A stretch of 64,000 bases of DNA, from positions 1-64,000 of the IMG/VR virus record IMGVR_UViG_3300044911_000835. The stretch is one strand, 5' to 3'. This document shows, piece by piece, positions 1 through 64,000 of the stretch. Positions within the stretch are counted from its first letter, which is position 1, and the number at the start of each line of letters is the position of its first letter. Source of the stretch: a virus. The notes under the pieces were generated by a model. That model was not told where the DNA came from, did not search any database, and saw nothing but the letters and a program-made list of their open reading frames with translations. The position numbers and the translations under genes were made by a program.

Positions 1-36
1 ATACTTTACCTTGCGCCAACACCCACAAATCTCGGC

Positions 37-65
37 TTGTTTTTAAAGTTACATGGGCGTATAAT
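37..65 (+). promoter_or_regulatory. sigma70-type promoter
   Basis: TTGTTT-17 nt-TATAAT. Confidence 0.7.
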
Positions 66-77
66 TGTTATTCAAAT

Positions 78-302
78 TTGGAGAATCTTATGATAATTAA
101 ATTAGCACTACTAGCAGCACTTCTTAGTGAACCGGCAGTCGACCCCAAATCGTTAGATATGTTATATGAGCCATGTGCTAAAATGTATTCTGACTATATT
201 GAAGTTATGCGGGAGGATAGATTTAGGGGTAAACTAATGGGGGAGAATTTAAAGTATTTGTGTACTCCTATGAAACAACCAATGGGTAATGGAGAAATGT
301 AA
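78..302 (+). CDS. hypothetical protein, possible N-terminal signal peptide
   Basis: ORF behind promoter; hydrophobic N-terminus; true start may be ATG at 90 after GGAG. Confidence 0.6.
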   Translation: MENLMIIKLALLAALLSEPAVDPKSLDMLYEPCAKMYSDYIEVMREDRFRGKLMGENLKYLCTPMKQPMGNGEM

Positions 303-1042
303 TGAAGCATAGAGTTTTTAGTGATATTCACTTAGACCATAGCATGTGGTATCCTAAGCCAATGGCTTATGATGATGAAACTACACTAATTCTAGCCGGC
401 GATCTATGGACGGGCACTAGGCTAGTAGATACAATGAACTGGTTACATGAGTTAGCTGCGAAGTTTAAGTATGTAGTATTTGTACTAGGAAATCATGATT
501 ACTGGACTAATAGAAATGGTAATGCAGATTGGAGAGGTATTCCAAAAGCATTTGATGGATTTCTACCAGATAACGTTTTCTTACTAGAAAAAGAAGTTAT
601 TGAGCTTGATGGTGTAAAAATCGGTGGTGCTACCTTATGGACAGATATTGATGGGTATAACCCACTAGCAGTTTTAGATTGCAAGCGCTATACAAATGAT
701 TTTATGCATATGCCACAAATGACCCCACAATTGTGGATGCAGGAGTATAAAGATACAGTTGAGTGGATTAAAACTGTCGAAGTAGACATTCTTATCACAC
801 ACTATGTACCTAGTGCTCATTTCTGTCATCCTCGTTATCGTGGAATGATTGAATCGTGCATGTTTAACTCGAATACTATAGGTCAAATTAGCAAGTTACC
901 TAAAGTATGGATATTTGGCCATACTCACGATAACTACGATGAAACCCTAGCGAATACTAAGTTTATCTGTAATCCTAGAGGCTACAGCTATGAAAACTAT
1001 GATTTTAGAGAGGAAAGCTTATATGAATTTAACTTGTGCTGA
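302..1042 (+). CDS. calcineurin-like metallophosphoesterase
   Basis: SDIH, GDL, GNHD, THY, GHTH motifs. Confidence 0.9.
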   Translation: MKHRVFSDIHLDHSMWYPKPMAYDDETTLILAGDLWTGTRLVDTMNWLHELAAKFKYVVFVLGNHDYWTNRNGNADWRGIPKAFDGFLPDNVFLLEKEVIELDGVKIGGATLWTDIDGYNPLAVLDCKRYTNDFMHMPQMTPQLWMQEYKDTVEWIKTVEVDILITHYVPSAHFCHPRYRGMIESCMFNSNTIGQISKLPKVWIFGHTHDNYDETLANTKFICNPRGYSYENYDFREESLYEFNLC

Positions 1043-1457
1043 TTGTGATAATTTCGCGAAGTCTAGCAGATGTGCTGGATGCACAAATTATTCTTTATTT
1101 GTACCTTATAATGGTATAACCTATAAAAGGGATACAGAGGAGCCTCCGGCTACTCCAAGGGTATTAAGACCTACTGAAACTGGCAAAAAGTTTGATAGTG
1201 ATAAAGTTGACTGGACTTTGATGCCATGGAAGGAATTAGAGCAGGTTCTAGAAGTTCTAGAGTTTGGAGCTAAGAAGTATTCTAGAGATAACTGGAAGCA
1301 TATTGAACCTGCAAGGTATGAAAAGGCTGCAATGCGGCATCTTATCTCTTATGCTACTGGAGAAAAGATAGACCCTGAATCGGGTAAATCGCATCTAGCA
1401 CACTTAATGTGTAATGCTTTATTCCTAATGTGGAATGATAATGATAAGTCCATGTAA
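1023..1457 (+). CDS. DUF5664 / dATP-dGTP diphosphohydrolase-domain protein with N-terminal Cys cluster
   Basis: GKKFDSDK..W..MPW, FGAKKY..DNW, DPESG..HLAH motifs; start moved to ATG 1023. Confidence 0.75.
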   Translation: MNLTCADCDNFAKSSRCAGCTNYSLFVPYNGITYKRDTEEPPATPRVLRPTETGKKFDSDKVDWTLMPWKELEQVLEVLEFGAKKYSRDNWKHIEPARYEKAAMRHLISYATGEKIDPESGKSHLAHLMCNALFLMWNDNDKSM

Positions 1458-1629
1458 TAAAATTTGTAAAATTGATTCAATTTCTGGCATATGTATTGGT
1501 TGCCTACGATATAAGAAGGAGATTGAAACATGGTCAACTCTAACTGATGAACAAAGATGGTGGGTAATGGATGATATTGCCTTAGTTAGGTCTCACGTAT
1601 ATAAATTTGATCTTGCTAAACCTGCCTAA
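1435..1629 (+). CDS. DUF1289 family Cys-rich protein
   Basis: SPC..IC..D..GIC.GC.R...EI..W pattern. Confidence 0.8.
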   Translation: MIMISPCNKICKIDSISGICIGCLRYKKEIETWSTLTDEQRWWVMDDIALVRSHVYKFDLAKPA

Positions 1630-1641
1630 CTACTCTATAAT
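1613..1641 (+). promoter_or_regulatory. sigma70-type promoter cassette
   Basis: TTGCTA-17-TATAAT then ATTATTTCT...AAAGGAAACAAAATG. Confidence 0.75.
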
Positions 1642-1670
1642 ATTATTTCTTCAATCGAAAAGGAAACAAA

Positions 1671-1856
1671 ATGAACGCAAAGAAAGCTAAAGCCCTTCGT
1701 AAAATTGCTAAAAGTATGGTATCTTCAGCAGCTACACCCGTAATCAAATTTTTTGTAGAAAAGCAAGAAGATGGTTCTGTTAAAGATACTCTAGTGCCAA
1801 TGCCTATGAGTTGGCCTATTGGTACTTTCCGTCAACTCTATCAATCACTAAAATGA
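1671..1856 (+). CDS. small basic hypothetical protein
   Basis: MNAKKAKALRK start, strong RBS. Confidence 0.7.
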   Translation: MNAKKAKALRKIAKSMVSSAATPVIKFFVEKQEDGSVKDTLVPMPMSWPIGTFRQLYQSLK

Positions 1857-2047
1857 TCTACTCTAAAGACTTCCTGCTTCAAGCCTACGCTTATCGTTTC
1901 GCTGAGCTAGGTGATGAAACTTACAGCTTGCTATATGAGCAAGCCAATAACCATTATGATAAGGTAGGTAAGGATGTCTTTAGGGCACACGCCAGTCTAG
2001 ATGCTGACGCTTTGAGAGTCTTCAAAGAAGAGCTTAAAAAATATTAA
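1853..2047 (+). CDS. hypothetical phage protein
   Basis: ATG overlaps the upstream stop; MIYSKDFLL... Confidence 0.65.
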   Translation: MIYSKDFLLQAYAYRFAELGDETYSLLYEQANNHYDKVGKDVFRAHASLDADALRVFKEELKKY

Positions 2048-2048
2048 G

Positions 2049-2077
2049 TTGAATTTATTATCTCATGGTCGTATAAT
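2049..2077 (+). promoter_or_regulatory. sigma70-type promoter
   Basis: TTGAAT-17-TATAAT. Confidence 0.7.
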
Positions 2078-2086
2078 ATTAGTTCG

Positions 2087-2203
2087 ATGATTGATAATGA
2101 AGACGAAATATCAGAAGAAGATTTACTAGAGTTCTTTGATGAAGAAAACTTTGAAGAACCAGATTTAAGTGATTTCGTAATATACGAAATTCCAAATGAA
2201 TAA
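2087..2203 (+). CDS. very acidic 38-aa protein, probably leaderless (not in ORF track)
   Basis: MIDNEDEISEEDLLEFFDEENFEEPDLSDFVIYEIPNE*; ATG about 10 nt after the -10 box. Confidence 0.6.
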   Translation: MIDNEDEISEEDLLEFFDEENFEEPDLSDFVIYEIPNE

Positions 2204-2204
2204 T

Positions 2205-2279
2205 GCCTCCTTAGCTCAGCGGTAGAGCTACTCTTTTGTAAGGAGTGGGTCGTGCGTTCAAATCGTACAGGGGGCACCA
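2205..2279 (+). tRNA. tRNA-Thr(UGU)
   Basis: cloverleaf, ACTCT-TT TGT AA-GGAGT, CCA end. Confidence 0.93.
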
Positions 2280-2308
2280 TGAATTACCCATATCAACTAA
2301 GGTACTGT

Positions 2309-2752
2309 ATGCAACAAATTAATCGTAACCGATTAGCAAACTGTGAGAATGAGTTTCAAGGCTCTTTTATGAGAGTATTGGCTGTTTGTTCAGCAGGTTT
2401 GCTTCGAAGCCCTACTATTGCACGAGTATTAATTCGTGATTTTGATAATGTTAATCCTAGGCCCGTAGGCACTTCTAGTGAATACGCTCTAGTACCTTTA
2501 GATATGGTACATTTAAAGTGGGCGCATCTTATTATTTGTGCCAATGATGAAGTAATGCGTTTTGTTACCGCTGCTCTAGAAGAATGTAAGCTGGAACGTA
2601 AGGTAGTACACCTCAATATTCCAGATATGTATAACTTTGCAGACCCCGAATTGGAGCGAATCATTCGTGATGAGCTAAATAATATTCGGTTTACAAATGA
2701 AAATGATCCGCGTGACTTCTATGTAGATGTTACATTGAGTCCACATCAATAA
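2309..2752 (+). CDS. low-molecular-weight Cys phosphatase fold protein
   Basis: VLAVCSAGLLRS (CX5RS P-loop), WAHLII, IPD; start moved downstream of the tRNA. Confidence 0.8.
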   Translation: MQQINRNRLANCENEFQGSFMRVLAVCSAGLLRSPTIARVLIRDFDNVNPRPVGTSSEYALVPLDMVHLKWAHLIICANDEVMRFVTAALEECKLERKVVHLNIPDMYNFADPELERIIRDELNNIRFTNENDPRDFYVDVTLSPHQ

Positions 2753-2753
2753 T

Positions 2754-2828
2754 TCCATCTAACGCACCGGGCGTGCGGCCGGACTGTTAATCCGTGTGAG
2801 TTAGGTTCAAGTCCTAAAGATGGAGCCA
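2754..2828 (+). tRNA. tRNA-Asn(GUU)
   Basis: TCCATCT/AGATGGA acceptor, CT GTT AA loop, GCCA. Confidence 0.9.
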
Positions 2829-2841
2829 ACAAAATTCAGGC

Positions 2842-2892
2842 TTGATTGAACAGCTTAAACCCTGTAAAATATCTTTTCTGAAATCGAAAAAG
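2842..2892 (+). promoter_or_regulatory. promoter/RBS cassette
   Basis: TTGATT-17-TAAAAT; CTGTAAAATATCTTTTCTGAAATCGAAAAAG identical to copies at 3643 and 7798. Confidence 0.75.
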
Positions 2893-2899
2893 AACTTCC

Positions 2900-3142
2900 A
2901 TGAAATACTTTAAAATTCGCTCTGAATCAGATCATTGGTGTGGTTGCTGGAATGAGATATATGTTCCCGCTGAGCGCGAAGAAGACTTGGAACAGCTCAT
3001 TTCTTACAATGAAGAATATGTTCGTTATGAACTAATTGACACTCCTGATGAAGAAGATGAGGAGTGGTTTGAAGAATATGACTCAGTTTCTTCTGAAGTT
3101 GAAGAAGTAGACGAAGAAGAATACTTACGTAATAAAGAATAA
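2900..3142 (+). CDS. acidic hypothetical protein
   Basis: ORF behind cassette; E/D-rich C-terminal half. Confidence 0.7.
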   Translation: MKYFKIRSESDHWCGCWNEIYVPAEREEDLEQLISYNEEYVRYELIDTPDEEDEEWFEEYDSVSSEVEEVDEEEYLRNKE

Positions 3143-3143
3143 A

Positions 3144-3216
3144 GCGGGTAAGCTCATGGAGAGTCGCCGGCCTTCCAAGCCGTGTAGATGGGATTCGATC
3201 TCCCATACCCGCTCCA
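3144..3216 (+). tRNA. tRNA-Gly(UCC)
   Basis: GCGGGTA/TACCCGC, CT TCC AA loop, TCCA. Confidence 0.88.
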
Positions 3217-3288
3217 ATTATTGCTCCACGCGAAAGCCTGAGCGAATAAGCGTTCCCAGATCGAATAACTGGGTATAAGGAATCTAGT

Positions 3289-3477
3289 ATGGAATTTGAT
3301 GTAGCTCTAACTAAAAAAGCCATAGATTGGCTAGCAGTACTAACTGCCCTAGTCTTACTGGGGTATATGGGTATGAGTAGCTACGCTCTTATTCTTGATA
3401 AAATAGATTATGCTGCCTATGTCGGTGCCATTGGCCCCATCGTAGGGATGTTAGTAGGTTTCTGGATTAGAAAGTAG
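3289..3477 (+). CDS. small two-TM membrane protein
   Basis: two hydrophobic segments, AAGGA RBS. Confidence 0.65.
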   Translation: MEFDVALTKKAIDWLAVLTALVLLGYMGMSSYALILDKIDYAAYVGAIGPIVGMLVGFWIRK

Positions 3478-3478
3478 T

Positions 3479-3615
3479 TTTCTAAAGTTAGATGACCACA
3501 CCCTAACAGGGTAAGGATAACGCTCTGACCTTGCATACAATGACGACACTAGAACTAAATTGAACTTGTTGCAAGCATTGTTCAAGCTCTTGTTCTAGGC
3601 ATCTAACTTTAGAAA
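3479..3615 (+). ncRNA. orphan structured RNA cassette
   Basis: 16-bp terminal stem TTTCTAAAGTTAGATG/CATCTAACTTTAGAAA with internal hairpins; no ORF. Confidence 0.55.
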
Positions 3616-3622
3616 TTTGAAC

Positions 3623-3681
3623 TTGTTTTGATAGCTTAAACACTGTAAAATATCTTTTCTGAAATCGAAAAAGGAACTGAG
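3623..3681 (+). promoter_or_regulatory. promoter/RBS cassette
   Basis: TTGTTT-17-TAAAAT plus shared downstream block. Confidence 0.75.
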
Positions 3682-3756
3682 ATGCACGATCACAAATACT
3701 GGGAACTTGTTAATGCTGGTTTGCTGCGTGAAGCTGAACTCTGGGCCAATCGCTAA
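3682..3756 (+). CDS. 24-aa peptide (not in ORF track)
   Basis: MHDHKYWELVNAGLLREAELWANR* after AAGGAA RBS. Confidence 0.55.
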   Translation: MHDHKYWELVNAGLLREAELWANR

Positions 3757-3760
3757 TAAA

Positions 3761-3836
3761 TTCTGAATCATCTATAGTGGAACAAGACCGAGTCAGTTAA
3801 CGGCACGGAAGGTAGGTTCGAATCCTACTTCAGAAT
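3761..3836 (+). ncRNA. tRNA-like RNA with aberrant anticodon arm
   Basis: TTCTGAA/TTCAGAA acceptor, perfect T arm GTAGG TTCGAAT CCTAC, no CCA. Confidence 0.6.
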
Positions 3837-3843
3837 TTTGAAC

Positions 3844-3872
3844 TTGTTTGATGTTGTAAAACGCTGTATAAT
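3844..3872 (+). promoter_or_regulatory. sigma70-type promoter, nearest clear one upstream of the Y RNA/Rsr locus
   Basis: TTGTTT-17-TATAAT. Confidence 0.75.
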
Positions 3873-3903
3873 ATCTTTTCTAACTTGATGAAGGAAGAAC
3901 AAA

Positions 3904-4029
3904 ATGTTTGGCGAATTCACTGTTCCTGCTTACGCACACGATGCTGTTTGGTACGATATGGTTGATCGTGGCTATATTGAAGTTCCTACCGAGTTTGTTG
4001 ATAAAGAACTTGAAGTGTTTGACGAGTAA
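3904..4029 (+). CDS. acidic 41-aa protein (not in ORF track)
   Basis: MFGEFTVPAYAHDAVWYDMVDRGYIEVPTEFVDKELEVFDE*; AAGGAAG RBS. Confidence 0.65.
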   Translation: MFGEFTVPAYAHDAVWYDMVDRGYIEVPTEFVDKELEVFDE

Positions 4030-4086
4030 TTGTTTTACTGTTACACTTTTTGGTGACAAAGTGCGGATTGCTCACGAAACGAGCAT

Positions 4087-4276
4087 TATTTAGAAATGTC
4101 TACAGCATTAATAGTTGCGTACTATCCTCTGGGGCACTAACAGTATGGAAACACTGTTAGGCACAAGGTAGGCTAAATACTATTAATGTAGTGAAAGTGC
4201 GAGAATGAAGATGGTAAGTCGTTTCCTAATCCCGTGTACATCTAAAGGGCACGTTACTAGTAGATATTTCTAAATA
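4087..4276 (+). ncRNA. orphan multi-stem RNA cassette
   Basis: 17-bp terminal stem TATTTAGAAATGTCTAC/GTAGATATTTCTAAATA; nested stems. Confidence 0.6.
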
Positions 4277-4343
4277 GGTTGTTACCTTAATTGCTTCGGC
4301 ATCTTAAATTAACAATAATATCAGAACTGGTAAATCTGATAGC

Positions 4344-4455
4344 CTATCAACCCACTGAAGAGCTGATGAAAGTTCAGCGAAACAGTCGTATCACAGCTAA
4401 TCTTGATATAAAATAAAATAATCAGAAGATTGTAGCTATATGACTGTATGGATAG
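4344..4455 (+). ncRNA. type I hammerhead ribozyme
   Basis: CUGAAGA core 4355-4361; stem II GCUGA/UCAGC; GAAA 4379-4382; stem III CAGUCGUA/UAUGACUG; GUA cleavage triplet 4446-4448; stem I CCA/UGG plus CUAUC/GAUAG. Confidence 0.85.
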
Positions 4456-4639
4456 TGTTGCGATTATAACAGCTACTTCTTATATCATGCTAAAGAAGTG
4501 CTTAGTAGTTGAAATGAGCACAAATGTTGTAATCAGCCAACAGATCAAGTGTTGGTACTTTCAGTGAAGATTGTACTAGAGAAACTATAATTTCTTTAGA
4601 TTGCTGATCGCGTCTGTTATAGACTTTATCTCACTATCC
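4450..4639 (+). ncRNA. Y-RNA-like element Y0 (large multi-stem cargo)
   Basis: GGATAGTG/CACTATCC closing stem; TTGCG..TATAACAG-CTACTTC ... CTGTTATA-GACTTTATCTC scaffold shared with 5223, 5372, 5471. Confidence 0.75.
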
Positions 4640-4640
4640 T

Positions 4641-4801
4641 TTTTAAGTAAAGCACAGCTTAATAAACTAGCCTAGTTGATCACTAAGCGAATAGGTTTAA
4701 TTGCGTAACTGCCTAGGGAGTGGACTACCTTGGCAACACTTATACGAAGGAAATTGGTTGCTCCACGGCCTTTTCTAAAGTATAAGGGGCTTTACTTAAA
4801 A
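4641..4801 (+). ncRNA. orphan multi-stem RNA cassette
   Basis: 13-bp terminal stem TTTTAAGTAAAGC/GCTTTACTTAAAA; internal hairpins; possible GTGGA/TCCAC pseudoknot. Confidence 0.55.
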
Positions 4802-4802
4802 T

Positions 4803-4875
4803 TGCGGCTTCAGATAGTCTGACTACGGGCTCATAACCCATTAGGGAGGGAGAGCGTTACTCCCGGCCGCATCCA
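4803..4875 (+). tRNA. atypical tRNA-Met(CAU), initiator-like
   Basis: GGG-CT CAT AA-CCC anticodon arm, TCCA end; shrunken D arm and non-consensus T loop. Confidence 0.6.
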
Positions 4876-4908
4876 GATTTATTGTAGTACCACCACCGGA
4901 GACTTAAA

Positions 4909-5139
4909 TTGAAGTTTAAAACAAAACCTGTAGGTAAGTTTGTGTATGGCGTTGCAGCTTTTAACGGATTGGTCACCCAATATTGGGGTGATAGTTATAA
5001 AGATGCAGAGGATGCGTTTTACAAAAGCCATACAGCTACCCATCTTTATAAGATGGTAGGTTCAGTAAAAGAAGTAATTAAGGAAAATCAACGTCGTATG
5101 CGTCAACCAGGAGCAATTGCTCTAGCATTCGGCAAGTAA
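4909..5139 (+). CDS. hypothetical protein
   Basis: TTG start with GGAG RBS. Confidence 0.6.
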   Translation: MKFKTKPVGKFVYGVAAFNGLVTQYWGDSYKDAEDAFYKSHTATHLYKMVGSVKEVIKENQRRMRQPGAIALAFGK

Positions 5140-5146
5140 ACAATTT

Positions 5147-5220
5147 GGGGCTTTAGTTTAATGGGAGAACCACTGGTTTGCAACCAGTTAATAACAGTTC
5201 GATTCTGTTAAGCTCCACCA
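5147..5220 (+). tRNA. tRNA-Ala(UGC)
   Basis: GGGGCTT/AAGCTCC with G3-U70, TT TGC AA loop, ACCA. Confidence 0.93.
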
Positions 5221-5222
5221 AA

Positions 5223-5362
5223 TAATATGTTGCGTAGAAAAGACTTACTTCCACTTCTAATGGGGTTGTCACAGGTTCGAGTCCTGTATAAGGGACGGAG
5301 TCTCTTATTAGCTCAGTTGGTAGAGCACCTAAAATTCGTTTTTTCGACTTTTTCTCATATTA
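5223..5362 (+). ncRNA. yrlA: YrlA-type Y RNA (Y1) with permuted tRNA domain
   Basis: T arm (5271-5287) precedes a closed acceptor-like hairpin and the D arm TAGCTCAGTTGGTAGAGCA (5309-5327); lies upstream of a TROVE gene. Confidence 0.85.
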
Positions 5363-5371
5363 ACAAAATTC

Positions 5372-5461
5372 AGCAGTTGCGTATATAACAGTTACTTCCT
5401 CACCATCTAACGAGGGCCGCTTTGAGGGCGTCCCGTTTCTGTTATAGACTTTTTCTCTGCT
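5372..5461 (+). ncRNA. Y-RNA-like element Y2
   Basis: AGCAG TTGCGTA TATAACAG TTACTTC ... CTGTTATA GACTTTTTCT CTGCT. Confidence 0.75.
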
Positions 5462-5470
5462 TCCACTTAA

Positions 5471-5537
5471 TCCGCTGCGCTAATTCTAGTTACTTCATTT
5501 ATCGGAAATAAAACACTAGAATAACCTATTTCTCGGA
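5471..5537 (+). ncRNA. minimal Y-RNA-like element Y3 overlapping the Rsr RBS
   Basis: TCCG CTGCGCTA ATTCTAG TTACTTC ... CTAGAAT AACCTATTTCT CGGA. Confidence 0.65.
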
Positions 5538-5546
5538 GCTATACAA

Positions 5547-7067
5547 ATGTCAAAATTCAATCAAGCAAACACTTTAGCAAAAGCTTTTTCTGCTAATGGT
5601 AACCTTCAGTATGTTAAGCCTGAAAAAGAACAACTATATGAATTAGTTGTTAATACTCTTTACGGGCGTGATACCTTTTACGAAACCACTGATGCTAAAG
5701 CACAGCGACTTTCAGCTATAGTAGCTAAGCTCGTTGCGTCTAATGAATTCAACTTCCTAGCAAACTTGGCTGTGCACGCAAGGCATGAAATGAATGTGCG
5801 AAATATGCCAGTCATGCTAGTTGACCAGACTGTTAAAGCTTTGAAAGCTCAAGGTAAGAACTTTGCTGGAACTCGTACCCTTGTAAGCCAAGTTGTTGGT
5901 CGCGTTGACCAAATCACCGACTTACTAGCTTTACTAGGCGACAAGGCTAAAATGCCTATGGCGCTAAAGCGCGGGTTGAGTGATGCTTTTAACAAGTTTT
6001 CAGAGTACCAATTTGCCAAGTACAATCGTGCTGGTAAAGTTACTTTGAAAGACGCAATGCGTATCGTACATCCAGTTCCTAAGGATGTGGATATGTCTAT
6101 CCTTTTTGACAAGATCATGAAGGGTAACTTATCGACCCCCGATACGTGGGAAGTAGCACTATCTCGTGATGGTAACACCAAAGAAGTTTGGGAAGGCCTA
6201 ATCGACCGCAAGGTACTAGGGTATCAAGCTACTTTAAAGAATTTGCGTAACATGCTGAATGCTGGAGTTAGTGCAGACCATCAGCGTCAGGTTGCTAAGT
6301 ACATTGTTGACTTCGCCGCTTCTAGCAAATCACTACCATTTGAGTTTCTAGCTTCTATGGAAGCTATTAAGAGTCTTGGTAGTCAGATTCTCAACAATGC
6401 ACTTATTGAGGCTATGGATGCGTCCGTAGTTAACGTACCTTCACTAGGAAACAAAGTTCTAGTTCTACTAGATACTTCTGGTTCTATGGGATTTATGGAA
6501 GGGCGTGCAGTTAAGAACGCAAGCTTCTTGTCAGCAGTATTAGCAAGTGCTAGTAAGAACTGTGAGAAATTCACACTTATTAGTTTCGCTTCTAATGCTA
6601 GACGGCATACTATTAATACCTCAGAACGTGTATTTTCTACCTATGAAAAGCTTGTAAAAGCCAGTGGTGGTGGAAGTACAGATTTTCTTGCTGGATTAAT
6701 AGAGGCTACTAAGGACGGTGTGGAATATGATACAGTCATTGTCCTAACAGATAATGAAATGGATAGCTTTAAGCACTCCTACAATGTAGGTAACTTCCAG
6801 AAGCAGGCCACTAGAGTTATCATTGACTGTTCTGCGTCCGAAACTAGCATTGCTAGCCCCTATGCTGGGTGGCATCATCTTGCAGGTTGGTCACCTAATA
6901 TGTTCCGGTATCTTGATGCAGTTCGTGAAGGTACTTCGATGGTTGAGATGTTAAGTCAACCATTTTCTAGTATGCTAATGAAACGCGAACTAGCGTCTAG
7001 GCGCTGGTCTAGTAAAGAAGTACCTACTTCCAACGTACCGAAAGCTGGACTAACTCATAGCGATTAA
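5547..7067 (+). CDS. rsr: Ro60/Rsr-like TROVE-domain RNA-binding protein with C-terminal vWA domain
   Basis: AR.EMNVR, F..FSEYQFAKYNR, LKD.MR..HP.P, PDTWEV.LS, L.YQA.LKNLRN; vWA MIDAS DTSGSM, GGST, LTDNE. Confidence 0.93.
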   Translation: MSKFNQANTLAKAFSANGNLQYVKPEKEQLYELVVNTLYGRDTFYETTDAKAQRLSAIVAKLVASNEFNFLANLAVHARHEMNVRNMPVMLVDQTVKALKAQGKNFAGTRTLVSQVVGRVDQITDLLALLGDKAKMPMALKRGLSDAFNKFSEYQFAKYNRAGKVTLKDAMRIVHPVPKDVDMSILFDKIMKGNLSTPDTWEVALSRDGNTKEVWEGLIDRKVLGYQATLKNLRNMLNAGVSADHQRQVAKYIVDFAASSKSLPFEFLASMEAIKSLGSQILNNALIEAMDASVVNVPSLGNKVLVLLDTSGSMGFMEGRAVKNASFLSAVLASASKNCEKFTLISFASNARRHTINTSERVFSTYEKLVKASGGGSTDFLAGLIEATKDGVEYDTVIVLTDNEMDSFKHSYNVGNFQKQATRVIIDCSASETSIASPYAGWHHLAGWSPNMFRYLDAVREGTSMVEMLSQPFSSMLMKRELASRRWSSKEVPTSNVPKAGLTHSD

Positions 7068-7094
7068 TAAAAGGCCTTCGGGCCTTTTATTTTC
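7067..7094 (+). terminator. intrinsic terminator
   Basis: ATAAAAGGCC TTCG GGCCTTTTAT TTT. Confidence 0.85.
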
Positions 7095-7126
7095 TTCCTT
7101 TGCGCCAAACCCGCGAAATTCTTCAC

Positions 7127-7155
7127 TTGCTTAAAGTTGCTTAATACCGTATAAT
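7127..7155 (+). promoter_or_regulatory. sigma70-type promoter
   Basis: TTGCTT-17-TATAAT. Confidence 0.75.
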
Positions 7156-7184
7156 ATTATTTCTTTCTGAGAAAAGGAAACAAA

Positions 7185-7460
7185 ATGCAAATTCAATCAA
7201 CCATTACTATGGCTGACACTGTACTAGACTTTATGATGAACGATGAAAATATTATCGAATGGTTTGCTACAGATATGCTAACTGGTGAGTCGGATAGGGG
7301 TTTAGTAGATGCTGAGAATACAGACCTATTCTTTAAAGCAGTTTATATTGCACTATCTGGTGATGATACCTCTATCTCCACAGCAAAGTATGAAGAAATG
7401 GAACGCTTGCTAGGTTTTACAAATGAGAATTCACGGCATCCGGCTCGCTGGATTCCCTAA
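7185..7460 (+). CDS. hypothetical protein
   Basis: AAAGGAAACAAAATG start. Confidence 0.7.
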   Translation: MQIQSTITMADTVLDFMMNDENIIEWFATDMLTGESDRGLVDAENTDLFFKAVYIALSGDDTSISTAKYEEMERLLGFTNENSRHPARWIP

Positions 7461-7466
7461 CAATTT

Positions 7467-7543
7467 GGGCCTCAAGCTTAAGTGGTATAAGCGTCCGACT
7501 CATAATCGGTTGACACAGGGTTCGAGTCCCTGGGGGCCCACCA
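7467..7543 (+). tRNA. tRNA(CAU), probably Ile2 (lysidine type)
   Basis: GGGCC.. acceptor and CCGA-CT CAT AA-TCGG arm typical of Ile2; ACCA. Confidence 0.85.
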
Positions 7544-7549
7544 AATATT

Positions 7550-7625
7550 CCGCCGTTAGCTCAGTGGACAGAGCAGCAGGTTTCTACCCTGTAGGTCGGG
7601 AGTTCGACTCTCTCACGGCGGGCCA
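7550..7625 (+). tRNA. tRNA-Arg(UCU)
   Basis: CCGCCGT/ACGGCGG, TT TCT AC loop, GCCA. Confidence 0.92.
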
Positions 7626-7628
7626 TAT

Positions 7629-7689
7629 CTAGAAGTACTCGAATAGGTGAAAATCCTTGTAATTGAAATGTATTATAGAGTGCTTCTAG
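7629..7689 (+). ncRNA. small stem-closed spacer RNA
   Basis: CTAGAAGTACTC/GAGTGCTTCTAG. Confidence 0.4.
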
Positions 7690-7693
7690 CTAT

Positions 7694-7768
7694 GTCCTTG
7701 TAGTTCAATGGAAAGAATAAGGCACTCCTAAGGCTTTGATACAGGTTCGATTCCTGTCGAGGATACCA
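7694..7768 (+). tRNA. tRNA-Arg(CCU)
   Basis: cloverleaf, CT CCT AA loop, ACCA. Confidence 0.88.
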
Positions 7769-7777
7769 AATTTAAGC

Positions 7778-7837
7778 TTGAAAGAGTTGTAGAAACACTG
7801 TAAAATATCTTTTCTGAAATCGAAAAAGGAAACAAAA
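7778..7837 (+). promoter_or_regulatory. promoter/RBS cassette
   Basis: TTGAAA-17-TAAAAT plus shared block. Confidence 0.75.
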
Positions 7838-8089
7838 ATGAAAGTTTTTCTCGCACTTAGTGATAATGGTGATGGTTCCCAATCAATTAACTGGTTTAAA
7901 GATGTAACTATCGAACAGCTAGAGAAGCTAGAAGAAGATGACCCAGATACTTGGGGTAGTGGTGACGGTCTTCAGTATCAAGAACTAGACTTTCCAGATA
8001 ATTTTGATTTTGAAGCCCTTGGTGTACACTACTGGTCTACTTTGCCTACTGGTGATGAAGACGATGACGGGTTTGAAGAAGAGGAGTAA
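7838..8089 (+). CDS. acidic hypothetical protein
   Basis: D/E-rich; SDNGDGS motif. Confidence 0.7.
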   Translation: MKVFLALSDNGDGSQSINWFKDVTIEQLEKLEEDDPDTWGSGDGLQYQELDFPDNFDFEALGVHYWSTLPTGDEDDDGFEEEE

Positions 8090-8097
8090 GTAATAAG

Positions 8098-8171
8098 ACC
8101 ACGGTAGCTCAAAGGTAGAGCAAAGCCCTGATAAGGCTGAGACGAAGGATCGTTACCTTCTCGTGGTACCA
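8098..8171 (+). tRNA. tRNA-Ile(GAU)
   Basis: CT GAT AA loop, ACCA; variant T loop. Confidence 0.88.
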
Positions 8172-8183
8172 AGAATACTAAGT

Positions 8184-8258
8184 CTAGGCGTAGCTCAGCC
8201 AGGCCAGAGTCCTTGCTTTGGAAGCAAGTTGTCGTAGGTTCGAATCCTACCGCCTAGA
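8184..8258 (+). tRNA. tRNA-Pro(UGG), no encoded CCA
   Basis: CTTGC-TT TGG AA-GCAAG; acceptor extended by a 10-bp flanking stem. Confidence 0.88.
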
Positions 8259-8282
8259 CTTAGTATTTTGAAAGGAAATAAA

Positions 8283-8462
8283 ATGAATCGTCAAGCTATT
8301 ATTAAACTTCTTCAATCAAACCTATCAGATGAAGATGTTCTAGAAATTCTAGAAGATATTATCTGTAAAAAACAGAATAAGTACTTTAATACAGATATGT
8401 ATAGACCACTATACCAACCATGGATTACTCCAGCCTATAAAGTTGGAGAGACCAGTGTCTAA
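8283..8462 (+). CDS. hypothetical protein
   Basis: AAGGAAATAAAATG start. Confidence 0.6.
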   Translation: MNRQAIIKLLQSNLSDEDVLEILEDIICKKQNKYFNTDMYRPLYQPWITPAYKVGETSV

Positions 8463-8691
8463 AGGTTCTAAACAACGTCCTTGTCTAGTATCGGATTCGC
8501 AAATGCAATCAAATTGGGATAAAATCTTTAGTAAGTTTTACAAGGTTTATGTATGGCCCGATGGCAGCTGGATTGGTGAAGATGACCAGAAAGAGCTAGA
8601 AGAAGCAATGAATGAGTCAGATGACTTCTACATAGAGGAATTATCTGAAATTGAATATAATGACTTAGTTGAAGGAAGATTGATTCTATGA
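8455..8691 (+). CDS. hypothetical protein
   Basis: GTG start after GGAG; MSKGSKQRP N-terminus. Confidence 0.6.
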   Translation: MSKGSKQRPCLVSDSQMQSNWDKIFSKFYKVYVWPDGSWIGEDDQKELEEAMNESDDFYIEELSEIEYNDLVEGRLIL

Positions 8692-8882
8692 CTACGGATA
8701 CTTGGCATCCATGTTATAATGGAGCGCTTCCTAGTATTAATTCTTGTTGGATTCGCAAACTAGATAAGTACTGTTTGTCTATAATAGACAACAGTAGCCA
8801 TAAATATATACTACAATGTGGTGATGGTTCAAAAGTAGAAGTTACTAGAGACGACTTTATAAAGTCATTTTACCCTACATGA
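8688..8882 (+). CDS. hypothetical protein
   Basis: ATGA-coupled ORF. Confidence 0.55.
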   Translation: MTTDTWHPCYNGALPSINSCWIRKLDKYCLSIIDNSSHKYILQCGDGSKVEVTRDDFIKSFYPT

Positions 8883-8891
8883 GGAAAGATT

Positions 8892-9011
8892 ATGAGAAAT
8901 AAATTTGTTGTACATATGGTTGCACGAAAAAGTGGGCCTCATGGCAAAAGTAAAAAAGCTATGAGGCGTGCAGAGAAAGTCAAATTTAATGCGTCGGTAG
9001 CTCAATGGTAG
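8892..9011 (+). CDS. basic 39-aa peptide running into tRNA-Lys (not in ORF track)
   Basis: GAGGAAAG RBS; MRNKFVVHMVARKSGPHGKSKKAMRRAEK... Confidence 0.5.
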   Translation: MRNKFVVHMVARKSGPHGKSKKAMRRAEKVKFNASVAQW

Positions 9012-9066
9012 AAGCAAGGGACTTTTAATCCCGAGGTTGTGAGTTCAAGTCTCATCCGACGTACCA
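8991..9066 (+). tRNA. tRNA-Lys(UUU)
   Basis: GGGA-CT TTT AA-TCCC, ACCA. Confidence 0.92.
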
Positions 9067-9138
9067 TATTAAAGAACTCTAAATGTGAGACCCTTAACTT
9101 AGCCTGGTAGCTAAGCACTAGAGTTCTTTAATATGGTA
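9062..9138 (+). ncRNA. stem-closed RNA overlapping the tRNA-Lys 3' end
   Basis: 20-bp perfect inverted repeat TACCATATTAAAGAACTCTA/TAGAGTTCTTTAATATGGTA. Confidence 0.55.
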
Positions 9139-9249
9139 AAATCAATTAATTACATAGTAAAACATAAGTTTTACTTTATCTTTAGAAGTGTTGAAATGAT
9201 TACCTGTATATTTATTATATCAGGAGTTATTCGACATTGGTAGTATAAT

Positions 9250-9332
9250 GCGGGAGTGGTGGAACTGGTATACACAAGGGACTTAAAATCCCTCGCTTCG
9301 GCATGAGGGTTCGACTCCCTTCTCCCGTACCA
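9250..9332 (+). tRNA. tRNA-Leu(UAA)
   Basis: CT TAA AA loop, variable arm, ACCA. Confidence 0.93.
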
Positions 9333-9338
9333 AATAAT

Positions 9339-9412
9339 GAGAGCATGACCGATAGGCTAGGTGCTGGTCTGCAAAACCAGTTAGGTGAGTTCAATTCTCA
9401 CTGCTCTTTCCA
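9339..9412 (+). tRNA. tRNA-Cys(GCA)
   Basis: CTGGT-CT GCA AA-ACCAG, U73, CCA. Confidence 0.9.
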
Positions 9413-9422
9413 AGGATTAAAC

Positions 9423-9608
9423 ATGAAACAAGACCTGATTGAACGACTAGAGAAACGAGCAGAAATTCGAAGACAGATTTCTACTAGAAAATCTGTTCAG
9501 GAAGGGCAGCCCGATCGTATTGCCGATTTGTTAGAGGAAGCTGCGAAAGCACTCAGAGAGTGTGCTAAATACTCTGATGCGGTTCAGGCAGTAAGTAGGC
9601 TTATATAA
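9423..9608 (+). CDS. hypothetical phage protein
   Basis: start moved out of the tRNAs; RAEIRRQI..RKSVQEG.PDRIADLLEEAA. Confidence 0.7.
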   Translation: MKQDLIERLEKRAEIRRQISTRKSVQEGQPDRIADLLEEAAKALRECAKYSDAVQAVSRLI

Positions 9609-9612
9609 TAAT

Positions 9613-9698
9613 GGAAGGTTGGCGAAATGGTAGCCGCACGAGTTTGCTAAACTCGCGACCGAAAGGTCGTACAGGTTCAAGTCCTGTACCTTCCGCCA
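9613..9698 (+). tRNA. tRNA-Ser(GCU)
   Basis: TT GCT AA loop, long variable arm, GCCA. Confidence 0.93.
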
Positions 9699-9704
9699 TA
9701 CAAA

Positions 9705-9780
9705 GGAACTTTAGCTGATGTGGTCATAGCGGCGGTTTGAAGAACCGTTGAAGTAGGTTCGATTCCTACAGGTTCCACCA
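9705..9780 (+). tRNA. tRNA-Phe(GAA)
   Basis: GCGGT-TT GAA GA-ACCGT, ACCA. Confidence 0.9.
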
Positions 9781-9791
9781 AATTTTTAAGC

Positions 9792-9820
9792 TTGTTTCAT
9801 TTTGCTAAATCATCTATAAT
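9792..9820 (+). promoter_or_regulatory. sigma70-type promoter
   Basis: TTGTTT-17-TATAAT ATTATTTCT. Confidence 0.75.
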
Positions 9821-9846
9821 ATTATTTCTTATGGAGATTTAGCAAA

Positions 9847-10149
9847 ATGTGTAAGCAACACGTAGAAGCGACTATTTATAATAGCAAGGGTCACATTATT
9901 GCTAGGGCCAGGAATTCTTATACTAAGACGCATCCTCGTCAGGCGAAATTCGCTAAACTTGCGGACAATCCCCTGGCTATTTATCTTCATGCAGAAATTG
10001 CCGCGCTAGTAAAGTGTCGCCAGAAGCCACATAAAATTAGTATTGTGCGTTATATGAAAGATGGTACTACTGGTAATGCTGAGCCTTGCGGAATTTGTAA
10101 GTTGGCTATTAAAGAAGCTGGAATTAAATTTGTGGAGTATTCTGTATGA
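9847..10149 (+). CDS. zinc-dependent deaminase (CDA/dCMP deaminase fold)
   Basis: LHAE and EPCGIC motifs. Confidence 0.85.
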   Translation: MCKQHVEATIYNSKGHIIARARNSYTKTHPRQAKFAKLADNPLAIYLHAEIAALVKCRQKPHKISIVRYMKDGTTGNAEPCGICKLAIKEAGIKFVEYSV

Positions 10150-10358
10150 AAAAACTTTGGCTAGTTCGTGAACCTTGTACGGTCTTATTCGATGTAAAGC
10201 CAATTCACGAAGCTCTAGGAACAGAGAAAATGGATTCTAGTGTTGAGGTAGAATTAACTGACTATGAGTACTTTGAGTACGAAAGAGTAGTAATAGATTA
10301 CGAAAGGTGGCAAGCTCTATTAGCTTGCCTTATTGACCAAAATAATGGTAGCATTTAA
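10146..10358 (+). CDS. hypothetical protein
   Basis: ATGA-coupled ORF. Confidence 0.55.
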   Translation: MKKLWLVREPCTVLFDVKPIHEALGTEKMDSSVEVELTDYEYFEYERVVIDYERWQALLACLIDQNNGSI

Positions 10359-10632
10359 CAAATTAAATAAGCCCTCTGTACGTAAAGCCACTAGTAATGA
10401 GTACAAGCTAGCCCTTTCGTATAAAGGAGCACCTGGACTACCAGGTACTATAGCTGGACATATTTTAGCAGATAAATTGCTAACAGATAGACAGATAAAT
10501 GTGTTATTTTATGCTAAGAACAATGATATAGATGCTAGATGTAGAAGGTATTCTTATAGTCCAGGAGATGATTTTCATGAGTCCGATTACGAAATTGGGG
10601 CTTATGAACTTGTAGTAGATTGGGCCAAATAA
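10333..10632 (+). CDS. hypothetical protein
   Basis: ORF in operon; start may be ATG 10345. Confidence 0.55.
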   Translation: MTKIMVAFNKLNKPSVRKATSNEYKLALSYKGAPGLPGTIAGHILADKLLTDRQINVLFYAKNNDIDARCRRYSYSPGDDFHESDYEIGAYELVVDWAK

Positions 10633-10633
10633 A

Positions 10634-10722
10634 GGAAGATTGTCTAACCTGGGATGTTAGCCCTGTCTTGAAAACAGGTGGAGCCGAGAGGCCAAGAGTT
10701 CGATTCTGCTAGTCTTCCGCCA
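10634..10722 (+). tRNA. tRNA-Ser(UGA)
   Basis: CCTGT-CT TGA AA-ACAGG, variable arm, GCCA. Confidence 0.85.
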
Positions 10723-10744
10723 TCAAATTTAAATAGGAGAAATA

Positions 10745-10960
10745 ATGACTCAGAAATACCTTGATGCAATTAATTTTATAGCAAATGAAGCACCAGATGT
10801 AGAGCTAGGTGCTGGGGGAGTAATTAGATGGGCTGAGCCTATTTGTGAACTTCTAACCTTTATTTATGATAAAGACTATGATGAGGTTACAGAAGATCTA
10901 TACGAGGCTATTAAAGAGGCTCAAGATATAGATGACGAGGATGAAGAAGAAGATTTTTAA
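10745..10960 (+). CDS. acidic hypothetical protein
   Basis: AGGAG RBS; acidic tail. Confidence 0.7.
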   Translation: MTQKYLDAINFIANEAPDVELGAGGVIRWAEPICELLTFIYDKDYDEVTEDLYEAIKEAQDIDDEDEEEDF

Positions 10961-10962
10961 GC

Positions 10963-10991
10963 TTGTTTTTTGATGTTGGATAGCGTATAAT
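10963..10991 (+). promoter_or_regulatory. sigma70-type promoter
   Basis: TTGTTT-17-TATAAT. Confidence 0.7.
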
Positions 10992-11015
10992 GTTTCTTTC
11001 ACTGGAGATATTAAT

Positions 11016-11150
11016 ATGTTTATTTTAGATCAGATTCATGCGCGTGAGTTTTCAACCGAGTTCATTGAACTTATGGATAATGCTTATTTTGAGCTATTCA
11101 AGGATACGTTCAATGCGGATGCTTTGCTAACTCACTTCTACTTTACTTAA
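11016..11150 (+). CDS. 44-aa protein (not in ORF track)
   Basis: GGAG RBS; MFILDQIHAREFSTEFIELMDNAYFELFKDTFNADALLTHFYFT*. Confidence 0.6.
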   Translation: MFILDQIHAREFSTEFIELMDNAYFELFKDTFNADALLTHFYFT

Positions 11151-11162
11151 GGAGCACCTACT

Positions 11163-11489
11163 ATGACCGTTATTAATACTTTTTATGTAGTTAAAAGTAT
11201 GTCCCCTACAAGAGTAGTAGAATACTTAGCTACAGATTATAATTCCGGTGGTTATTTCTATTGGACAGGTGTATTTAATAATAGTACTAAGTTTACTGAT
11301 AAAGCTAAACTTCCTAACCTTAAAAATACTTCTTATTTAGCTACTAACTCTGATGTAGAGTATTTAGAAGTGACTACTAATATTATTAGTAAATTTACTT
11401 TTGAAGACTTAAAAGCAAAAGAACTTGCTGAGAAAATAGCATCTCTGGAAGCTGAGTTAAAAGAACTTCGAAATTCTGTACTTGTTTGA
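11163..11489 (+). CDS. hypothetical protein with C-terminal coiled coil
   Basis: AAGGAG RBS. Confidence 0.7.
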   Translation: MTVINTFYVVKSMSPTRVVEYLATDYNSGGYFYWTGVFNNSTKFTDKAKLPNLKNTSYLATNSDVEYLEVTTNIISKFTFEDLKAKELAEKIASLEAELKELRNSVLV

Positions 11490-11510
11490 AGATGTAAAAC
11501 GATTTATAAT
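11482..11510 (+). promoter_or_regulatory. sigma70-type promoter driving a non-coding region
   Basis: TTGTTT-17-TATAAT ATTATTTCT. Confidence 0.75.
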
Positions 11511-11516
11511 ATTATT

Positions 11517-11960
11517 TCTGAAATGGAAAAGACCTCACGATGTAGAGACCAGTGTGAGAATGTGAGCTTATAGTGGGTGATCTGGTACGCACACTATGTT
11601 TTTCAGAATAAAAAAGAGTGCCACACGATTCTAGTGAACTTGGAAATTTGCTAGAAAGTGCAAATTGGCGAAAAAATACTTGTGCATGTGTAGCGACATA
11701 AGTATTCTCAATTCAAGCGCACTAAGCAGCTATGCTGATGAAAATAGTACTGGTATGTAATACGAGTCCAAGCTCTGATTGCATTACTGGTGGCCGTTGA
11801 CTACCTATTTAATGAGTCAGCCCTTTAGCGACGTTTTGGGGTTATAAACTTCGCAGCCGCCCTGAGCTTAAGAAGGAAACTGTTCATCTAACAGGTATAA
11901 TTGATGACATAGAAGAAATGGGAAATCTAAAAACAGGTACAAGCCCTGGATTGATTAACG
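11517..11960 (+). ncRNA. large orphan structured RNA candidate (about 440 nt)
   Basis: own promoter, no ORF, nested stems (AATACTTGTG/CATAAGTATT, AAGCTC/GAGCTT, GGTGGC/GCCGCC). Confidence 0.55.
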
Positions 11961-11973
11961 TAGTATTCTGTGT

Positions 11974-12063
11974 GGAGCGTTTGATGCTATGGTGTGTGCA
12001 TCGGTGGACTGTAAATCCATCCCCTCTGGGTAAACATTCTTGGTTCAAATCCAAGACGCTCCA
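11974..12063 (+). tRNA. tRNA-Tyr(GUA), no encoded CCA
   Basis: GTGGA-CT GTA AA-TCCAT; acceptor extended by flanking stem. Confidence 0.87.
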
Positions 12064-12090
12064 CAGAGAATACTAAGAAAAGTAACTCTA

Positions 12091-12212
12091 CTATTTGTAA
12101 TAACCTCTATATTGGTCGGAGATCGAACTCTCCGGTGAAGGTGTGAGAGCCTTCAAATGGTCTTCTAAATAGAACCCAGCCAATTCCTCTCACTAGAGGT
12201 TATTACAAATAG
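12091..12212 (+). ncRNA. orphan multi-hairpin RNA cassette
   Basis: 19-bp perfect terminal stem; internal hairpins; GTGAGAG/CTCTCAC possible pseudoknot. Confidence 0.6.
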
Positions 12213-12295
12213 GGCGAGTGGTGGAATGGTATACACGCTGGTCTTAGAAACCAGTGCCGGAAGGATTGAGAGTTCGAGTCTCTCCTCGCCCACCA
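12212..12295 (+). tRNA. tRNA-Leu(UAG)
   Basis: CTGGT-CT TAG AA-ACCAG, ACCA. Confidence 0.93.
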
Positions 12296-12297
12296 AT

Positions 12298-12416
12298 TAT
12301 AAGTGCTTATATATTGAAGTGCACTTCGGATATATAATCTGAGCTAGGGAATCTTAGTACATGCGTGACTAGCCAACCAGACTTAGGGTGCTGGGTGAAG
12401 TAACTAAGAACTTATA
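12298..12416 (+). ncRNA. orphan stem-closed RNA cassette
   Basis: TATAAGTGCTTA/TAAGAACTTATA ends; internal hairpins. Confidence 0.45.
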
Positions 12417-12442
12417 TACCAATTGACTTAAAAGGAAATAAA

Positions 12443-12769
12443 ATGACTAAGTATCACCCTGATTCTTGGGTAATTCTAAAGATTACCAATGAAGGTGTTA
12501 CCTACTACAAAGTCTTAGCTGGTTGGTACGGTGGTTATACTAACGGAGATTCGTGGCAGATTAATTCCGGTATTACTAGTGTAGATAAAGTAGATGGTAT
12601 ATATGAGTTTTATGGATATTCTGGTTCTGTTTATTTCTGTAATGAGAAAACAGAACGATTAACAGGACTTACGGCTAGTATACTTGAATCATACCAGAAA
12701 GACATGGAAGGTATTGGTGCTTCTATGGAAGTTGTACCTGTTTCAGAAGTAATGTTTTATTTTCAGTAA
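12443..12769 (+). CDS. hypothetical phage protein
   Basis: PD.WV...YYKVLAGWYGGY..GDSWQINSGI...GYSGS.Y.C motif-rich ORF. Confidence 0.75.
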   Translation: MTKYHPDSWVILKITNEGVTYYKVLAGWYGGYTNGDSWQINSGITSVDKVDGIYEFYGYSGSVYFCNEKTERLTGLTASILESYQKDMEGIGASMEVVPVSEVMFYFQ

Positions 12770-12777
12770 AGATTAAA

Positions 12778-12852
12778 ACTCCGTTCGACTTCAGGTGAGG
12801 TCACCACCCTTTCAAGGTGGCTAGAGGGGATCGTTACCCCTACGGAGTACCA
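12778..12852 (+). tRNA. tRNA-Glu(UUC)
   Basis: CCACC-CT TTC AA-GGTGG, ACCA. Confidence 0.9.
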
Positions 12853-12860
12853 AATTCGTT

Positions 12861-13160
12861 ACTTAAGCCTAGTGCTTAAGTTGTAAGTCTAAATTGAAGA
12901 GGTTGAGACAGGGGTTCGATTCCCCTCACCTACAAAGACGATGTGGGTGTCTTGGGTTCGATCAGCGTTGGATATCTAGACTGAGAATCGGCAATGTAGA
13001 AGCCGTAATGTAAGTGCTCTGCAACAGCAGGTCAATTCCTTTGTTGTTAAAGCTTACGAAGAAACAAAGCATTTTAAATGCAAACGACGAAGTATACGCT
13101 ATCGCTGCCTAAGCTTTAGCTGAGGTTTTGAGACTGTTCCTTATTACCCAATACAGTCTC
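12861..13160 (+). ncRNA. ssrA: circularly permuted (two-piece type) tmRNA
   Basis: T arm and acceptor 3' strand (12910-12934) precede the acceptor 5' strand GTGGGTG (12943-12949, G3-U70); tag ORF 13080-13112 = ANDEVYAIAA*. Confidence 0.88.
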
Positions 13161-13267
13161 TATTAGTTAGTACTTTGTGACGAGTTAGTACACAATGAGT
13201 ACGTAGGCATACGTACTACTTGGATGTACTCGGTAGTCAGCGGCCGCAGCAAAGTATTAACTAATAG
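13160..13267 (+). ncRNA. orphan stem-closed RNA cassette
   Basis: CTATTAGTTAGTACTTTG/CAAAGTATTAACTAATAG; inner AGTACGT/ACGTACT. Confidence 0.55.
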
Positions 13268-13340
13268 TATACTAATGTAGCCCGCGACCTGTGCACAGGT
13301 GTAGGAACAGCGGTTGGCAGCTAAAACCAGTTAGTATACT
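13266..13340 (+). ncRNA. orphan stem-closed RNA cassette
   Basis: AGTATACTAA/TTAGTATACT; GC-rich inner stems. Confidence 0.45.
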
Positions 13341-13362
13341 TTCTAATTTTTACTAGGATAAC

Positions 13363-13827
13363 ATGAAAACACTTAATATAAAAGAAATAACAGAATACTT
13401 AGCTAATGAACCGTTAGAGTCTAATGTTTATATTGGTGTAGATTCTGAGCGTTATAAAGATAAAGGTAAGTGGTTTGCTGATTATACTGTTGCGGTAGTT
13501 ATTCACCGTAATGGTAACAATGGTTGTAAAGTATTCGGCGGAATTGATACTGCTCAAGATTTTGATAGCAAATCAAATAAACCTATGATGCGTATGATGA
13601 ATGAAGTTTATCGTGCATCAGAAACTTATCTAGCTCTAGCAGAACTTTTAGTAGATCGTCATGTTGAAATTCACTTAGATATTAATCCTAGCGAATTGCA
13701 TGGTTCTAACTGTGCTATGCAACAAGCTATTGGGTATATTAAAGGTGTATGTGGTCATACACCTAAACTTAAGCCGGAAGCATTTGCGGCGTCTTATGCT
13801 GCTGATAGATTGAAGGAATATATTTAA
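13363..13827 (+). CDS. YkuK (DUF458) family RNase H-like protein
   Basis: YIGVDS, RMMNEV, EIHLDIN, KPEAFAASYAAD. Confidence 0.88.
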   Translation: MKTLNIKEITEYLANEPLESNVYIGVDSERYKDKGKWFADYTVAVVIHRNGNNGCKVFGGIDTAQDFDSKSNKPMMRMMNEVYRASETYLALAELLVDRHVEIHLDINPSELHGSNCAMQQAIGYIKGVCGHTPKLKPEAFAASYAADRLKEYI

Positions 13828-13833
13828 ATTAAT

Positions 13834-13909
13834 TGCTCTATAGTGAAGTTGGTTATCACACCAGATTTTGAATCTGGTATCTTTGGTTCGAATCCAAATA
13901 GGGCTGCCA
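13834..13909 (+). tRNA. tRNA-Gln(UUG)
   Basis: CCAGA-TT TTG AA-TCTGG, GCCA. Confidence 0.9.
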
Positions 13910-13915
13910 AATAAT

Positions 13916-13989
13916 GTCTCACTAGTGTAATGGAAGCACGGCGATCTCCAAAATCGCAAGCCGAGGGTCGGTACCTTGGTGGGATGCCA
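13916..13989 (+). tRNA. tRNA-Trp(CCA)
   Basis: GCGAT-CT CCA AA-ATCGC, GCCA; variant T loop. Confidence 0.87.
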
Positions 13990-13998
13990 GTATTAATA

Positions 13999-14064
13999 AG
14001 GTGAAAAGGGTAGCTCCCCTGATAGTGCTCAATCCACTATCTAGCCTAAGAGTTCGATTGAGGA
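13999..14064 (+). promoter_or_regulatory. HNH leader RNA motif, copy 1
   Basis: three-way junction AGGT-GAAAA-GGG/CCC-CT-GATAGTG/CACTATC-TA-GCCT; loop CTCAATC pairs with GATTGAG at the RBS. Confidence 0.65.
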
Positions 14065-14071
14065 ATAAAAG

Positions 14072-14647
14072 GTGTATAGAGAAATAAAAGAAGAAGAATT
14101 GAAGTTAGATAAACAGAGAGGTTATTTATACTTCATTGATAAAGATCACCCTCTTAAAACTGGAAATGCCTCCTACGTTTTTCTACATAGGCACATGGCC
14201 TCTATAAAAGCAGGCTACTGGCTATCTAGTAAGGAGCATGTTCACCATATAGATGAGAATAAATTAAATAATTCTCCAGAAAATCTACACATATGTTCTG
14301 CTTCTGAACACGGTAAGTTACATAGTGCGCATTTATGTATAGAAAAACTCTGTAAACAGTGTGGAATACTTTTTAAGCAAAAAGAGTCTACACAACTATT
14401 TTGTTCTACTGAGTGTAGTAGCAAGTATAGAGTTTTACTAGATGGATTAACTAAGGAAGAATTAGAACACTTATTATGGACTACTAATTATTCTGAACTA
14501 GGAAAACAATTTAAATGTAGTGATAATGGTATAAGAAAGTGGGCGAAAAGACTTAAATGTACAGTACCTCCTGCATACTTCCATAGTAAGGGCTACTCTG
14601 TAGAAAAGAAATTATCAATGTATTTAGAAATTAAAGAAAAAGGATAA
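14072..14647 (+). CDS. HNH homing endonuclease
   Basis: YVFLHR, HVHHIDENKLNNSPENL; CxxC...FCSxxC zinc finger; C-terminal HTH. Confidence 0.9.
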   Translation: MYREIKEEELKLDKQRGYLYFIDKDHPLKTGNASYVFLHRHMASIKAGYWLSSKEHVHHIDENKLNNSPENLHICSASEHGKLHSAHLCIEKLCKQCGILFKQKESTQLFCSTECSSKYRVLLDGLTKEELEHLLWTTNYSELGKQFKCSDNGIRKWAKRLKCTVPPAYFHSKGYSVEKKLSMYLEIKEKG

Positions 14648-14651
14648 ACGA

Positions 14652-14918
14652 ATGACTAAAGCTGTATATTGTTCACAAATGGTAGATTATGAAGGTATTG
14701 TAGAGGAAGATATTGGCTTTTTTGTAGAGGGTAATCGTTTCGAGTTTAAAGTAGACGTATATGAAGATATGATTACTTTCCGAGACTGTTTAGGCCGTTT
14801 CGTACCAGTTGACATTACTCAAATTGATCAAGTTATTGATGCTTTAGTTACTGCTAGGTCTTTGATGCTAGTGCCTATGGCTCCAGATACTTATGTTGAA
14901 TCTGATTTGGGTTGCTGA
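14652..14918 (+). CDS. hypothetical protein
   Basis: AAGGA RBS. Confidence 0.65.
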   Translation: MTKAVYCSQMVDYEGIVEEDIGFFVEGNRFEFKVDVYEDMITFRDCLGRFVPVDITQIDQVIDALVTARSLMLVPMAPDTYVESDLGC

Positions 14919-15114
14919 ACAGTTAGAATCTGAACCACCCCAAATACTTGAAGAATTTCAAGGATTTGAGGTAATAGTAGAGCTTAATGACCCATCCCAG
15001 TATTTTTCTAAGTACCAAATTTGGGCAGAGATAGAAAAGCTGCTAAAGCAAGCCCCTATTAAAGATAGATTAAATACAGTAGAGTACGTGAAAAACAAGT
15101 TGAAGAATTTTTAA
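14893..15114 (+). CDS. hypothetical protein
   Basis: ORF in operon. Confidence 0.55.
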   Translation: MLNLIWVAEQLESEPPQILEEFQGFEVIVELNDPSQYFSKYQIWAEIEKLLKQAPIKDRLNTVEYVKNKLKNF

Positions 15115-15115
15115 C

Positions 15116-15144
15116 TTGTTTTTTTAGTTTAAAGCCTCTATAAT
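15116..15144 (+). promoter_or_regulatory. sigma70-type promoter
   Basis: TTGTTT-17-TATAAT. Confidence 0.75.
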
Positions 15145-15174
15145 ATTATTTCTGAGTTTGAAAAAGGATTTGAA

Positions 15175-15369
15175 ATGACTTTTTGGAAAGTTCCTGGTCA
15201 ACTATTAATTAATGTATTATGTGAGATAATTCAAGCAAAGTTACTAGGCTTTGAAAAGCTCGCAATTGAATTTAGGCCTGAATTAGAGAACCAGTTGTTT
15301 TCTAGGGGATTTAAAGTTTCTACTATTAAACTTCCTAATAATTATTACACTGTGGTGGATCTAAAATGA
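15175..15369 (+). CDS. hypothetical protein
   Basis: behind promoter and RBS. Confidence 0.6.
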   Translation: MTFWKVPGQLLINVLCEIIQAKLLGFEKLAIEFRPELENQLFSRGFKVSTIKLPNNYYTVVDLK

Positions 15370-15575
15370 AAGTAGGTACTTGGGTTCAGTTTGAGAATGA
15401 AAATAAACCTATAGGTTATATCATTGGTAAAAAAGAGCATAAGTATCAGCTTAGACCAACATCTAAAGAATTGATTAGAACTAACCTACATGAACTAGAG
15501 TTTGATGTAGATGGTTATGCTACTGAGTATGAACGCAAGAATAAGATCAATCGTATCATAGAATTTCAAGCTTGA
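15366..15575 (+). CDS. hypothetical protein
   Basis: coupled ORF. Confidence 0.6.
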   Translation: MKVGTWVQFENENKPIGYIIGKKEHKYQLRPTSKELIRTNLHELEFDVDGYATEYERKNKINRIIEFQA

Positions 15576-15600
15576 TACGCAGTTCAATATTCTGTATAAT
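15572..15600 (+). promoter_or_regulatory. sigma70-type promoter driving a 1-kb non-coding region
   Basis: TTGATA-17-TATAAT. Confidence 0.8.
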
Positions 15601-15618
15601 ATTGTTTATGAAATCGAG

Positions 15619-15788
15619 AAAGGTTTCATAAAGCACACTAGAAGGGTACTTAACCTACTAATCGACGGATTAGTAGCCTATGTGAGAGAACCCTTTAATA
15701 GGGTTAGGGTCACTATCAAACCGGCCGGCATGATACAAATAGGTGGTTAAACAGGTTCGATTCCTGTAGTGTGCTTTATGAGACTTTT
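15619..15788 (+). ncRNA. tRNA-like RNA with T arm and large internal domain
   Basis: about 20-bp terminal stem including GCACACT/AGTGTGC; T arm ACAGG TTCGATT CCTGT; TTAACC/GGTTAA helix. Confidence 0.65.
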
Positions 15789-15789
15789 G

Positions 15790-16425
15790 CGTACTGCTCT
15801 ATGATGCGGAGTACCAGTTGTCACAATAGACCGGAGGTTTAGCGTGCTCAAGGTAATATCCCAACATACATTAGTATTACTAATGATTACGTGAAAGTTT
15901 TATATAACGTCCAGGCTAGGACGCTAAACCAAGCGGACTGTTTATAGAGGTCGTCCGTAAACTACTATACATCATTTTATCCTGATGTTAAACGGATAGG
16001 GTACATAGGCGTTGGAAGCGAAATGTACCTAATAAGGTAAGGAAAGTAAACGGAGGATGGGAGCTAGTGAAACGTACTGGAACCTTATAGCAGATACCCC
16101 ACCGGCCTTAGAAATTGATAGTGAACTTAAGATAGCTATCGCCCTTTGTCAGAGTAGGTTAAAAACTGAAATCTTACTTAAATGAGGGCCAGTAAGTGAT
16201 AGTTATTTTGCCCATAACTGGAACCTGGCTTAGGTAGAATGTCGCAAATTCTACACTGTAGGAAGTTCGTAATGAAAGTTGTTAGTACCAAGAACTATAA
16301 ATATCGTTGAACTATCAGTCTTATAGTACTAGTAGACTTAAAACAACTAGGAAATTGGCTTCCCGAGTATGATAGTAAACTGCTCCGACCTTACTAGAAG
16401 TCGTTAAACTAGTACCCAGTATTCT
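15790..16425 (+). ncRNA. large orphan structured RNA candidate (about 630 nt)
   Basis: no ORF; dense stems e.g. GGTTTAGCGT/ACGCTAAACC, GGTACAT/ATGTACC, ATAAGGT/ACCTTAT, GTAGAAT/ATTCTAC, AGTTGTT/AACAACT. Confidence 0.65.
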
Positions 16426-16426
16426 A

Positions 16427-16508
16427 GAGTGCTGTGGTTAGGGCAGTTAGGTAACTAACAGGTTAAGACTCCGGTGTGCCCGGACGAGCTGCTCTAACCA
16501 CAACGCTC
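16427..16508 (+). ncRNA. orphan stem-closed RNA
   Basis: GAGTGCTGTGGTTAGGGCAGT/GCTGCTCTAACCACAACGCTC with two inner hairpins. Confidence 0.55.
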
Positions 16509-16609
16509 CCGTATATCAATTGGTATTGATGCTTTCTGATTCCACTATATGGATAATGTCTTTGACAAGTTAGTATCAATTCCACAACATTCTAATAAAA
16601 GGATTTAAT

Positions 16610-16807
16610 ATGCGTAAAAAACTATTAAGGTCTTGTGGATGTAGAACTTGTATGCGGGGCAGGCGTACCGCATATGGCCATGTAAGGTTACATCAAGCGG
16701 AAAAGCAGCTAAGACAACAATCTAGAATTAATATTGATAAAGCTATAAAAGGTAATGACCTAGATTTAATTGACATTATCGAAGTTTCTACGGATTACAC
16801 AGACTAA
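16610..16807 (+). CDS. small basic protein with CxCxxC
   Basis: AAGGA RBS. Confidence 0.65.
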   Translation: MRKKLLRSCGCRTCMRGRRTAYGHVRLHQAEKQLRQQSRINIDKAIKGNDLDLIDIIEVSTDYTD

Positions 16808-17415
16808 TGCAAATTATTTCACCTTTTAAAGATTACTATGATGTAGGTATGCAATATGGTTTCGACCCCAAATTGCAATGGATTAGGCGTACTTCTGACA
16901 TTGAGGAGTCTAGTCGCTGGCATCATTCTGAATCAATTATTCTACATTTTTGTGGTAAGACTTATAGAGGTATAGTTGTAAAGTCCGCTTCCTACTACAT
17001 TAATAGTATGGAAGTAATTTGGGATAATGAACACTACGATAAATATTGTACAGAAAATAAGGTAAAACCCTTAGAGATTAGTTGGCTAGATAAGTTTTGG
17101 ATAACTACTAAAGTTAGACCTAAATCCAAGATCATACAGTTAGGACTAATTGGTGAGTCTGACATTTTAAATGATAAATATAGTTCTCCGGTAATTTTAC
17201 AAACTAATAAAGGACTAGAGATTAATCCTTCCTTGAAGTTTATTCAGTTTTATAAAGTCTATGACCCAGTAACTACATATCAAAAAATTAGTGAATACTT
17301 TGGTAACAAGTTTTTTAATGAACCTAAAATGGTTCCAATTTCAGATAAAGATAGGATTAAACAACATGGATTTACTAAAGAAAGTTTCCGTATGGCTAAG
17401 TCCAGCAATAAATAG
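16807..17415 (+). CDS. hypothetical phage protein
   Basis: MQIISPFKDYYD start and HGF..ESFR end. Confidence 0.75.
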   Translation: MQIISPFKDYYDVGMQYGFDPKLQWIRRTSDIEESSRWHHSESIILHFCGKTYRGIVVKSASYYINSMEVIWDNEHYDKYCTENKVKPLEISWLDKFWITTKVRPKSKIIQLGLIGESDILNDKYSSPVILQTNKGLEINPSLKFIQFYKVYDPVTTYQKISEYFGNKFFNEPKMVPISDKDRIKQHGFTKESFRMAKSSNK

Positions 17416-17464
17416 CTTTCTAATTATGTACTGGTTTAGCCTAGAGTGGCTTAAAGATAAATTT

Positions 17465-17539
17465 GCTTCGTTAACTCAGCGGTAGAGTAACTCCTTTACA
17501 CGGAGAAGGTCGGCGGTTCAATCCCGTCACGAAGTACCA
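17465..17539 (+). tRNA. tRNA-Val(UAC)
   Basis: TT TAC AC loop, ACCA. Confidence 0.93.
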
Positions 17540-17556
17540 ACTAATTAAGGATTTGA

Positions 17557-17808
17557 ATGGAATTTGATATTGAGATTAAGAAAACTACCTATGATAGGGT
17601 TCGCTTAAATGACGAAGATATTAAGAAGGTAGTTTTACACTATATTAGTCGTAAGTATAATATCCGTAAAGATGATTGGGTTGCAGAAGGTGACCTTACA
17701 CGTGAGGTTGAATACCATGGATCTCACAGTTGGTTTGAGCAAGAAGTTATTAGAAAAGTAACTGATTTCGATGTTGCATTACTAACACTTCTTAGAGAAT
17801 TAAAATAA
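17557..17808 (+). CDS. hypothetical protein
   Basis: AAGGA RBS. Confidence 0.7.
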   Translation: MEFDIEIKKTTYDRVRLNDEDIKKVVLHYISRKYNIRKDDWVAEGDLTREVEYHGSHSWFEQEVIRKVTDFDVALLTLLRELK

Positions 17809-17812
17809 TATT

Positions 17813-17886
17813 GGCTCTATCGTATATAGGTATTACCTCGGATTGTCTATCCGAAGAACACAGTTCGAATCTGTGTAGAGTCGCCA
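17813..17886 (+). tRNA. tRNA-Asp(GUC)
   Basis: TCGGA-TT GTC TA-TCCGA, GCCA. Confidence 0.9.
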
Positions 17887-17894
17887 GGTTAAAT

Positions 17895-17970
17895 AGTAAC
17901 GAATGCAATTAGGTGAGCAGCTTGATTCATAATCAAGTGCTATTCGGTTCGAGGCCGAGCGTTACTACCA
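17895..17970 (+). tRNA. tRNA-Met(CAU), probably elongator
   Basis: CTTGA-TT CAT AA-TCAAG, ACCA. Confidence 0.78.
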
Positions 17971-17973
17971 AAT

Positions 17974-18035
17974 TAACTACTAGAGTTAAGCGCGTTAACT
18001 TAATAAGCAGCGGTCGGTAAGCTTTCTAGTAGTTA
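17974..18035 (+). ncRNA. small stem-closed RNA
   Basis: TAACTACTAGAG/TTCTAGTAGTTA. Confidence 0.4.
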
Positions 18036-18129
18036 CCACAAGTAGGCTTCACTTCCTTATCTGCTTCCAGCTGATTAGCTCGTACCTGGAAGTACGGGCG
18101 GGATAAGAGTAAGGAAGCCTACTTGTGGT
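18035..18129 (+). ncRNA. long irregular hairpin overlapping the tRNA-His 5' end
   Basis: 16-bp ACCACAAGTAGGCTTC/GAAGCCTACTTGTGGT; inner CTTATC/GATAAG and CTTCCAG/CTGGAAG. Confidence 0.55.
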
Positions 18130-18200
18130 CGTAACTTAACAGGCAAAGGCTCTGGCTGTGAACTAGAGAGATGCGGATTCGACTTCCGTCGATCACCCCA
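18124..18200 (+). tRNA. tRNA-His(GUG)
   Basis: GTGGTCG/CGATCAC, C73, CCA; -1 base is U. Confidence 0.87.
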
Positions 18201-18257
18201 ATAATTTTCGGTCAGCGCCGAACCAACCAAACTGTCAAGATTAAATAAAGTCACGCA

Positions 18258-18334
18258 CGGCCGTTAGTTTAACTGGAAAGAACCTATGCATACGAAGCAT
18301 AGAAATGTACGTTCGAATCGTACACGGTCGGCCA
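18258..18334 (+). tRNA. tRNA-Arg(ACG)
   Basis: TATGC-AT ACG AA-GCATA, GCCA. Confidence 0.87.
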
Positions 18335-18338
18335 ATTA

Positions 18339-18405
18339 AGGCGAAAAGAGTCATTCTCCTGTTCCTTCCTCGGAACTAGCCTAAGTTTTAGCCCTTGAGG
18401 AGGGG
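18339..18405 (+). promoter_or_regulatory. HNH leader RNA motif, copy 2
   Basis: AGGC-GAAAA-GAG/CTC-CT-GTTCC/GGAAC-TA-GCCT; loop TTCCTC pairs with RBS GAGGAG. Confidence 0.65.
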
Positions 18406-18411
18406 TGTATT

Positions 18412-19095
18412 ATGAATGAAGAAATAATAGAAGAAATATATAATAAATTAGTTGAACGATTTGGTATTGGTGACGTGTTTTTACCTAAGTATGGAAAAAG
18501 AAAATCAGACTTAACCTGGAAACAGTTCATTAAAGCTGCTTTAGAACTAAAGTTAGAGGAACTCACTATTTATTGTGGATTTACGTTTAGTAAAGGCCTA
18601 AGTAGAGCTTTAAAAGAAAAATATCCTGGTATTATACAAGATAAAAATGGAGAATACTGGTTTCTATACCTATCTAAGTTTCTTAGTAAGAAAAGATGCT
18701 CACAATGTCTAGAAGTATTAGAATATAAAGAATTTAACTATAATTCATCAACAAAAGATGGATTTAGTTCTACTTGTAGACATTGCGACAAAGAATACAG
18801 AGACCTAAATAAAGAGCATATATTAGCACATAGTAAACAATATTACAGTAAGCATAAAAAAGAAATTAGTGCTAATAAAGCTAAACGTAGGGCTACAAAA
18901 CTACAAGCAACCCCAAATTGGGCAAACCTGATAGCCATAAAAGAAATTTATCGAACTTGCCCTGAAGGTTATCATGTAGATCACATAGTTCCCTTACAAA
19001 ACGACTTAGTATGTGGGCTTCATTGTGAATTTAATCTTCAACATCTATCTGCTAGCGAAAATTTAAGTAAAGGAAATAGATTTGAAGTAGATTAA
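18412..19095 (+). CDS. HNH homing endonuclease
   Basis: CSQC...CRHC zinc finger; ATPNW; YHVDHIVPL...VCGLH...NLQ..ENLSKGN. Confidence 0.9.
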   Translation: MNEEIIEEIYNKLVERFGIGDVFLPKYGKRKSDLTWKQFIKAALELKLEELTIYCGFTFSKGLSRALKEKYPGIIQDKNGEYWFLYLSKFLSKKRCSQCLEVLEYKEFNYNSSTKDGFSSTCRHCDKEYRDLNKEHILAHSKQYYSKHKKEISANKAKRRATKLQATPNWANLIAIKEIYRTCPEGYHVDHIVPLQNDLVCGLHCEFNLQHLSASENLSKGNRFEVD

Positions 19096-19129
19096 GACCA
19101 AATTAAAGCAAGATTGAATAAATTCAATC

Positions 19130-19158
19130 TTGCTTTTTTGCGCTATGGCGGGTATAAT
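19130..19158 (+). promoter_or_regulatory. sigma70-type promoter
   Basis: TTGCTT-17-TATAAT ATTATTTCT. Confidence 0.75.
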
Positions 19159-19186
19159 ATTATTTCTGACTTGGAAAGGAATAAAA

Positions 19187-19372
19187 ATGAAACAAATTAA
19201 GGTAGATATTATTGAGAGCGAACGTGGTTGGGGCTCCAAGATTGAGGATACAAAAGTGTTCACTACGTTAGCTGAGGCCGAGAAATTCGTTAAGGAATTT
19301 AACGCGGATAATAATTTAGATTACGTACCAGATTGGTATATGTATGCTACTGAACCTTATATCGGCAATTGA
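19187..19372 (+). CDS. hypothetical phage protein
   Basis: start moved behind promoter; IESERGWG...FN...VPDWY. Confidence 0.75.
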   Translation: MKQIKVDIIESERGWGSKIEDTKVFTTLAEAEKFVKEFNADNNLDYVPDWYMYATEPYIGN

Positions 19373-19391
19373 ATATGTAATAGATACAGGT

Positions 19392-19478
19392 ATGTATTGG
19401 AGAGTACCTATGTTTTTATACGGTACATTTCTAATAGGTTATGGAACTTTCTACCTGTATAAACTAATAAGGATGTAA
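19392..19478 (+). CDS. possible 28-aa membrane peptide
   Basis: MYWRVPMFLYGTFLIGYGTFYLYKLIRM*; fills the gap. Confidence 0.35.
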   Translation: MYWRVPMFLYGTFLIGYGTFYLYKLIRM

Positions 19479-19480
19479 AT

Positions 19481-20071
19481 ATGGCAAGAGTTAACATGGC
19501 AAATAGTAAGAGCGTCTTCTTTACATCAGACACACACTTTGGCCACAAGAATATTATCAAATACTGTGATCGTCCATTTTCTTCTACAGAAGAAATGCAA
19601 GAAGCTATTGTAGCTAAGTGGAATGAAACAGTAAAGGATACCGATACGGTTTTCCATCTAGGAGACTTTAGTTTTCTAGACAAAGAAAAGACGCGTTGGA
19701 TTCTATCACGTCTTAATGGCAATATTGTCCTAGTTCGTGGAAATCACGATGCTAGCAAGCATGTAGAGCTATTCGGTGATGTATACGATATGGTTGAACT
19801 TCATGTGGAAGACAATGGTACGCAGCAAATCATTATACTATGTCACTACCCACTAGCAGTATGGGCTAGTTCTCACTATGGAACGTGGCACTTGCATGGT
19901 CATAGTCATGGTACTTATAAAGTTAAAACTGGTAAGATTGTTGATGCTGGCTGGGACGTTTGGGGTAAGCCCGTTTCATATCAGGAAGTTAAAGACTACA
20001 TGGCTAAGCGTTCTCTAAGTTCAGTAGATCATCATAGTATCTCTGAATATAGGAATAATGCTGGTAGCTAG
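19481..20071 (+). CDS. calcineurin-like metallophosphoesterase
   Basis: TSDTHFGH, HLGDF, GNHD, CHYP, HGHSH. Confidence 0.92.
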   Translation: MARVNMANSKSVFFTSDTHFGHKNIIKYCDRPFSSTEEMQEAIVAKWNETVKDTDTVFHLGDFSFLDKEKTRWILSRLNGNIVLVRGNHDASKHVELFGDVYDMVELHVEDNGTQQIIILCHYPLAVWASSHYGTWHLHGHSHGTYKVKTGKIVDAGWDVWGKPVSYQEVKDYMAKRSLSSVDHHSISEYRNNAGS

Positions 20072-20438
20072 TATGGTCGCCTGTCTAGCTCTAAATATTT
20101 ATCATGAAGCTAGAGGCGAAAATATTAAAGGAATGCAAGCAGTCGCTCTCGTTACTAGAAACAGAATGGCAGTTACTGGAGATAATGCATGTGAGGTAGT
20201 ACACAGTCCTAAGCAGTTTTCCTGGACGATATATAAGCCAAAGGCAACCGACCCCAAATCGTATAAATTGGCTGAAAAGATTGCAATTGATGTTCTAACC
20301 GGCAAAGTATCAGACTTTACAGGTGGAGCTACTTTCTATCATCATATAGATGTTAGGCCACACTGGGCCAAAAAGTTTATTTATAGAAAAACTATAGGTA
20401 AACATAGATTTTATTTTACACTAGAGAGACCTTTATGA
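20058..20438 (+). CDS. SleB-like cell wall hydrolase (Hydrolase_2)
   Basis: CLALNIYHEARGE, QFSW, GATFYH, IGKHRFY. Confidence 0.92.
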   Translation: MLVASMVACLALNIYHEARGENIKGMQAVALVTRNRMAVTGDNACEVVHSPKQFSWTIYKPKATDPKSYKLAEKIAIDVLTGKVSDFTGGATFYHHIDVRPHWAKKFIYRKTIGKHRFYFTLERPL

Positions 20439-20623
20439 TGCGTGGTGATGGCTGGGATAGATATATGGAAGAAGAACTGAGAAGATCTTGTATTGAACAA
20501 GCTTCTAGAAGAAATAAGCTACTTAGTGCGCTAAATCTACTAAAAATAAAGTATAAGTTACCGGATGCGTTTATAGTAGAATTACTTGCTAAATTTAATT
20601 TAACACTAAAGGATATTTCATGA
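20435..20623 (+). CDS. hypothetical protein
   Basis: coupled ORF. Confidence 0.55.
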   Translation: MMRGDGWDRYMEEELRRSCIEQASRRNKLLSALNLLKIKYKLPDAFIVELLAKFNLTLKDIS

Positions 20624-20814
20624 AAATAGCAGTTAGATTTAAAGATGGTTCAAAAAATTTACTAGATGACCACGTTGATGATGATAATTCAACTAATATG
20701 ACAGATATGGCATATAGAAAAGAATTTGCAGAATACGTTGAAAATATGTTACGCAAACCAGTAGCATCTATGCTATTTGAGGTCGTAACCGTAGCAGAAC
20801 CAGTTCTAGCGTAA
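20620..20814 (+). CDS. hypothetical protein
   Basis: coupled ORF. Confidence 0.6.
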   Translation: MKIAVRFKDGSKNLLDDHVDDDNSTNMTDMAYRKEFAEYVENMLRKPVASMLFEVVTVAEPVLA

Positions 20815-20824
20815 AATAATAGAC

Positions 20825-20853
20825 TTGAATGTCTTCACTATATGCCGTATAAT
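20825..20853 (+). promoter_or_regulatory. sigma70-type promoter for the replication block
   Basis: TTGAAT-17-TATAAT. Confidence 0.75.
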
Positions 20854-20881
20854 ATTATCTTACGGTTGAGAAAGGAAACAA

Positions 20882-21154
20882 ATGACATGGGTTGAGTGGT
20901 ATATAATTTTGTGCTTGTCTGGAGGTACTACTTCTGCTATAATATCATTTCTTCCAGCTTTAAGAGAATTGAAAAAGATAGAAAAAGAAAAGAATATAAC
21001 CCATACTTTTGTTGAAAGACCAATAACATCTTTTATTGTGTGGGCAGTTATGCATTCAGTAACCTTTCCTATTCTAGGAATATTTACTCTTTTCTCTGAA
21101 AAGAAGAATATCTCAGTAATTGAATCAGTCACTAAAAGGAAGTATAATGCTTGA
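20882..21154 (+). CDS. two-TM membrane protein
   Basis: hydrophobic segments; cassette RBS. Confidence 0.7.
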   Translation: MTWVEWYIILCLSGGTTSAIISFLPALRELKKIEKEKNITHTFVERPITSFIVWAVMHSVTFPILGIFTLFSEKKNISVIESVTKRKYNA

Positions 21155-21386
21155 GTTTTTCTATACAAAGGCAGATGGTTCTGTATCTGAACGAGTAGCT
21201 CTGGTACTGAATAAACCTAGTGATAGTTACCTTATGCTAGACTTATCTGATCTTGATAGTGATGAAATTGACTATTTAGAACAGCGGGTGGCTCAGTATC
21301 AATCTGAGCGAAAAGAATTGCTGGATAAGTATAAGTTTGGGCCTTATATGAAAACATTTAAGGAATCCGGTATATGTACCAAATAG
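21147..21386 (+). CDS. hypothetical protein
   Basis: F.YTKADGSVSER motif; start moved to ATG 21147. Confidence 0.7.
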   Translation: MLEFFYTKADGSVSERVALVLNKPSDSYLMLDLSDLDSDEIDYLEQRVAQYQSERKELLDKYKFGPYMKTFKESGICTK

Positions 21387-21616
21387 TAGGTAGAGAAAAT
21401 CTGGAAGCAGTAAATACTGTAGCAGATCGTGCAATGCAAATTATGCGAGATGAATCTGCTATAGCAGCACTAGAAGAAGACAAAGCAGTAGGTGTAAGAG
21501 CTGACCATTTAATGTCCTTGGCGACAGGTTATTTATTCTTATATCAAGCTGTACTAGACCACGGACTTTTGCCTAGTCAGAAGTCTGCTAAACATCAAAT
21601 TTTTAAAGTTCATTAA
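21374..21616 (+). CDS. hypothetical protein
   Basis: ORF in operon. Confidence 0.65.
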   Translation: MYQIVGRENLEAVNTVADRAMQIMRDESAIAALEEDKAVGVRADHLMSLATGYLFLYQAVLDHGLLPSQKSAKHQIFKVH

Positions 21617-21628
21617 GGAGTAACAAAT

Positions 21629-22012
21629 ATGGCATGGGATGACGACAAGAAAGCTAAAGTAATTAAGGCATATACTGATGCAAAGCCTACAGGTGCAAAC
21701 TCTATTGAGATTGTTAAGCAATTAGCAGAAGATTTTGGTGAAACACCAAATGGTGTTCGTATGATTCTTAGCAAAGCAGAAGTCTATGTTAAGAAAGAAG
21801 AAGTTGCAGGTACTAAGAAAGCTACAGCAACTAAAGAAGGTGCTACAGCTCGCGTATCAAAAGCTGATTCTCTATCTGCCCTAATCAAGGCAGTTGAAGA
21901 AGTTGGCTATACTGTTGATAACGATATTATCGACAAACTAACTGGTAAGCAGGCAATCTACTTTACCAATGTAATCAAAGCTGCTCTAACCACTACTGAA
22001 GACGGAGAGTAA
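21629..22012 (+). CDS. T5 D3-like DNA-binding protein
   Basis: NSIEIV..LAE..GETPNGVRMILSKA.VYVKK; T5 synteny. Confidence 0.7.
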   Translation: MAWDDDKKAKVIKAYTDAKPTGANSIEIVKQLAEDFGETPNGVRMILSKAEVYVKKEEVAGTKKATATKEGATARVSKADSLSALIKAVEEVGYTVDNDIIDKLTGKQAIYFTNVIKAALTTTEDGE

Positions 22013-22014
22013 TA

Positions 22015-22638
22015 ATGGCTGCTGCAAAGAAGTCAGTTAAAGTAAAAGATACGGAAGATTTATCCGATTCTAATATTGAGAAAGTAATTGCACTTCTTTC
22101 AGCAGAAAAGCCCTGTACTAAAAAAGAGGCTTGCAGTATTCTAAGAATCACTTACAATACTACTAGATTGCAGACTATTATTGACAACTTTCTAGAAAAG
22201 AAAGATAGAACTGCGAAGCTTAGGGCTGAGAAAGCACATAAACCTGCCACAGAAGCAGAGATTCAGTACTCTATTATGGAGTACCTGGGGGGTGCTACAG
22301 TTTCTGCAATTTCAGAGTCTCTTTATAGGTCAGCATCTTTTGTAGATAAAGTTCTAGAAAGATGTGGAGTACCACGTAGGGCTACAGGCTGGTCATACCA
22401 ACGTCCTCAACTAATCCCCGAAGAAGCGATTAGAACTTCTTTTGAGATTGGAGAGAAAGTATGGTCAGCGCGTTATGAGTCACTAGCAACGATTAAATCA
22501 GAAGTAACAAACCAACCACATCCTTCTAAAGTATATCGTGTATACCTAGAAGATGAGTCTTGGCAGCAATCAGCGTACCAACCAGCCGAGGAATTAGCTT
22601 CCTTGCAACACTTAACTAAATATGGAGTTTCAATTTAA
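22015..22638 (+). CDS. T5 D2-like DNA-binding protein
   Basis: TKKEAC.IL.I.YNTTRL, HTH ISESLYRS; synteny. Confidence 0.7.
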   Translation: MAAAKKSVKVKDTEDLSDSNIEKVIALLSAEKPCTKKEACSILRITYNTTRLQTIIDNFLEKKDRTAKLRAEKAHKPATEAEIQYSIMEYLGGATVSAISESLYRSASFVDKVLERCGVPRRATGWSYQRPQLIPEEAIRTSFEIGEKVWSARYESLATIKSEVTNQPHPSKVYRVYLEDESWQQSAYQPAEELASLQHLTKYGVSI

Positions 22639-22938
22639 ATGAACAAAAATGCTTTTCTTCACTCTATGAATGAAGGTGGGGACTGTTACATCAACTATAT
22701 TTCACCAGTCTCTAAGAAGCAGAAGTACCATGTTGGTACTACAAACTTTTCTGTAGCAATTTCACCCTATATTGCTAAGAAACTAGACGAGTATACCTGG
22801 CCTCGAATGAATGAGAATCAGGTACTAGTATTCTGTTATGATATGGATACATTCAAACCAGTAGATACTGCTTTGGTTATTAGTGTACTTCCGACTAATA
22901 AGGTAATTAGACAACCAGATGAGCAACAACGATTCTGA
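22639..22938 (+). CDS. hypothetical protein of the T5-like replication block
   Basis: KYHVGT..F..YI motif; synteny. Confidence 0.7.
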   Translation: MNKNAFLHSMNEGGDCYINYISPVSKKQKYHVGTTNFSVAISPYIAKKLDEYTWPRMNENQVLVFCYDMDTFKPVDTALVISVLPTNKVIRQPDEQQRF

Positions 22939-23179
22939 GGTTTTATTTACTCATACCCTAAAAGAAAATCTGGATGACTTCTCTCAGTGGAGATTAACAG
23001 TTACCGAATTTAGGGGTGAGCAATATCTAAATATACGAGAGTACTTTTTAGATTTTGATAGTGAGTGGCAGCCAACTAAGAAAGGTATTTCTCTTTTACT
23101 AGAAATGACTTTCACGGCTAACTTACTGGAAGGATTGAAACGCTTAGTTTCTGAAGGAGAACAAAAAGATGCGGAGTAA
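22919..23179 (+). CDS. PC4-like ssDNA-binding protein
   Basis: EFRGEQYLNIREYF...WQPTKKGISL. Confidence 0.85.
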   Translation: MSNNDSEVLFTHTLKENLDDFSQWRLTVTEFRGEQYLNIREYFLDFDSEWQPTKKGISLLLEMTFTANLLEGLKRLVSEGEQKDAE

Positions 23180-23282
23180 CCAGCTCTACCGAGATTTAGG
23201 CTTACATATAGCAGCTTTAGTCCTACTGTCCACTATTCTAGGTGCTAGTTTAATGTATGGATTAATGAGGATTTTTTCATGA
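23169..23282 (+). CDS. possible 37-aa membrane peptide
   Basis: MRSNQLYRDLGLHIAALVLLSTILGASLMYGLMRIFS*; ATGA overlap with ligase. Confidence 0.45.
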   Translation: MRSNQLYRDLGLHIAALVLLSTILGASLMYGLMRIFS

Positions 23283-24277
23283 AGTTTGAAACTGCGAAAG
23301 CCGAGTTAATTGATAGTTTACTTGTAAAGGCTTCAAAGGCTTATTACGACGGTGAACCAATTCTATCTGATGAACAGTTTGATTACTTAGCTGATTTAGT
23401 GGATTTCAAAGGTTTGGGTGCTAAGCCTACAGGTGAAGTAAAGAAACACTATAAAAGAATGTTCTCTTTACAAAAGCATTACGCAGGAGAAGGCAAAGTA
23501 CCTTTAGCTGATTATACTAATTTTAAGTATAAGTCACCTAAGCTAGATGGTGCTGCTATAGCTGCACTTTATATTGATAAACAGTTAGTACAAGTTTTAA
23601 CTCGTGGTGATGGTATTGAAGGTAGGGATATTACCGAAAAGTTTCTATTTAGTAGCAAACCAGTATTACCAAAGCAAATTGAACTAGATGGTATAGTACA
23701 AGTAACCGGAGAAATTACTACTTTATCAGATGTTGAAAATGCAAGAAATTATGCGTCTGGTGCTCTCAATCTAATAGATATAAATGAGTTTAATTCTAGA
23801 GACTTATATTTTACTGCGTATGGTCTATATCCAGAGACTCAGACTTATGAGCATGATTTAGAAGTTTTAAGGCTAAATAGTTTTAAAACAGTTGCAGATG
23901 AAGATTGGTGTGCTAAGTTCGATACCGACGGTATTGTAATACGGATTAATGATAACGAAGATTATAATAGTCTAGGGCATACTTCTAAGCATCCACGCGG
24001 AGCTTACGCTATTAAAGAACGTAAGTTTGGTGCAATTACTACTTTGCTAGATGTAGAGTGGCAGGTGGGTAAGTCTGGCAAAGTTACCCCAGTAGCTATT
24101 CTGGAACCGTGCAAGATTGGAGACTCTACAGTTGCTAGGGCTACTCTTAACAACATAGCTTTTATCGAGTCTCTAGGATTGGAGATAGGCTGTAAAGTTG
24201 AGGTACAAAAAATGGGTGATATTATTCCCGGCATTATTCGTAGGTTGCCTGAAAATGATATTGATTTTGTAGAGTAA
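23279..24277 (+). CDS. ligA: NAD-dependent DNA ligase, subunit A
   Basis: AYY.G.PILSDEQFD, PKLDG, TRGDG, DGIV, GKVTPVA, ATLNN, GDIIP. Confidence 0.93.
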   Translation: MKFETAKAELIDSLLVKASKAYYDGEPILSDEQFDYLADLVDFKGLGAKPTGEVKKHYKRMFSLQKHYAGEGKVPLADYTNFKYKSPKLDGAAIAALYIDKQLVQVLTRGDGIEGRDITEKFLFSSKPVLPKQIELDGIVQVTGEITTLSDVENARNYASGALNLIDINEFNSRDLYFTAYGLYPETQTYEHDLEVLRLNSFKTVADEDWCAKFDTDGIVIRINDNEDYNSLGHTSKHPRGAYAIKERKFGAITTLLDVEWQVGKSGKVTPVAILEPCKIGDSTVARATLNNIAFIESLGLEIGCKVEVQKMGDIIPGIIRRLPENDIDFVE

Positions 24278-24289
24278 CTACAGTATAAT
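24261..24289 (+). promoter_or_regulatory. promoter between the ligase halves
   Basis: TTGATT-17-TATAAT. Confidence 0.65.
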
Positions 24290-24314
24290 ATTTCCTTCTA
24301 CAGTTGAAAAGCAA

Positions 24315-25076
24315 ATGAAAATAACCCAACCAGAAAATTGTCCTGTTTGTAACTCCAAATTGATTCTAGTAAAAGATCAATTATTTTGTAGGAACAAAGA
24401 ATGCCCAGCGCAAACCGCGAAGAAATTAGAACACTTCTGCAAAACTGTAAAGATGAAAGGCTTTGGGCCAGTAGCACTAAGTAAACTTGATTTTGAATCA
24501 ATACTAGATATTTATACTTTTAGTGAGTCAACGTATAAGAATTTACTTGGAGATACTATTGGAGCAAAGCTATTCAAAGAAGTTAGGCTCAGTGAAAAGA
24601 ACACCGACTTAGAACAAGTTATCGCTGGTTTAAGCATCCCTTTAGTAGGCAATACTGCTGCTAGTAAACTATGTGAGTTTATTGACAGTGTAGATGATAT
24701 TAACAAGGAGACTTGTTCTATGGCTGGACTAGGTGAGAAAGTAACAAATAATCTGCTAGAGTATGTTAATTCAGAGGAATTTAGTAGATTACAAAAGCTT
24801 CTTAGGAAGTTTAAAGTAGGTAGTAATAAGAAAGTTGAAACATCATCATTAGGTATTACAGTATGTATTACTGGAAAACTTGATGATTACAAGAATAGAT
24901 CAGAAGCTGCTAAATATCTTAGTAGTTTAGGGTTTACGGTAGTCGATAGTGTAACTAAAGCTACCAACATTTTAATTAACGAAGAAGATAGAGAAAGTTC
25001 AAAGCTAACAAAAGCTATATCCCTAGGAATTAGGGTAACTACTATCAAAGACTTAGAAAAGGAAATAAATAAATGA
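24315..25076 (+). CDS. NAD-dependent DNA ligase, subunit B (Zn finger, HhH, BRCT)
   Basis: PENCPVC...C.N..C, GLSIPLVG, CITGKL...SVTK. Confidence 0.92.
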   Translation: MKITQPENCPVCNSKLILVKDQLFCRNKECPAQTAKKLEHFCKTVKMKGFGPVALSKLDFESILDIYTFSESTYKNLLGDTIGAKLFKEVRLSEKNTDLEQVIAGLSIPLVGNTAASKLCEFIDSVDDINKETCSMAGLGEKVTNNLLEYVNSEEFSRLQKLLRKFKVGSNKKVETSSLGITVCITGKLDDYKNRSEAAKYLSSLGFTVVDSVTKATNILINEEDRESSKLTKAISLGIRVTTIKDLEKEINK

Positions 25077-25810
25077 CAGTTCAAAAATGGACCGACGAAC
25101 GTACCGCTCAACTAACCGCACTTGCCGGTGTTGCTACTCCAGTTAGCACAGATACTGTAAAGACTGCTGCTGTAGAATTAGTTTGTAGTGAGCGCTCAGT
25201 AGCTGCTAAGCTACGTAAGATGGGTTACGAAGTTGCTTCAATGGCTAAATCTACTGCCCCCACATTCACAGAAGATGAAGCTACTGCTCTAGGTGCTTTT
25301 GTTGAAGCAAATAGTGGCAATATGACTTATGCTCAGATTGCTGAGGCTTTCCAAGGTGGCGAGTTTACTGCTAAGCAAGTTCAAGGTAAGATTCTATCAA
25401 TGGAACTTACTGCACACGTTAAGCCAACTGAAAAGGTTGAAGCAGTTCGTACATATACCGAATCAGAAGAAGTTACTTTTGTTAGTATGTGTGCAGAAGG
25501 TGCCTTCGTAGAAGACATTGCTACTGCTCTGAATAAGACTATTAATTCAGTCCGCGGAAAGGCTCTCAGCCTACTACGTAGCGGGGACATTGCAAAGATG
25601 CCTGCTCAGAAGGAATCTCATGCTAAGGCAGAAGCTGATGTTGTTGACACCCTAGGTGACCTAAGCAAACTAACAGTTGCTCAGATCGCTGAGAAGTCTG
25701 GAAAGACTGAACGCGGTATTAAGACATTGTTAACACGTCGTGGACTTGTTGCATCAGATTATGATGGAGCTGCAAAGAAAGCAAAGAATGCAGCTAAAAC
25801 AGCTGAGTAA
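25073..25810 (+). CDS. T5 D5-like DNA-binding protein
   Basis: repeated HTH units (RSVAAKLRKMG, SVRGKALSL, RGIKTLLTRRG); synteny. Confidence 0.85.
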   Translation: MTVQKWTDERTAQLTALAGVATPVSTDTVKTAAVELVCSERSVAAKLRKMGYEVASMAKSTAPTFTEDEATALGAFVEANSGNMTYAQIAEAFQGGEFTAKQVQGKILSMELTAHVKPTEKVEAVRTYTESEEVTFVSMCAEGAFVEDIATALNKTINSVRGKALSLLRSGDIAKMPAQKESHAKAEADVVDTLGDLSKLTVAQIAEKSGKTERGIKTLLTRRGLVASDYDGAAKKAKNAAKTAE

Positions 25811-25827
25811 TACCTAAATAGGTAATT

Positions 25828-25863
25828 AAGGCGGTTTAGGGATTCCTCTAAATCGCCTTTTTT
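25828..25863 (+). terminator. intrinsic terminator
   Basis: AAGGCGGTTTAG...CTAAATCGCCTT TTTT. Confidence 0.8.
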
Positions 25864-25876
25864 CATGGAGTAATAA

Positions 25877-26176
25877 ATGAAGGTAACAATAACTTATTAT
25901 GACAACGACTCTCTCACGATTGAAGAAGTTGTTGCCCGCGCCAAACACGCATACGGAGATTTTGTTGAAGTTTCCGTGCAACCAACAAGCAATAAGCCTT
26001 CAGATATGCTTTACTTTGCTTTGCAACAAATGTTAACTCACGAACAGCTATCAATATTTTTTGATGACAAGAATCAGTATCCTGCTAGACTAGGTAAGTT
26101 GCGTTCTGAAACATTAGCAGCAGTACAAAAGGAATTATCAGCAGTAATTAAGGATAATGAAATAAAGGTAACTTAG
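25877..26176 (+). CDS. hypothetical protein
   Basis: GGAG RBS. Confidence 0.7.
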   Translation: MKVTITYYDNDSLTIEEVVARAKHAYGDFVEVSVQPTSNKPSDMLYFALQQMLTHEQLSIFFDDKNQYPARLGKLRSETLAAVQKELSAVIKDNEIKVT

Positions 26177-26177
26177 A

Positions 26178-27602
26178 ATGGCAGACATTGGCGCAATAGT
26201 ACTACATAAAGTATTGGAGGGTAAAGATCTATCTGCATTTTCAAGACTGAAGTTAGCTTTTTTCGACTCTTCTTACACTAGCGTATATAGTGCTATTACG
26301 ACCCATTATGACAAGTATGGTGCTATACCTAATTTTGTTGAACTACTAACAACTGCTAGAAGTAGTGCATTAACGAACGCTTTAACAACACTTCAAAGTC
26401 TTGAAATTGAAGATGATATAGATATAGATGTAGCTGTAGATGCTTTAATTGATAGCTACACACAAAGTGAAGCACTAAAACTATTAGATAAATTTGTAGA
26501 TAATATCACCTTAATGGATAGTCAGGAGATTAAGGACTCTCTATCCGCAGCAGTAATGCATCTAGATGAGAAAACTCATACTAGTGAAAGCATTCTAAGT
26601 GCTAGTGATATTATGTTGTTTGCTTCAGTAGAAGATAATGAGCATTATAAGTTTCCTAGTGGCATTTCGAATACAATCGACGCTAAATTGGGGGGATTGT
26701 TTAGACAAGAAACTATCCTACTTGGTGGAAAACGTGGTGCTGGCAAATCTATTGTATGTGCTAACTTAGTAGAAGCACAGTATGCTATGGGTAATACTTC
26801 AGTATATTTTACCATTGAAATGACGGGTAGGGAAACATTCCAACGTATCATGGGTATTAATGCTGGAATATCTCATTCATTACTAAAACAAAATTCTCTG
26901 TCGGAATCAGAAATCTTAAAATTAGTAAAAGCCAGAGCAGCTATGTATCTAGATGCAGATGATCTAGTAGAGGAATTCATATTAAGTGGAGATAACTTAA
27001 AGTTCGAAAGTGATTTAGTTAGAACTAAGTTTCTAAAACCTGAGAATCAGATTATCATTATTGATGATAGAGAACTAAGTATTACTGCAATTGATTTACA
27101 TATTCAAAAGCTGAAAGCTAAGTTTGGTGATAGTCTTAAATTAGCTGTTATTGATTACTTGAACCAGATTACTGTACCTGGAATTCCAGGGGGCATGTAT
27201 GAATGGACTACCCAGATCTTTGTTAGTAAAAAACTGAAAGAGTTAGCTAGAAAGCACGATATATGTATTGTATCTCCTTATCAAATTGATGATAATGGTG
27301 GTACACGATTTGCTAAAGGTATTCTAGATTCGTGTGATATTGCGATGTTATTAGATGCTCATGATAAATCGGACAATACTATATCCTTCGATACTACTAA
27401 GATTCGCGGTGGTCCACCGTTAGCTTTTAGTAATGGTATTAACTGGGAGACTTTGAAAATTAATCCAGCAGAAACAGATAAACCTCAAAAGAAAGCAAAG
27501 AAAGAAAAGGAAGAGGAATCTTCCTATACTGGAAAAGAAGACGCAAATGATATTGATATTCCATTTGCTGGAGCCACTAAAATAGGTGTAAATAAATGGT
27601 AG
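26178..27602 (+). CDS. DnaB-like replicative helicase (T5 D6-like)
   Basis: GGKRGAGKS Walker A, FTIEM, IDYLNQ, PYQID. Confidence 0.92.
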   Translation: MADIGAIVLHKVLEGKDLSAFSRLKLAFFDSSYTSVYSAITTHYDKYGAIPNFVELLTTARSSALTNALTTLQSLEIEDDIDIDVAVDALIDSYTQSEALKLLDKFVDNITLMDSQEIKDSLSAAVMHLDEKTHTSESILSASDIMLFASVEDNEHYKFPSGISNTIDAKLGGLFRQETILLGGKRGAGKSIVCANLVEAQYAMGNTSVYFTIEMTGRETFQRIMGINAGISHSLLKQNSLSESEILKLVKARAAMYLDADDLVEEFILSGDNLKFESDLVRTKFLKPENQIIIIDDRELSITAIDLHIQKLKAKFGDSLKLAVIDYLNQITVPGIPGGMYEWTTQIFVSKKLKELARKHDICIVSPYQIDDNGGTRFAKGILDSCDIAMLLDAHDKSDNTISFDTTKIRGGPPLAFSNGINWETLKINPAETDKPQKKAKKEKEEESSYTGKEDANDIDIPFAGATKIGVNKW

Positions 27603-28459
27603 ATGAAGTAAGAAACTTACTCGATAATTTTGATATTAAGTATATCCCTAGTGGTAGGGATTACTTAATACATTGTTTAAATCCAGATCATCCAGACAGG
27701 AATCCCTCACTTAGAATTGATAAACTAAAAGGTATAGGCCAATGCTTATCCTGTGGCTATAAAGTAAACCTATTCAAGCATTTCGATGTATTCACAGACG
27801 GAAAATCAGCGCAAATTGCCTCCTTAAAGGAGAAAATTGCGAAATGTATGTCGGATAGTGTAGGATTAAAAATACCGAGTAAGGCAATTCCTTGGCGCGA
27901 AGATTATAGAAATATCAAGGCTAGTACATTTAGAGAGTTTGATGCTTTCACATATCACGAAGATTTTGGTAATCGCTTAGTATTCCCAATGTATGCTGCT
28001 AGTAATAAGATTGTAGCATTTAATGGTAGAGCGATGGGTAATGAAAGCCCTAAATATGATATTTATCCTTCTAAAGTAGAATTACCAATGTTTCCAGGTA
28101 GACCTAAGCCAGTAAATTCTACTTTAGTGCTAGTTGAGGGTATATTTGATTTTCTAAATCTCTACGATAAAGGATTAACTAATGCTGTTGCTCTTATGGG
28201 TGTTACAACTTTACACTCGAAGAAGGGTTTAAATAAAGACAAAGTAAATCTATTTAAAATGAGTGGCACTACAAGAATATTTCTCTGTTTAGATGCAGAT
28301 GACGCAGGTAGAAAAGCCACTGAAGAACTTAAACCACTACTAGAAGCTGAAGGTTTTTATGTTGGTATAATAGAATTAGAAGATGATAGTGATCCAGGCG
28401 AATTAAGTAAGTCTGATGTTGCTTGGGTCATCGACTATATAAATGGAAGGCAAACCTAG
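27596..28459 (+). CDS. DNA primase
   Basis: CLNPDH.D.NPS..C.SC zinc ribbon, VEGIFD, DADDAG TOPRIM, DPG. Confidence 0.92.
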   Translation: MVDEVRNLLDNFDIKYIPSGRDYLIHCLNPDHPDRNPSLRIDKLKGIGQCLSCGYKVNLFKHFDVFTDGKSAQIASLKEKIAKCMSDSVGLKIPSKAIPWREDYRNIKASTFREFDAFTYHEDFGNRLVFPMYAASNKIVAFNGRAMGNESPKYDIYPSKVELPMFPGRPKPVNSTLVLVEGIFDFLNLYDKGLTNAVALMGVTTLHSKKGLNKDKVNLFKMSGTTRIFLCLDADDAGRKATEELKPLLEAEGFYVGIIELEDDSDPGELSKSDVAWVIDYINGRQT

Positions 28460-28478
28460 CCTTAATAAAAGGAGTAGC

Positions 28479-30794
28479 ATGAGAATAGCAGTAGTTGAGA
28501 AATGTCCTAGTAATATACGTTTTAACCAATATTTTCAATTTGAGTTTGATCAGTATCAGTTATGTAGTGTAAAATTACCTAAAGTCCTAAAGAAAGATGT
28601 AGATATTGAAATTGATATATCTAAATATGACTACATAATTACAGTAGGTAGCGAAGCAGCAAAGTATTTTGCCAAGATTACTAGTGTTACTGATTTAGCA
28701 GGGCACTTAATAGATGGTAAATATATTCCAATTATTAATCCAATGATGATTACCTTCAAACCAGAAGGTAAACCAGCATTTGAGAAATCTATCGAGAGGC
28801 TACATAAAGTAGTTTCCGGAGAGAATTTAGTTAATAATACAGGTAGTTGGATAGGTATTACAGACTCTAAGGAGGCACTAGAATACCTAAGAAAGATTGA
28901 TGAGTGGGCTAGTGAAACTAAAGTAATAGCACTAGATACTGAAACTACAGCACTTTATCCGACTGACGGCTACGTCCTAGGGATAAGTATCTGCGCTAAG
29001 TTGGGTAATGCTGCTTATATATCTACAGAGTGTGTGAGCGAAGAAGTTGAAGCATTCTTCCAGTACTTATTTAATAAGTACACTGTAGTATTTCATAATG
29101 CTAAATTCGATATTAAGATGTTACGTTATCATTTTAATTTCAAATTCCCATCATACGAAGATACAATGGTACTGCATTACGTCCTAGATGAGACGCAAGG
29201 TAGCCACGGATTGAAGAGTCTAGCATTAAAATATACTGACTTTGGTGCATACGATGATGATCTAGACACATATAAGAAAGATTATTGTAGGTCACACGGA
29301 GTTCTGGAATCTGATTTTACTTATGATTTGATTCCTTTTGAAATTATGGTTCCTTATGCGGCTAAGGATACAGGTGTTACTCTAGTTCTATATAATAAGT
29401 TTAAACCTATTATTAATGCTAACCCCAAATTGTTAAATCTGTACAATAATCTTCTTATCCCAGCTTTAACAGCTTTGATTAAGATTGAGCTTGTAGGTGT
29501 TCCTTTCCATAGAGGGCGCTTAGAGTTTGCTAAAGCTACTATTGATAAGGCAATTAGGGACGCAGAGATACATCTGTATAATTTACCAGAAGTTAAGCAA
29601 TTTGAGAAAGATCAAGGTAAAGAGTTTAATCCAAATAGTGTTCTTCAACTAAGAAAGCTTCTATTTGATGTTTTACAGTTGGAACCGCTAGCTAAGAAAA
29701 CAGGAACTGGATTACAAAGTACAGACGCTGAAGTTCTAGAAAGTTTAGATGGTCAGCACGAAGTAGTAAATAGTATTGTTTCTATTAGAAAACTTGGTAA
29801 AATCAAAAATACTTATGTAGATAATCTACTTCGTAATTTAGATTCAGATGGTAGAGTCAGAACAGGTTTTAATTTAACTAGTACAACTTCCGGTAGACTA
29901 TCAAGTTCTGGGAAATTTAATGCTCAGCAGCTTCCACGGGATGAGAAGCGTGTTAAAGGTGCAATTAAAGGTTCTGGAAAGCACGAAGGTTGGAAGATAG
30001 TTTCTCAGGATTTGGCAACTGCTGAAATGTACTATGCTGCTGTCCTGTCTGGGGATAAGAAACTTCAGAGGGTTTTCCAAGATAAGGAAGATTTTCACAG
30101 CTCTATTGCTAAGCAAGTATTCTCACTACCTGGTGCTGTTTCTGATGTGAAAAAATTCTTCAAGGATAAGCGTCAAGCTGCTAAAGCTATCTCCTTCGGT
30201 ATTCTTTACGGTTCAGGTGCTCGCAAAGTATCAGATACTGTATCAAAAGATTCTGATACTTACTTCTCCTTAGATGATGCACAAGAGGCTATTGATTTAT
30301 ACTTCAATACCTTTTTTCAACTAAAGAAGTGGTTGAAGGGAACTGAGGAGCTAATTAAGCAGCAAGGTTTCTTGTATACCTCAGTTGGGCGTAAGCGCAG
30401 ACTTAAAAATGTATTTAGCCCAGATAAGGGTATTGCATCACATGAAATCAGAAGTGGTATTAATGCCGCAGTACAATCCCTAGCATCTGATATTAACCTA
30501 TTTGCTGTTATTGATATGATGGCAGCTATTAAGAAGCATAAGTTACGTGCAGAAATCTTTATGATGGTGCATGACTCAATCGTAGCTATTGTACACCCTG
30601 ACGACGTAGAAAAATACTGCGAACTATTGGCTGAATGTACTCAGAAGGATAGGGGCTTCTCTATTCCAGGTTGCCCAATCGGTATTGATCAAGAAGTTGG
30701 TGATGACTACTCATTTGAAGGTTGGGGTGATGAGTGGAGGGAGTGCTACGATGATTTTATCCAAAGTAGTATGGCCGGTCTACCAGCTAAGTAA
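28479..30794 (+). CDS. family A DNA polymerase (T5 type)
   Basis: DTET and HNAKFD exonuclease; TTSGRLSS; RQAAKAISFGILYG; MVHDS; start moved to ATG after GGAG. Confidence 0.95.
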   Translation: MRIAVVEKCPSNIRFNQYFQFEFDQYQLCSVKLPKVLKKDVDIEIDISKYDYIITVGSEAAKYFAKITSVTDLAGHLIDGKYIPIINPMMITFKPEGKPAFEKSIERLHKVVSGENLVNNTGSWIGITDSKEALEYLRKIDEWASETKVIALDTETTALYPTDGYVLGISICAKLGNAAYISTECVSEEVEAFFQYLFNKYTVVFHNAKFDIKMLRYHFNFKFPSYEDTMVLHYVLDETQGSHGLKSLALKYTDFGAYDDDLDTYKKDYCRSHGVLESDFTYDLIPFEIMVPYAAKDTGVTLVLYNKFKPIINANPKLLNLYNNLLIPALTALIKIELVGVPFHRGRLEFAKATIDKAIRDAEIHLYNLPEVKQFEKDQGKEFNPNSVLQLRKLLFDVLQLEPLAKKTGTGLQSTDAEVLESLDGQHEVVNSIVSIRKLGKIKNTYVDNLLRNLDSDGRVRTGFNLTSTTSGRLSSSGKFNAQQLPRDEKRVKGAIKGSGKHEGWKIVSQDLATAEMYYAAVLSGDKKLQRVFQDKEDFHSSIAKQVFSLPGAVSDVKKFFKDKRQAAKAISFGILYGSGARKVSDTVSKDSDTYFSLDDAQEAIDLYFNTFFQLKKWLKGTEELIKQQGFLYTSVGRKRRLKNVFSPDKGIASHEIRSGINAAVQSLASDINLFAVIDMMAAIKKHKLRAEIFMMVHDSIVAIVHPDDVEKYCELLAECTQKDRGFSIPGCPIGIDQEVGDDYSFEGWGDEWRECYDDFIQSSMAGLPAK

Positions 30795-31272
30795 GTATGT
30801 TGAGATCAAGGAGTATAATAATATGCTCCTTGGTCGTAACTCCGCAGAAGATGACTTTAAATTGATAGATGACAAATCAAGAGATTCACCTTCTCTTGGT
30901 TTGCGCCGGATCAAGTATGAATCAAGCCCAAGTATCGAAGGGTACAAATTATACAAGCTATCCACACCAATATATAAATACTCTAGTTTAATACTCTTAA
31001 CACACAAATCTAGTAGATTTATAGATTTCTCTGGTAAAGTATTTAACTATGTAAAGAGTATGCGTGTACAGCTTAAATACTATAGAATTACTAAGTATAC
31101 TCAGGTAGATCATGGTTACTTAGTACATTTATATGGTATACATTGCCCTTTTTATATAAACTATGAACCAGCCTTAGAGGTTAAGTATGCTGGCTTACTA
31201 CATGTAGGCCGGGGGTATGTTCTTTATTCACTAGAGGAGTCTAAATTAGCAGATACTAGGAGGTTAATATAA
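30751..31272 (+). CDS. hypothetical protein between pol and D10 (T5 synteny)
   Basis: WPVY, LGLRR, FIDFSG; start moved. Confidence 0.75.
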   Translation: MILSKVVWPVYQLSKYVEIKEYNNMLLGRNSAEDDFKLIDDKSRDSPSLGLRRIKYESSPSIEGYKLYKLSTPIYKYSSLILLTHKSSRFIDFSGKVFNYVKSMRVQLKYYRITKYTQVDHGYLVHLYGIHCPFYINYEPALEVKYAGLLHVGRGYVLYSLEESKLADTRRLI

Positions 31273-31356
31273 TGTATGAGTTATTAACGGCTGTGCTGTC
31301 AGTTCTAGTAAGTATGCTACTAGTTCTTTATATAGTAAATATTATAGGAGTAATTA

Positions 31357-32655
31357 GTGGCCCGAAAAGCGGTTTTAAGTGACAGAATCTATTTAGATAA
31401 TGTAACACCAGAAGAAATGGATATTCTAGAAGCGCAGACTACCTATGAAATTATAGCTAGAGCAGGTAATAATACTTTCAGAGAGATTATTAATAATTTC
31501 CGAAGAATAACCCCCACTATGTGTTCTGTACCTTCTGGTAGAATTGATTTAATTAATGTAGACTATGAAGTTATTGATAAAAGAGTTTTAAAGCCAGTAG
31601 AGTTTCCAGAGTTTAGAGGTAAGCTTAGAGAATCTCAACAGGAAGTATATGATGCAGTAGATGAGTCTTGTATGATTAATGCCTTTCCAAGTTGGGGAAA
31701 AACTTATTCTGCTTTAGCTATAGCAGCAAAACTAGGTCAAAAAACATTAGTTATTACACATACTACAGGACTTCGCGATCAGTGGATTTCTGAGATTGAG
31801 AAAGTATTTGGAATTGATGCAGGTATTATTGGTAGTGGTAAGTATAATACCAAACCAATGATTGTTGTTGGTAATGTTCAATCTATAGTTAAAGTAATTG
31901 ATCAAGTTCGTGATGATTTTGGCACTTTAATACTTGATGAAATGCATCACGTTAGTGCTGCTACATTCTCCAAGATTGTTGATAAGTCGAAAGCTCGTTA
32001 TAAGATAGGGCTTTCTGGTACTCTAATTCGTAAGGATAAGAAACATATTATATTCCAAGATTACTTTGGATTTAATATATTTAAACCAGAGAAAGAAAAC
32101 TCTTTAACTCCCCAAATTGTAATAGTTGATACTAATATAGTATTAAAGCCATCACAACATTGGAGTAACAGGGTAACTGACCTAGAGGTTTACAATGAAG
32201 AATACAGACATATGGTTGTAGACCTAGCTAATAACGCCGCTAGTAAGGGCTATAAAGTGCTAGTAGTTGGTTCTAGGGTTGAATTCTTAAAATGGGCTGC
32301 TGAACAAAGTAATAAAGCGATTAGTATTACTGGAGAAATGAAATCTACGGAAATGAGAGCACAAGCCTTAAAAAGCTTATCAACTCCAGAGGTAGATATA
32401 CTGTATGGTACTATGTCCATATTTTCAGAAGGAATTTCACAGAATGACTTGAGTTGTTTAATTCTAGCTACACCTATTAATAATGAGCCATTACTTACTC
32501 AGTTAATAGGGCGCATTATTAGGGAAGCCCCTGGTAAAAAGCAACCATTAGTACTAGATATACATTTAAAAGGTAATTCTACTAGAGCACAAGCCCAGAC
32601 TAGGATGGGACACTATATTAGACAAGGTTACCAGGTGAGAATATTAAAAAAGTAA
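31357..32655 (+). CDS. SF2 helicase (T5 D10-like)
   Basis: PSWGKT, DEMHH, GLSGT, QLIGRI.R. Confidence 0.92.
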   Translation: MARKAVLSDRIYLDNVTPEEMDILEAQTTYEIIARAGNNTFREIINNFRRITPTMCSVPSGRIDLINVDYEVIDKRVLKPVEFPEFRGKLRESQQEVYDAVDESCMINAFPSWGKTYSALAIAAKLGQKTLVITHTTGLRDQWISEIEKVFGIDAGIIGSGKYNTKPMIVVGNVQSIVKVIDQVRDDFGTLILDEMHHVSAATFSKIVDKSKARYKIGLSGTLIRKDKKHIIFQDYFGFNIFKPEKENSLTPQIVIVDTNIVLKPSQHWSNRVTDLEVYNEEYRHMVVDLANNAASKGYKVLVVGSRVEFLKWAAEQSNKAISITGEMKSTEMRAQALKSLSTPEVDILYGTMSIFSEGISQNDLSCLILATPINNEPLLTQLIGRIIREAPGKKQPLVLDIHLKGNSTRAQAQTRMGHYIRQGYQVRILKK

Positions 32656-32710
32656 AAGATTTTCTTTTTCAATTACAGTATAATATTATTTCTCAGTGAG
32701 AAATCAACCT

Positions 32711-33070
32711 ATGAAACCCATATTTTTTGACTGGGATAAAGTTATAAAGACTGCTAAGCATGACCACTATAAAATATTGGATATGTTTAAACAGTTTTCA
32801 AAAGAAGGTGTACCACCCAAGCTAGCTGGAAACAGCTTTATCTTAAATGTACAAGATTTGATGAATCAAGGAGGTTTCGATTCTGAAAAATTTGACTACA
32901 TTATCTTAGCTGCAATCAGAAACTATTTCGATTACGAGTATCAGAATGAAGTTGGCTTATGGCTTCCTTATTCACCTATTGATACAGTTAAAATCTCTAA
33001 AAATAGGCTATTGCAAATTTGCGACAACTACATACGATTTAAACACGAGGAAATACAAAATGGCACTTAA
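32711..33070 (+). CDS. hypothetical protein (T5 synteny)
   Basis: FFDW, GNSFILN, NRLL. Confidence 0.7.
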   Translation: MKPIFFDWDKVIKTAKHDHYKILDMFKQFSKEGVPPKLAGNSFILNVQDLMNQGGFDSEKFDYIILAAIRNYFDYEYQNEVGLWLPYSPIDTVKISKNRLLQICDNYIRFKHEEIQNGT

Positions 33071-33701
33071 ATTTGCTAATACTAAAGGCGCTGCAATTAA
33101 AGGCGCAGAAGCTTATACTTACAAAGATGGCGAGAATACTATCCGTATCTTTGGAGATGTTCTACCACGTTACCTTTATTGGATTAAAGGAAAGAATAAT
33201 AAAGATATTCCACTAGAGTGTTTATCTTTTGATCGTGAAAAAGAAAAATTCACTAATAAAGAGAAGGATTGGGTAAAGGAATTTTATCCAGAACTTAAGT
33301 GTGGCTGGGCTTACTGCGTTATGGGGTATTCTCTGACCGAGAAAAAACCAGTTGTTATTAACCTGAAGAAAAAACTATTTGAACAGATTCTTGGTGCTGC
33401 AGAAGACCTAGGTGATCCAACCGATCCAGATACTGGATGGGATATTGTATTCAAGCGTGCCAAAACTGGTGCTCAAGCCTTCAATGTAGAGTATACTCTT
33501 AGTGTACTACGCTGCAAAGCTCGTTCACTATCAGAAGAAGAACGTACTATGATTGCTGCAGCTAAGACTGTAGATGAATCTGTACCACGTTTAACTGCGG
33601 AAGATCAAAAGAACTTCCTTGATAGTTTGAAGTCTGAATCTGATTCAGCTAGTGAAGTTCCAGCTGAGGTTAAGGAAGAAGTCGACGATATTCCTATGTA
33701 A
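33060..33701 (+). CDS. single-stranded DNA-binding protein (T5 D11-like)
   Basis: PRY.YW, LKKKL, GDPTD..GWD, acidic C-terminus; start at ATG 33060. Confidence 0.88.
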   Translation: MALKFANTKGAAIKGAEAYTYKDGENTIRIFGDVLPRYLYWIKGKNNKDIPLECLSFDREKEKFTNKEKDWVKEFYPELKCGWAYCVMGYSLTEKKPVVINLKKKLFEQILGAAEDLGDPTDPDTGWDIVFKRAKTGAQAFNVEYTLSVLRCKARSLSEEERTMIAAAKTVDESVPRLTAEDQKNFLDSLKSESDSASEVPAEVKEEVDDIPM

Positions 33702-33708
33702 AAGAAAT

Positions 33709-33730
33709 AAAGGCTCCCTCGGGAGCTTTT
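33709..33730 (+). terminator. intrinsic terminator
   Basis: AAAGGCTCC CTCG GGAGCTTTT. Confidence 0.75.
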
Positions 33731-33746
33731 ATTGCCTGGAGAAACT

Positions 33747-33938
33747 ATGTTGGATAAGCATATAACTTTTACTTATGGGGAGCTAATTGAAGCATTCAAT
33801 GAGTGGAATAAAATATTAGAGCAAGATAAAGTACCAGAAAGGCCTACAGGTAATACCTGGGGTGAAATGTTTACTAATTATCTTATTACTTCTGTTAATA
33901 AGATAAGGGCCGAGAAGCTTACTAGCTATAGACAATGA
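33747..33938 (+). CDS. hypothetical protein
   Basis: GGAG RBS. Confidence 0.55.
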   Translation: MLDKHITFTYGELIEAFNEWNKILEQDKVPERPTGNTWGEMFTNYLITSVNKIRAEKLTSYRQ

Positions 33939-34885
33939 AAATCCTATTCACAGCCGATTGGCATATTAAACTTAATCAGAAAAACGTACCTATCGACTGG
34001 CAGGAGGCTAGGTATTTAGAATTAGTACAACAACTAAATAAGATTATTGTAGAACTAAAAATAGATCTTCTAGTAATCGGTGGAGATGTGTTTGATCGGG
34101 TTCCTACTATTGAAGAGCTTGAATTATACTTTGCTATGATGCAAGCCCTAAACCCCAGAATTGATATAATTATATATTCTGGAAATCATGAAGCTGTAAA
34201 GAAGCATACCACTTTCTTATCTAGACTAATACGGATAAGCTCAGTAATTAATTCTAGGGTTATCATACTAGATGACTACTATAGTATTGGAAATATGGAT
34301 TTTATTCCATACAATAGGCTGAAGGATAAATGGCCAAATTTTACTGGTAATATTTGTTTCACTCACGTTAGAGGTGAGATACCTCCTCACGTTAAGTCAG
34401 AAATTGACCTAGACTTATTTAATAGGTGGGAACTAGTACTAGCAGGTGATCTACACAGTCACAGTAACTGCCAACGTAATATTCTCTATCCTGGTTCTCC
34501 ACTAACCACAAGTTTTCATAGAAATGAAGTAGAGACTGGTGTAATAATTTTAGATTCTGAAACACTACATTGGGACTTCAAAGAACTCAATCTACCTCAG
34601 CTATTAAGAAAGACTGTCTCTAGTCCAGAAGAAATGATTCCTACAGATTTTCATCATACTATATATGAAATTGAGGGAGATGTTGGTGATCTAGCCAATA
34701 TTAAGAATTCTGAATTACTAGACAAGAAAATTGTTAAACGCGAACATAAGTCAAGACTCTCTCTGAATAATCTAAGTATAGAAGAGGAGCTTAGATTATA
34801 CTTAGACGAAGTGCTAGAAATCTCAAATATTGACGAGATATTGAAGGGGGCAAATGATTATATTAAAGACGCTAACATGGAGTAA
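33935..34885 (+). CDS. SbcD/Mre11-like nuclease (T5 D12-like)
   Basis: ADWH, GGDVFD, GNHE, GDLH, YPGSP. Confidence 0.92.
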   Translation: MKILFTADWHIKLNQKNVPIDWQEARYLELVQQLNKIIVELKIDLLVIGGDVFDRVPTIEELELYFAMMQALNPRIDIIIYSGNHEAVKKHTTFLSRLIRISSVINSRVIILDDYYSIGNMDFIPYNRLKDKWPNFTGNICFTHVRGEIPPHVKSEIDLDLFNRWELVLAGDLHSHSNCQRNILYPGSPLTTSFHRNEVETGVIILDSETLHWDFKELNLPQLLRKTVSSPEEMIPTDFHHTIYEIEGDVGDLANIKNSELLDKKIVKREHKSRLSLNNLSIEEELRLYLDEVLEISNIDEILKGANDYIKDANME

Positions 34886-36662
34886 CTTATTTTCTTATGG
34901 CGCCGGGAACACAATCTCTTTAGATGAAGAACCAATTACGCAGTTAGTTGGATTAAATGGACATGGTAAATCTAGTATTCCTCTTATACTAGAAGAAGTG
35001 CTATTTAATAAGAATTCTAAGGGAATTAAAAAGGGTGATGTAGTAAATAGACAACTGAATACTAGCAAGTATTCAGGAGTTTGTACATTCTCAATATTTG
35101 ATAAAAACTACCAAATGTCCATTGATAGGTCAGGTGCTACTCAAAAAGTTAAACTTATTGAAGATGGAACAGATATTTCTAGCCATACCGCTACTGCTAC
35201 TTTTTCGCAACTAGAAGAGTTATTCGGTGTAGATGCTAAGACATTTAGCCAATTGGTATATCAAAATTCGGGGTCGTCGTTACAATTTCTTACTGCAACC
35301 GATAGTAATAGAAAAAAATTTCTTATAGACTTATTATCTCTAGATAGGTATATAACTATCTTCGAGCGTGTAAAAGTAGCACATAAAGAACTAGCGGACA
35401 AACTATTGAAACTAGGGGCTAAGGAATCTACGGTACGCAGCTGGCTTGAGAGTGCAGGTAAGACAGTATTGAAAGAAATTCCGCTTGCAGAAGTACCTTC
35501 CTTAGATAGTACAAAAGCGACCCAATTGGGAACTTTAAAAGCACAGCTAGTGGAAATAAATGGTATAAATGCTAAGATTAGTGCGAATAATTTGTACAAA
35601 GAAAAAATTTCGTCTATTGATTCATCAGCGTTAGTAAGTACAAAAGCGACCATTTCTACAAAAGCACTAGAGCAGCAACGAGCAGAAGTTCAGCTAGAAC
35701 TAAAGCAATATGCTGCTACAGTAAAGAAGTATAGTGGACTACATTCCGGTGAATGTCCTACTTGTACACAACCAATTGATACTCACAAAATAAAGAGTAT
35801 TGTAGATGATGCGTTGGCACTATCAGAAATTAAAAAAGCTACCGAAAAGCGTATATTAGAAGAGATAGCCTTAGCAGAAGCCAATAATAAAGAAGTTTCT
35901 GCGCATCAAGCTTTGGTAAAAGAGTTTGAACAGTTATCTATATTAATTGACAGGTCTTTACCGCAATTAACTTTAGATAAAGAAGAACTCGACGCTAAAA
36001 TTGAAGAACTTGAGAACTATATAGACTCTATTAATTCTGCTATTACTAAAGTTACTAAGGCTAATAATACTGCGTCAGCTACTAATGCTAAAATCGCAGC
36101 GATTAGAGATCAATTAGATAGTTATACAAAAGAGTTAGATACTCTATCGAAAGAAACTATAGAACTAGAGAAAGCTTTTTCAATACTAGAAGTTCTTAAG
36201 AAAGCCTTTAGTACAACTGGACTAATTGCATACAAGATAGAAAACTCTGTAAAAGAATTAGAAGCTCTTACAAATGAGTACTTATCTGAACTTAGTGATG
36301 GAAGATTCGAGTTACTGTTTGTTCTAGAAAAAGATAAGCTTAATATAGTGATTGTGGATAATGGAAAAGAAATTGAAATTACAGCACTTTCTGCAGGTGA
36401 GTTGGCTAGAGTAACTACCAGTACTTTGCTTGCAATTAGAAAGTTAATGTCTAGTTTATCTAAGTCTCGTATCAATATTCTATTTCTTGATGAAGTCATT
36501 GATGTACTCGATACATACGGAAAAGAAAAGTTAATTGAAGTTCTTCTGAAAGAAGATGGACTTAATACATTTCTAATATCCCACTCCTACTCCCATCCTC
36601 TGGTTAAAAGGTTAGAAGTTATAAAAGAAGAAGGTATTTCAAGGTTGAATTATGGCAGTTGA
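34854..36662 (+). CDS. SbcC/Rad50-like ATPase (T5 D13-like)
   Basis: GLNGHGKSS, CPTC hook, LSAGE, FLDE. Confidence 0.93.
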   Translation: MIILKTLTWSNLFSYGAGNTISLDEEPITQLVGLNGHGKSSIPLILEEVLFNKNSKGIKKGDVVNRQLNTSKYSGVCTFSIFDKNYQMSIDRSGATQKVKLIEDGTDISSHTATATFSQLEELFGVDAKTFSQLVYQNSGSSLQFLTATDSNRKKFLIDLLSLDRYITIFERVKVAHKELADKLLKLGAKESTVRSWLESAGKTVLKEIPLAEVPSLDSTKATQLGTLKAQLVEINGINAKISANNLYKEKISSIDSSALVSTKATISTKALEQQRAEVQLELKQYAATVKKYSGLHSGECPTCTQPIDTHKIKSIVDDALALSEIKKATEKRILEEIALAEANNKEVSAHQALVKEFEQLSILIDRSLPQLTLDKEELDAKIEELENYIDSINSAITKVTKANNTASATNAKIAAIRDQLDSYTKELDTLSKETIELEKAFSILEVLKKAFSTTGLIAYKIENSVKELEALTNEYLSELSDGRFELLFVLEKDKLNIVIVDNGKEIEITALSAGELARVTTSTLLAIRKLMSSLSKSRINILFLDEVIDVLDTYGKEKLIEVLLKEDGLNTFLISHSYSHPLVKRLEVIKEEGISRLNYGS

Positions 36663-37110
36663 TAGTAGAGCAAAAGGCGCTAGAGCGGAAATGGTTGTTC
36701 GTGATGAAATGCGTAAGTTAACAGGACTACAGTGGGAAAGAATTCCCGCTTCTGGAGCACTTTCGGCAGTTCACCAACTTAAGGGTGATTTATACATACC
36801 GGGGGAGTATAATCATTACTGTGTAGAAGTCAAACATTACGCAGAGGATTCCTTATCATCTACTTACCTAACTGGTGTGAATCCGCAGCTTTCTCAATTT
36901 TGGGAACAAACAGTTAGAGAGTCTAGTCAGGTTAATAAGAAACCACTATTAATATATAAGTATGATAGATCAAAACTCTATGCTTGTATGAATGACTTAC
37001 TAGTAGATCAGAAAGATTATCCTCATCGCTATTTATATAGTTATGAGGGATTTTATATTACTAGACTAGAACAGTGGGTTAACTTCTGCGAACCGGAGTG
37101 GACCAAATGA
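36652..37110 (+). CDS. T5 D14-like nuclease (Holliday junction resolvase-like)
   Basis: SRAKGARAE, R.PASGA, KGD, EVK. Confidence 0.85.
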   Translation: MAVDSRAKGARAEMVVRDEMRKLTGLQWERIPASGALSAVHQLKGDLYIPGEYNHYCVEVKHYAEDSLSSTYLTGVNPQLSQFWEQTVRESSQVNKKPLLIYKYDRSKLYACMNDLLVDQKDYPHRYLYSYEGFYITRLEQWVNFCEPEWTK

Positions 37111-37280
37111 GTGAGGATATTAGAGAGTTATTTGAAAACTGCGAAATAACTAAAACCTTGGCTGGCACAGCAGAATGGCACGAAGATAAACAAAGATATA
37201 CAATATTTTCTTCTAAGCAGTTTGCTTGGGAGATTTTTAAAGAGGCTTACTACTTAGGAAGTATACATGGAAGAAATTGA
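37098..37280 (+). CDS. hypothetical protein
   Basis: ORF in operon. Confidence 0.5.
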   Translation: MDQMSEDIRELFENCEITKTLAGTAEWHEDKQRYTIFSSKQFAWEIFKEAYYLGSIHGRN

Positions 37281-38133
37281 CGAGTTAGAACAACTTAGTG
37301 TAAAACCTACTAAATCTTTTGCATCTATGGTTAAGAAAGATGAAGATATAGTTATGGTAGTAGATGCTCTGAACTTAGCTTTCCGTTATCTTCATAGTGG
37401 ACAATTAAACTTTGCTAATGATTATTTAAAGACAGTACAAAGTTTATCTCAGAGTTATAGTGCTGGTAGGGTAATTATAGCGTGTGATCAAGGTTCCTCT
37501 TCATTTAGAAAGAATATATACCCAGAGTATAAAGCTAATCGTAAAGAGAAGTATGAACTACAAACTCCTGAAGAGAAAGAGAAGTTTGATAGGTTCTTCA
37601 AAGATTTTGAAGATACACTTTTACTTCTAGCAGAGCATTATGAGGTACTACGCTATGAAAATGTTGAAGCGGATGATATTGCAGCTTATATTGTGGCTAC
37701 TCTTAATTATGAGCATATCTGGCTTATATCTTCTGACAAGGACTGGGACTTACTCATATCCCCTTCCGTTTCAAGGTTTAGTTATGTAACTAGAAAAGAA
37801 ATAACAGAAGATAATTGGCCCTATGATTGCTCAAAAGAAAACTACTTAGGACTAAAATGTTTACAAGGTGACTCTGGAGATAATATACTAGGAGTAGATG
37901 GCATAGGGCCAAAAAGAGCTATTACACTATTAGAACAATATGATGATATTTTTAGTATTATTGACCTTCTACCTTTACCTGGTAAACAAAAATTTATACA
38001 GAACCTCAATGCGTCTGGCTCGTTGCTAGAACTTAATTTAAAATTAATGGATTTACCTACATACTGCGAAGAAGCAATAGGTGAAGATAACATTCAAGAC
38101 ATTAAACGGAGATTAAAAATTGTTACTAATTGA
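37267..38133 (+). CDS. 5'-3' exonuclease / flap endonuclease (T5 D15-like)
   Basis: DALNLAFR, YKANR, EADD, SSDKD, GDSGDNI.GV.GIGPK. Confidence 0.94.
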   Translation: MEEIDELEQLSVKPTKSFASMVKKDEDIVMVVDALNLAFRYLHSGQLNFANDYLKTVQSLSQSYSAGRVIIACDQGSSSFRKNIYPEYKANRKEKYELQTPEEKEKFDRFFKDFEDTLLLLAEHYEVLRYENVEADDIAAYIVATLNYEHIWLISSDKDWDLLISPSVSRFSYVTRKEITEDNWPYDCSKENYLGLKCLQGDSGDNILGVDGIGPKRAITLLEQYDDIFSIIDLLPLPGKQKFIQNLNASGSLLELNLKLMDLPTYCEEAIGEDNIQDIKRRLKIVTN

Positions 38134-38548
38134 ATACAATACAGATGATGTTGATCTAACACCTTGTAGAGCTCATGAATCAGATGCTGGTGCAGACTTA
38201 CGTGCTGCCGAAGATTATATTATTAGACCACATACTGCTGAGTTAGTTGATACAGGAATTCGTGTAGCTATACCCCCGGGGTATTTTGGAATGGTAGTGA
38301 GTAGGTCTGGCCATGGAAAGCATCGTATTTCCTTAGCCAATCGTGTTGGAATTATCGATTCTGATTACCGAGGTAATATTATGGTCAGATTAGAAAATCT
38401 TGGTGACGCTGACTTCGTTATTAAACGTCTTGATCGTGTAGCTCAGTTAGTACTTATTCCTTGCTTACTTCCAGACTTTGTACTATCGGATGACTTAGAT
38501 GAGACTGCCCGTGGAACGGGCGGATTTGGAAGTACTGGAGTTAATTAA
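38120..38548 (+). CDS. dut: trimeric dUTPase
   Basis: DAGADL, RSG, GIIDSDYRG, AQL, RGTGGFGSTG. Confidence 0.95.
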   Translation: MLLIEYNTDDVDLTPCRAHESDAGADLRAAEDYIIRPHTAELVDTGIRVAIPPGYFGMVVSRSGHGKHRISLANRVGIIDSDYRGNIMVRLENLGDADFVIKRLDRVAQLVLIPCLLPDFVLSDDLDETARGTGGFGSTGVN

Positions 38549-40515
38549 TGTATAAGGCATCAACTAGAGCAGCGGTAATTACACGTAGAACATATAATAG
38601 ACCATTAAATGAGCTTGGTACTATCTTTGAAACTTGGAAACTAACAGTAGCTAGAGTTATTGACCATCAGCAATGGCTATGGGAAAGAGCTAAAGGTTCT
38701 GAGTTAAATGATGCGGAGTTTGCAGAGTTATATGAGCTAGAAGAGCTTATGCTAGACCGTAAGGTTTCAATGAGTGGTAGAACCTTATGGTTAGGTGGTA
38801 CTGATATTTCTAAATATAGAGAAGCTAGTCAGTTTAACTGTTCTTATACAAATATTGAAACTGTATACGATATAGTAGATAGTTTATGGCTACTATTACA
38901 AGGTTGTGGTCTTGGAGTACGTCCAATTGTAGGAACTCTAAATGGTTTTGTTAATCCTATAGATGATATTCGTATTATTCCTAGTACTAGAACTGCTAAA
39001 GGTGGTCTTGAGTACAATGAGGAGTTCTGGGATGCTGAGACTAGAGTTTGGCGTATTAAAATTGGAGATTCAGCCGAAGCCTGGGCTAAATCTATTGGTA
39101 AACTAATTGCAGGTAAGTATCCAGCAAAAACTTTAGTATTAGACTTTTCCGAGCTACGACCAGCAGGTGAACGGTTAAAGGGTTATGGGTGGATTAGCTC
39201 CGGTTATTACGCTATTGCTAAGGCTTATAAAGCTATAGCTAAAATCCTATCTTCTAAAGCAGACTCACTATTATCCAGAATAGATATTATGGATATTATT
39301 ACTTGGTTAGGAACTATTCTTAGTAGTCGTAGAAGTGCTGAAATTGTTATATTCGAGTATAATCAACCTGAATGGGAAGAATTTGCTGTAGCTAAAAAAG
39401 ATTGGTGGCTACATGATAATGCACATAGAACACAGTCTAATAATTCTCTACTATTTAAAGAGAAACCTACCCTTAAAGAACTTCGTAAAATTTTCCAAAT
39501 TATGGAAGAAGCCGGGGGTTCTGAGCCTGGGTTTATTAATGGTGAAGAAGCCTTGCGTCGAGCTCCATGGTTTCAAGGATGTAATCCTTGTGTAGAAATT
39601 CTACTTGGGTCTAAGTCCTTTTGTAATCTTACAGAAATCGACATTGGTAAGTTTAAGAAAGATGCCTCCGGTCTACATAGGGCAGCCTACTTAGCTGCAA
39701 GGGCTAATTATAGACAAACCTGTGTTAATCTTAAAGATGGTATTCTACAAGAATCTTGGCACCTTAATAATGCCTTCCTAAGATTATGTGGAGTTGGCCT
39801 AACTGGTATTGCTAAGCGTCCTGATATGAAGGCTTATGATTACCAATATTTACAGCGTACCGCTACTTCCGCTGCTATTGGTATGGCTGATGAACTTAAG
39901 CTTCCACATCCGAAGAACGTCACTACTGTAAAACCGAGTGGTACACTAAGTAAAATTATGGACACAACAGAAGGTGCCCATATGCCTTTAGGTAAGTACA
40001 TTTTTAATAATGTACAGTTTAGTAAGTTTGATCCTGTAGTAGAAAAACTACGCGATGCAAACTATAATGTTATTAATCATCCAACTGACGACTCAGGAGT
40101 TCTAGTAACATTTCCAGTTCGCTGGGATGATGTTCCCTTCCATAAAGTAAATGGAAAGGAAGTAAACCTAGAAAGTGCTATTGATCAGTTAGAGCGCTAT
40201 AAGCTACTACAGAAAAACTGGACCCAGCAGAATACTTCTGTAACTATTAGTTATGATCCTAGTGAAGTTGATGGTATTGTACAGTGGTTATTTGATAATT
40301 GGGATATTTATGTAGGAGTTAGTTTCCTATATAGAACTGATCCTACTAAAACTGCAAAAGACTTAGGCTATTTATATTTACCACAAGAAGTAGTAACAGA
40401 AGATGACTATAATAGATATGTAGCTACGCTACTAGAAGTAGACCTTGAGTCTGCTAATTCCTTTGATGAACTTCGTGATGAAGGATGTGCTACAGGTGCT
40501 TGCCCAATTAGGTAA
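38548..40515 (+). CDS. nrdJ: class II (cobalamin-dependent, monomeric type) ribonucleotide reductase
   Basis: RTYNR, GRTLW, FNC, RRSAE, NPCVE, FCNL, TVKPSGT, C-terminal CATGACPIR. Confidence 0.92.
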   Translation: MYKASTRAAVITRRTYNRPLNELGTIFETWKLTVARVIDHQQWLWERAKGSELNDAEFAELYELEELMLDRKVSMSGRTLWLGGTDISKYREASQFNCSYTNIETVYDIVDSLWLLLQGCGLGVRPIVGTLNGFVNPIDDIRIIPSTRTAKGGLEYNEEFWDAETRVWRIKIGDSAEAWAKSIGKLIAGKYPAKTLVLDFSELRPAGERLKGYGWISSGYYAIAKAYKAIAKILSSKADSLLSRIDIMDIITWLGTILSSRRSAEIVIFEYNQPEWEEFAVAKKDWWLHDNAHRTQSNNSLLFKEKPTLKELRKIFQIMEEAGGSEPGFINGEEALRRAPWFQGCNPCVEILLGSKSFCNLTEIDIGKFKKDASGLHRAAYLAARANYRQTCVNLKDGILQESWHLNNAFLRLCGVGLTGIAKRPDMKAYDYQYLQRTATSAAIGMADELKLPHPKNVTTVKPSGTLSKIMDTTEGAHMPLGKYIFNNVQFSKFDPVVEKLRDANYNVINHPTDDSGVLVTFPVRWDDVPFHKVNGKEVNLESAIDQLERYKLLQKNWTQQNTSVTISYDPSEVDGIVQWLFDNWDIYVGVSFLYRTDPTKTAKDLGYLYLPQEVVTEDDYNRYVATLLEVDLESANSFDELRDEGCATGACPIR

Positions 40516-40745
40516 TGGATAAGTTACTTGAAGAACTAAAACCTTTACAGCTAAGGCCTAAACCTTTATACTGTACTGGTAGTAGTAATTGCTGGTGTTT
40601 TAGGTTAGAAACCAGACTACCAAGTCATGCAGACTATGATATATGTATGACACCAAAAGAGTTGTTAGAGATGTATAGTCCTGAACTAACTTCTAACGAT
40701 ATTAACTATTTAAAAAGTATTGAGTCTAAGGAGTGTATATGGTAG
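40515..40745 (+). CDS. small Cys-rich CWC-type protein
   Basis: CTGSSNCWC...C. Confidence 0.65.
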   Translation: MDKLLEELKPLQLRPKPLYCTGSSNCWCFRLETRLPSHADYDICMTPKELLEMYSPELTSNDINYLKSIESKECIW

Positions 40746-40921
40746 AATTTAAGTTTAGTATTGGTGATGAAGTATACCATGGTCGTACAGGTATTGGTGG
40801 ATATGTAATTGGTCTATATCAGAATAGAACAGGTGCACTAGTATCAGAAATTGAGTACGTTACAGAGAATGGTAGTGTACAAATAATGTGGTGGCCAGAA
40901 GCTGAACTAGAATTAATGTAA
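40733..40921 (+). CDS. hypothetical protein
   Basis: FKFSIGDEV SH3-like start. Confidence 0.6.
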   Translation: MYMVEFKFSIGDEVYHGRTGIGGYVIGLYQNRTGALVSEIEYVTENGSVQIMWWPEAELELM

Positions 40922-40957
40922 GTACAAAACCGATTGTAGTACAAAACCGACCCAAAT

Positions 40958-40994
40958 AAAAAGCCCTAACAGAGTAATCTGTTAGGGCTTTTTT
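40958..40994. terminator. bidirectional terminator between convergent blocks
   Basis: AAAAAGCCCTAACAGA GTAA TCTGTTAGGGCTTTTT. Confidence 0.9.
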
Positions 40995-41446
40995 CATGCT
41001 ACAAGACCTATTTTATAAATAGTCTTTCCATTCTCTTTTACTGCTGTTAGTACTTGTTGTTTACTACCATATGATATGTGAACCCATCCAGACTCTACAT
41101 CCCCAGGAGTATAGAACTCTAGTATAAGCTGTTTAAATTTTAGATTTTGTTCACACCATTTAGCTAACATATAGTTAGATAGATTAGGAACCTCAATATC
41201 TGCGGCTAAACCTAGTACATGATCAGATGTTTTTGAACCACCAATGGCTACATTTAACTGAGGACTCCTATACCCACTATTAATTATAACTGCGCCAAAC
41301 TGATCTCTAATAGGTTGCAGAATTTTAGATGTTAGTAACATTAAATTATTAACTACAAGACTAGAAGGTGTATTATCAATACCTTTCCTAGATGCGTAGT
41401 CGCTTTTTGTAAGTTCCTTCAATGTAAAGTTTTTACTTAATTGCAT
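40994..41446 (-). CDS. endolysin, peptidase M15A type
   Basis: LSKNFTL.EL, INSGYR, S.H..G.AAD, WVHIS. Confidence 0.9.
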   Translation of the reverse strand: MQLSKNFTLKELTKSDYASRKGIDNTPSSLVVNNLMLLTSKILQPIRDQFGAVIINSGYRSPQLNVAIGGSKTSDHVLGLAADIEVPNLSNYMLAKWCEQNLKFKQLILEFYTPGDVESGWVHISYGSKQQVLTAVKENGKTIYKIGLVA

Positions 41447-41690
41447 TAAACTCCCTCAAATAATTTTTATAAGAGTTTGATAAACCCTCATGCTTACCAG
41501 AACATTCCTCAAAAGCCTTTTTATCCTTTGCTTTCTGTGCTAGTACATCTTCCCAACTAGTAAACGGGCTTTCTAATACGGATTGAATACATGAAGAAGT
41601 TAGGTATGAATCGAAACTAGGTGGTTTAGGTACTGGAGCACAGCATCCTGCTAACAAGACACTACTGAATATCAGACTTTTTAGTAACAT
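41433..41690 (-). CDS. o-spanin (lipoprotein)
   Basis: LLAGC lipobox, Pro-rich linker, C..KH. Confidence 0.8.
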   Translation of the reverse strand: MLLKSLIFSSVLLAGCCAPVPKPPSFDSYLTSSCIQSVLESPFTSWEDVLAQKAKDKKAFEECSGKHEGLSNSYKNYLREFNAIK

Positions 41691-42015
41691 TATCTATTTC
41701 ACTCCATATTTTTGAAAAGTCTTCTGAAGGTACACAAGGTACATTAGTAAGAGGTTTCTGTTTAACTCTACCTAGTATAGTACCCAGTCTAGCATCTAGC
41801 TCTAGCATACTAGACTGGTTCCTACGTGCTTCTTCCTGTGAAAATTCTCTAACTTTATCGAGCTTACCTTGAATTAGCTCAAATTGTTGTAGTCTTTCAA
41901 GTTCAACTTTATCGGCCTTATAACTATAACCACTAGAAAATCCTAGTACTAAAGCGATCAATATTCCAGCTATTATCTGAAAGTATTTATTTTTCAGTAT
42001 TGCTATTAGTTCCAT
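41662..42015 (-). CDS. i-spanin
   Basis: N-terminal TM, coiled coil, C-terminal Cys. Confidence 0.8.
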   Translation of the reverse strand: MELIAILKNKYFQIIAGILIALVLGFSSGYSYKADKVELERLQQFELIQGKLDKVREFSQEEARRNQSSMLELDARLGTILGRVKQKPLTNVPCVPSEDFSKIWSEIDNVTKKSDIQ

Positions 42016-42241
42016 ACTTGGCTCCTAGGAATTTATTGGCGAATTTATTACCTGTTACAAGTCCCATATAAGCTAGAGTATACCAAGCTAAACCTTCTAG
42101 ATTTACTACAGGTGCTAAAGATGCTTTATAGGAGGCGTATAGAAATACGGCTGTAGCAGCCGTATTTGCTATATTAAACCAAACTCTAGAACTGGATAAT
42201 TTACCTCCAGGCTCCTCTTGTACTAATTCTTCTAATTTCAT
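41987..42241 (-). CDS. probable holin
   Basis: two TM segments, G.LSSSR motif, heads the lysis cassette. Confidence 0.7.
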   Translation of the reverse strand: MKLEELVQEEPGGKLSSSRVWFNIANTAATAVFLYASYKASLAPVVNLEGLAWYTLAYMGLVTGNKFANKFLGAKYGTNSNTEK

Positions 42242-42645
42242 GGTTCAGGCTCTGGTTCAGGCTCTGGTTCAGGCTCTGGTTCAGGCTCTGGTTCAGGCTC
42301 TGGTTCAGGCTCTGGTTCAGGCTCTGGTTCAGGCTCTGGCGTGTCTCGTATTGTCGCGTAGTGGAAGTACGCAGAAAAAAGTAGCCCATAGATATCCCCC
42401 ATCGTCACTGATGTACCAGTTGGAAGCAGCGTGACTGGATCGTATATCTCGATAACTTCTGCTGGATCATATTGAGCCGTCATCGGCGCATCGGGTTGGT
42501 CTCTCAGCGTCAAGTCACCAACTGATGTAATGCGCTCTTCCGTGAATGTCACGCTAGGCAAAGAATTCAACGGATTGTGTATCTCGACTAAACGACAACG
42601 TTGATAACTTTCGCCGGTTAGGGATGTTTGTTTGTAATTTGACAT
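42238..42645 (-). CDS. tail-fibre-associated protein with (EP)n tail
   Basis: last gene of fibre module; Glu-Pro repeat C-terminus. Confidence 0.75.
   Translation of the reverse strand: MSNYKQTSLTGESYQRCRLVEIHNPLNSLPSVTFTEERITSVGDLTLRDQPDAPMTAQYDPAEVIEIYDPVTLLPTGTSVTMGDIYGLLFSAYFHYATIRDTPEPEPEPEPEPEPEPEPEPEPEPEPEPEPEPEP
42241..42339. repeat. perfect 12-bp tandem repeat x8
   Basis: (TGGTTCAGGCTC)8. Confidence 0.95.
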
Positions 42646-42686
42646 TTTAATCTCTCTCTAATAATTACACTATCAACTGCGGTTGA

Positions 42687-43358
42687 TTATTTTATCAAAG
42701 CATACGTTCTAGGGAGGCAACCCAAAGGTGCATACGTGTATACATTGTTAATAAAAATATTACTATTTGTTAAAGAAAACCTAATATTTGTTAGTGATGT
42801 GTACGTCGCGCTAATTGTAAGCATGGCAGACAGCGGAGGCTGGCGTTGAAGCGGCGCTAGGATAGCAGGCTCTAGTGAAGATGCCGACACGTACAAAAGC
42901 CCACCATCTCTCGCCATGCCGCTTACCGAAACATCACTAACCCAGTTAGAGTTTGTCGGGTGCGTTGCAAACAAAATACCAATAGAGTTAATATTGGGAG
43001 GGGGATTGTTACTTGACAGCATGATGTTACCAGTCTCATCATATGCATTAAATCCATAGCCGCTATCTTGTTGCGATGGCGCATTTATGGCGTAAACTAC
43101 CCAATCCATTGGATAGTTTGTTGAACGATACAGAAAACCTAACGAACTTTCGCCTCTAACACTAATAGGACTGGCATTCAGTGCGCTAGGTCGAACAAAT
43201 AACATTGGGTTGCTTATAGAAGAGGGGTATAGTATTTGTGATCCAGTTGAATTCGCCGCAGTCGCTGGCGCAGTACCAGAGGCCATCTTCACAAGTCCTA
43301 GCGAATTAACAAACACATCATTTAAATTGTCTCCAATAACACTAAACCCGTATGTCAT
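42687..43358 (-). CDS. tail tip accessory protein
   Basis: MTYG and YG..AYD..G repeats typical of genes after fibre genes. Confidence 0.65.
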   Translation of the reverse strand: MTYGFSVIGDNLNDVFVNSLGLVKMASGTAPATAANSTGSQILYPSSISNPMLFVRPSALNASPISVRGESSLGFLYRSTNYPMDWVVYAINAPSQQDSGYGFNAYDETGNIMLSSNNPPPNINSIGILFATHPTNSNWVSDVSVSGMARDGGLLYVSASSLEPAILAPLQRQPPLSAMLTISATYTSLTNIRFSLTNSNIFINNVYTYAPLGCLPRTYALIK

Positions 43359-43651
43359 GCTTTTCTAAACCCTACAACATAATGAGTAGATGGAAGCCCC
43401 GCTAAGGAGCTTGTTCTGTTGACAGTTACGAGTTGACCAGCCCTAGTTAAAACAACACCAAACAGAAGTGGACCATTATCACTAATCAATAAATAATCAG
43501 TATCTAGCAATCCGGGAATTGTCACAGACTTTGAACCGAACTCATTTGAATTAAAACTAAACGTATACATCCCAATCATACAGAACGAAATATCATCAGT
43601 TGAGTACGAAAGAGAGCCACCACTATTGTATATTTGAATGCCATGACTCAT
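43355..43651 (-). CDS. tail tip accessory protein
   Basis: MSHGIQIYNSGG start. Confidence 0.65.
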   Translation of the reverse strand: MSHGIQIYNSGGSLSYSTDDISFCMIGMYTFSFNSNEFGSKSVTIPGLLDTDYLLISDNGPLLFGVVLTRAGQLVTVNRTSSLAGLPSTHYVVGFRKA

Positions 43652-46188
43652 GATACTGCCGCCGCCAAATTACCAATCTTTACGCGCAGCGTACCTGAAC
43701 TATCGAAAACGGCAATTACATCATCCTGAATAACCAAACGCGCATTGTTTACAGCAGACCTTAATCTGAACTGACCAGTACCCACAATATCCAAGCCATA
43801 CTTTCCAGCAGTCCCTGTATAACCAAGATAAAAACCCTCTGTTGAATTGCCCCATGTTTTTCCACTTGATTTGATTGCGCCGCCGCCTGACAGCGTAATG
43901 CCACCGCCTGTAATTGTGGTTCCGGTAGTCAAGGTGGCGTTGGTGCTATCCCAGCTAGAATTATTGATAAGTTGAGAAGTCTGAGTGATGTTATTTGCGG
44001 TAGTGACCCATGATCCTGCTATCTTCTGATAGAACAACGTAGTATCCGTAGCAAAATAAGTATCCCCGTTTGCTCCGGTAGGTCTGGCAGACAACAAACC
44101 ACTTGTCATTACATTGGCTGTAGCCCCTGCAGCAGCAGTACTCTTTTCCAAACGTACAATTGTTACCTTATCAACGTATGCTCCACTGACCGTACACGTC
44201 ACCAATGCAGATTTAGCCACTCCAAACTGCAATGCGGTTACTACTTGAGTAGCCGCACCTGAATTGGTAGGCACACTTCCAACAGGAAAACCACTGAATG
44301 ACCATACATAAGACGGGCTTGTTATACCACTCACTACTGCGGTAAAAGTAATATCAGGATTAATTTGTGGAGTAGGAACTAAATTCTTAGCATCCAGTGT
44401 TCCATCTGTTGCTGTAAATGCAGCTTGAATATTAGGAGTAACTACCACAGATGGACCTTGCGCTCCCGCCGCTCCCGCCACCGCGTCAATATAAGGAGTG
44501 CTCCACGTACCACCTGCATTGGTCGTAGAGCCAGCAACCACATTGAAAACAAACTCTGAAGCGTAAGTTGGCGTGGTGCTGGTGGGTGGCTGAGTGATTG
44601 ACCAATTGGTAGGAGCAGTAAGCACTGCCGTAGCGGCATTGAAATTACCACCCGTAGGCGCTGTTGCCGAACCAATCTGTCGGTAAACAGTGGCAGCGTA
44701 GACCACATTACCACTACTGCCAGAGGCACCATTCTGAGCAACCACTACAGGATCGGTGAAGGAGGTAAGCGAAAGCTGCGTAGCTGGCGTAGATGTGCTT
44801 GCTATCGCCGTCGTCATATAGACGGCTGAAGGATGCGCTGGCGTTGCTGGCCTAGTTAAAGACCATCCCGCTGTACCTCCAGTTTGTAAACCAAGCGTTG
44901 TGGTAGAAATTGTATATAAACAACTGGTTGGCTTGGTAGGAACACTGCCACCAGCCCAATAGAGTTCTACTCGCTCTTGTGTAGCACCATTTACGCCAAG
45001 TACACCCGCTTTAGATTTCGCTATAGAAAATACAGAAACAAGACTAACTCCACCCTTACTAGCGGTAAAAGTAACGGTGCCGGTATCAACACCAGTTAAA
45101 GCGGTTACAGTTTGTGTTCTGCTGGTAGTAGCCTCTGAACAGGTAACGCCTGCTGACTTAACTACTGAGTATGTCCATCCGTTAGTAGAATCATCCACCA
45201 CACCATAGAACACACTCATAGTGGTGCTACAGCCAGCAAAGTTACCCCCAGTTCCATCATTCAAAGTAGGAACTACGTGTACTTCGTTACTTAGCATAGC
45301 TACATAAGGCGATAAGCCTATAGCGCCATATAACGTCCAATAAGTATTGAAACTTGTTGGCATTGTGGGTGGCAGAATAGAACCACTAGAGGTATGAGCC
45401 AGTATGCAAGACCAGCTAGATCCATTATGTAAAACAATGTCCCCAATTACATAATCTGTAGCGGTAAGCCAATCCCCTTTAAAGACGTTTCTAGTCGCGC
45501 CCGCTACCGCTGTACTTTTCTCCAGACGCATCAGCGTAATTGAAGCTGTCATTTCGCCACACAATGCGGTAATGACTACTTGTTTCGCACTGCCAAAATC
45601 AGCTAGGTCGAAGTACATTGTGTCACCTCTACCGACTCCAGGCGCACCAAAAATGTAGTTCAACATAACCAGTTTGCCGTCGTCGGTCTTTGGAATAACA
45701 CCATTTGACGGCACAAATATGACTGGATCATTTACGCCTTGACGAACCACCGTAACCGCAATCGTTTGGCTTACAGGTGTGGCAATACCATCTTCGTAAG
45801 TAAATCCTTGACCACTAGAGATAAGACTAATAGAAGGGCCAGCAGCACCTTCGCGTGCCTTAGCAACAGAGAACCTGGTGGTTATATTGGGCTGTCCCAC
45901 CTTGCTTGCAGTGATATCCACATAGCCCACATCAGCGCTGATAGCTGTGACCGTGTAGGTGCTACCAGCAAGGTTGCCACTCAGATTCGTAGGGATTGCA
46001 GAGAACGTCCAGTTCAGAGTGTCGTCCACATTACCTTGATAGACACTCATGGTGGAAGCACAACCCACGAAACTGCTGACCACACCAAAGTTGTCAGAAG
46101 GTAGAAGGTGACTCTCACTAGATAGACGAGCATTTAGCCCGTCCATCAAGTCAGTGATAGTTATATGACCTGTTGATACTATAGGCAT
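43648..46188 (-). CDS. tail fibre / receptor-binding protein
   Basis: Ig-like repeats (LS.E.H), CBM-like W...Y..GD.V...W.C, C-terminal VFD..GTLRVKIGNL. Confidence 0.8.
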   Translation of the reverse strand: MPIVSTGHITITDLMDGLNARLSSESHLLPSDNFGVVSSFVGCASTMSVYQGNVDDTLNWTFSAIPTNLSGNLAGSTYTVTAISADVGYVDITASKVGQPNITTRFSVAKAREGAAGPSISLISSGQGFTYEDGIATPVSQTIAVTVVRQGVNDPVIFVPSNGVIPKTDDGKLVMLNYIFGAPGVGRGDTMYFDLADFGSAKQVVITALCGEMTASITLMRLEKSTAVAGATRNVFKGDWLTATDYVIGDIVLHNGSSWSCILAHTSSGSILPPTMPTSFNTYWTLYGAIGLSPYVAMLSNEVHVVPTLNDGTGGNFAGCSTTMSVFYGVVDDSTNGWTYSVVKSAGVTCSEATTSRTQTVTALTGVDTGTVTFTASKGGVSLVSVFSIAKSKAGVLGVNGATQERVELYWAGGSVPTKPTSCLYTISTTTLGLQTGGTAGWSLTRPATPAHPSAVYMTTAIASTSTPATQLSLTSFTDPVVVAQNGASGSSGNVVYAATVYRQIGSATAPTGGNFNAATAVLTAPTNWSITQPPTSTTPTYASEFVFNVVAGSTTNAGGTWSTPYIDAVAGAAGAQGPSVVVTPNIQAAFTATDGTLDAKNLVPTPQINPDITFTAVVSGITSPSYVWSFSGFPVGSVPTNSGAATQVVTALQFGVAKSALVTCTVSGAYVDKVTIVRLEKSTAAAGATANVMTSGLLSARPTGANGDTYFATDTTLFYQKIAGSWVTTANNITQTSQLINNSSWDSTNATLTTGTTITGGGITLSGGGAIKSSGKTWGNSTEGFYLGYTGTAGKYGLDIVGTGQFRLRSAVNNARLVIQDDVIAVFDSSGTLRVKIGNLAAAVS

Positions 46189-46189
46189 G

Positions 46190-47341
46190 TTAAGCCGCCG
46201 TGAAACTGGTGTTCAACATGAACGCCGTCTGTGCCACGCCACCGTTGACATACACCGCACGGTAATAACGTGTCATGATCGGAACTGACAAATACACGCA
46301 GGCAATTGCAGCAACAGCGGTATCTGCCGTTGCTCTACGCCAAGTGATATTGTCGTTTGAGCATTCAATACGTAAGGTTCCCGCTTGATCAGCGACAGCA
46401 GAAGCGTTGAACTTTGAGTAACGGTGAACACCGCCTGCGGCGACACCAATATCTCTAGCCGTACCCGTAACCGTTGCACTGATGGCCTGTGCCACTACAC
46501 TATCGTTCCAGAATTGGTTATCCATACTATTAGCATACACAGTGGGCATCGAAACCACAGCGGCTGCAATGGCTTGACCCGCTACACTTTGCCCACGACC
46601 CGCAGTAATTTCAGCAGTCAGTTCTTGGTAGTCTTGTATTGCCACAAATTGCAATGAAGCTGTAGTGGTAGTTGCTGGTGCGGTTGCACCATTTAGCCAA
46701 CGCACTCTGATTTTGTATGTTCCATTCGGATCAGGGATTTGCTGATGGCGACGATAACTATTTGCGCGCCCAGTGGTAGCGTCCAGTGTGCCACCATGAA
46801 ACCAACACTCATCGGCAAAAGGCTCAAGCTCATACAAGCCGGCTGATGCAGTGGTTGGAACGGTAGATGCAGCACTGTCTAAAGGCGTCAACGCGCTGTT
46901 CTGAACCCGATACTTGGCTTGAGTTGCCGTAGTGCCGTCAAACACCCAAGCGCAAGTATGCTGCCCATCTGGCACGCCTGTAGTTGAATTGACCGAGATT
47001 GCTTCGACAATAAAACTCTGATTAATGATTCTCTGGCTCAGTACGGCATTGAACGAAACCCTGAATGGAATCTGAAAAGTTTCTTTGGTTGTGATCGACG
47101 TGTCGGAGTTGATCGTCGTACCACTGGCGATAACAATATTGCCTGCACTGAATGTGATCGAACCACCAGCGCCGATTGAGTTATCCCACTTTGCACTATC
47201 AAGACTTGGACCTGGAAAACTGTCTCTGAATTTTTTCTCGATAGAACCAACAACTTGATAAGGTGTATGAACGCCAGCCAGCTCGACCGTTTTCATGGTC
47301 AGCAAACTACCAGCAGCGTCACGAACTAAAATATTAGGCAT
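46190..47341 (-). CDS. beta-rich virion protein, lectin-like
   Basis: FRDSF.G..LD..KW motif, T/A/G-rich. Confidence 0.65.
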   Translation of the reverse strand: MPNILVRDAAGSLLTMKTVELAGVHTPYQVVGSIEKKFRDSFPGPSLDSAKWDNSIGAGGSITFSAGNIVIASGTTINSDTSITTKETFQIPFRVSFNAVLSQRIINQSFIVEAISVNSTTGVPDGQHTCAWVFDGTTATQAKYRVQNSALTPLDSAASTVPTTASAGLYELEPFADECWFHGGTLDATTGRANSYRRHQQIPDPNGTYKIRVRWLNGATAPATTTTASLQFVAIQDYQELTAEITAGRGQSVAGQAIAAAVVSMPTVYANSMDNQFWNDSVVAQAISATVTGTARDIGVAAGGVHRYSKFNASAVADQAGTLRIECSNDNITWRRATADTAVAAIACVYLSVPIMTRYYRAVYVNGGVAQTAFMLNTSFTAA

Positions 47342-47404
47342 ATTACTTTTCCTTTACTGTCACCGACGTTTCAAACATCGGTGACAAGAATGACTTGCGT
47401 CGGT

Positions 47405-48877
47405 TTATGGGCGATTAGCTTCGCAGATGATGCGACCTTTAACGTCGATTTCGTCGCCAGTAACTAAAAGGGAGGCTCCTGTTTTTGTGGCCGAACAACC
47501 ATAAAGCCTACCGAGGCTAAAATCGTTAGTAACTGCCGGCGCTGGGAAGTTTGTGAAGTTAAGCCAAGTATTTGTGACCGGCGTTCTGATAGCTACAGTG
47601 CCGGCAGTGCTATTCGCCGCTACCTCGTAGTAGTAAGCATCGCCGTTTGGCTTCACGCACTTGATGATGTTGCCCGCAACAAACAGGTCAACGGTAATTT
47701 CAGGACATGAGAACGTAGCGGTCGTGCCGGTTGTATTGGTATCAATTTCAGCACCACCCGCCAGCGCAATCTTTGCCGTATCAATAAACGCAGCCCGCTT
47801 ACCGTCCTTATCCCAAAACTGATAAGTGAAAGTCCAGCCGGCTGTATTGGTCTGACGTATCGAGCCATAAAAGACTTCTGGGGTGATAGTCGTGTTTCCC
47901 TTGCCGTTCTGCAACTTATCACCCGTTGATGAATTGAGGCGAACCTCGTAAGGGTCGGACACATCGTAAACGGTGAAAGAATTGCTATATATCTTTCCGT
48001 CGTTATCGGTAATATCAACACGAATAACGCCCATATCAACAATGGCGGCCGGCGAGATTACCAAGGTATTAAACGCGTTGCCAGCTGTGCCAACTGGGAT
48101 ATTCTGATTCATATCCCCAGCAACTCCCAAGTGAATCGCTCCAGCCGCAGCCGTCCGCATTCCGTACTTCGTCGCCACACCACTAAGCGTAGAATTGATC
48201 TGATTGCCTGTCGCCGCCTCATACCAGCGATAGGTCACGTTGGTCGTATCAATGCCGCCCGGCCGCAACAGATCGGCAGTAATGGCGGCATAGGTGATTT
48301 TCTGAGCACCAGTACCTGAGTCAACGCCAACCTCAATCAGGTCGTTTCCGCGAGTGTTGATATAGACAGCGTTCGTTCCGGTCTTTACCGTACTCAGCGT
48401 AATCTGTGCAATGGTGTGTGAAACCAAGCCTGTACTAGGGTCGGTATAGTCACCTTCGAAAAATACGCTGAATTGGGCAACAGAAGCTTTAAGATTTCCC
48501 TTGATGCGGATATAAGACTGCGTGCCGTCATTTACTATAGTGAACGGCGTCGTGACATCGACATCTGAGTCATTGACAAAAGAAGTGCTGGTAGTCCCAT
48601 TCGCAAGTGCAGTCCCGCCAACAGTCAGGCAGAACTTCCTGTTAGAAAGAATGGGCGTAACGTCTTGATTGCCTGTTGGCGTTCCAACATATACCCGCCC
48701 ACGCAACTCAATACCCGTACTTGTATTTGCCGTAAACCAACTTGGCGTATAGCTTAGGCTTGATTCGTCCTTTGTATAGACCTGCTGCGTGCCAGGATTC
48801 GACGTGAGATAAGACGTAATCGGACGGGCATCGTTGGTATCGACAATCGTAATTTGACCAGTTGAAACGATAGGCAT
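47405..48877 (-). CDS. minor tail / fibre protein with Ig-like domains
   Basis: MPIVSTGQITIVD start, DVSDPYEV..SSTGD. Confidence 0.75.
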   Translation of the reverse strand: MPIVSTGQITIVDTNDARPITSYLTSNPGTQQVYTKDESSLSYTPSWFTANTSTGIELRGRVYVGTPTGNQDVTPILSNRKFCLTVGGTALANGTTSTSFVNDSDVDVTTPFTIVNDGTQSYIRIKGNLKASVAQFSVFFEGDYTDPSTGLVSHTIAQITLSTVKTGTNAVYINTRGNDLIEVGVDSGTGAQKITYAAITADLLRPGGIDTTNVTYRWYEAATGNQINSTLSGVATKYGMRTAAAGAIHLGVAGDMNQNIPVGTAGNAFNTLVISPAAIVDMGVIRVDITDNDGKIYSNSFTVYDVSDPYEVRLNSSTGDKLQNGKGNTTITPEVFYGSIRQTNTAGWTFTYQFWDKDGKRAAFIDTAKIALAGGAEIDTNTTGTTATFSCPEITVDLFVAGNIIKCVKPNGDAYYYEVAANSTAGTVAIRTPVTNTWLNFTNFPAPAVTNDFSLGRLYGCSATKTGASLLVTGDEIDVKGRIICEANRP

Positions 48878-48894
48878 AATTTATTTCCTTTTAA

Positions 48895-51800
48895 TTAACT
48901 TGAAATTTCACAATGAAAGGTTGCGCGTGAATGCACGTCATCAACACTTACTAGAATTTGTTTATAACCAGCCCCGTATAGCGCATTCCAACTTGCGTCA
49001 TCATAAGGCGCTCCTTGCGGAATGATCGAGGTTCGTGTCCATTTGAATTTCGACGGGGTGATTTCATCAGTAACCTCAACACCATTTCGGAACACTCGGG
49101 CCTTTAATGTTGTCTGCTGACCTCCCCCTACTCGGAAAATAATGCCGTTGGAACTTTCTATGATTACATCGTAATCAATACCATCTTCACCTTTGACTGC
49201 TGCCAATACCCAATTTGCATTTGAGGTTACTGGATAAACAGGTGGCTCGATTGAGTTGGTTGCTACTATGCACGACCAGCCATAACCCTGATGGATTACG
49301 CTATCACCAACTACATAAGATATACCAGATGACCATACTCCTCTATACACATTTCTTGTAGCGTCTGCTGGAGGCCCACTTTGTACGTATGAGTAAGGAA
49401 CGATAGAGCCCATGCCAACAGTTATTTGGCCACTAATAGTAGCATTAGTAAAGTAAGCATTACCTGCTTTATCAATACCCCAACCAGCGGTACCTTGAGT
49501 AGTTATTACATCATTGACAATATTACCATCAAAATTAGATGAAGTAATATAATTACCAATCTTAGCGTTAGTAATAGCTGCATCTACTATCTTAGCGTTA
49601 GTAATAGAGGCATCTACTATCTGAGCACTATTAATAGTAGCATTTAGAATTGTAGCTCCATCAATATAAACACCTGGATATACTGTCGTTTGATCAACTG
49701 ATGTACCTAAAGCAAATACTGAAATAGGTACTCTACTAGCTACTTGCCAGGTTACATTATTATCAAATACTAAATTACCTAGTACTTTTCCAGCTAAACT
49801 AATATTAGTACTAGAGTGACTGGTTCCTGCTCCTTTACAAACTAGCATTAGATGTTTATAGGCTAAGTCAGATACTCTAACACATTTACCAACAGCGTAA
49901 GTGGTATTCCTAGCAATTAAATCTAAAGAACTATCTGGAGTAGTAACAGCGAATTCATTTGCAGACACAATAAATCTGGAAGTCGTGGCGTCATTATACA
50001 ACCCATAACCAGCTACTTTACCCCCAGAATCTATTTTTACAGAATAGGTTCCAATTAGTCCATCTGTTACGCCATCTATACCAAATACAGCTTCATCTAC
50101 ACTATCTAATGTTTCATTTAGATCTGCGTGTAACTCTGAGGATGTAATACTACCTGCTATTAATCCTAATACTTCAGGGGTACCAATCCTAGTAGTTACC
50201 TTTAGACCTTTATCTTCACTAAAGGGGTAATAAATCGATGTATTACCTCTAGTATCCTTGACTCTTAACCAGTAATAAACTGTTTGTTCAGAACCTAGTT
50301 CAGTATGTGTATACGTTGATGTAGGATAAGCTAAGCTAATAAGTTTTGTAGCAGAGGTTCTATTATTGGTAGAAGCAGACCATATTTCAGTCTCTAAAGT
50401 ACCAACCTTAGTTTCCTGAAATTCCCACCCCAAACTATTTTGGTTTAACTCTCCACTACTTCTAACGTCTACTACAGGTAAGGGTGCTGTAATATGAATG
50501 TCTAGTATAGTAGGATTAGTATAATCTCCACTGTTAAATACAGCTATAATCCAATAAGTATAAGTACCTACAGTATTCTCGGTAATAGCTTGACTTCTAC
50601 TTGTAATACCACTATATACTACAGAACTAGTTTCATAACTAGCACCTTTACTAATAGTATACGTTACTAGCTCAATACTTGGGTAGGCATCCCATTCTAA
50701 CAATAAGTCTGTAGGCCTTAGAGTACTTCTAAAGTTGGCTACCATCGAACTACCAACAGCTTCAGGAGTATGATCAATAGTAAACCCGTAAGCAGTAGTA
50801 CTAGGGCCTGCTTTACCAATTATATTAAATGGAGTTATTTTTATAGCATATTCTTCATTAGCAGATAAGTCATAAAATGTATAATTAAGCTCAGCCTTCT
50901 TAGTATACACTTCTACCCAGTTACCTGAATTACGCTTAATTTCTAATGTGTAGCTAGATGCGTATAATGCTGCTGAAAAGCCCACGGTTAGACTAGTTCT
51001 GAGAATGTCAGAACTATCACGGTAGGTTCCACTTGAGGATACTATACTTTCGAGGCTAACTGCTTCAGGTAGAGCAGATAAAGTGGAGTAAGTCCTTTCT
51101 TCTAATTGGATATTATTTTCAATGAATGCAAACTTATCAGGGTTATGCAGCATTGCGGATATTTCATAAACTCCAATACTATCAGATTCTTTTAATGAAA
51201 CTACTCTATATAGTTTTTCATTTAAACTAGTACTATAAATAGACCAAGTAGCTCCAACTAATAAGTTAGTTGGAACTCCAGATAGAGTTAAAGTTTCATA
51301 ACTACCGGGAATATTGGTAATAGTAAATGTTTGAGTATAATACGAAGGATTAGTACCAATCTGATCGGAGGCAGTAATTTCATCGGTTGGAGAATAGTTG
51401 GGGTTATGAGTGCTTAGTCTAACAGAATAGGTCTGTCCTGTCGCTAGTGTTACTTCCCTATCTAGAGATATAGTATTAGTAAGGGACGAAACTATTCTAC
51501 CACTATATTCTACACCTACTAAAGCTTCATCAAATACTTTTATAATAGTACCTGGTGTGCAATATACAGAATCTAGTCCTGCGGAAAAACTAACAATATT
51601 AGATTCTACCCTTTCAGTATATAGTAGCCAGTTTCCTGCACGAACAGCCTGACCTCTAGAAGTACATCCAAAAGCAATTATCTCAGAAGGATTATAACCA
51701 TAGCGCTCTATTCCTAATCTATCTTCTACATACTCAATCTTTTGTTGGTATAAAGCTTGAGGATCATTCCAGGTAACCAATGCAGCAGTATGTACAACTT

Positions 51801-53052
51801 TCTTTGAAGCACCCGAATACGTAAATGTACCTCCTACTACATTACTATTAGTAAATTGTAGAGTAGGCGTACTACTAGAAGAGTCTTGTTCAGTATGTAA
51901 AGTGCCATTAGTCCAGTAAATCATTCCACGGAAGGCACTGGCAATGTCATATAGGAGTTTAATAGCTTCTTGACGTTCTTGAATATAAGTATTTAGAGTA
52001 AAACGAGGTTCGAGTATATCTGTACCTTCAGTAGTCTTGAACCCTGTAGGTACTGACTGGTCACAATACTGTGCAATAGTATATAATGACCACTTATCTA
52101 CTAAGTCTTCTGATATATATTCACCAAGTCCGTAGCGCTCATTAGTAATAAGGTCGTAGTAACACCATGCAGGATTGTTAGTCCAAGCATAGTCAAACGT
52201 ACCATCCCAAATACCAGTATATTCTCTAGTTTCTGGATTATAATTACTAGGAATTTTTACTTTTAGTAACTTTACGTGATAGCCGCGTTTAGGTATAGAG
52301 TTAAACTGAGAGGAAGCCATTCTCATAGCACATAGTGCTGAGTTGGGATACCTCATCTTAGTATTTGATACCTTAGTAAAGCTAGAAAACTTTAATGTAT
52401 TCTGGAGCTTTAATGTCGTAGAATCCTTAGTAAGTTTTGTTACTTTAATGGCGAAGAATTCATTTGCCATCCCAGGGGTACGTGGCAACTCAATAAGATA
52501 ACTAAGTTGATAATTAGATGTAGTTTTTCCAATAACTGTTCTCTTTACAGCACTAATTGGAGAATTACCTAGACCATTCTTAATTATATCGATGTTAAAT
52601 TGTACTTCTGAACCATTAGTATCACCATTATCTGCGTAGTGCACTAAGGCGGGAATATCTATAGTTACTCTTACAAAGTCTACATTTTCCTCGGCGGAAG
52701 TTACAACAGTTTCCGTTACTGGGGAAGAAAACTTTACTTCTCTTCCAACAGGAATTTCAGCCTGAGGGACTTCAAAACCTGGAATATACTCCTGATCTTG
52801 AGTACCTGTTCTAAAATAGTACTGGAAGCCACTTTCTTCATAGTTAAAGGTACCATCAGAATTTTGGATAGGGGTATCATTAATGTAGATAGATTTTATA
52901 CCGTCTACTAAACCAACTATCTCACCTTCACACAATAGATCAACTACTTCCGCAAAGGATTGAGATTTAAGAGTATCTGGGCTCTCTACTGGAGTATGAC
53001 TACCTCCTCCTTTACCTCCTCCACCACTACCAATAATTAAATTTGTATTCAT
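48895..53052 (-). CDS. central tail fibre / tip attachment protein (lambda J-like)
   Basis: DLLCEGEI.G, YPNSAL, WTNNPAWC, GCTSRGQA.R.G.W, FN3 domains, YSVKI..G..AG.GL, I.NAKI repeats. Confidence 0.93.
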   Translation of the reverse strand: MNTNLIIGSGGGGKGGGSHTPVESPDTLKSQSFAEVVDLLCEGEIVGLVDGIKSIYINDTPIQNSDGTFNYEESGFQYYFRTGTQDQEYIPGFEVPQAEIPVGREVKFSSPVTETVVTSAEENVDFVRVTIDIPALVHYADNGDTNGSEVQFNIDIIKNGLGNSPISAVKRTVIGKTTSNYQLSYLIELPRTPGMANEFFAIKVTKLTKDSTTLKLQNTLKFSSFTKVSNTKMRYPNSALCAMRMASSQFNSIPKRGYHVKLLKVKIPSNYNPETREYTGIWDGTFDYAWTNNPAWCYYDLITNERYGLGEYISEDLVDKWSLYTIAQYCDQSVPTGFKTTEGTDILEPRFTLNTYIQERQEAIKLLYDIASAFRGMIYWTNGTLHTEQDSSSSTPTLQFTNSNVVGGTFTYSGASKKVVHTAALVTWNDPQALYQQKIEYVEDRLGIERYGYNPSEIIAFGCTSRGQAVRAGNWLLYTERVESNIVSFSAGLDSVYCTPGTIIKVFDEALVGVEYSGRIVSSLTNTISLDREVTLATGQTYSVRLSTHNPNYSPTDEITASDQIGTNPSYYTQTFTITNIPGSYETLTLSGVPTNLLVGATWSIYSTSLNEKLYRVVSLKESDSIGVYEISAMLHNPDKFAFIENNIQLEERTYSTLSALPEAVSLESIVSSSGTYRDSSDILRTSLTVGFSAALYASSYTLEIKRNSGNWVEVYTKKAELNYTFYDLSANEEYAIKITPFNIIGKAGPSTTAYGFTIDHTPEAVGSSMVANFRSTLRPTDLLLEWDAYPSIELVTYTISKGASYETSSVVYSGITSRSQAITENTVGTYTYWIIAVFNSGDYTNPTILDIHITAPLPVVDVRSSGELNQNSLGWEFQETKVGTLETEIWSASTNNRTSATKLISLAYPTSTYTHTELGSEQTVYYWLRVKDTRGNTSIYYPFSEDKGLKVTTRIGTPEVLGLIAGSITSSELHADLNETLDSVDEAVFGIDGVTDGLIGTYSVKIDSGGKVAGYGLYNDATTSRFIVSANEFAVTTPDSSLDLIARNTTYAVGKCVRVSDLAYKHLMLVCKGAGTSHSSTNISLAGKVLGNLVFDNNVTWQVASRVPISVFALGTSVDQTTVYPGVYIDGATILNATINSAQIVDASITNAKIVDAAITNAKIGNYITSSNFDGNIVNDVITTQGTAGWGIDKAGNAYFTNATISGQITVGMGSIVPYSYVQSGPPADATRNVYRGVWSSGISYVVGDSVIHQGYGWSCIVATNSIEPPVYPVTSNANWVLAAVKGEDGIDYDVIIESSNGIIFRVGGGQQTTLKARVFRNGVEVTDEITPSKFKWTRTSIIPQGAPYDDASWNALYGAGYKQILVSVDDVHSRATFHCEISS

Positions 53053-54032
53053 TAGGAACCCCAGCCTTCTGGTATAACATCTGAACCTGTTGCGCTACCA
53101 TAAGTAGCATTAAAACCTTTATTAATCCTACCAATAGCGAATTGCACTCGTGGTGATTTAAACCTACCTGTATATTCACTATAGGTGTACACTCTTGTGC
53201 TAGTAGACTCGGGATACTCTACATAGTTTCCAAACTCATCGAAATCATAGTACGCTGGGACTAATGTAACTTGATTCCAAGTATACTCACCTAAATTTGT
53301 ATTATATTTTATGTTCAGACTATTACTCTGATAAGTAGTACCAGAAATAAGTGTCCAGCCAACAGTACCAGAGGCTGGAAAGCTCCACTCGTATTTTTTA
53401 GTTCCCGCCCCACTATCTACACTAAATGTAGCGCTTACAATAGCGGAACCAATAATAAGCTCCCCATAACCAATTGGTACTGGTAGCCCTTGTGCTACAG
53501 TATTTACAGCACCGCTAAAATAAGTATTTGGAGTATTTTCTGTAGATTTTTGGGCTTTAGGCTTTGGTGGAGCAAATAGAACAGCAGAAATACCTGCCAT
53601 TACTAAACCTACACCAATTTGACCAAGAGAGGCAGCCACACTAGCAGATATGGCTCCAGTACTTCCTAGCCAGAAAGAGCCTGCAGTGGTGCCCGCGAAA
53701 GTAGAGGACCCGAGAACTGCACCTGATGCAGCACCTGCTGTCATATAGATTAGGAAAGCCCCCGCAATTATCATACCTAGTTTACCAGAACCAGCAACTA
53801 CAGGTATTAGATGAATATCTTTATTACCGATTGGTTCCTCAAGAGTATCTTCTTCACGAAGAATATCTCCAACCTTAATATGAAAGCCAGGTTTATGCTC
53901 TAGCATATAATTGGCAAAATTAGGGAAGTTAGCTGATAGTGCACGTATAGTTTCACGAATAGACTTAACTTCAAGGCCTATCTTATCCGTGAATAGCTCT
54001 GCTAGATCACCATATAGGTATACTGTTCTCAT
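53052..54032 (-). CDS. tail assembly protein (lambda I-like) with C-terminal extension
   Basis: V.LYG.L, PVVAG, FSG.VNT..QG.PVP.GYG. Confidence 0.88.
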   Translation of the reverse strand: MRTVYLYGDLAELFTDKIGLEVKSIRETIRALSANFPNFANYMLEHKPGFHIKVGDILREEDTLEEPIGNKDIHLIPVVAGSGKLGMIIAGAFLIYMTAGAASGAVLGSSTFAGTTAGSFWLGSTGAISASVAASLGQIGVGLVMAGISAVLFAPPKPKAQKSTENTPNTYFSGAVNTVAQGLPVPIGYGELIIGSAIVSATFSVDSGAGTKKYEWSFPASGTVGWTLISGTTYQSNSLNIKYNTNLGEYTWNQVTLVPAYYDFDEFGNYVEYPESTSTRVYTYSEYTGRFKSPRVQFAIGRINKGFNATYGSATGSDVIPEGWGS

Positions 54033-54742
54033 TTTAACTCTCTATGCCTATATAAGGCCACTGTACATTTATTCCAGTAGCCTCCATATATTTCTTGTGA
54101 AGAAATTCTATTGGCTGTATGGTGTAAAAATGTACCATTATCATACATTATACCTGAATGGTTAGGTATTTTAGTTCGACCAGCTTTAAATAATAATACA
54201 TCATACTTATTTAGTGTTTTATCTACTACTTTTTCAAAGCCGTTATCATCTGCATACTTTTCAAATAAATTTTCTTCATATTTGAACCAGTCCTGCTCTG
54301 TAACTTTTGGCCTACCAACTTTAATACCTTTCTCTTCTAGTAGTACATCTCCTACTAAGCCCCAGCAGTCTAGGGTACCGAAATAATAGGGTCTACCTAG
54401 AAAGGGGAATTTATAATCAGTAGGTGCATTTATACTACTAGTTTTGTCAACTAATGAATATATAAACCAAGGTACTTTACTCTTATTACATCCATAGATA
54501 TCTGCTGGCGTAGGCTTAGAGGATCCAGTTAAATGACTATGACAAATAAACTGTATAGCACCCTGTTTAGAAGCCTTTAAATATTCTATAGGATCAATTA
54601 TAAAAGTATCCTTATCAATTGCTATATTAGTGCAAGGTATAAAAGAATTATTTACAATTACTCCACAGGCTTCTTTTAGTATATTAGCTTCAGCGTACTC
54701 TATAAAATTAGCTAAATAATCCTGCACCTGGAAAGGCTCCAT
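54029..54742 (-). CDS. tail tip protein (lambda K-like, JAB + NlpC/P60)
   Basis: EACG, HSH...P..D, DCWGLV, NH.GI, LHH. Confidence 0.9.
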   Translation of the reverse strand: MEPFQVQDYLANFIEYAEANILKEACGVIVNNSFIPCTNIAIDKDTFIIDPIEYLKASKQGAIQFICHSHLTGSSKPTPADIYGCNKSKVPWFIYSLVDKTSSINAPTDYKFPFLGRPYYFGTLDCWGLVGDVLLEEKGIKVGRPKVTEQDWFKYEENLFEKYADDNGFEKVVDKTLNKYDVLLFKAGRTKIPNHSGIMYDNGTFLHHTANRISSQEIYGGYWNKCTVALYRHRELK

Positions 54743-55415
54743 AATTTAATACTGAACTTGCGCCAAATCTTAGTTTGCAGTCTGATAGTTTCTTACCACA
54801 AACGTCTAATAGGGGGTCTGTTGTTGGTGTACCTACACTAGTAAACATTCTGTTCTCGTGTGCTGAAGGTAGATAGTTACAATTAGCGTCTTTATACCTC
54901 CACTGACAAATATTTTGAATAATTAGTCTACGAGGTAATTTAACGGAACTAACATCAAGAGCAGATACTAAGTCATAAACTACAGTAGTATTAGTTTCTA
55001 CTACCTTACGATCAATAAAGTACACTTCTTTAGGAAACTGAGCCTCAGGGTCAGCTTCTAGGTTACCTTCTTCAAAGTTTACTGCATCTATGTATTTTAA
55101 CATAGTGCGAATTCGAGTAACTTTTAATCCTAATAAGTCTTGATATAATCTATTATACTCACTTATCAATCCACCTAAGTTAGCTATTGTTAGTTTAGGG
55201 GTTGCTAGTTGACCAGCACCATCCCACTCAAAACCTTTCATCTCAAATGGGTAGGCAATATAGGTTTCAGAATCAAAAACTAAACTATTACCCAACTCAT
55301 TAGTGTCCGAGAAAAAGTTTAACACCTCAGAACCTCCTACGGTAGACAAGTCCGCACTAAATAAATCTATAATCTTACTAGGAGAGGATTTTCTTAATTC
55401 TGTTAATATACTCAT
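54708..55415 (-). CDS. minor tail protein (lambda L-like)
   Basis: LPRR, CQW.Y...C.Y, D.CGK..DC..RF, GAFPG. Confidence 0.92.
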   Translation of the reverse strand: MSILTELRKSSPSKIIDLFSADLSTVGGSEVLNFFSDTNELGNSLVFDSETYIAYPFEMKGFEWDGAGQLATPKLTIANLGGLISEYNRLYQDLLGLKVTRIRTMLKYIDAVNFEEGNLEADPEAQFPKEVYFIDRKVVETNTTVVYDLVSALDVSSVKLPRRLIIQNICQWRYKDANCNYLPSAHENRMFTSVGTPTTDPLLDVCGKKLSDCKLRFGASSVLNYGAFPGAGLFS

Positions 55416-55756
55416 GTTAAATCGTAAACCCTTTTGAATGTAGCATTTATACTTCTACTTATATGAGAAGGGTACTCTGTAGACCAGTCTTCACAAATAA
55501 CTTTGAAAAATTCAGCTTCACCTGGTGGCTTAAATAAAAAGTATTCAATACCACCTTTAGAAGCTAAAAAATCAAGTATATTATTTGCAGTAGATAGTGG
55601 TTGGTTAGTAAATTGTAGATCCCAAGAATCGTCTAAGTTATTTATTCCATAGGCAACTCTTTGAGAGTACCCACTACCAAACTTAACAGTATTGACAGTG
55701 GGCTTACTAGTTCTGGAGAACCCCCTAGAGGGTACGTAGGTAAAGATATCAGCCAT
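55412..55756 (-). CDS. distal tail protein (lambda M-like)
   Basis: FG.GYSQR...GIN, FL..GG..F.F.PP. Confidence 0.9.
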   Translation of the reverse strand: MADIFTYVPSRGFSRTSKPTVNTVKFGSGYSQRVAYGINNLDDSWDLQFTNQPLSTANNILDFLASKGGIEYFLFKPPGEAEFFKVICEDWSTEYPSHISRSINATFKRVYDLT

Positions 55757-58700
55757 GTAACATTCCTCTAGGTTTCATCTGTTTCATAAGTTCTTCTTGG
55801 ATAGTAGCTTTAATTGAAACGCTTAAAGCTTTACTTAGGTTAGTAGCTTGATCAGCAGAAATAGATGTATCTACACTACCACTATTAGTTACTGTTACTG
55901 TAATATTAGTATCCCCAAAAGTAGCTCCACCACTACCTCCTTTTAGGGTAACAGGAATGCTACGATTATCTGGTAGTGGTACATATGCTTCATTTTTACT
56001 ACCTTCCCCAAATAGTGCCATCTGTGGTGATGTAGCTATACCACCTCTAGCATATTTATGGAGGGGCATGTCACCTAATGGACCTACAATACCACCTTTC
56101 GCTTTTGCAAAAATACTAGTTAATCCACCAGTTATACCACCACTAATAACACTAGTTGCTACTCCCATTAGTATTCCACCGAGAGCCCCTTTAGCACTAC
56201 CTCCAGTAGCAAGTGCACCAACTAAAGCACCTACTGCTCCATGCATAACAGTAGTAGCCATGTTAAACTTATCAGCAGCTACGTCTATTTTTGTTCCACC
56301 CTTTTCAATATTAGTAGTAGCTGTCTTACTCAGAATAGGTGTACTACTATCTTGCATAGCTGGTGGTTGTATAACATCTGGTACTGGTATACTACTTGGG
56401 TTAATCTTTTGTGCTATCTCGTTAAGAAGTCTATTAGTTTCTTTAGCGGAAGATGCTGTAGAACTAACTGCCTGTACTAAAGGATCGTAAGTTCCAGCTG
56501 ATGCGCTAGTAGCGCCAATACTAGATACACCATCTAGTTGCCTAGACATAATAGATGCACTAGTTGGATATGGATATGGGGATGTTCTAACTCCAGTATC
56601 ATTAGCTTTATTAGCTTTCTCCCAATCAAGGTTATACTGTTTATCCAAATCTATGCCTTGTTGAGCTATAGGATCTATCTTACCTGGTACTAATGCCTGT
56701 AGTAAAGCCCTCATATCCTGTTGAATTAACTTTAGTTGATCAAGAGAACTATTAGCAGTAATCTGTAGTGCACTAGCCGCTTTTTCTTGGTTAGTACGAG
56801 TATCATACCCAAAATTTGCTGCTAGTAACTTGATTCCACTCTTCATAGCATTTTTAAATGCGTCTGAGGCCATATCCCTAAACATGTCGCTTAAAGTATT
56901 TCTGACCATATCACTAAAAGCTTTGAAAGTTAATTTTGTCTCATCCATTTTCTGTATCATAGTAGTAAAACTATCTACTATTATATCTGCAGAATCTACA
57001 ATTCCAGTAGCCAGTTGAGACATAACAGACTTAGATTTACCTGTAGTTTCCTCTATTCTATCCATGGCTATAGTTATAGCCTCTTGTAGTCCTTCAGTAC
57101 CAAAAATATCTGAAGCTCTACCAGACTGCTCTCTTATTTTTAAGCTGAGCTCAGTTTCCTTTTTAAATAGATCAGTTAATTTTTGATGAGTATCTAATTT
57201 AAAAGCTAAGTGTTGCTGTTGTAAGTCTACTATCTTCTGTTCTGCTTCTCTATCTCCAACTTTAGATTTTTCAATAGCTATTTGAGCTTCAAGTATTCTC
57301 TCTTGTATTGAATATTGTTCTAGTAGTGTTTGAGTACTTACTGTATTAAACTCAGCAATTTTACTATAGTTAGTAGATACACTAAGTAAATAATCAGAGT
57401 AGGAAGAGGCTAGGTCTACTTGTTCACTTAAATTATCAGAAAGTTTTTCAGTTATTTCTAGGTTAGTTTTTCTAATTCTTAAATTTTCTTCGTCTTGTAT
57501 AACCTTGGGTAGGTCACGTAGTGGTTCACCTTTTTTGAAAGCTTCATCCCTAGCCCTAGCTTTACCAACTACAGCTTCTCCTATAGATACATTAGTAGGA
57601 TCTTTTATTAATTGTTCTACAAGAGTATTATACTCCCCTATCTTTATTGCTAAATCTTTCTCATATTGTAATATATCAGCTTTTGCTTTAATAAGATTAA
57701 TTTCACTATCTACTCTAGCAGATAAGTAAGATGAATCTAGTAATGCAATACTTTGTGATTTTTTCTCTAGATTATTGAGCTCTTCGAATAGTTTATCTTC
57801 TTCAGGTTTAAATTTCTTATCAGCTTCAGCATCAGTTTCCTTAAATTCTGCTCTAGCCTCGGATTCTCTAGCTTTGCCTAGGGAGGCTCTGATTGAGTCT
57901 ATTTTTAGAGTTGCAATTACACTAGCAGCCCCTAAGGACTCTAAACTATTAACTAAGGATAGAATTTGAGATGCTATAGACCCATCAAGTTCTTTTACTG
58001 ATAAAGCTTGGATAGCTTGATCTTTTACAGATCCTGTACCTAGAGGACTAGGATTATTGCTTTTGCTATTCTTAAATAGTTCTTTTGAGGCTAAAGATAG
58101 AGCAGTTCTTAATTGTTGCTCTGTATTTGATTTTTGAGCATCTATAGCTGCTGCATTAGTTTTTTCTGCTTTTATTTGAATATTTGCTATTTTTTCTTCA
58201 GTTTTACGTGCTTCTCTAATAGCTCTAGCTTCTCCTTCTTTTGAAAAACTACCATAAAATTGAGTTTCTTTAAGCTTAGCGGATAGACTAGTTTGTGCCA
58301 AGGATGCGCGTCCGGCTGCAGTAGCTAAGTCTGCTAAACTTTTTGAAGCTTTTAATGAATATCCGATATAGTCCTGTTGTACTTTTTCAATTCCACCGTA
58401 TGAGCCTAGTAGTGAACTAGTACCTTGACTAAGAGATTTTGCTCTATCATCCTCTGCTTTTTTCTGAAGATCTTTATCAGACCCAGCCAATTCCATAGCT
58501 GTTTTATAGTTATTATTTACATCTTCTTGTAATCTATTTAGCCTAGTACGTAATAATTCTAGATCCGCTGGTAGACTTATACCAGACATTTCTTCAAATT
58601 GATCTGTAATGCCAGATAAAAATTCTTGAATATTAGCACCAGATTTAGTAAGATCAGTTTTATCTAGAAGTTTGATAGCTTGGGCGCTAGAAGAACTAAA

Positions 58701-61136
58701 AGCATTTAGAGCTTTTAGTTCTTTTGACTGATTAGTAATGGAAATAATATAGTCACTAGAAATATCGTTAAGTTCTTTTAGATTTTTTGACATTCCGGAA
58801 GCTGTATCCGCGTACTCCTTTGCCTCTTTCTTCAATTTGGGGTCGTTTAGAGCACTGAATACTTTTCTTACTACATCTTCTGTATCTCCAAATCCTATGG
58901 CATTAGCTCTTCTAAAAGCTGCTGTAGCCGTGGTACTAGCACCCTCAATATTAGTTGTGAAAGTATCTTTATTAGCAGAAGCAAATTTTTTATCTGTAGC
59001 CATCCTCCTATCAAATTCTTCCATGATAGGATCCATAGCAATTTTACCGCCACTACCACCATACCCTAAAGTTAGTAAATTAGTTGCATCATCAAAAAAC
59101 TTTGTTAGAGGTCCAGAATTAGTTTTAAAATCATTATATTTCTTCATTGCTTCAGCTACTGCATCTAAAGATTCTGCAAAGCTCATAGCGGATGAAGCAT
59201 TTAAGTCAAATATAGTATGGAAGTCTCCAGCTACTTTTAAATCTTCACTAATTTTTTTACTTAGATCAAGCTTACTATTTAAGGAATCCATACTTTTTGC
59301 TAGTTCAGCTGCATGGTTTGAAGTCAACCCAATACTATCAGTAAGTTTACCTAATAAAGGTAGTATAACAACGAATAACATCATCCATACGCTAAAAGCA
59401 CCAACTAGTTTACCAACACCAATAGTTAGTATGCCCATAGTACCTTGAATATACTGCATACCCCTACCTAATGAAGTAGTAGAGGCTGCTGCTCCCTCTA
59501 TATTTGTCCTTAGTTCTTTAAATCCCTGTACCATTCCTAAATTACTAGCTGTATCATAGGCTCCGGTTAGTCTATTTCTAGCTAAAACAGCCTCCCTATA
59601 CGCTGCACTAGTTCTTATAGCATTTTGTACTGAAGCACTATGTCTTTCTAAATCTGCTATTCTTTGTAGATGCCCTAAGTTTACTTGAGAAGTAGTAGTA
59701 ATAGCAGCAACAGTAGACTGCATATTATTAGCTACTTGTAGCCTACGCTCATCATTAGTAAGAATAGCCTTACTAAAGGTAGCTTGTGTAGCATAAGCAC
59801 CTGTAGTACCTACACCTTGTTGTAGTGTTTTAGCTATTTTTAAGTCGGTTTTTGCTACTTTATCTCTTAAGTCCTGTAATACTCTAGGTATACTATTTAG
59901 CGCTGCATCTCTAGCAGCTTCTCCTGCGGCAGCGGTTGTTGCCCAAGTAAGTGATTTAATACTTTGTATTAACTGTTTACCGGCTGCACTATTTTTAATA
60001 TCTTTTGGTAGACTAGCCTCTAGAACAGTTCGTTGTGTAACCATTGCAGCTTTAGCAGCATCAGTTTGAGCTCTAGATAAATCTCTAATAGCTTGCTTAC
60101 GCTCTTCTATTATTTCTAAGTGCCTAGTTAATCCCCTCTGGTTAGCTTCTGCTTCTGCTGCCCAGGCAGCCCTAAGTTGACCTACTGCTGGTATTAAACC
60201 TTTAATTAAGAGTGATACTAGTGCTATCATACCTAATAGTAAAGTATTAGGACTCTGGGATAATAAGTTTATAAACGGGCCTAGTACAGTATTAATAGTA
60301 CCAAGTACTTCTGTGGACAAATCTTTTATAGAAGATAGTAGTTTAGAAAAGGGATTTGCGGCTTGATCTGCTAATTCTTTATATTTGCTAATGCCTTGAG
60401 TAGTTACAGCATTAACGAAAGCCTGCCTACGTTCATAGTCTGTTAGTACTGATACAGTTTTATCTAGAGTTTTTGCGTAAGCTTTATTAGCGTCGTTTAC
60501 TTTAACCATTAAGCCTAATTCATCTAGTAGTTCTGGCTCAATCTTAATGGTACCACGGAATACGCGTTGTAGTGCATCGGTCATATCACGGCCTAGGGCT
60601 ATAGAGGCGCCTTTAGCTACAGTAGTTAGTTCTTTTATTTGTGTAGTAGTTAGTCCTGCGGAGCTGGCTAAAGAAGCGGAAGCTAGGGCATCAGCCATAG
60701 ATATTGCTCCGTCAGTCAGACCCTTCATATCTTTTGCTAGATTATTTATACTTACACCTACCTTAGTAGATAAAATAGTGGCCGCTTTTTCCATATTAGA
60801 AAAATCGGCCGCTTTTGATAGTGCATTAAAGGCTGCACCTACCGCATAAACATTGGCAGCAAATGTAGCATATAACTGTACTATTCCGCCCATACCTTGA
60901 GCTTGACGTGCAAAATCTCTAGTATCTCCTCTGCCACCAGCTCCACTAGCACCTCTATTTAATCCTGGGTTACCTGGAGTACCTGCTCCTCCTGCTCCTC
61001 CTGCTCCTCCTGTGGCATTAATTCTACGTGGTCGTGCGGCCCTGTCTAAATTAGCATTTAGTTGCTGTACTTGAGCTAGTATGTCAGCTAAATGTGGTGC
61101 ATTTACTGTAACTGAAACTGTTCTACTATTAGCCAT
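55749..61136 (-). CDS. tape measure protein
   Basis: 1795 aa helical; T5 pb2-like N-region (YATFAANV, EPELLDELG); C-terminal YARGG..GE..EA.VPL. Confidence 0.93.
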   Translation of the reverse strand: MANSRTVSVTVNAPHLADILAQVQQLNANLDRAARPRRINATGGAGGAGGAGTPGNPGLNRGASGAGGRGDTRDFARQAQGMGGIVQLYATFAANVYAVGAAFNALSKAADFSNMEKAATILSTKVGVSINNLAKDMKGLTDGAISMADALASASLASSAGLTTTQIKELTTVAKGASIALGRDMTDALQRVFRGTIKIEPELLDELGLMVKVNDANKAYAKTLDKTVSVLTDYERRQAFVNAVTTQGISKYKELADQAANPFSKLLSSIKDLSTEVLGTINTVLGPFINLLSQSPNTLLLGMIALVSLLIKGLIPAVGQLRAAWAAEAEANQRGLTRHLEIIEERKQAIRDLSRAQTDAAKAAMVTQRTVLEASLPKDIKNSAAGKQLIQSIKSLTWATTAAAGEAARDAALNSIPRVLQDLRDKVAKTDLKIAKTLQQGVGTTGAYATQATFSKAILTNDERRLQVANNMQSTVAAITTTSQVNLGHLQRIADLERHSASVQNAIRTSAAYREAVLARNRLTGAYDTASNLGMVQGFKELRTNIEGAAASTTSLGRGMQYIQGTMGILTIGVGKLVGAFSVWMMLFVVILPLLGKLTDSIGLTSNHAAELAKSMDSLNSKLDLSKKISEDLKVAGDFHTIFDLNASSAMSFAESLDAVAEAMKKYNDFKTNSGPLTKFFDDATNLLTLGYGGSGGKIAMDPIMEEFDRRMATDKKFASANKDTFTTNIEGASTTATAAFRRANAIGFGDTEDVVRKVFSALNDPKLKKEAKEYADTASGMSKNLKELNDISSDYIISITNQSKELKALNAFSSSSAQAIKLLDKTDLTKSGANIQEFLSGITDQFEEMSGISLPADLELLRTRLNRLQEDVNNNYKTAMELAGSDKDLQKKAEDDRAKSLSQGTSSLLGSYGGIEKVQQDYIGYSLKASKSLADLATAAGRASLAQTSLSAKLKETQFYGSFSKEGEARAIREARKTEEKIANIQIKAEKTNAAAIDAQKSNTEQQLRTALSLASKELFKNSKSNNPSPLGTGSVKDQAIQALSVKELDGSIASQILSLVNSLESLGAASVIATLKIDSIRASLGKARESEARAEFKETDAEADKKFKPEEDKLFEELNNLEKKSQSIALLDSSYLSARVDSEINLIKAKADILQYEKDLAIKIGEYNTLVEQLIKDPTNVSIGEAVVGKARARDEAFKKGEPLRDLPKVIQDEENLRIRKTNLEITEKLSDNLSEQVDLASSYSDYLLSVSTNYSKIAEFNTVSTQTLLEQYSIQERILEAQIAIEKSKVGDREAEQKIVDLQQQHLAFKLDTHQKLTDLFKKETELSLKIREQSGRASDIFGTEGLQEAITIAMDRIEETTGKSKSVMSQLATGIVDSADIIVDSFTTMIQKMDETKLTFKAFSDMVRNTLSDMFRDMASDAFKNAMKSGIKLLAANFGYDTRTNQEKAASALQITANSSLDQLKLIQQDMRALLQALVPGKIDPIAQQGIDLDKQYNLDWEKANKANDTGVRTSPYPYPTSASIMSRQLDGVSSIGATSASAGTYDPLVQAVSSTASSAKETNRLLNEIAQKINPSSIPVPDVIQPPAMQDSSTPILSKTATTNIEKGGTKIDVAADKFNMATTVMHGAVGALVGALATGGSAKGALGGILMGVATSVISGGITGGLTSIFAKAKGGIVGPLGDMPLHKYARGGIATSPQMALFGEGSKNEAYVPLPDNRSIPVTLKGGSGGATFGDTNITVTVTNSGSVDTSISADQATNLSKALSVSIKATIQEELMKQMKPRGMLHG

Positions 61137-61145
61137 ACACTACCC

Positions 61146-61442
61146 TCATTTCTTTTTCTTACTATTTATTTGTTCAGTTTCCTGACGATCAAATAGAGTA
61201 ACTATCTTTAATACAGATACTCTATCCTGCACTCCAAACAGTTCGAATAGATTTGATATGCTGTCAATAGCTTTTCCAAAATAGTGTCCACTGAAGGAAT
61301 CGTACCTATCAGGTAAATAGCAATAAATTGTCCAAGCCTCTTGAGCTTCGTCAGGTAGGTCTCCTAACTCTATAGGGATTTCATCATCTATAGGTTCTGA
61401 GCCTAACTGCTCACACATATCAAAGTACATATCCCTAGACAT
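61146..61442 (-). CDS. tail assembly chaperone, C-terminal part (reached by -1 frameshift)
   Basis: Y..MCEQLG.EP; frame open back to the slippery site. Confidence 0.8.
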   Translation of the reverse strand: MSRDMYFDMCEQLGSEPIDDEIPIELGDLPDEAQEAWTIYCYLPDRYDSFSGHYFGKAIDSISNLFELFGVQDRVSVLKIVTLFDRQETEQINSKKKK

Positions 61443-61483
61443 ATTAGCATGCCTATTTTGGGAGAAATTCTTTATTTTATCTA

Positions 61484-61906
61484 CTAACTCTTCGAACTGA
61501 ACTTCTGAAAATTTGATAGATCACTCGTAACATCAGAGATAAAGTTATCAAACTCAACTGAATTCTTCATAAGTACTAGGGCGTTTTCATCAGAGAACTC
61601 TAGTTCTTCATTTAAATCTTTAATACTAGATAAATCTACTAGCATTAGGTCTTGCAAATACTCGTACTTGAGACCAGTCCACCCTTTAATAACTGATGAT
61701 ACATAGCTCTTAGTAAATAGTTCGTCATTTAATTCTTCAATAGGTTGACGAGTTTTTCTATCAAATTTTGTAGTAACGCAAGCTTTGCGTAACTTAATTA
61801 GCTCTTCTCGTGAAAGGAAGGCAACTTTAACTTTAAAACCAATCTTGTCCTGAAAATCAACCTCAACAACTTTGGATGGGGTTAATAGTGATTGTAGTGA
61901 AACCAT
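61484..61906 (-). CDS. tail assembly chaperone
   Basis: LSRE, IKGWTGL, NA..LM.NS; position between MTP and TMP. Confidence 0.85.
   Translation of the reverse strand: MVSLQSLLTPSKVVEVDFQDKIGFKVKVAFLSREELIKLRKACVTTKFDRKTRQPIEELNDELFTKSYVSSVIKGWTGLKYEYLQDLMLVDLSSIKDLNEELEFSDENALVLMKNSVEFDNFISDVTSDLSNFQKFSSKS
61508..61514 (-). other. -1 ribosomal frameshift site
   Basis: A AAT TTT heptamer; the -1 frame joins ORF 61146-61442 with no stop. Confidence 0.75.
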
Positions 61907-61924
61907 TAAATTATTTCTCCAAAT

Positions 61925-61945
61925 AGGAGGGCATAAAGCCCTCCT
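61925..61945 (-). terminator. hairpin after major tail gene (attenuator or stabiliser)
   Basis: AGGAGGGC/GCCCTCCT; weak U tract on the - strand. Confidence 0.5.
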
Positions 61946-61951
61946 CTTTTA

Positions 61952-63322
61952 TTATACTACGCCGTAGTAAGAAACTACTAGGTTATTTGTTTTCTCGATA
62001 TCATAACTACCTGGATCAGCTCCAACTCCAAGTGTAGAGTACCCTTGGGCAGAGAAGTTAATCGTTGTAGAAACAACGTCCTGAATATCTACAGTAGGAA
62101 CCTGTAGCTGACAAGCTTCCATAAGTAAATCTACTCTAGTAGAATTAGAGGCTCCCCCTACCTCAATTTGAAGTTTGAACTTAGTTTCAGAAGTAGTAGC
62201 TAAGTTAGATAAAATATCTGTTAGTAGCTTAGCGGATTCATTTGTGCCAGTTTTAAGGTACGCATTTAGGCTACCAGTAATAGATCGAGTACCCGTAAAA
62301 TAACCAATTGAAGTATTAACCGCACCCATATTCTCAGGTGTTAAGTACTCAATATTATTATTAATAGTTAAGTTACCTCCGGTAATAGGTACAGAGTATG
62401 TTGTATTGCCTGTACCAGTACCACCTAAATTAGCTACTAGGGTAGTTGTACTTAGCTTATTAGTAATATAATTGTCAGCAGTAGTTGGGAATATAGTAGC
62501 GTTACCTACAGCCCAGGCCTGTAAAGTTGCGGGGGAAGTAAGTGTAGTACCAAAGCCACTCCAGGCAATCATAGAGATACCCTGTAAGTCAAAGCTAAGC
62601 TCTGCTTGATTTATGGCACAATTAGCAATTTTATACACTGTACTATCTACTTTAAAGATAAGAGTAAACTTCTGTAGTTCATTCTTATTAGATCCGAGGG
62701 TAGTACTAACTGCTTTACCTGATTCTTCGTGCCACTGTCCAGCGAATACTGAACTTGAGGTAACTGTAGCAGAACCTGTAGGGGCTATAGTAACACCTAA
62801 GTCTACTTTAATATCATTACCAGTTTTATCAACTACTCTAAAATAACCATTACCTGTTGAGCTTCCTGACATAACTGTAGTGCCAGTAATTCTTACCATG
62901 TCACCTAGGTCCACTGTATTGGCTGCTTTAGTTAGGGTCATACAGTATGAACCATTAAATAAAGCTACTGCTCCGCCTGTCCATCCAGTTGTACCTGTAG
63001 CATCAATAGCTTTACTACCCATAATAGCATTCCAAAAGAATTTTTCTGGTGCAGTAACTACAGCTGCTGGTTTATATGGTCTAATATAGGTACTTAAACT
63101 CCATTCTACTGGATTTAGTTTACTATTGAATGCGCGTTCACCACGAACAGGTGCTGTACCTGCTTCAGATAAAGTAATTGTTTGCTGCTCTGTGTTCTGA
63201 CTAAATGTATAACCATCTAGTACCTGTAGTTCAAAAGTATTAGCTGCTGTGTAGTTAGCTAGCACATCGTCTGTATTAGTACTAAAGAAAACCTTTGTAT
63301 TTCTACTTAAATTTACTGCCAT
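61952..63322 (-). CDS. major tail tube protein (T5 pb6-like)
   Basis: LSRNTKVF, VLDGYTFSQ, RGERAFN..LNPVEW, GTRSITGSL..YL. Confidence 0.9.
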   Translation of the reverse strand: MAVNLSRNTKVFFSTNTDDVLANYTAANTFELQVLDGYTFSQNTEQQTITLSEAGTAPVRGERAFNSKLNPVEWSLSTYIRPYKPAAVVTAPEKFFWNAIMGSKAIDATGTTGWTGGAVALFNGSYCMTLTKAANTVDLGDMVRITGTTVMSGSSTGNGYFRVVDKTGNDIKVDLGVTIAPTGSATVTSSSVFAGQWHEESGKAVSTTLGSNKNELQKFTLIFKVDSTVYKIANCAINQAELSFDLQGISMIAWSGFGTTLTSPATLQAWAVGNATIFPTTADNYITNKLSTTTLVANLGGTGTGNTTYSVPITGGNLTINNNIEYLTPENMGAVNTSIGYFTGTRSITGSLNAYLKTGTNESAKLLTDILSNLATTSETKFKLQIEVGGASNSTRVDLLMEACQLQVPTVDIQDVVSTTINFSAQGYSTLGVGADPGSYDIEKTNNLVVSYYGVV

Positions 63323-63376
63323 AAAAATTCTCCTATATATGAATTAATAACTTAGTCAGTATTTACTAGCATTGTA

Positions 63377-63808
63377 TTAAATTTCATATCTTATTGATAA
63401 ATTCATTTCACCAACACCATATGGTGCTAGTAATCCTTCATCTGTGGTTATTGAAGTGATAAGAATCTCTGTTGTACCCTTGTCAACCTCATATTCTAGC
63501 AGTTCATTATCTGTGATAATCTGCTCTACATCTTGTAGAAGATCCTCTAATTTACTAGTAGGGTCTTCTGAATTTACATATAACTTTAGTGATATATTAA
63601 GAAAACCCCATTTAAATCCTCCGGGGTGATATTCTCTGGTTTCACTACCAGGAACTATACATACTGTTGGAAAGTCCGACACCTCGTCCCAGAAGACAAG
63701 CTTAGTAAGTACATTGTTTGGAAATATAGTACTTTTAAACGGAGAAGCCCCGTTTATAGTTTTAATCTTTTCAGCCAGTTTTTTAGCTATAGAGCTTCTT
63801 GCACTCAT
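63377..63808 (-). CDS. tail terminator protein
   Basis: FWDEV.DFP, ETREY, SITTDEGLL.PYG.GE. Confidence 0.88.
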   Translation of the reverse strand: MSARSSIAKKLAEKIKTINGASPFKSTIFPNNVLTKLVFWDEVSDFPTVCIVPGSETREYHPGGFKWGFLNISLKLYVNSEDPTSKLEDLLQDVEQIITDNELLEYEVDKGTTEILITSITTDEGLLAPYGVGEMNLSIRYEI

Positions 63809-63837
63809 AATTCCTCTCTTTTTATATTAACCCACAC

Positions 63838-63866
63838 ATTATATAATAGTAGAAAAATAATTTCAA
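63838..63866 (-). promoter_or_regulatory. late promoter
   Basis: TTGAAA-17-TATAAT on the - strand. Confidence 0.7.
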
Positions 63867-63880
63867 CTATATTTTCCAGT

Positions 63881-64000
63881 TTATACTATTATCGTTCTCA
63901 TCCTAGACTTAGTTAGTTGTGCTGCTATTTCTCTTACTGAACGATCAATAAGTGCTGAAGGGCTTCTATCAATATTACCTTGGTTACCTCCAGGTTCAAA
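63881..64000 (-). CDS. tail completion protein, C-terminal fragment (runs off window)
   Basis: FEPGGNQGNIDRSPSALIDRSVREIAAQLTKSRMRTIIV*; T5 synteny. Confidence 0.65.
   Translation of the reverse strand, partial: FEPGGNQGNIDRSPSALIDRSVREIAAQLTKSRMRTIIV

Follow-up and report, generated by a model that had tools for sequence, protein, structure and literature searches.

Among the mobile genes of phages, free-standing homing endonucleases rank with the commonest, but studies of their control are limited to a few T-even cases, each of which displays a hairpin of its own. RBS-sequestering hairpins control I-TevI, I-TevII, I-TevIII, segB and mobE, the last being a gene of Aeh1 and the others homing endonuclease genes of T-even phages (PMC2988022). 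The leaders described here resemble these systems in that a cis RNA would bury the Shine-Dalgarno sequence (SD) of a phage homing endonuclease gene located within a transcript for other genes. The T-even leaders are however single hairpins devoid of a common sequence or fold, whereas a conserved three-way junction, a further hairpin (P4) and a loop-loop helix are found here, in one leader common to nuclease genes of four folds and to many phage lineages. Relief in T4 is provided by a late promoter inside the structure, giving rise to shortened mRNAs whose RBS is accessible, while no sigma-70-like site is seen inside the present structure.

Other described RNAs share particular traits with this leader. 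In the ColE1 RNA I/RNA II and HIV-1 TAR/TAR* complexes, fully paired loops of 6-7 nt give a stacked, unusually stable helix. The leader likewise involves hairpin loops of 6-7 nt paired over their whole length, but the former contacts are established between two molecules, in replication control or in engineered systems, whereas the present one is intramolecular, scaffolded by a junction and SD-masking. The preQ1-II/III, SAM-II/V and guanidine-III riboswitches are comparable in their small size, conserved junction, variable stems and distal loop or strand engaging the SD. The leader differs from them by its lack of an Rfam match, by its association with mobile nucleases instead of metabolic or transport genes, and by a junction that is not the same in all groups of variants; the analysis revealed neither a decoy nor an alternative fold. 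Finally, HEARO is the several-hundred-nt guide RNA of IscB. HEARO / IscB omega RNA is also a structured RNA adjoining an HNH-type nuclease gene, whereas the leader is a 5' RNA of about 70 nt with an anti-SD loop and is unmatched in Rfam.

Two leader elements and their genes

The window analysed here is a stretch of 64,000 nucleotides of viral DNA (IMG/VR record IMGVR_UViG_3300044911_000835, positions 1 to 64,000); all genes and leader elements discussed lie on its + strand. HNH1 (14072..14647, 191 aa, GUG start) is a free-standing homing endonuclease gene of the HNH_3 type, whose product displays an N-terminal Pfam HNH_3 domain (E = 4e-11) and matches the HNH endonuclease family phrog_15471 (E = 4e-28). 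HNH2 (18412..19095, 227 aa) is a free-standing homing endonuclease gene of the EndoVII-type His-Me finger class, with this domain at the C-terminus and a match to phrog_1035, endonuclease VII (E = 1.5e-20); a bidirectional terminator-like hairpin (19105-19136) is located on its 3' side. The similarity between both proteins is not significant (BLASTP E = 0.96). Relatives of HNH2 in viral contigs number 32, 9 of which are carried by a single 114-kb phage contig.

Each gene is preceded by a leader element, el1 or el2, and directly upstream of the latter by a tRNA gene detected with ARAGORN, namely tRNA-Trp (13916..13989) for el1 and tRNA-Arg(ACG) (18258..18334) for el2. The tRNAs belong to the context and not to the leader family, and their CCA ends are separated from the start of the element by 9 nt (el1) and 4 nt (el2). 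A metatranscriptome contig (X16, record 8, 18151-19149) spans tRNA-Arg, el2 and HNH2, and a metatranscriptome contig matches the window up to 14049 and continues with a P4 sequence of the L009 type; such data consist of contigs, which are silent on 5' ends, strand and expression level and whose uncovered parts carry no meaning. Comparison of both loci with 50,697 phage records using blastn returned matches to the tRNA only.

The three-way junction of el1 (13999..14047) was delineated from its sequence, from the MFE structure obtained when the element is folded alone, and from CM matches, covariation and RNAalifold. P1 pairs AGGU (13999-14002) with GCCU (14044-14047), P2 pairs GGG with CCC (14008-14010/14016-14018) around the loop UAGCU, and P3 pairs GAUAGUG with CACUAUC (14021-14027/14035-14041). 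These stems are joined by J12 (GAAAA, 14003-14007), J23 (CU, 14019-14020) and J31 (UA, 14042-14043). The loop of P3, L3 (CUCAAUC, 14028-14034), is the complement of GAUUGAG (14056-14062), which constitutes the loop L4 of hairpin P4 (14052..14066), closed by GUUC (14052-14055) and GAAU (14063-14066). The SD (GAGGA, 14060-14064) overlaps L4 and the 3' strand of P4 and is followed by the GUG start of HNH1 at 14072.

The junction of el2 (18339..18382), delineated from sequence, MFE fold and CM matches, is built in the same order with other stems: P1 AGGC/GCCU (18339-18342/18379-18382), J12 GAAAA (18343-18347), P2 GAG/CUC (18348-18350/18356-18358, loop UCAUU), J23 CU (18359-18360), P3 GUUCC/GGAAC (18361-18365/18372-18376) and J31 UA (18377-18378). 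L3 (UUCCUC, 18366-18371) is complementary to GAGGAG (18397-18402), one U.G pair included. The P4 hairpin containing the SD (18391..18406) consists of GCCC (18391-18394), L4 UUGAGGAG (18395-18402) and GGGU (18403-18406), upstream of the AUG start of HNH2 at 18412. A rival local hairpin, CCCUU-GAG-GAGGG (18392-18404), would bury the SD as well.

Both copies thus follow the order P1-GAAAA-P2-CU-P3-UA-P1' followed by the P4 hairpin, and contain every element of the family defined below. The shared leaders upstream of dissimilar HNH genes reported in a preliminary description of this DNA agree base for base with the present reading (13999-14066 and 18339-18406); the trailing AAG that it had included in the motif is not a family feature and was dropped. 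Two copies nevertheless prove little, since each junction corresponds to the MFE fold when isolated with a z-score of only -1.3, and since the 12-nt core pattern alone is, in the window, no rarer than by chance. The proof resides in the relatives.

Conservation and distribution of the leader

A 19-mer covering J12, P2 and J23 was found in at least 120 IMG/VR stretches, but among 185,579 genomes of cellular species a single one contains it. At least 120 copies share this segment without any change despite differing P1, P3 and L3. Early pattern scans gave mostly chance matches within coding regions, and MAFFT misaligned the structures of divergent leaders; CM-fitted alignments and our own descriptor parser, which missed 21 of 94 copies owing to stem mismatches, were used instead. 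The family descriptor reads P1-GA..-P2-(C/U)U-P3-(C/A)UA-P1', then P4 with an L3-complementary loop. CM scores reached 41.4 and 54.2 bits for el1 and 64.7 and 60.6 bits for el2. Variants designated group B, missed by the CMs R1 and R2, share the same architecture but not the J12 and P2 sequences. A nearly identical copy of the el1 junction, with compensatory L3/L4 changes, is located in a 114-kb relative before an ORF of unrelated type. A copy of the leader is also present in a cultured E. coli phage, Escherichia phage EP_H11, while phage T5 displayed no R2 match.

The covariation set comprised 103 CM hits, 86 of them distinct, in which pairing is observed in 97.9% of the cells vs 75.9% after shuffling; a CM-fitted alignment favours the structure that was modelled, and owing to the relatedness of many copies these counts are not independent events. 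Double changes occur in all 11 pairs, and the covariation score amounts to 0.59 vs 0.18 in shuffled data and at most 0.08 with slid partners. P1 and P3 covary strongly across the 86 distinct relatives, and RNAalifold independently produces the same three-way junction. The covarying junction initially proposed from two copies is therefore real.

No match was obtained in Rfam 15 at the gathering threshold. Nothing relevant appeared even at E <=10 on 4.6 kb, on seven variant loci and on 91-nt windows of el1 and of the EP_H11 copy, the unmatched families including hammerhead, twister, pistol, hatchet, riboswitches and HEARO; the suggestion of an Rfam orphan motif was accordingly abandoned. Neither the motif, its sequence nor an HNH-linked kissing-loop leader was found in the literature, and a catalogue of 8,495 candidate RNAs from IMG/VR (PMC10690425) could hold the motif unnamed. 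A hammerhead-like reading of GAAA and CUGA was discarded by inspection, as the strand order around the junction does not fit. A T7-like promoter reading of CACUAUCUAG in el1 was likewise rejected, this sequence being missing from el2 and from the relatives.

Pairing of the P3 loop with the SD region

The whole P3 loop pairs with its own SD region in 61 of 70 distinct leaders, which represent 39 distinct L3 sequences. At least 6 contiguous pairs between L3 and the SD region are formed in 89% of these 70 leaders, compared with 10% of cross-pairings, and each of the loop positions 3-6 displays 3-5 pair types. Compensatory L3/L4 changes (CUUAACU/AGUUAAG) are found in a leader otherwise nearly identical to el1 (L009/L071). 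The P4 stem reaches at least 3 bp in 68 of 70 relatives vs about 37% in shuffled controls, and the distance from the end of the kissing helix to the start codon is mostly 7-9 nt. The SD being located within the P4 loop and 3' strand, the contact is to be described as an intramolecular L3:L4 kissing loop. The complementarity between P3 loop and RBS noted at the outset consequently holds throughout most of the family, whereas the plain H-type pseudoknot is replaced by a kissing interaction with the additional hairpin P4.

Taken bare, the L3:L4 duplex has a mean nearest-neighbour energy of -5.7 kcal/mol vs -7.1 for SD:anti-SD, and is the stronger of the two in only 10 of 41 cases. Masking would therefore be leaky unless stacking and tertiary contacts stabilise the complex.

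Downstream genes and insertion boundary

The leader is linked to nuclease genes only, across several folds. In an unbiased sample defined by the 19-mer, all 71 ORFs behind the leader are nuclease-like: 44 genes are of the EndoVII, HNH_3, HNH and HNH_2 types, and GIY-YIG/T5orf172, LAGLIDADG, PDDEXK_5 and DUF559 are also represented. Four nuclease superfamilies are thereby represented (His-Me/HNH, GIY-YIG, LAGLIDADG and PD-(D/E)XK), and the element first thought to travel with HNH genes is indeed nuclease-linked with a wider range. The 303-aa ORF behind the EP_H11 leader gave no Pfam or PHROG match. The leader is found on the coding strand throughout, just 5' of the nuclease ORF.

Of 121 family copies, only 6 directly follow a tRNA, whose presence is thus incidental. 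The other large context found is the mRNA of the major head protein, where the leader occupies the 5' UTR. In the interval between a scaffold-like gene and the major head gene, alleles bearing an endonuclease carry the leader, which starts 8 nt after the -10 box; in 59 of 75 alleles, leader and endonuclease gene are both missing. The leader is present there only in endonuclease-bearing alleles and, where alleles with and without the insertion can be compared, is the 5' edge of the inserted endonuclease cassette. In 16 of 66 contexts vs none in control windows, a strong promoter was detected at a distance of 5-7 nt between the end of its -10 box and P1; where such a promoter is seen, transcription would start at P1 and include the full structure.

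HNH2 paralogues without the junction carry plain SD-burying hairpins (L041, 14 bp, z = -4.5; L034, z = -4.0), which represents a point of convergence on SD burial. A plain hairpin being sufficient in such genes, the conserved J12-P2-J23 suggests something more than a passive brake alone.

Interpretation

The leader is probably a cis element of portable nature, by which the SD is masked and the translation of a mobile nuclease located in a highly transcribed unit is throttled. Both el1 and el2 represent a phage leader RNA that is widespread but uncatalogued and is positioned at the 5' edge of free-standing homing-endonuclease cassettes. P1 closes the domain, P2 forms a short conserved hairpin and P3 presents a loop of 6-7 nt, pairing entirely with the loop of P4, a few nt downstream, which holds the SD in its loop and 3' strand. 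The SD is thereby doubly buried, by the kissing helix and by the P4 stem, and 30S subunits would seldom bind. With the domain closed by P1, folding is expected to be independent of the flanking sequence, and a nuclease gene landing in a strongly transcribed unit would therefore bring its own brake and a structured 5' end. The units concerned would be the tRNA cluster in the window and the major-capsid mRNA elsewhere. The repression of translation suggested by the pairing would be constitutive rather than switched. The limitation of nuclease translation within a highly transcribed tRNA operon, as put forward in the preliminary description, remains the best reading once the tRNA is no longer considered as essential.

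A regulated switch, in which a trans factor acting at J12-P2-J23 stabilises or opens the kissing complex and sets nuclease timing or transcript-dose dependence, is rather unlikely. Candidates for this factor are proteins, small ligands and another molecule of the leader itself, acting via a self-complementary P2 loop. The exact 19-mer represents more constraint than base pairing needs, and leaders are known to time the T-even homing endonucleases. A palindromic loop tetramer (AGCU, GGCC or UGCA) occurs in 8 of 13 distinct P2 hairpin types vs 1.15 expected, but these types are partly related and the ratio overstates their independence; 5 of the 13 types lack it, as does el2 (UCAUU). Furthermore, no second partner was found for L3, its complement occurring 0 times upstream and 2 times downstream vs 0.9 and 1.4 expected. 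The promoter scan, which covered sigma-70-like sites, revealed no internal site in el1 or el2. The differing J12 and P2 of group B argue against a single conserved ligand pocket, and the downstream genes are not metabolic. It is doubtful that the leader acts as a sensor of dose or time, whose copies either associate via the P2 loop (AGCU, GGCC, UGCA) or recruit a common factor to the conserved junction. The state of the kissing loop, and with it nuclease synthesis, would then follow the amount of leader RNA or factor during infection, and selfish nuclease genes belonging to four unrelated folds would carry a riboregulator dedicated to them.

It is improbable that the leader is chiefly an element of RNA stability or processing, whether a protective 5' end, an RNase recognition site or a small self-cleaving ribozyme freeing the nuclease mRNA. 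Protection could be exerted after transcription start at P1 or after tRNA 3' processing: P1 is located 4-9 nt past the tRNA 3' end in the window, the 16 promoters would place the junction at the extreme 5' end, and the endonuclease-free alleles of the head gene interval also open their 5' UTR with a hairpin. Stability alone however leaves unexplained the tracking of the SD by the P3 loop in 39 sequences. Few junction nucleotides are conserved across variants, and no ribozyme family of Rfam was matched even at the relaxed threshold. The processing or self-cleavage previously envisaged is unlikely where a promoter sets the transcript start at P1, as nothing is left upstream for removal.

A DNA-level element, the conserved segment serving as a homology patch or a nuclease/recombinase site for the exchange of endonuclease ORFs behind resident leaders, is highly improbable. 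In its favour, one junction occurs before ORFs unrelated to each other, the cassette boundary coincides with the leader and one metatranscriptome contig switches after 14049 from window sequence to the L009-type P4. However, G.U among pairs on the sense strand only, the coding-strand placement just before the ORF and the loop tracking the SD are RNA-level features, and recombination at the leader may be a by-product of its conservation.

Significance

The leader is a single conserved and portable RNA module recruited by four unrelated nuclease superfamilies in many uncultured phage lineages. As it is easily recognised by sequence, it can be used in annotation to mark mobile nuclease cassettes and the position of their 5' boundaries. 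It also provides a natural, compact intramolecular kissing loop whose specificity is reprogrammed by co-changing two loops, a property of interest for RNA engineering. Bench tests are straightforward owing to the copy present in EP_H11. The SD-masking brake offers a testable model of the way in which selfish genes may limit their cost in the most transcribed units of phages, of which tRNA arrays and the mRNA of the major capsid protein are examples.

Anatomy of the leader in the window

The two window copies of the leader RNA, el1 and el2, precede the nuclease genes HNH1 (14072..14647) and HNH2 (18412..19095). Upon re-reading of the window sequence, their preliminary description proved exact in every letter. 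The three-way junction of el1 (13999-14047, + strand) reads AGGU-GAAAA-GGG(UAGCU)CCC-CU-GAUAGUG(CUCAAUC)CACUAUC-UA-GCCU and that of el2 (18339-18382, + strand) reads AGGC-GAAAA-GAG(UCAUU)CUC-CU-GUUCC(UUCCUC)GGAAC-UA-GCCU, the segments being P1, J12, P2, J23, P3, J31 and P1', with loops in brackets. P1 begins 9 nt past the CCA end of tRNA-Trp in el1 and 4 nt past that of tRNA-Arg in el2, and the end of the junction is separated from the nuclease gene start by 24 nt and 29 nt, respectively. The P3 loop (L3) had been proposed to form a pseudoknot with the ribosome-binding region. The complementarity was retained, but in both copies the partner sits within the loop (L4) of an extra small hairpin, P4, located at 14052-14066 (+) in el1 (GUUC-GAUUGAG-GAAU) and at 18391-18406 (+) in el2 (GCCC-UUGAGGAG-GGGU). 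L3 and L4 hence form an intramolecular loop-loop, or kissing, helix in which the whole P3 loop is used. As the Shine-Dalgarno (SD) sequence spans both the P4 loop and the P4 3' strand, it is buried twice. Each isolated junction is the minimum-free-energy fold of its sequence, with z-scores of just -1.3, and the short core pattern is no rarer in the window than expected by chance; el1 and el2 are thus insufficient by themselves to carry the claim.

Comparative support for the structure

Relatives were gathered from IMG/VR and metagenomes by pattern scans and HNH2 protein searches. Among 103 covariance-model hits (86 distinct), standard pairs occupy 97.9% of cells, compared to 75.9% upon shuffling, and two-sided changes are observed in all 11 modelled pairs. 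The covariation score of 0.59 (0.18 for shuffles, at most 0.08 for slid partners) was obtained on an alignment fitted to the covariance model, which favours the modelled structure; the same junction was predicted independently by RNAalifold. The kissing contact was evaluated on 70 distinct parsed leaders displaying 39 different P3 loops. At least 6 contiguous pairs between the P3 loop and its own SD region are found in 89% of these leaders and the whole loop is paired in 61 of them, whereas only 10% reach 6 pairs when loops are matched to the SD regions of other leaders. Three to five pair types occur at each of loop positions 3-6, P4 is at least 3 bp long in 68 of the 70 leaders (about 37% in shuffled controls), and the 3' end of the kissing helix mostly lies 7-9 nt upstream of the start codon. 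A near-twin of el1, carried by a complete 114-kb contig, has the same junction with L3/L4 changed from CUCAAUC/GAUUGAG to CUUAACU/AGUUAAG. In a divergent group of leaders (group B, e.g. L018, L020, L021 and L023), the architecture is kept with different J12 and P2 sequences.

Distribution and downstream genes

A 19-mer covering the J12-P2-J23 segment of el1 served as a probe unbiased as to the downstream gene. Exact matches are present in at least 120 IMG/VR stretches. Of 185,579 species genomes of bacteria and archaea, a single one contains the 19-mer, on a MAG contig of 4 kb, and among 50,697 deposited phage genomes it is found solely in Escherichia phage EP_H11. The phage of the window, originating from lake water, is a distant T5-like phage whose DNA polymerase shares about 45% identity with its T5-like counterparts; no copy of the leader was found in the phage T5 genome.

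The gene following el1 encodes an HNH_3-type protein with an N-terminal catalytic domain and that following el2 an EndoVII-type His-Me finger protein with a C-terminal one, no significant similarity being detected between the two. Among the matches listed for the 19-mer sample, all 71 ORFs behind a leader are nuclease-like: 44 EndoVII-type His-Me finger, 8 HNH_3, 3 HNH_3 with AP2, 5 GIY-YIG (with NUMOD1) and 11 single cases, including HNH, HNH_2, zf-His_Me, T5orf172/MUG113, LAGLIDADG, PDDEXK_5 and DUF559, three of the 11 being weaker nuclease matches. The presumed association with nuclease genes is thereby upheld while its restriction to HNH genes is not, and the leader belongs to free-standing homing endonuclease genes generally, across four unrelated folds. 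The 114-kb contig harbors nine HNH2 paralogues, and the leader is located ahead of 7 of its 11 endonuclease genes. As the near-twin of el1 heads an HNH2-type rather than an HNH1-type ORF, leaders and ORFs recombine. Lake metatranscriptome contigs (libraries X16 and X17) covering window positions 13990-14061 leave the window sequence just past P1' (loose ends 14049 and 14061) and carry on with the L4 of the 114-kb relative, so that both leader/ORF combinations are present in the population. The EP_H11 leader (L276; OP688485.1, about 22490-22575), the only copy from a cultured phage, heads a 303-aa ORF (WBU87647.1, L276 2572-3483) with no Pfam or PHROG match and no relative among the 50,697 phage records; it may be a nuclease of undescribed type.

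Genomic context

Adjacency to tRNA genes is not a general feature: among the matches listed, just 6 of 121 copies immediately follow a tRNA, and approximately 40 distinct upstream contexts occur. A strong sigma-70-like promoter, whose -10 box ends 5-7 nt before P1, is present in 16 of 66 distinct contexts, none being found in control windows; where it is present, transcripts would carry P1 at their extreme 5' end. Of the upstream contexts, the largest is the interval separating the major head protein gene from a scaffold-like gene. In 59 of 75 alleles this interval contains neither leader nor nuclease gene, while the promoter and a structured 5' UTR of the allele's own are retained; in nuclease-bearing alleles the junction begins 8 nt past the -10 box. 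Since the leader is present with the gene and absent without it, the inserted cassette has the leader as its 5' boundary. In one gene-less allele (L291, IMGVR_UViG_3300020162_000752), a remnant of the nuclease ORF persists in the 5' UTR of the major head protein gene: a brief segment similar to the central part of the EndoVII-type ORF in gene-bearing alleles, in keeping with a cycle in which the gene invades, decays and is lost. The cassettes occupy very highly transcribed units, the scaffold/head site paralleling the tRNA cluster of the window. For el1 and el2 alike, lake metatranscriptome contigs span tRNA, leader and nuclease gene, consistent with co-transcription, although such contigs show neither ends nor levels and the libraries can contain DNA.

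Several other features were observed in the tRNA region. A 506-aa ORF (5547-7067, +) with TROVE and Ro60 vWA domains is a phage-encoded Ro60 homologue. A permuted, two-piece tmRNA gene (12880-13112, +; RF04321, 78 bits for a gathering score of 47) lies inside the tRNA cluster, and an RNase H-like ORF (13363-13827, +; PF04308, E = 3e-16) is directly followed by tRNA-Gln and tRNA-Trp. The ORF-poor segment at about 15790-16520 displays a contig word depth 10-60x that of its flanks in four metatranscriptome libraries (up to 4243 versus about 45-70 in X17), which suggests a very abundant non-coding RNA. A near-perfect hairpin of about 100 nt between tRNA-Met and tRNA-His (18028-18137) gives weak microRNA-precursor matches on both strands.

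Proposed function

The best-supported function of the leader is that of an autonomous cis-acting brake: initiation of translation would be held down by burial of the SD in the L3:L4 kissing helix and P4. This is favored because HNH2-family paralogues devoid of the junction bury the SD in plain hairpins instead, because T-even homing endonucleases are subject to the same kind of control, and because no promoter was found inside the motif. No second pairing partner was found for L3, which argues for one folded state over a built-in two-state switch.

A live alternative, in which the leader is more than a simple brake, is nevertheless that it dimerises or that its junction binds a factor, since the bare kissing duplex is weaker on average than SD:anti-SD pairing and the J12-P2-J23 segment is conserved well past pairing needs, although a hairpin would suffice to mask the SD. 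In addition, 8 of 13 distinct P2 types carry a self-complementary loop tetramer (AGCU, GGCC or UGCA), compared to 1.15 expected, which hints at loop-loop dimerisation; such tetramers occur in the P2 loops of el1 (AGCU, in the loop at 14011-14015), L018, L021 and L023, among others, and el2 lacks one. The self-cleavage or processing element also envisaged at first is improbable for leaders whose transcription would begin at P1; ribozyme models gave zero matches.

The motif, initially suspected to be in Rfam already, has no family match in Rfam 15 for any leader variant. No paper naming it was found, and it may be listed, without a name, in a large catalogue of candidate viral RNAs. Masking the SD of homing endonuclease genes is a known type of control; the conserved architecture of junction and kissing loop is not, nor are its abundance and the ease with which it is shared among nuclease superfamilies.

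Follow-up and report, generated by a model that had tools for sequence, protein, structure and literature searches.

A candidate modular non-coding RNA of ~620 nucleotides and a conserved phage RNA motif in the tRNA island of a T5-like phage

Genomic setting of the non-coding gap

The window considered here, i.e., the whole 64,000-nt stretch of DNA that was analyzed, derives from a 77-kb IMG/VR virus record with a T5-like gene content that includes a central tail fibre, a family-A DNA polymerase and SbcCD. DNA of this phage occurs in the lake-water metagenomes of many studies, with at least 16 lake metagenomes containing the gap described below, and in freshwater metatranscriptomes. A tRNA island with 23 tRNAs predicted by ARAGORN extends from 2205 to 18334 and surrounds the gap at 15576-16609 that is the subject of this report; a tmRNA of the permuted type lies in the same island (Table 1), and an orthologue of Ro60 with TROVE and vWA domains is encoded at 5547-7067. 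The genes that flank the candidate RNA are all on the plus strand.

An earlier note on this DNA had described a non-coding stretch of ~1 kb behind a near-consensus promoter, and both descriptions are borne out. The largest ORF in the gap is no longer than 42 aa and, with the standard code, as used by the genes on either side, the longest stop-free run is 57 codons; hidden coding under other genetic codes was rejected by a scan of stop-free runs. The promoter departs from the sigma-70-type consensus at a single position, and promoter-like sites are, in total, no more numerous in the region than in shuffled sequences. One variant in lake DNA lacks 93 nt (31 codons, in frame) at 15400-15494, within a small ORF at 15366-15575. 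A gene for an RNaseH-like protein (phrog_11311/PF04308) lies at 13363-13827 of the window, 2.2 kb upstream of the RNA module that we refer to below as motif b.

Table 1. Positions of predicted features in and around the gap, and of base pairs that vary among natural relatives
Feature	Position	Strand	Basis and remarks
Permuted (two-piece type) tmRNA	12880-13112		78 bits; within the phage tRNA island
Sigma-70-type promoter, TTGATA-17-TATAAT	15572-15600	+	11/12 matches; heads the non-coding unit
Leader hairpin, 11-bp stem	15605-15632	+	MFE; predicted transcript start; local z = -4.97 for 15581-15700
Putative tRNA mimic	15630-15777	+	From sequence; 10-bp closing stem AAAGCACACU / AGUGUGCUUU abutting the T-arm
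Candidate stable RNA, ~620 nt	15791-16414	+	RNA contigs; no ORF
Module A, optional, 119 nt	15788-15906	+	Skipped in a DNA variant; local z ~ -2.6
Module B, four hairpins	15907-16030	+	15908-23, 15933-58, 15978-98, 16000-29
Motif b, conserved phage RNA module	16031-16112	+	Covariation, model R1
Domain D	16113-16425	+	Consensus fold with L030, insert left out
Domain D, hairpin	16116-22 / 16135-41	+	L030 comparison
Domain D, long-range helix H1	16148-57 / 16380-89	+	L030 comparison
Domain D, helix X (alternative to Y)	16162-68 / 16316-22
Domain D, helix Y (alternative to X)	16317-21 / 16334-38
Optional expansion, 146 nt	16170-16315	+	Missing in L030; nested at the tip of helix X
Domain D, hairpin	16346-68
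Domain D, terminal hairpin	16392-97 / 16409-14		GUCG in loop
3' clamp hairpin, ~15-bp stem	16427-16508	+	GAGUGCUGUGGUUAG / CUAACCACAACGCUC; local z = -3.73
Extra segment	16509-16585	+	Missing in L030 (alignment); CCACAAC repeat at both bounds
Pair change, strain B	15982:15994		C:G to U:A; compensatory, module B
Pair change, strain B	16063:16091		G-C to G-U; pair kept
Pair change, strain C	16064:16090		C:G to U:A; compensatory, motif b
Pair change, L030	16320:16335		CG to GC; compensatory
Pair change, L030	16346:16368		AU to GC; compensatory
Pair change, L030	16116:16141		UG to UA; pair kept
Pair change, L030	16155:16382		UG to UA; pair kept, in helix H1

Comparison to known RNA families

Lying beside tRNA genes in a T5-like phage, the gap has the type of location that is typical of GOLLD, and the earlier note was right that GOLLD and ROOL are phage RNAs encoded near tRNA islands (PMC12286853). 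The comparison to Rfam that the note had proposed as a check matched neither. A cmscan of all Rfam 15 families with permissive filters over 1.2 kb (15500-16700) gave no match to the gap at E <= 10, and none was obtained at this threshold for the 121 nt around motif b or for the copy of motif b in Ralstonia phage RSP15. The ROOL model (RF03087), searched on the whole 77-kb record, had no match at E <= 10, as was also the case for the control genomes; for GOLLD, the all-family scans yielded nothing at the gathering score or at E <= 10. Neither ARAGORN nor Rfam detects a tRNA, tmRNA or Y RNA within 15790-16425, and the one tRNA-like element that we recognize lies outside this interval, at 15630-15777.

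These null results bear on the idea that the RNA is a GOLLD or ROOL so divergent that covariance models miss it, which we consider highly improbable. The context of phage tRNA island and lake water is the same, and GOLLD has a variable 5' half and a linker that can carry tRNAs (PMC12286853), but permissive filters across the gap and its borders, and the ROOL model across the entire record, brought up nothing. Likenesses to GOLLD in general character are evident: it too is large and non-coding, is encoded by phages and prophages, frequently next to tRNA islands, came to light in lake metagenomes and has a variable and a conserved part; tRNAs may be attached to it (PMC12286853). Many GOLLD members exceed 800 nt, however, whereas the RNA described here would measure ~620 nt, only a 75-nt module of it is conserved and there is no known family of full-length homologues. 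ROOL is likewise a large RNA of phages and prophages near tRNA islands, and is itself highly expressed, but RF03087 comprises 574 positions with multiple pseudoknots, and we see neither shared sequence nor a shared pseudoknot pattern here.

RNA coverage in freshwater metatranscriptomes

In two small freshwater metatranscriptomes from one study (X17 and X18), RNA contigs lie only on 15792-16232 and 15885-16412 at depths of 76-350, figures to be read with the understanding that the runs on 15300-16800 are assembled contigs, from which ends, strand and level are not readable. This is nearly the same interval that the earlier note had delimited from the letters (15790-16425), with bare flanks: no contigs were found on 15378-15791 and 16413-16800, an absence that is no proof in itself. 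The 5' stop of the cover at 15792 adjoins a branch point between variants at 15787/15788, which by itself would be able to end a contig. The ends of the covered span coincide with the terminal hairpins of the candidate RNA (at the 5' end GUACU, 15791-95, with AGUAC, 15810-14; at the 3' end 16392-16414), as well as with the borders of the two flanking elements, the tRNA mimic and the clamp hairpin. The restricted cover hints, if weakly, at a discrete RNA between the 5' tRNA mimic and the 3' clamp. In a second RNA study (X6), the cover is continuous, includes the flanks and extends into the downstream genes.

Flanking elements and folding energy

The putative tRNA mimic is built around a canonical T-arm (ACAGG-UUCGAUU-CCUGU) that is directly adjoined by the closing stem and that resembles the T-arms of true tRNAs within the window. 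A branched insert replaces the anticodon arm, CCA is not encoded, and the element is called by neither ARAGORN nor Rfam. The minimum free energy (MFE) fold shows long-range pairing of 15633-49 with 16410-33, for which the close relative L030 (see below) is without the 5' partner; as a separate observation, the 5' strand of the mimic's stem has this alternative pairing with 16410-16433 open to it. We infer that the mimic is a processing signal that frees the 5' end of a large RNA. The 3' clamp hairpin is outside the RNA-covered interval, and in L030 the base of its stem is retained while the interior is replaced.

A match to the T-arm of the mimic at 17 of 18 positions lies at 5271-5288, just upstream of the Ro60 gene; judged from its sequence, this site fits a tRNA-like Y RNA of the YrlA type.

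Thermodynamics alone do not distinguish the interval from shuffled sequence. For the plus strand of 15790-16425 the MFE is -160.8, versus -154.7 +/- 8.1 for shuffles (z = -0.75), and for the minus strand z = -0.15; the interval, which had been called densely paired, is by this measure no more so than chance would have it. A value of z = -6.0 is reached for a 916-nt stretch, to which the hairpins on either side (15581-15700 and 16421-16540) are the main contributors. Ten or more helices can be traced in the interval, in line with the roughly ten that had been claimed, and the motifs from which a terminal pseudoknot had been proposed are in place (CGAC at 16386-89, GUCG at 16400-03, UACUAG at 16392-97 with CUAGUA at 16409-14). 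The unconstrained MFE misses the fold of motif b that covariation proves. Helices drawn from a single sequence are therefore unreliable here, and we place weight only on those that are supported by comparison.

Modular organization and variation

The comparisons depend largely on one close relative from a metagenome scan, contig L030, which starts inside motif b and encodes a flanking protein that is 92% identical to its counterpart in the window. The two DNAs are 85-93% identical over 16095-16169 and 16316-16439. The other relatives from the metagenome scan are too distant, and the gap is shared by none of the viral-contig relatives found by way of the flanking proteins (L025-L029). Apart from motif b, no homologues of the gap were detected in 2.9 million viral contigs, in 50,697 phage records or in the other gaps that carry the motif.

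Variation among close relatives takes the form of whole blocks. One DNA variant, from run X12, passes straight from 15787 to 15907 and so omits module A, in which GGUUUAGCG (15835-43) is complementary to CGCUAAACC (15922-30); RNA variants have different sequence upstream of 15885 and 15907, and another variant among contigs of a lake DNA run joins 16437 to 16498. In module B, the hairpin at 15978-98 has undergone a compensatory change, and the other three hairpins are predicted from sequence and MFE. The 146-nt expansion of domain D contains candidate kissing hairpins (GGGC, 16186-89, with GCCC, 16210-13). In L030, which is without the expansion, the same stem closes on a 3-nt loop, which places the block at a hairpin tip, and it is at hairpin tips that large structured RNAs acquire expansions. 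Helices X and Y have 16317-21 in common, and the data fit either.

Since two blocks are dispensable in close variants, no single 620-nt fold can be obligatory. Sequence comparison shows the RNA to be a mosaic of swappable structured modules. The suggestion in the earlier note of a new class at ~630 nt is not supported in that form: L030 alone has more than 80 nt in common with the window here, close variants may have or lack the blocks at 15788-15906 and 16170-16315, and what is conserved across phages is the 75-nt module, usually by itself. None of the modules recurs elsewhere in the window, and the notion that they are multi-copy mobile elements was rejected on these grounds.

Pairing retained through natural variation

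Among the natural variants we count four compensatory double changes and three single changes that preserve a pair (Table 1), with no broken pair outside the optional insert; inside it, the strain-B changes at 16213 and 16250 break predicted pairs. Several of the helices that had been noticed in the interval thus retain their pairing in strains B, C and L030. Between domain D and L030 there are 18 substitutions, 14 of them in unpaired columns, and all four changed pairs still pair. The covariation as a whole comes from two to three near-identical sequences, and the consensus fold itself rewards covariation, for which reason the structural evidence is real but thin. Helix H1 spans ~240 nt and encloses ~220 nt, including the site of the insert, which argues that this part is one domain and not a row of small hairpins.

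The proposed terminal CGAC/GUCG pseudoknot is conserved in L030 without covariation, and its CGAC is also part of the 3' strand of helix H1, a competitor that is supported by comparison. A search with a gapped pattern for the pseudoknot hairpin returned 101 hits in viral contigs, which were dismissed as chance, as none had the stem or any blast similarity. Taken as a whole, the structural observation in the earlier note is real in part and its interpretation right in part.

Motif b

The first external match to the gap was a stretch of 74 nt, unannotated, in the tRNA region of Ralstonia phage RSP15, and blastn of the gap against the 50,697 phage records found nothing beyond it. The motif has been located in RSP15 and Vibrio phage 1.121.O, both of them cultured, and on 21 viral contigs; exact occurrences of its 20-nt core are present in 22 viral contig stretches. 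A single match was found in 185,579 prokaryotic genomes, on a 2.7-kb MAG contig, so that motif b is all but restricted to phage DNA. Its ~25 invariant bases are maintained in phages of beta- and gamma-proteobacteria as well as in uncultured phages, in which the GC content of the motif regions ranges from 39 to 62%.

The fold consists of a closing stem P1 (16033-37 / 16106-10 in the window; 5-7 bp among members), a purine-rich junction of 13 nt (UAAGGAAAGUAAA), P2 (CGG.A.GG / CC.A.CCG), an AU bulge, P2b (GG/CC), an internal loop and a variable hairpin. Members of the family (model R1) have the covarying closing stem, the invariant junction GGAAAGUAAAC, P2 and the 3' strand GAUACCCCACCGR, and the window copy has them all; it scores 69.3 bits against model R1 (E 2.5e-18), versus 70-80 bits for other members. 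Over 17 distinct sequences, 97% of the cells are paired and seven pairs have changed on both sides. The covariation score of 0.431 was equalled by none of 500 shuffles, and with the register slid it did not exceed 0.10. In P2, a G-C pair is replaced by A-U in Vibrio phage 1.121.O and by C-G in the divergent second copy of L007.

Of known phage RNAs, the antiterminator put of HK022 invites comparison with motif b; it has ~70 nt in two side-by-side stem-loops and lies immediately 3' of an early promoter (PMC9378689). Like motif b, put is short, works in the direction of transcription and precedes a variety of genes, and its stem I forms a triplex (PMC9378689), as the purine-rich strand of motif b could also do. 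But motif b is a single nested, irregular hairpin that also occurs between tRNAs far from promoters, and identity with put was rejected on account of the covariation-supported order P1-P2-P2b-P3, which makes one nested hairpin. The core is highly conserved, and no ribozyme or riboswitch in Rfam matches it. Three other candidate roles were discarded: a partnership with Ro60 (which is absent from two complete motif-bearing phages), a gene-specific operator (the downstream genes are unrelated) and mimicry of an E. coli RNA (no similarity was found).

Motif b occurs in three kinds of setting, always in the orientation of the flanking genes. In L003, L006, L012, L014 and L019 it occupies a slot between tRNAs, a few nt from each, and the filling of single tRNA slots in this manner is one reason for considering the main rival reading of the gap, namely that modules A and B, motif b and domain D are a row of independent small RNA genes that are co-transcribed and cut apart like tRNAs, with no functional molecule of 620 nt. 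The gain and loss of blocks between close variants, as of tRNA genes in arrays, and the fact that motif b alone is common to other gaps would also be in keeping with separate small RNAs. We nevertheless rate such a row as rather unlikely. The RNA contigs of X17 and X18 bridge every module boundary at similar depth; standard RNA-seq libraries usually lose pieces shorter than 150 nt, and the covered interval would hardly have been recovered in such pieces while the 150-nt tRNA mimic was not; and helix H1 encloses other elements, with the 146-nt block nested in a hairpin and not set side by side with its neighbours.

In L007 (twice), L009, L010 and RSP15, motif b lies 13-38 nt upstream of the start codons of ORFs; three of these ORFs were scanned against PHROGs and matched no family, and the ORFs downstream of other copies include a small terminase. 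This second setting recalls a leader, and one might propose that the gap is a transcribed spacer in which only motif b is functional, acting in cis on downstream processing, stability or antitermination, the remainder being drifting filler with helices due to chance or recent common descent. The constant orientation, the RNA cover that in X6 runs into the downstream genes, the lack of a thermodynamic signal over the interval and the mosaic content all speak for a spacer. Filler would not be expected, however, to keep all four of the changed pairs intact between the window and L030 with 14 of the 18 substitutions in unpaired positions, or to include a compensatory change in module B as well. 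In the window, moreover, the next ORF is 500 nt away from motif b, and in the tRNA slots there is only a tRNA downstream to be regulated. We hold the spacer to be an unlikely account of the gap.

The third setting is inside ORF-free gaps of ~1 kb or more, as in the window, in Vibrio phage 1.121.O and in L009/L015. Motif b is the only sequence that the large motif-bearing gaps have in common. In L004, L008, L009 and L015, a second covarying helix precedes it, ~100 nt upstream (UGAGGA/UCCUCA versus UGGGGA/UCCCCA, plus a variable hairpin), and the conservation of this extra helix implies a larger, two-domain RNA in that subgroup. The gap in Vibrio phage 1.121.O (L141 2157-3534; MG592495.1 140232-141609) is unannotated, free of ORFs over ~1.25 kb and ends with a strong intrinsic terminator near 3397-3424 (L141), apart from which no structured-RNA signal was detected in it; related Vibrio phages share it only piecewise. 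Here a cultured phage may harbour a further mosaic non-coding unit.

Several further observations were made on the neighbourhoods of motif b. On the minus strand of L007, copies at 2696-2785 and 3937-4012, one of them divergent (33.5 bits), flank a gene whose 370-aa product has Cys-rich motifs and an acidic tail; a start codon follows each copy after 26-38 nt. In L019, a tRNA-like sequence that has a T-arm and ends in CCA, not called by ARAGORN, is directly downstream of the motif, at ~4300-4385 on the minus strand. In L140, a gene of the same RNaseH-like family as in the window (phrog_11311, PF04308; 1642-2121) lies 12 nt downstream of motif b, and relatives L026-L029 have the RNaseH-like protein (phrog_11311) and no motif b.

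Interpretation and significance

The preferred reading, in which we place about as much trust as doubt, is that the segment from 15791 to ~16414 specifies one stable, processed, multi-domain non-coding RNA of ~620 nt that belongs to a new family and is neither GOLLD nor ROOL. In the corresponding scenario, the host RNA polymerase would start at the promoter at the head of the gap, tRNA-processing nucleases would recognize the tRNA mimic and free a 5' end near 15790, and the 3' end would be set after the terminal hairpin, by cleavage at the clamp, or by both. These steps are conjectural, but the mosaic make-up of the body is shown: partly optional 5' hairpins, then motif b and then a 3' three-way domain that is closed by the long-range helix and that tolerates the 146-nt expansion at the tip of one hairpin.

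Motif b is likely to be the functional core. The persistence of ~25 invariant bases in such diverse phages argues for docking onto a conserved host or phage component, or onto a ligand. Our best guess, suggested by a neighbourhood of tRNAs, tmRNA and the Ro60/Y-RNA set, is that the RNA might act in trans, serving as a decoy or a scaffold while translation or RNA surveillance is taken over.

Two other systems provide partial parallels. The tRNA cluster of phage T4 encodes stable RNAs that are not tRNAs, species 1 and 2 (rnaC and rnaD), which are co-transcribed with the phage tRNAs and released by tRNA-processing enzymes; they are only ~120-140 nt long and are not known to be modular. In eukaryotes, the MALAT1-mascRNA pair has a tRNA-like element 3' of a long non-coding RNA, and in such an arrangement the nucleases that process tRNAs may set one end of the long RNA. 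In our case, the element lies 5' of the long RNA, and its processing is presumed.

A more far-reaching reading would make the ~620-nt RNA the founding representative of a new class of giant phage RNAs that are abundant and modular. Its conserved core, motif b, would then be a novel fold that is catalytic or that binds a ligand or a molecular machine (e.g., a ribozyme that processes itself, or a decoy directed at a conserved host factor of translation or defence), and many unrelated large phages would deploy it alone in tRNA slots or within larger scaffolds. We regard this extension as improbable.

The large structured RNAs that reside in phage tRNA islands, such as GOLLD and ROOL, are among the most striking RNAs that lack an assigned function. 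The candidate RNA would add an unrelated example, encoded by a phage that recurs across many lake metagenome studies. Its mode of evolution, in which close strains swap whole structured modules, is unusual. The more solid gain is motif b, a compact, strongly covarying and phage-specific RNA module that is absent from Rfam; because two phages that carry it, RSP15 and Vibrio phage 1.121.O, are in culture, its function is open to bench experiments.
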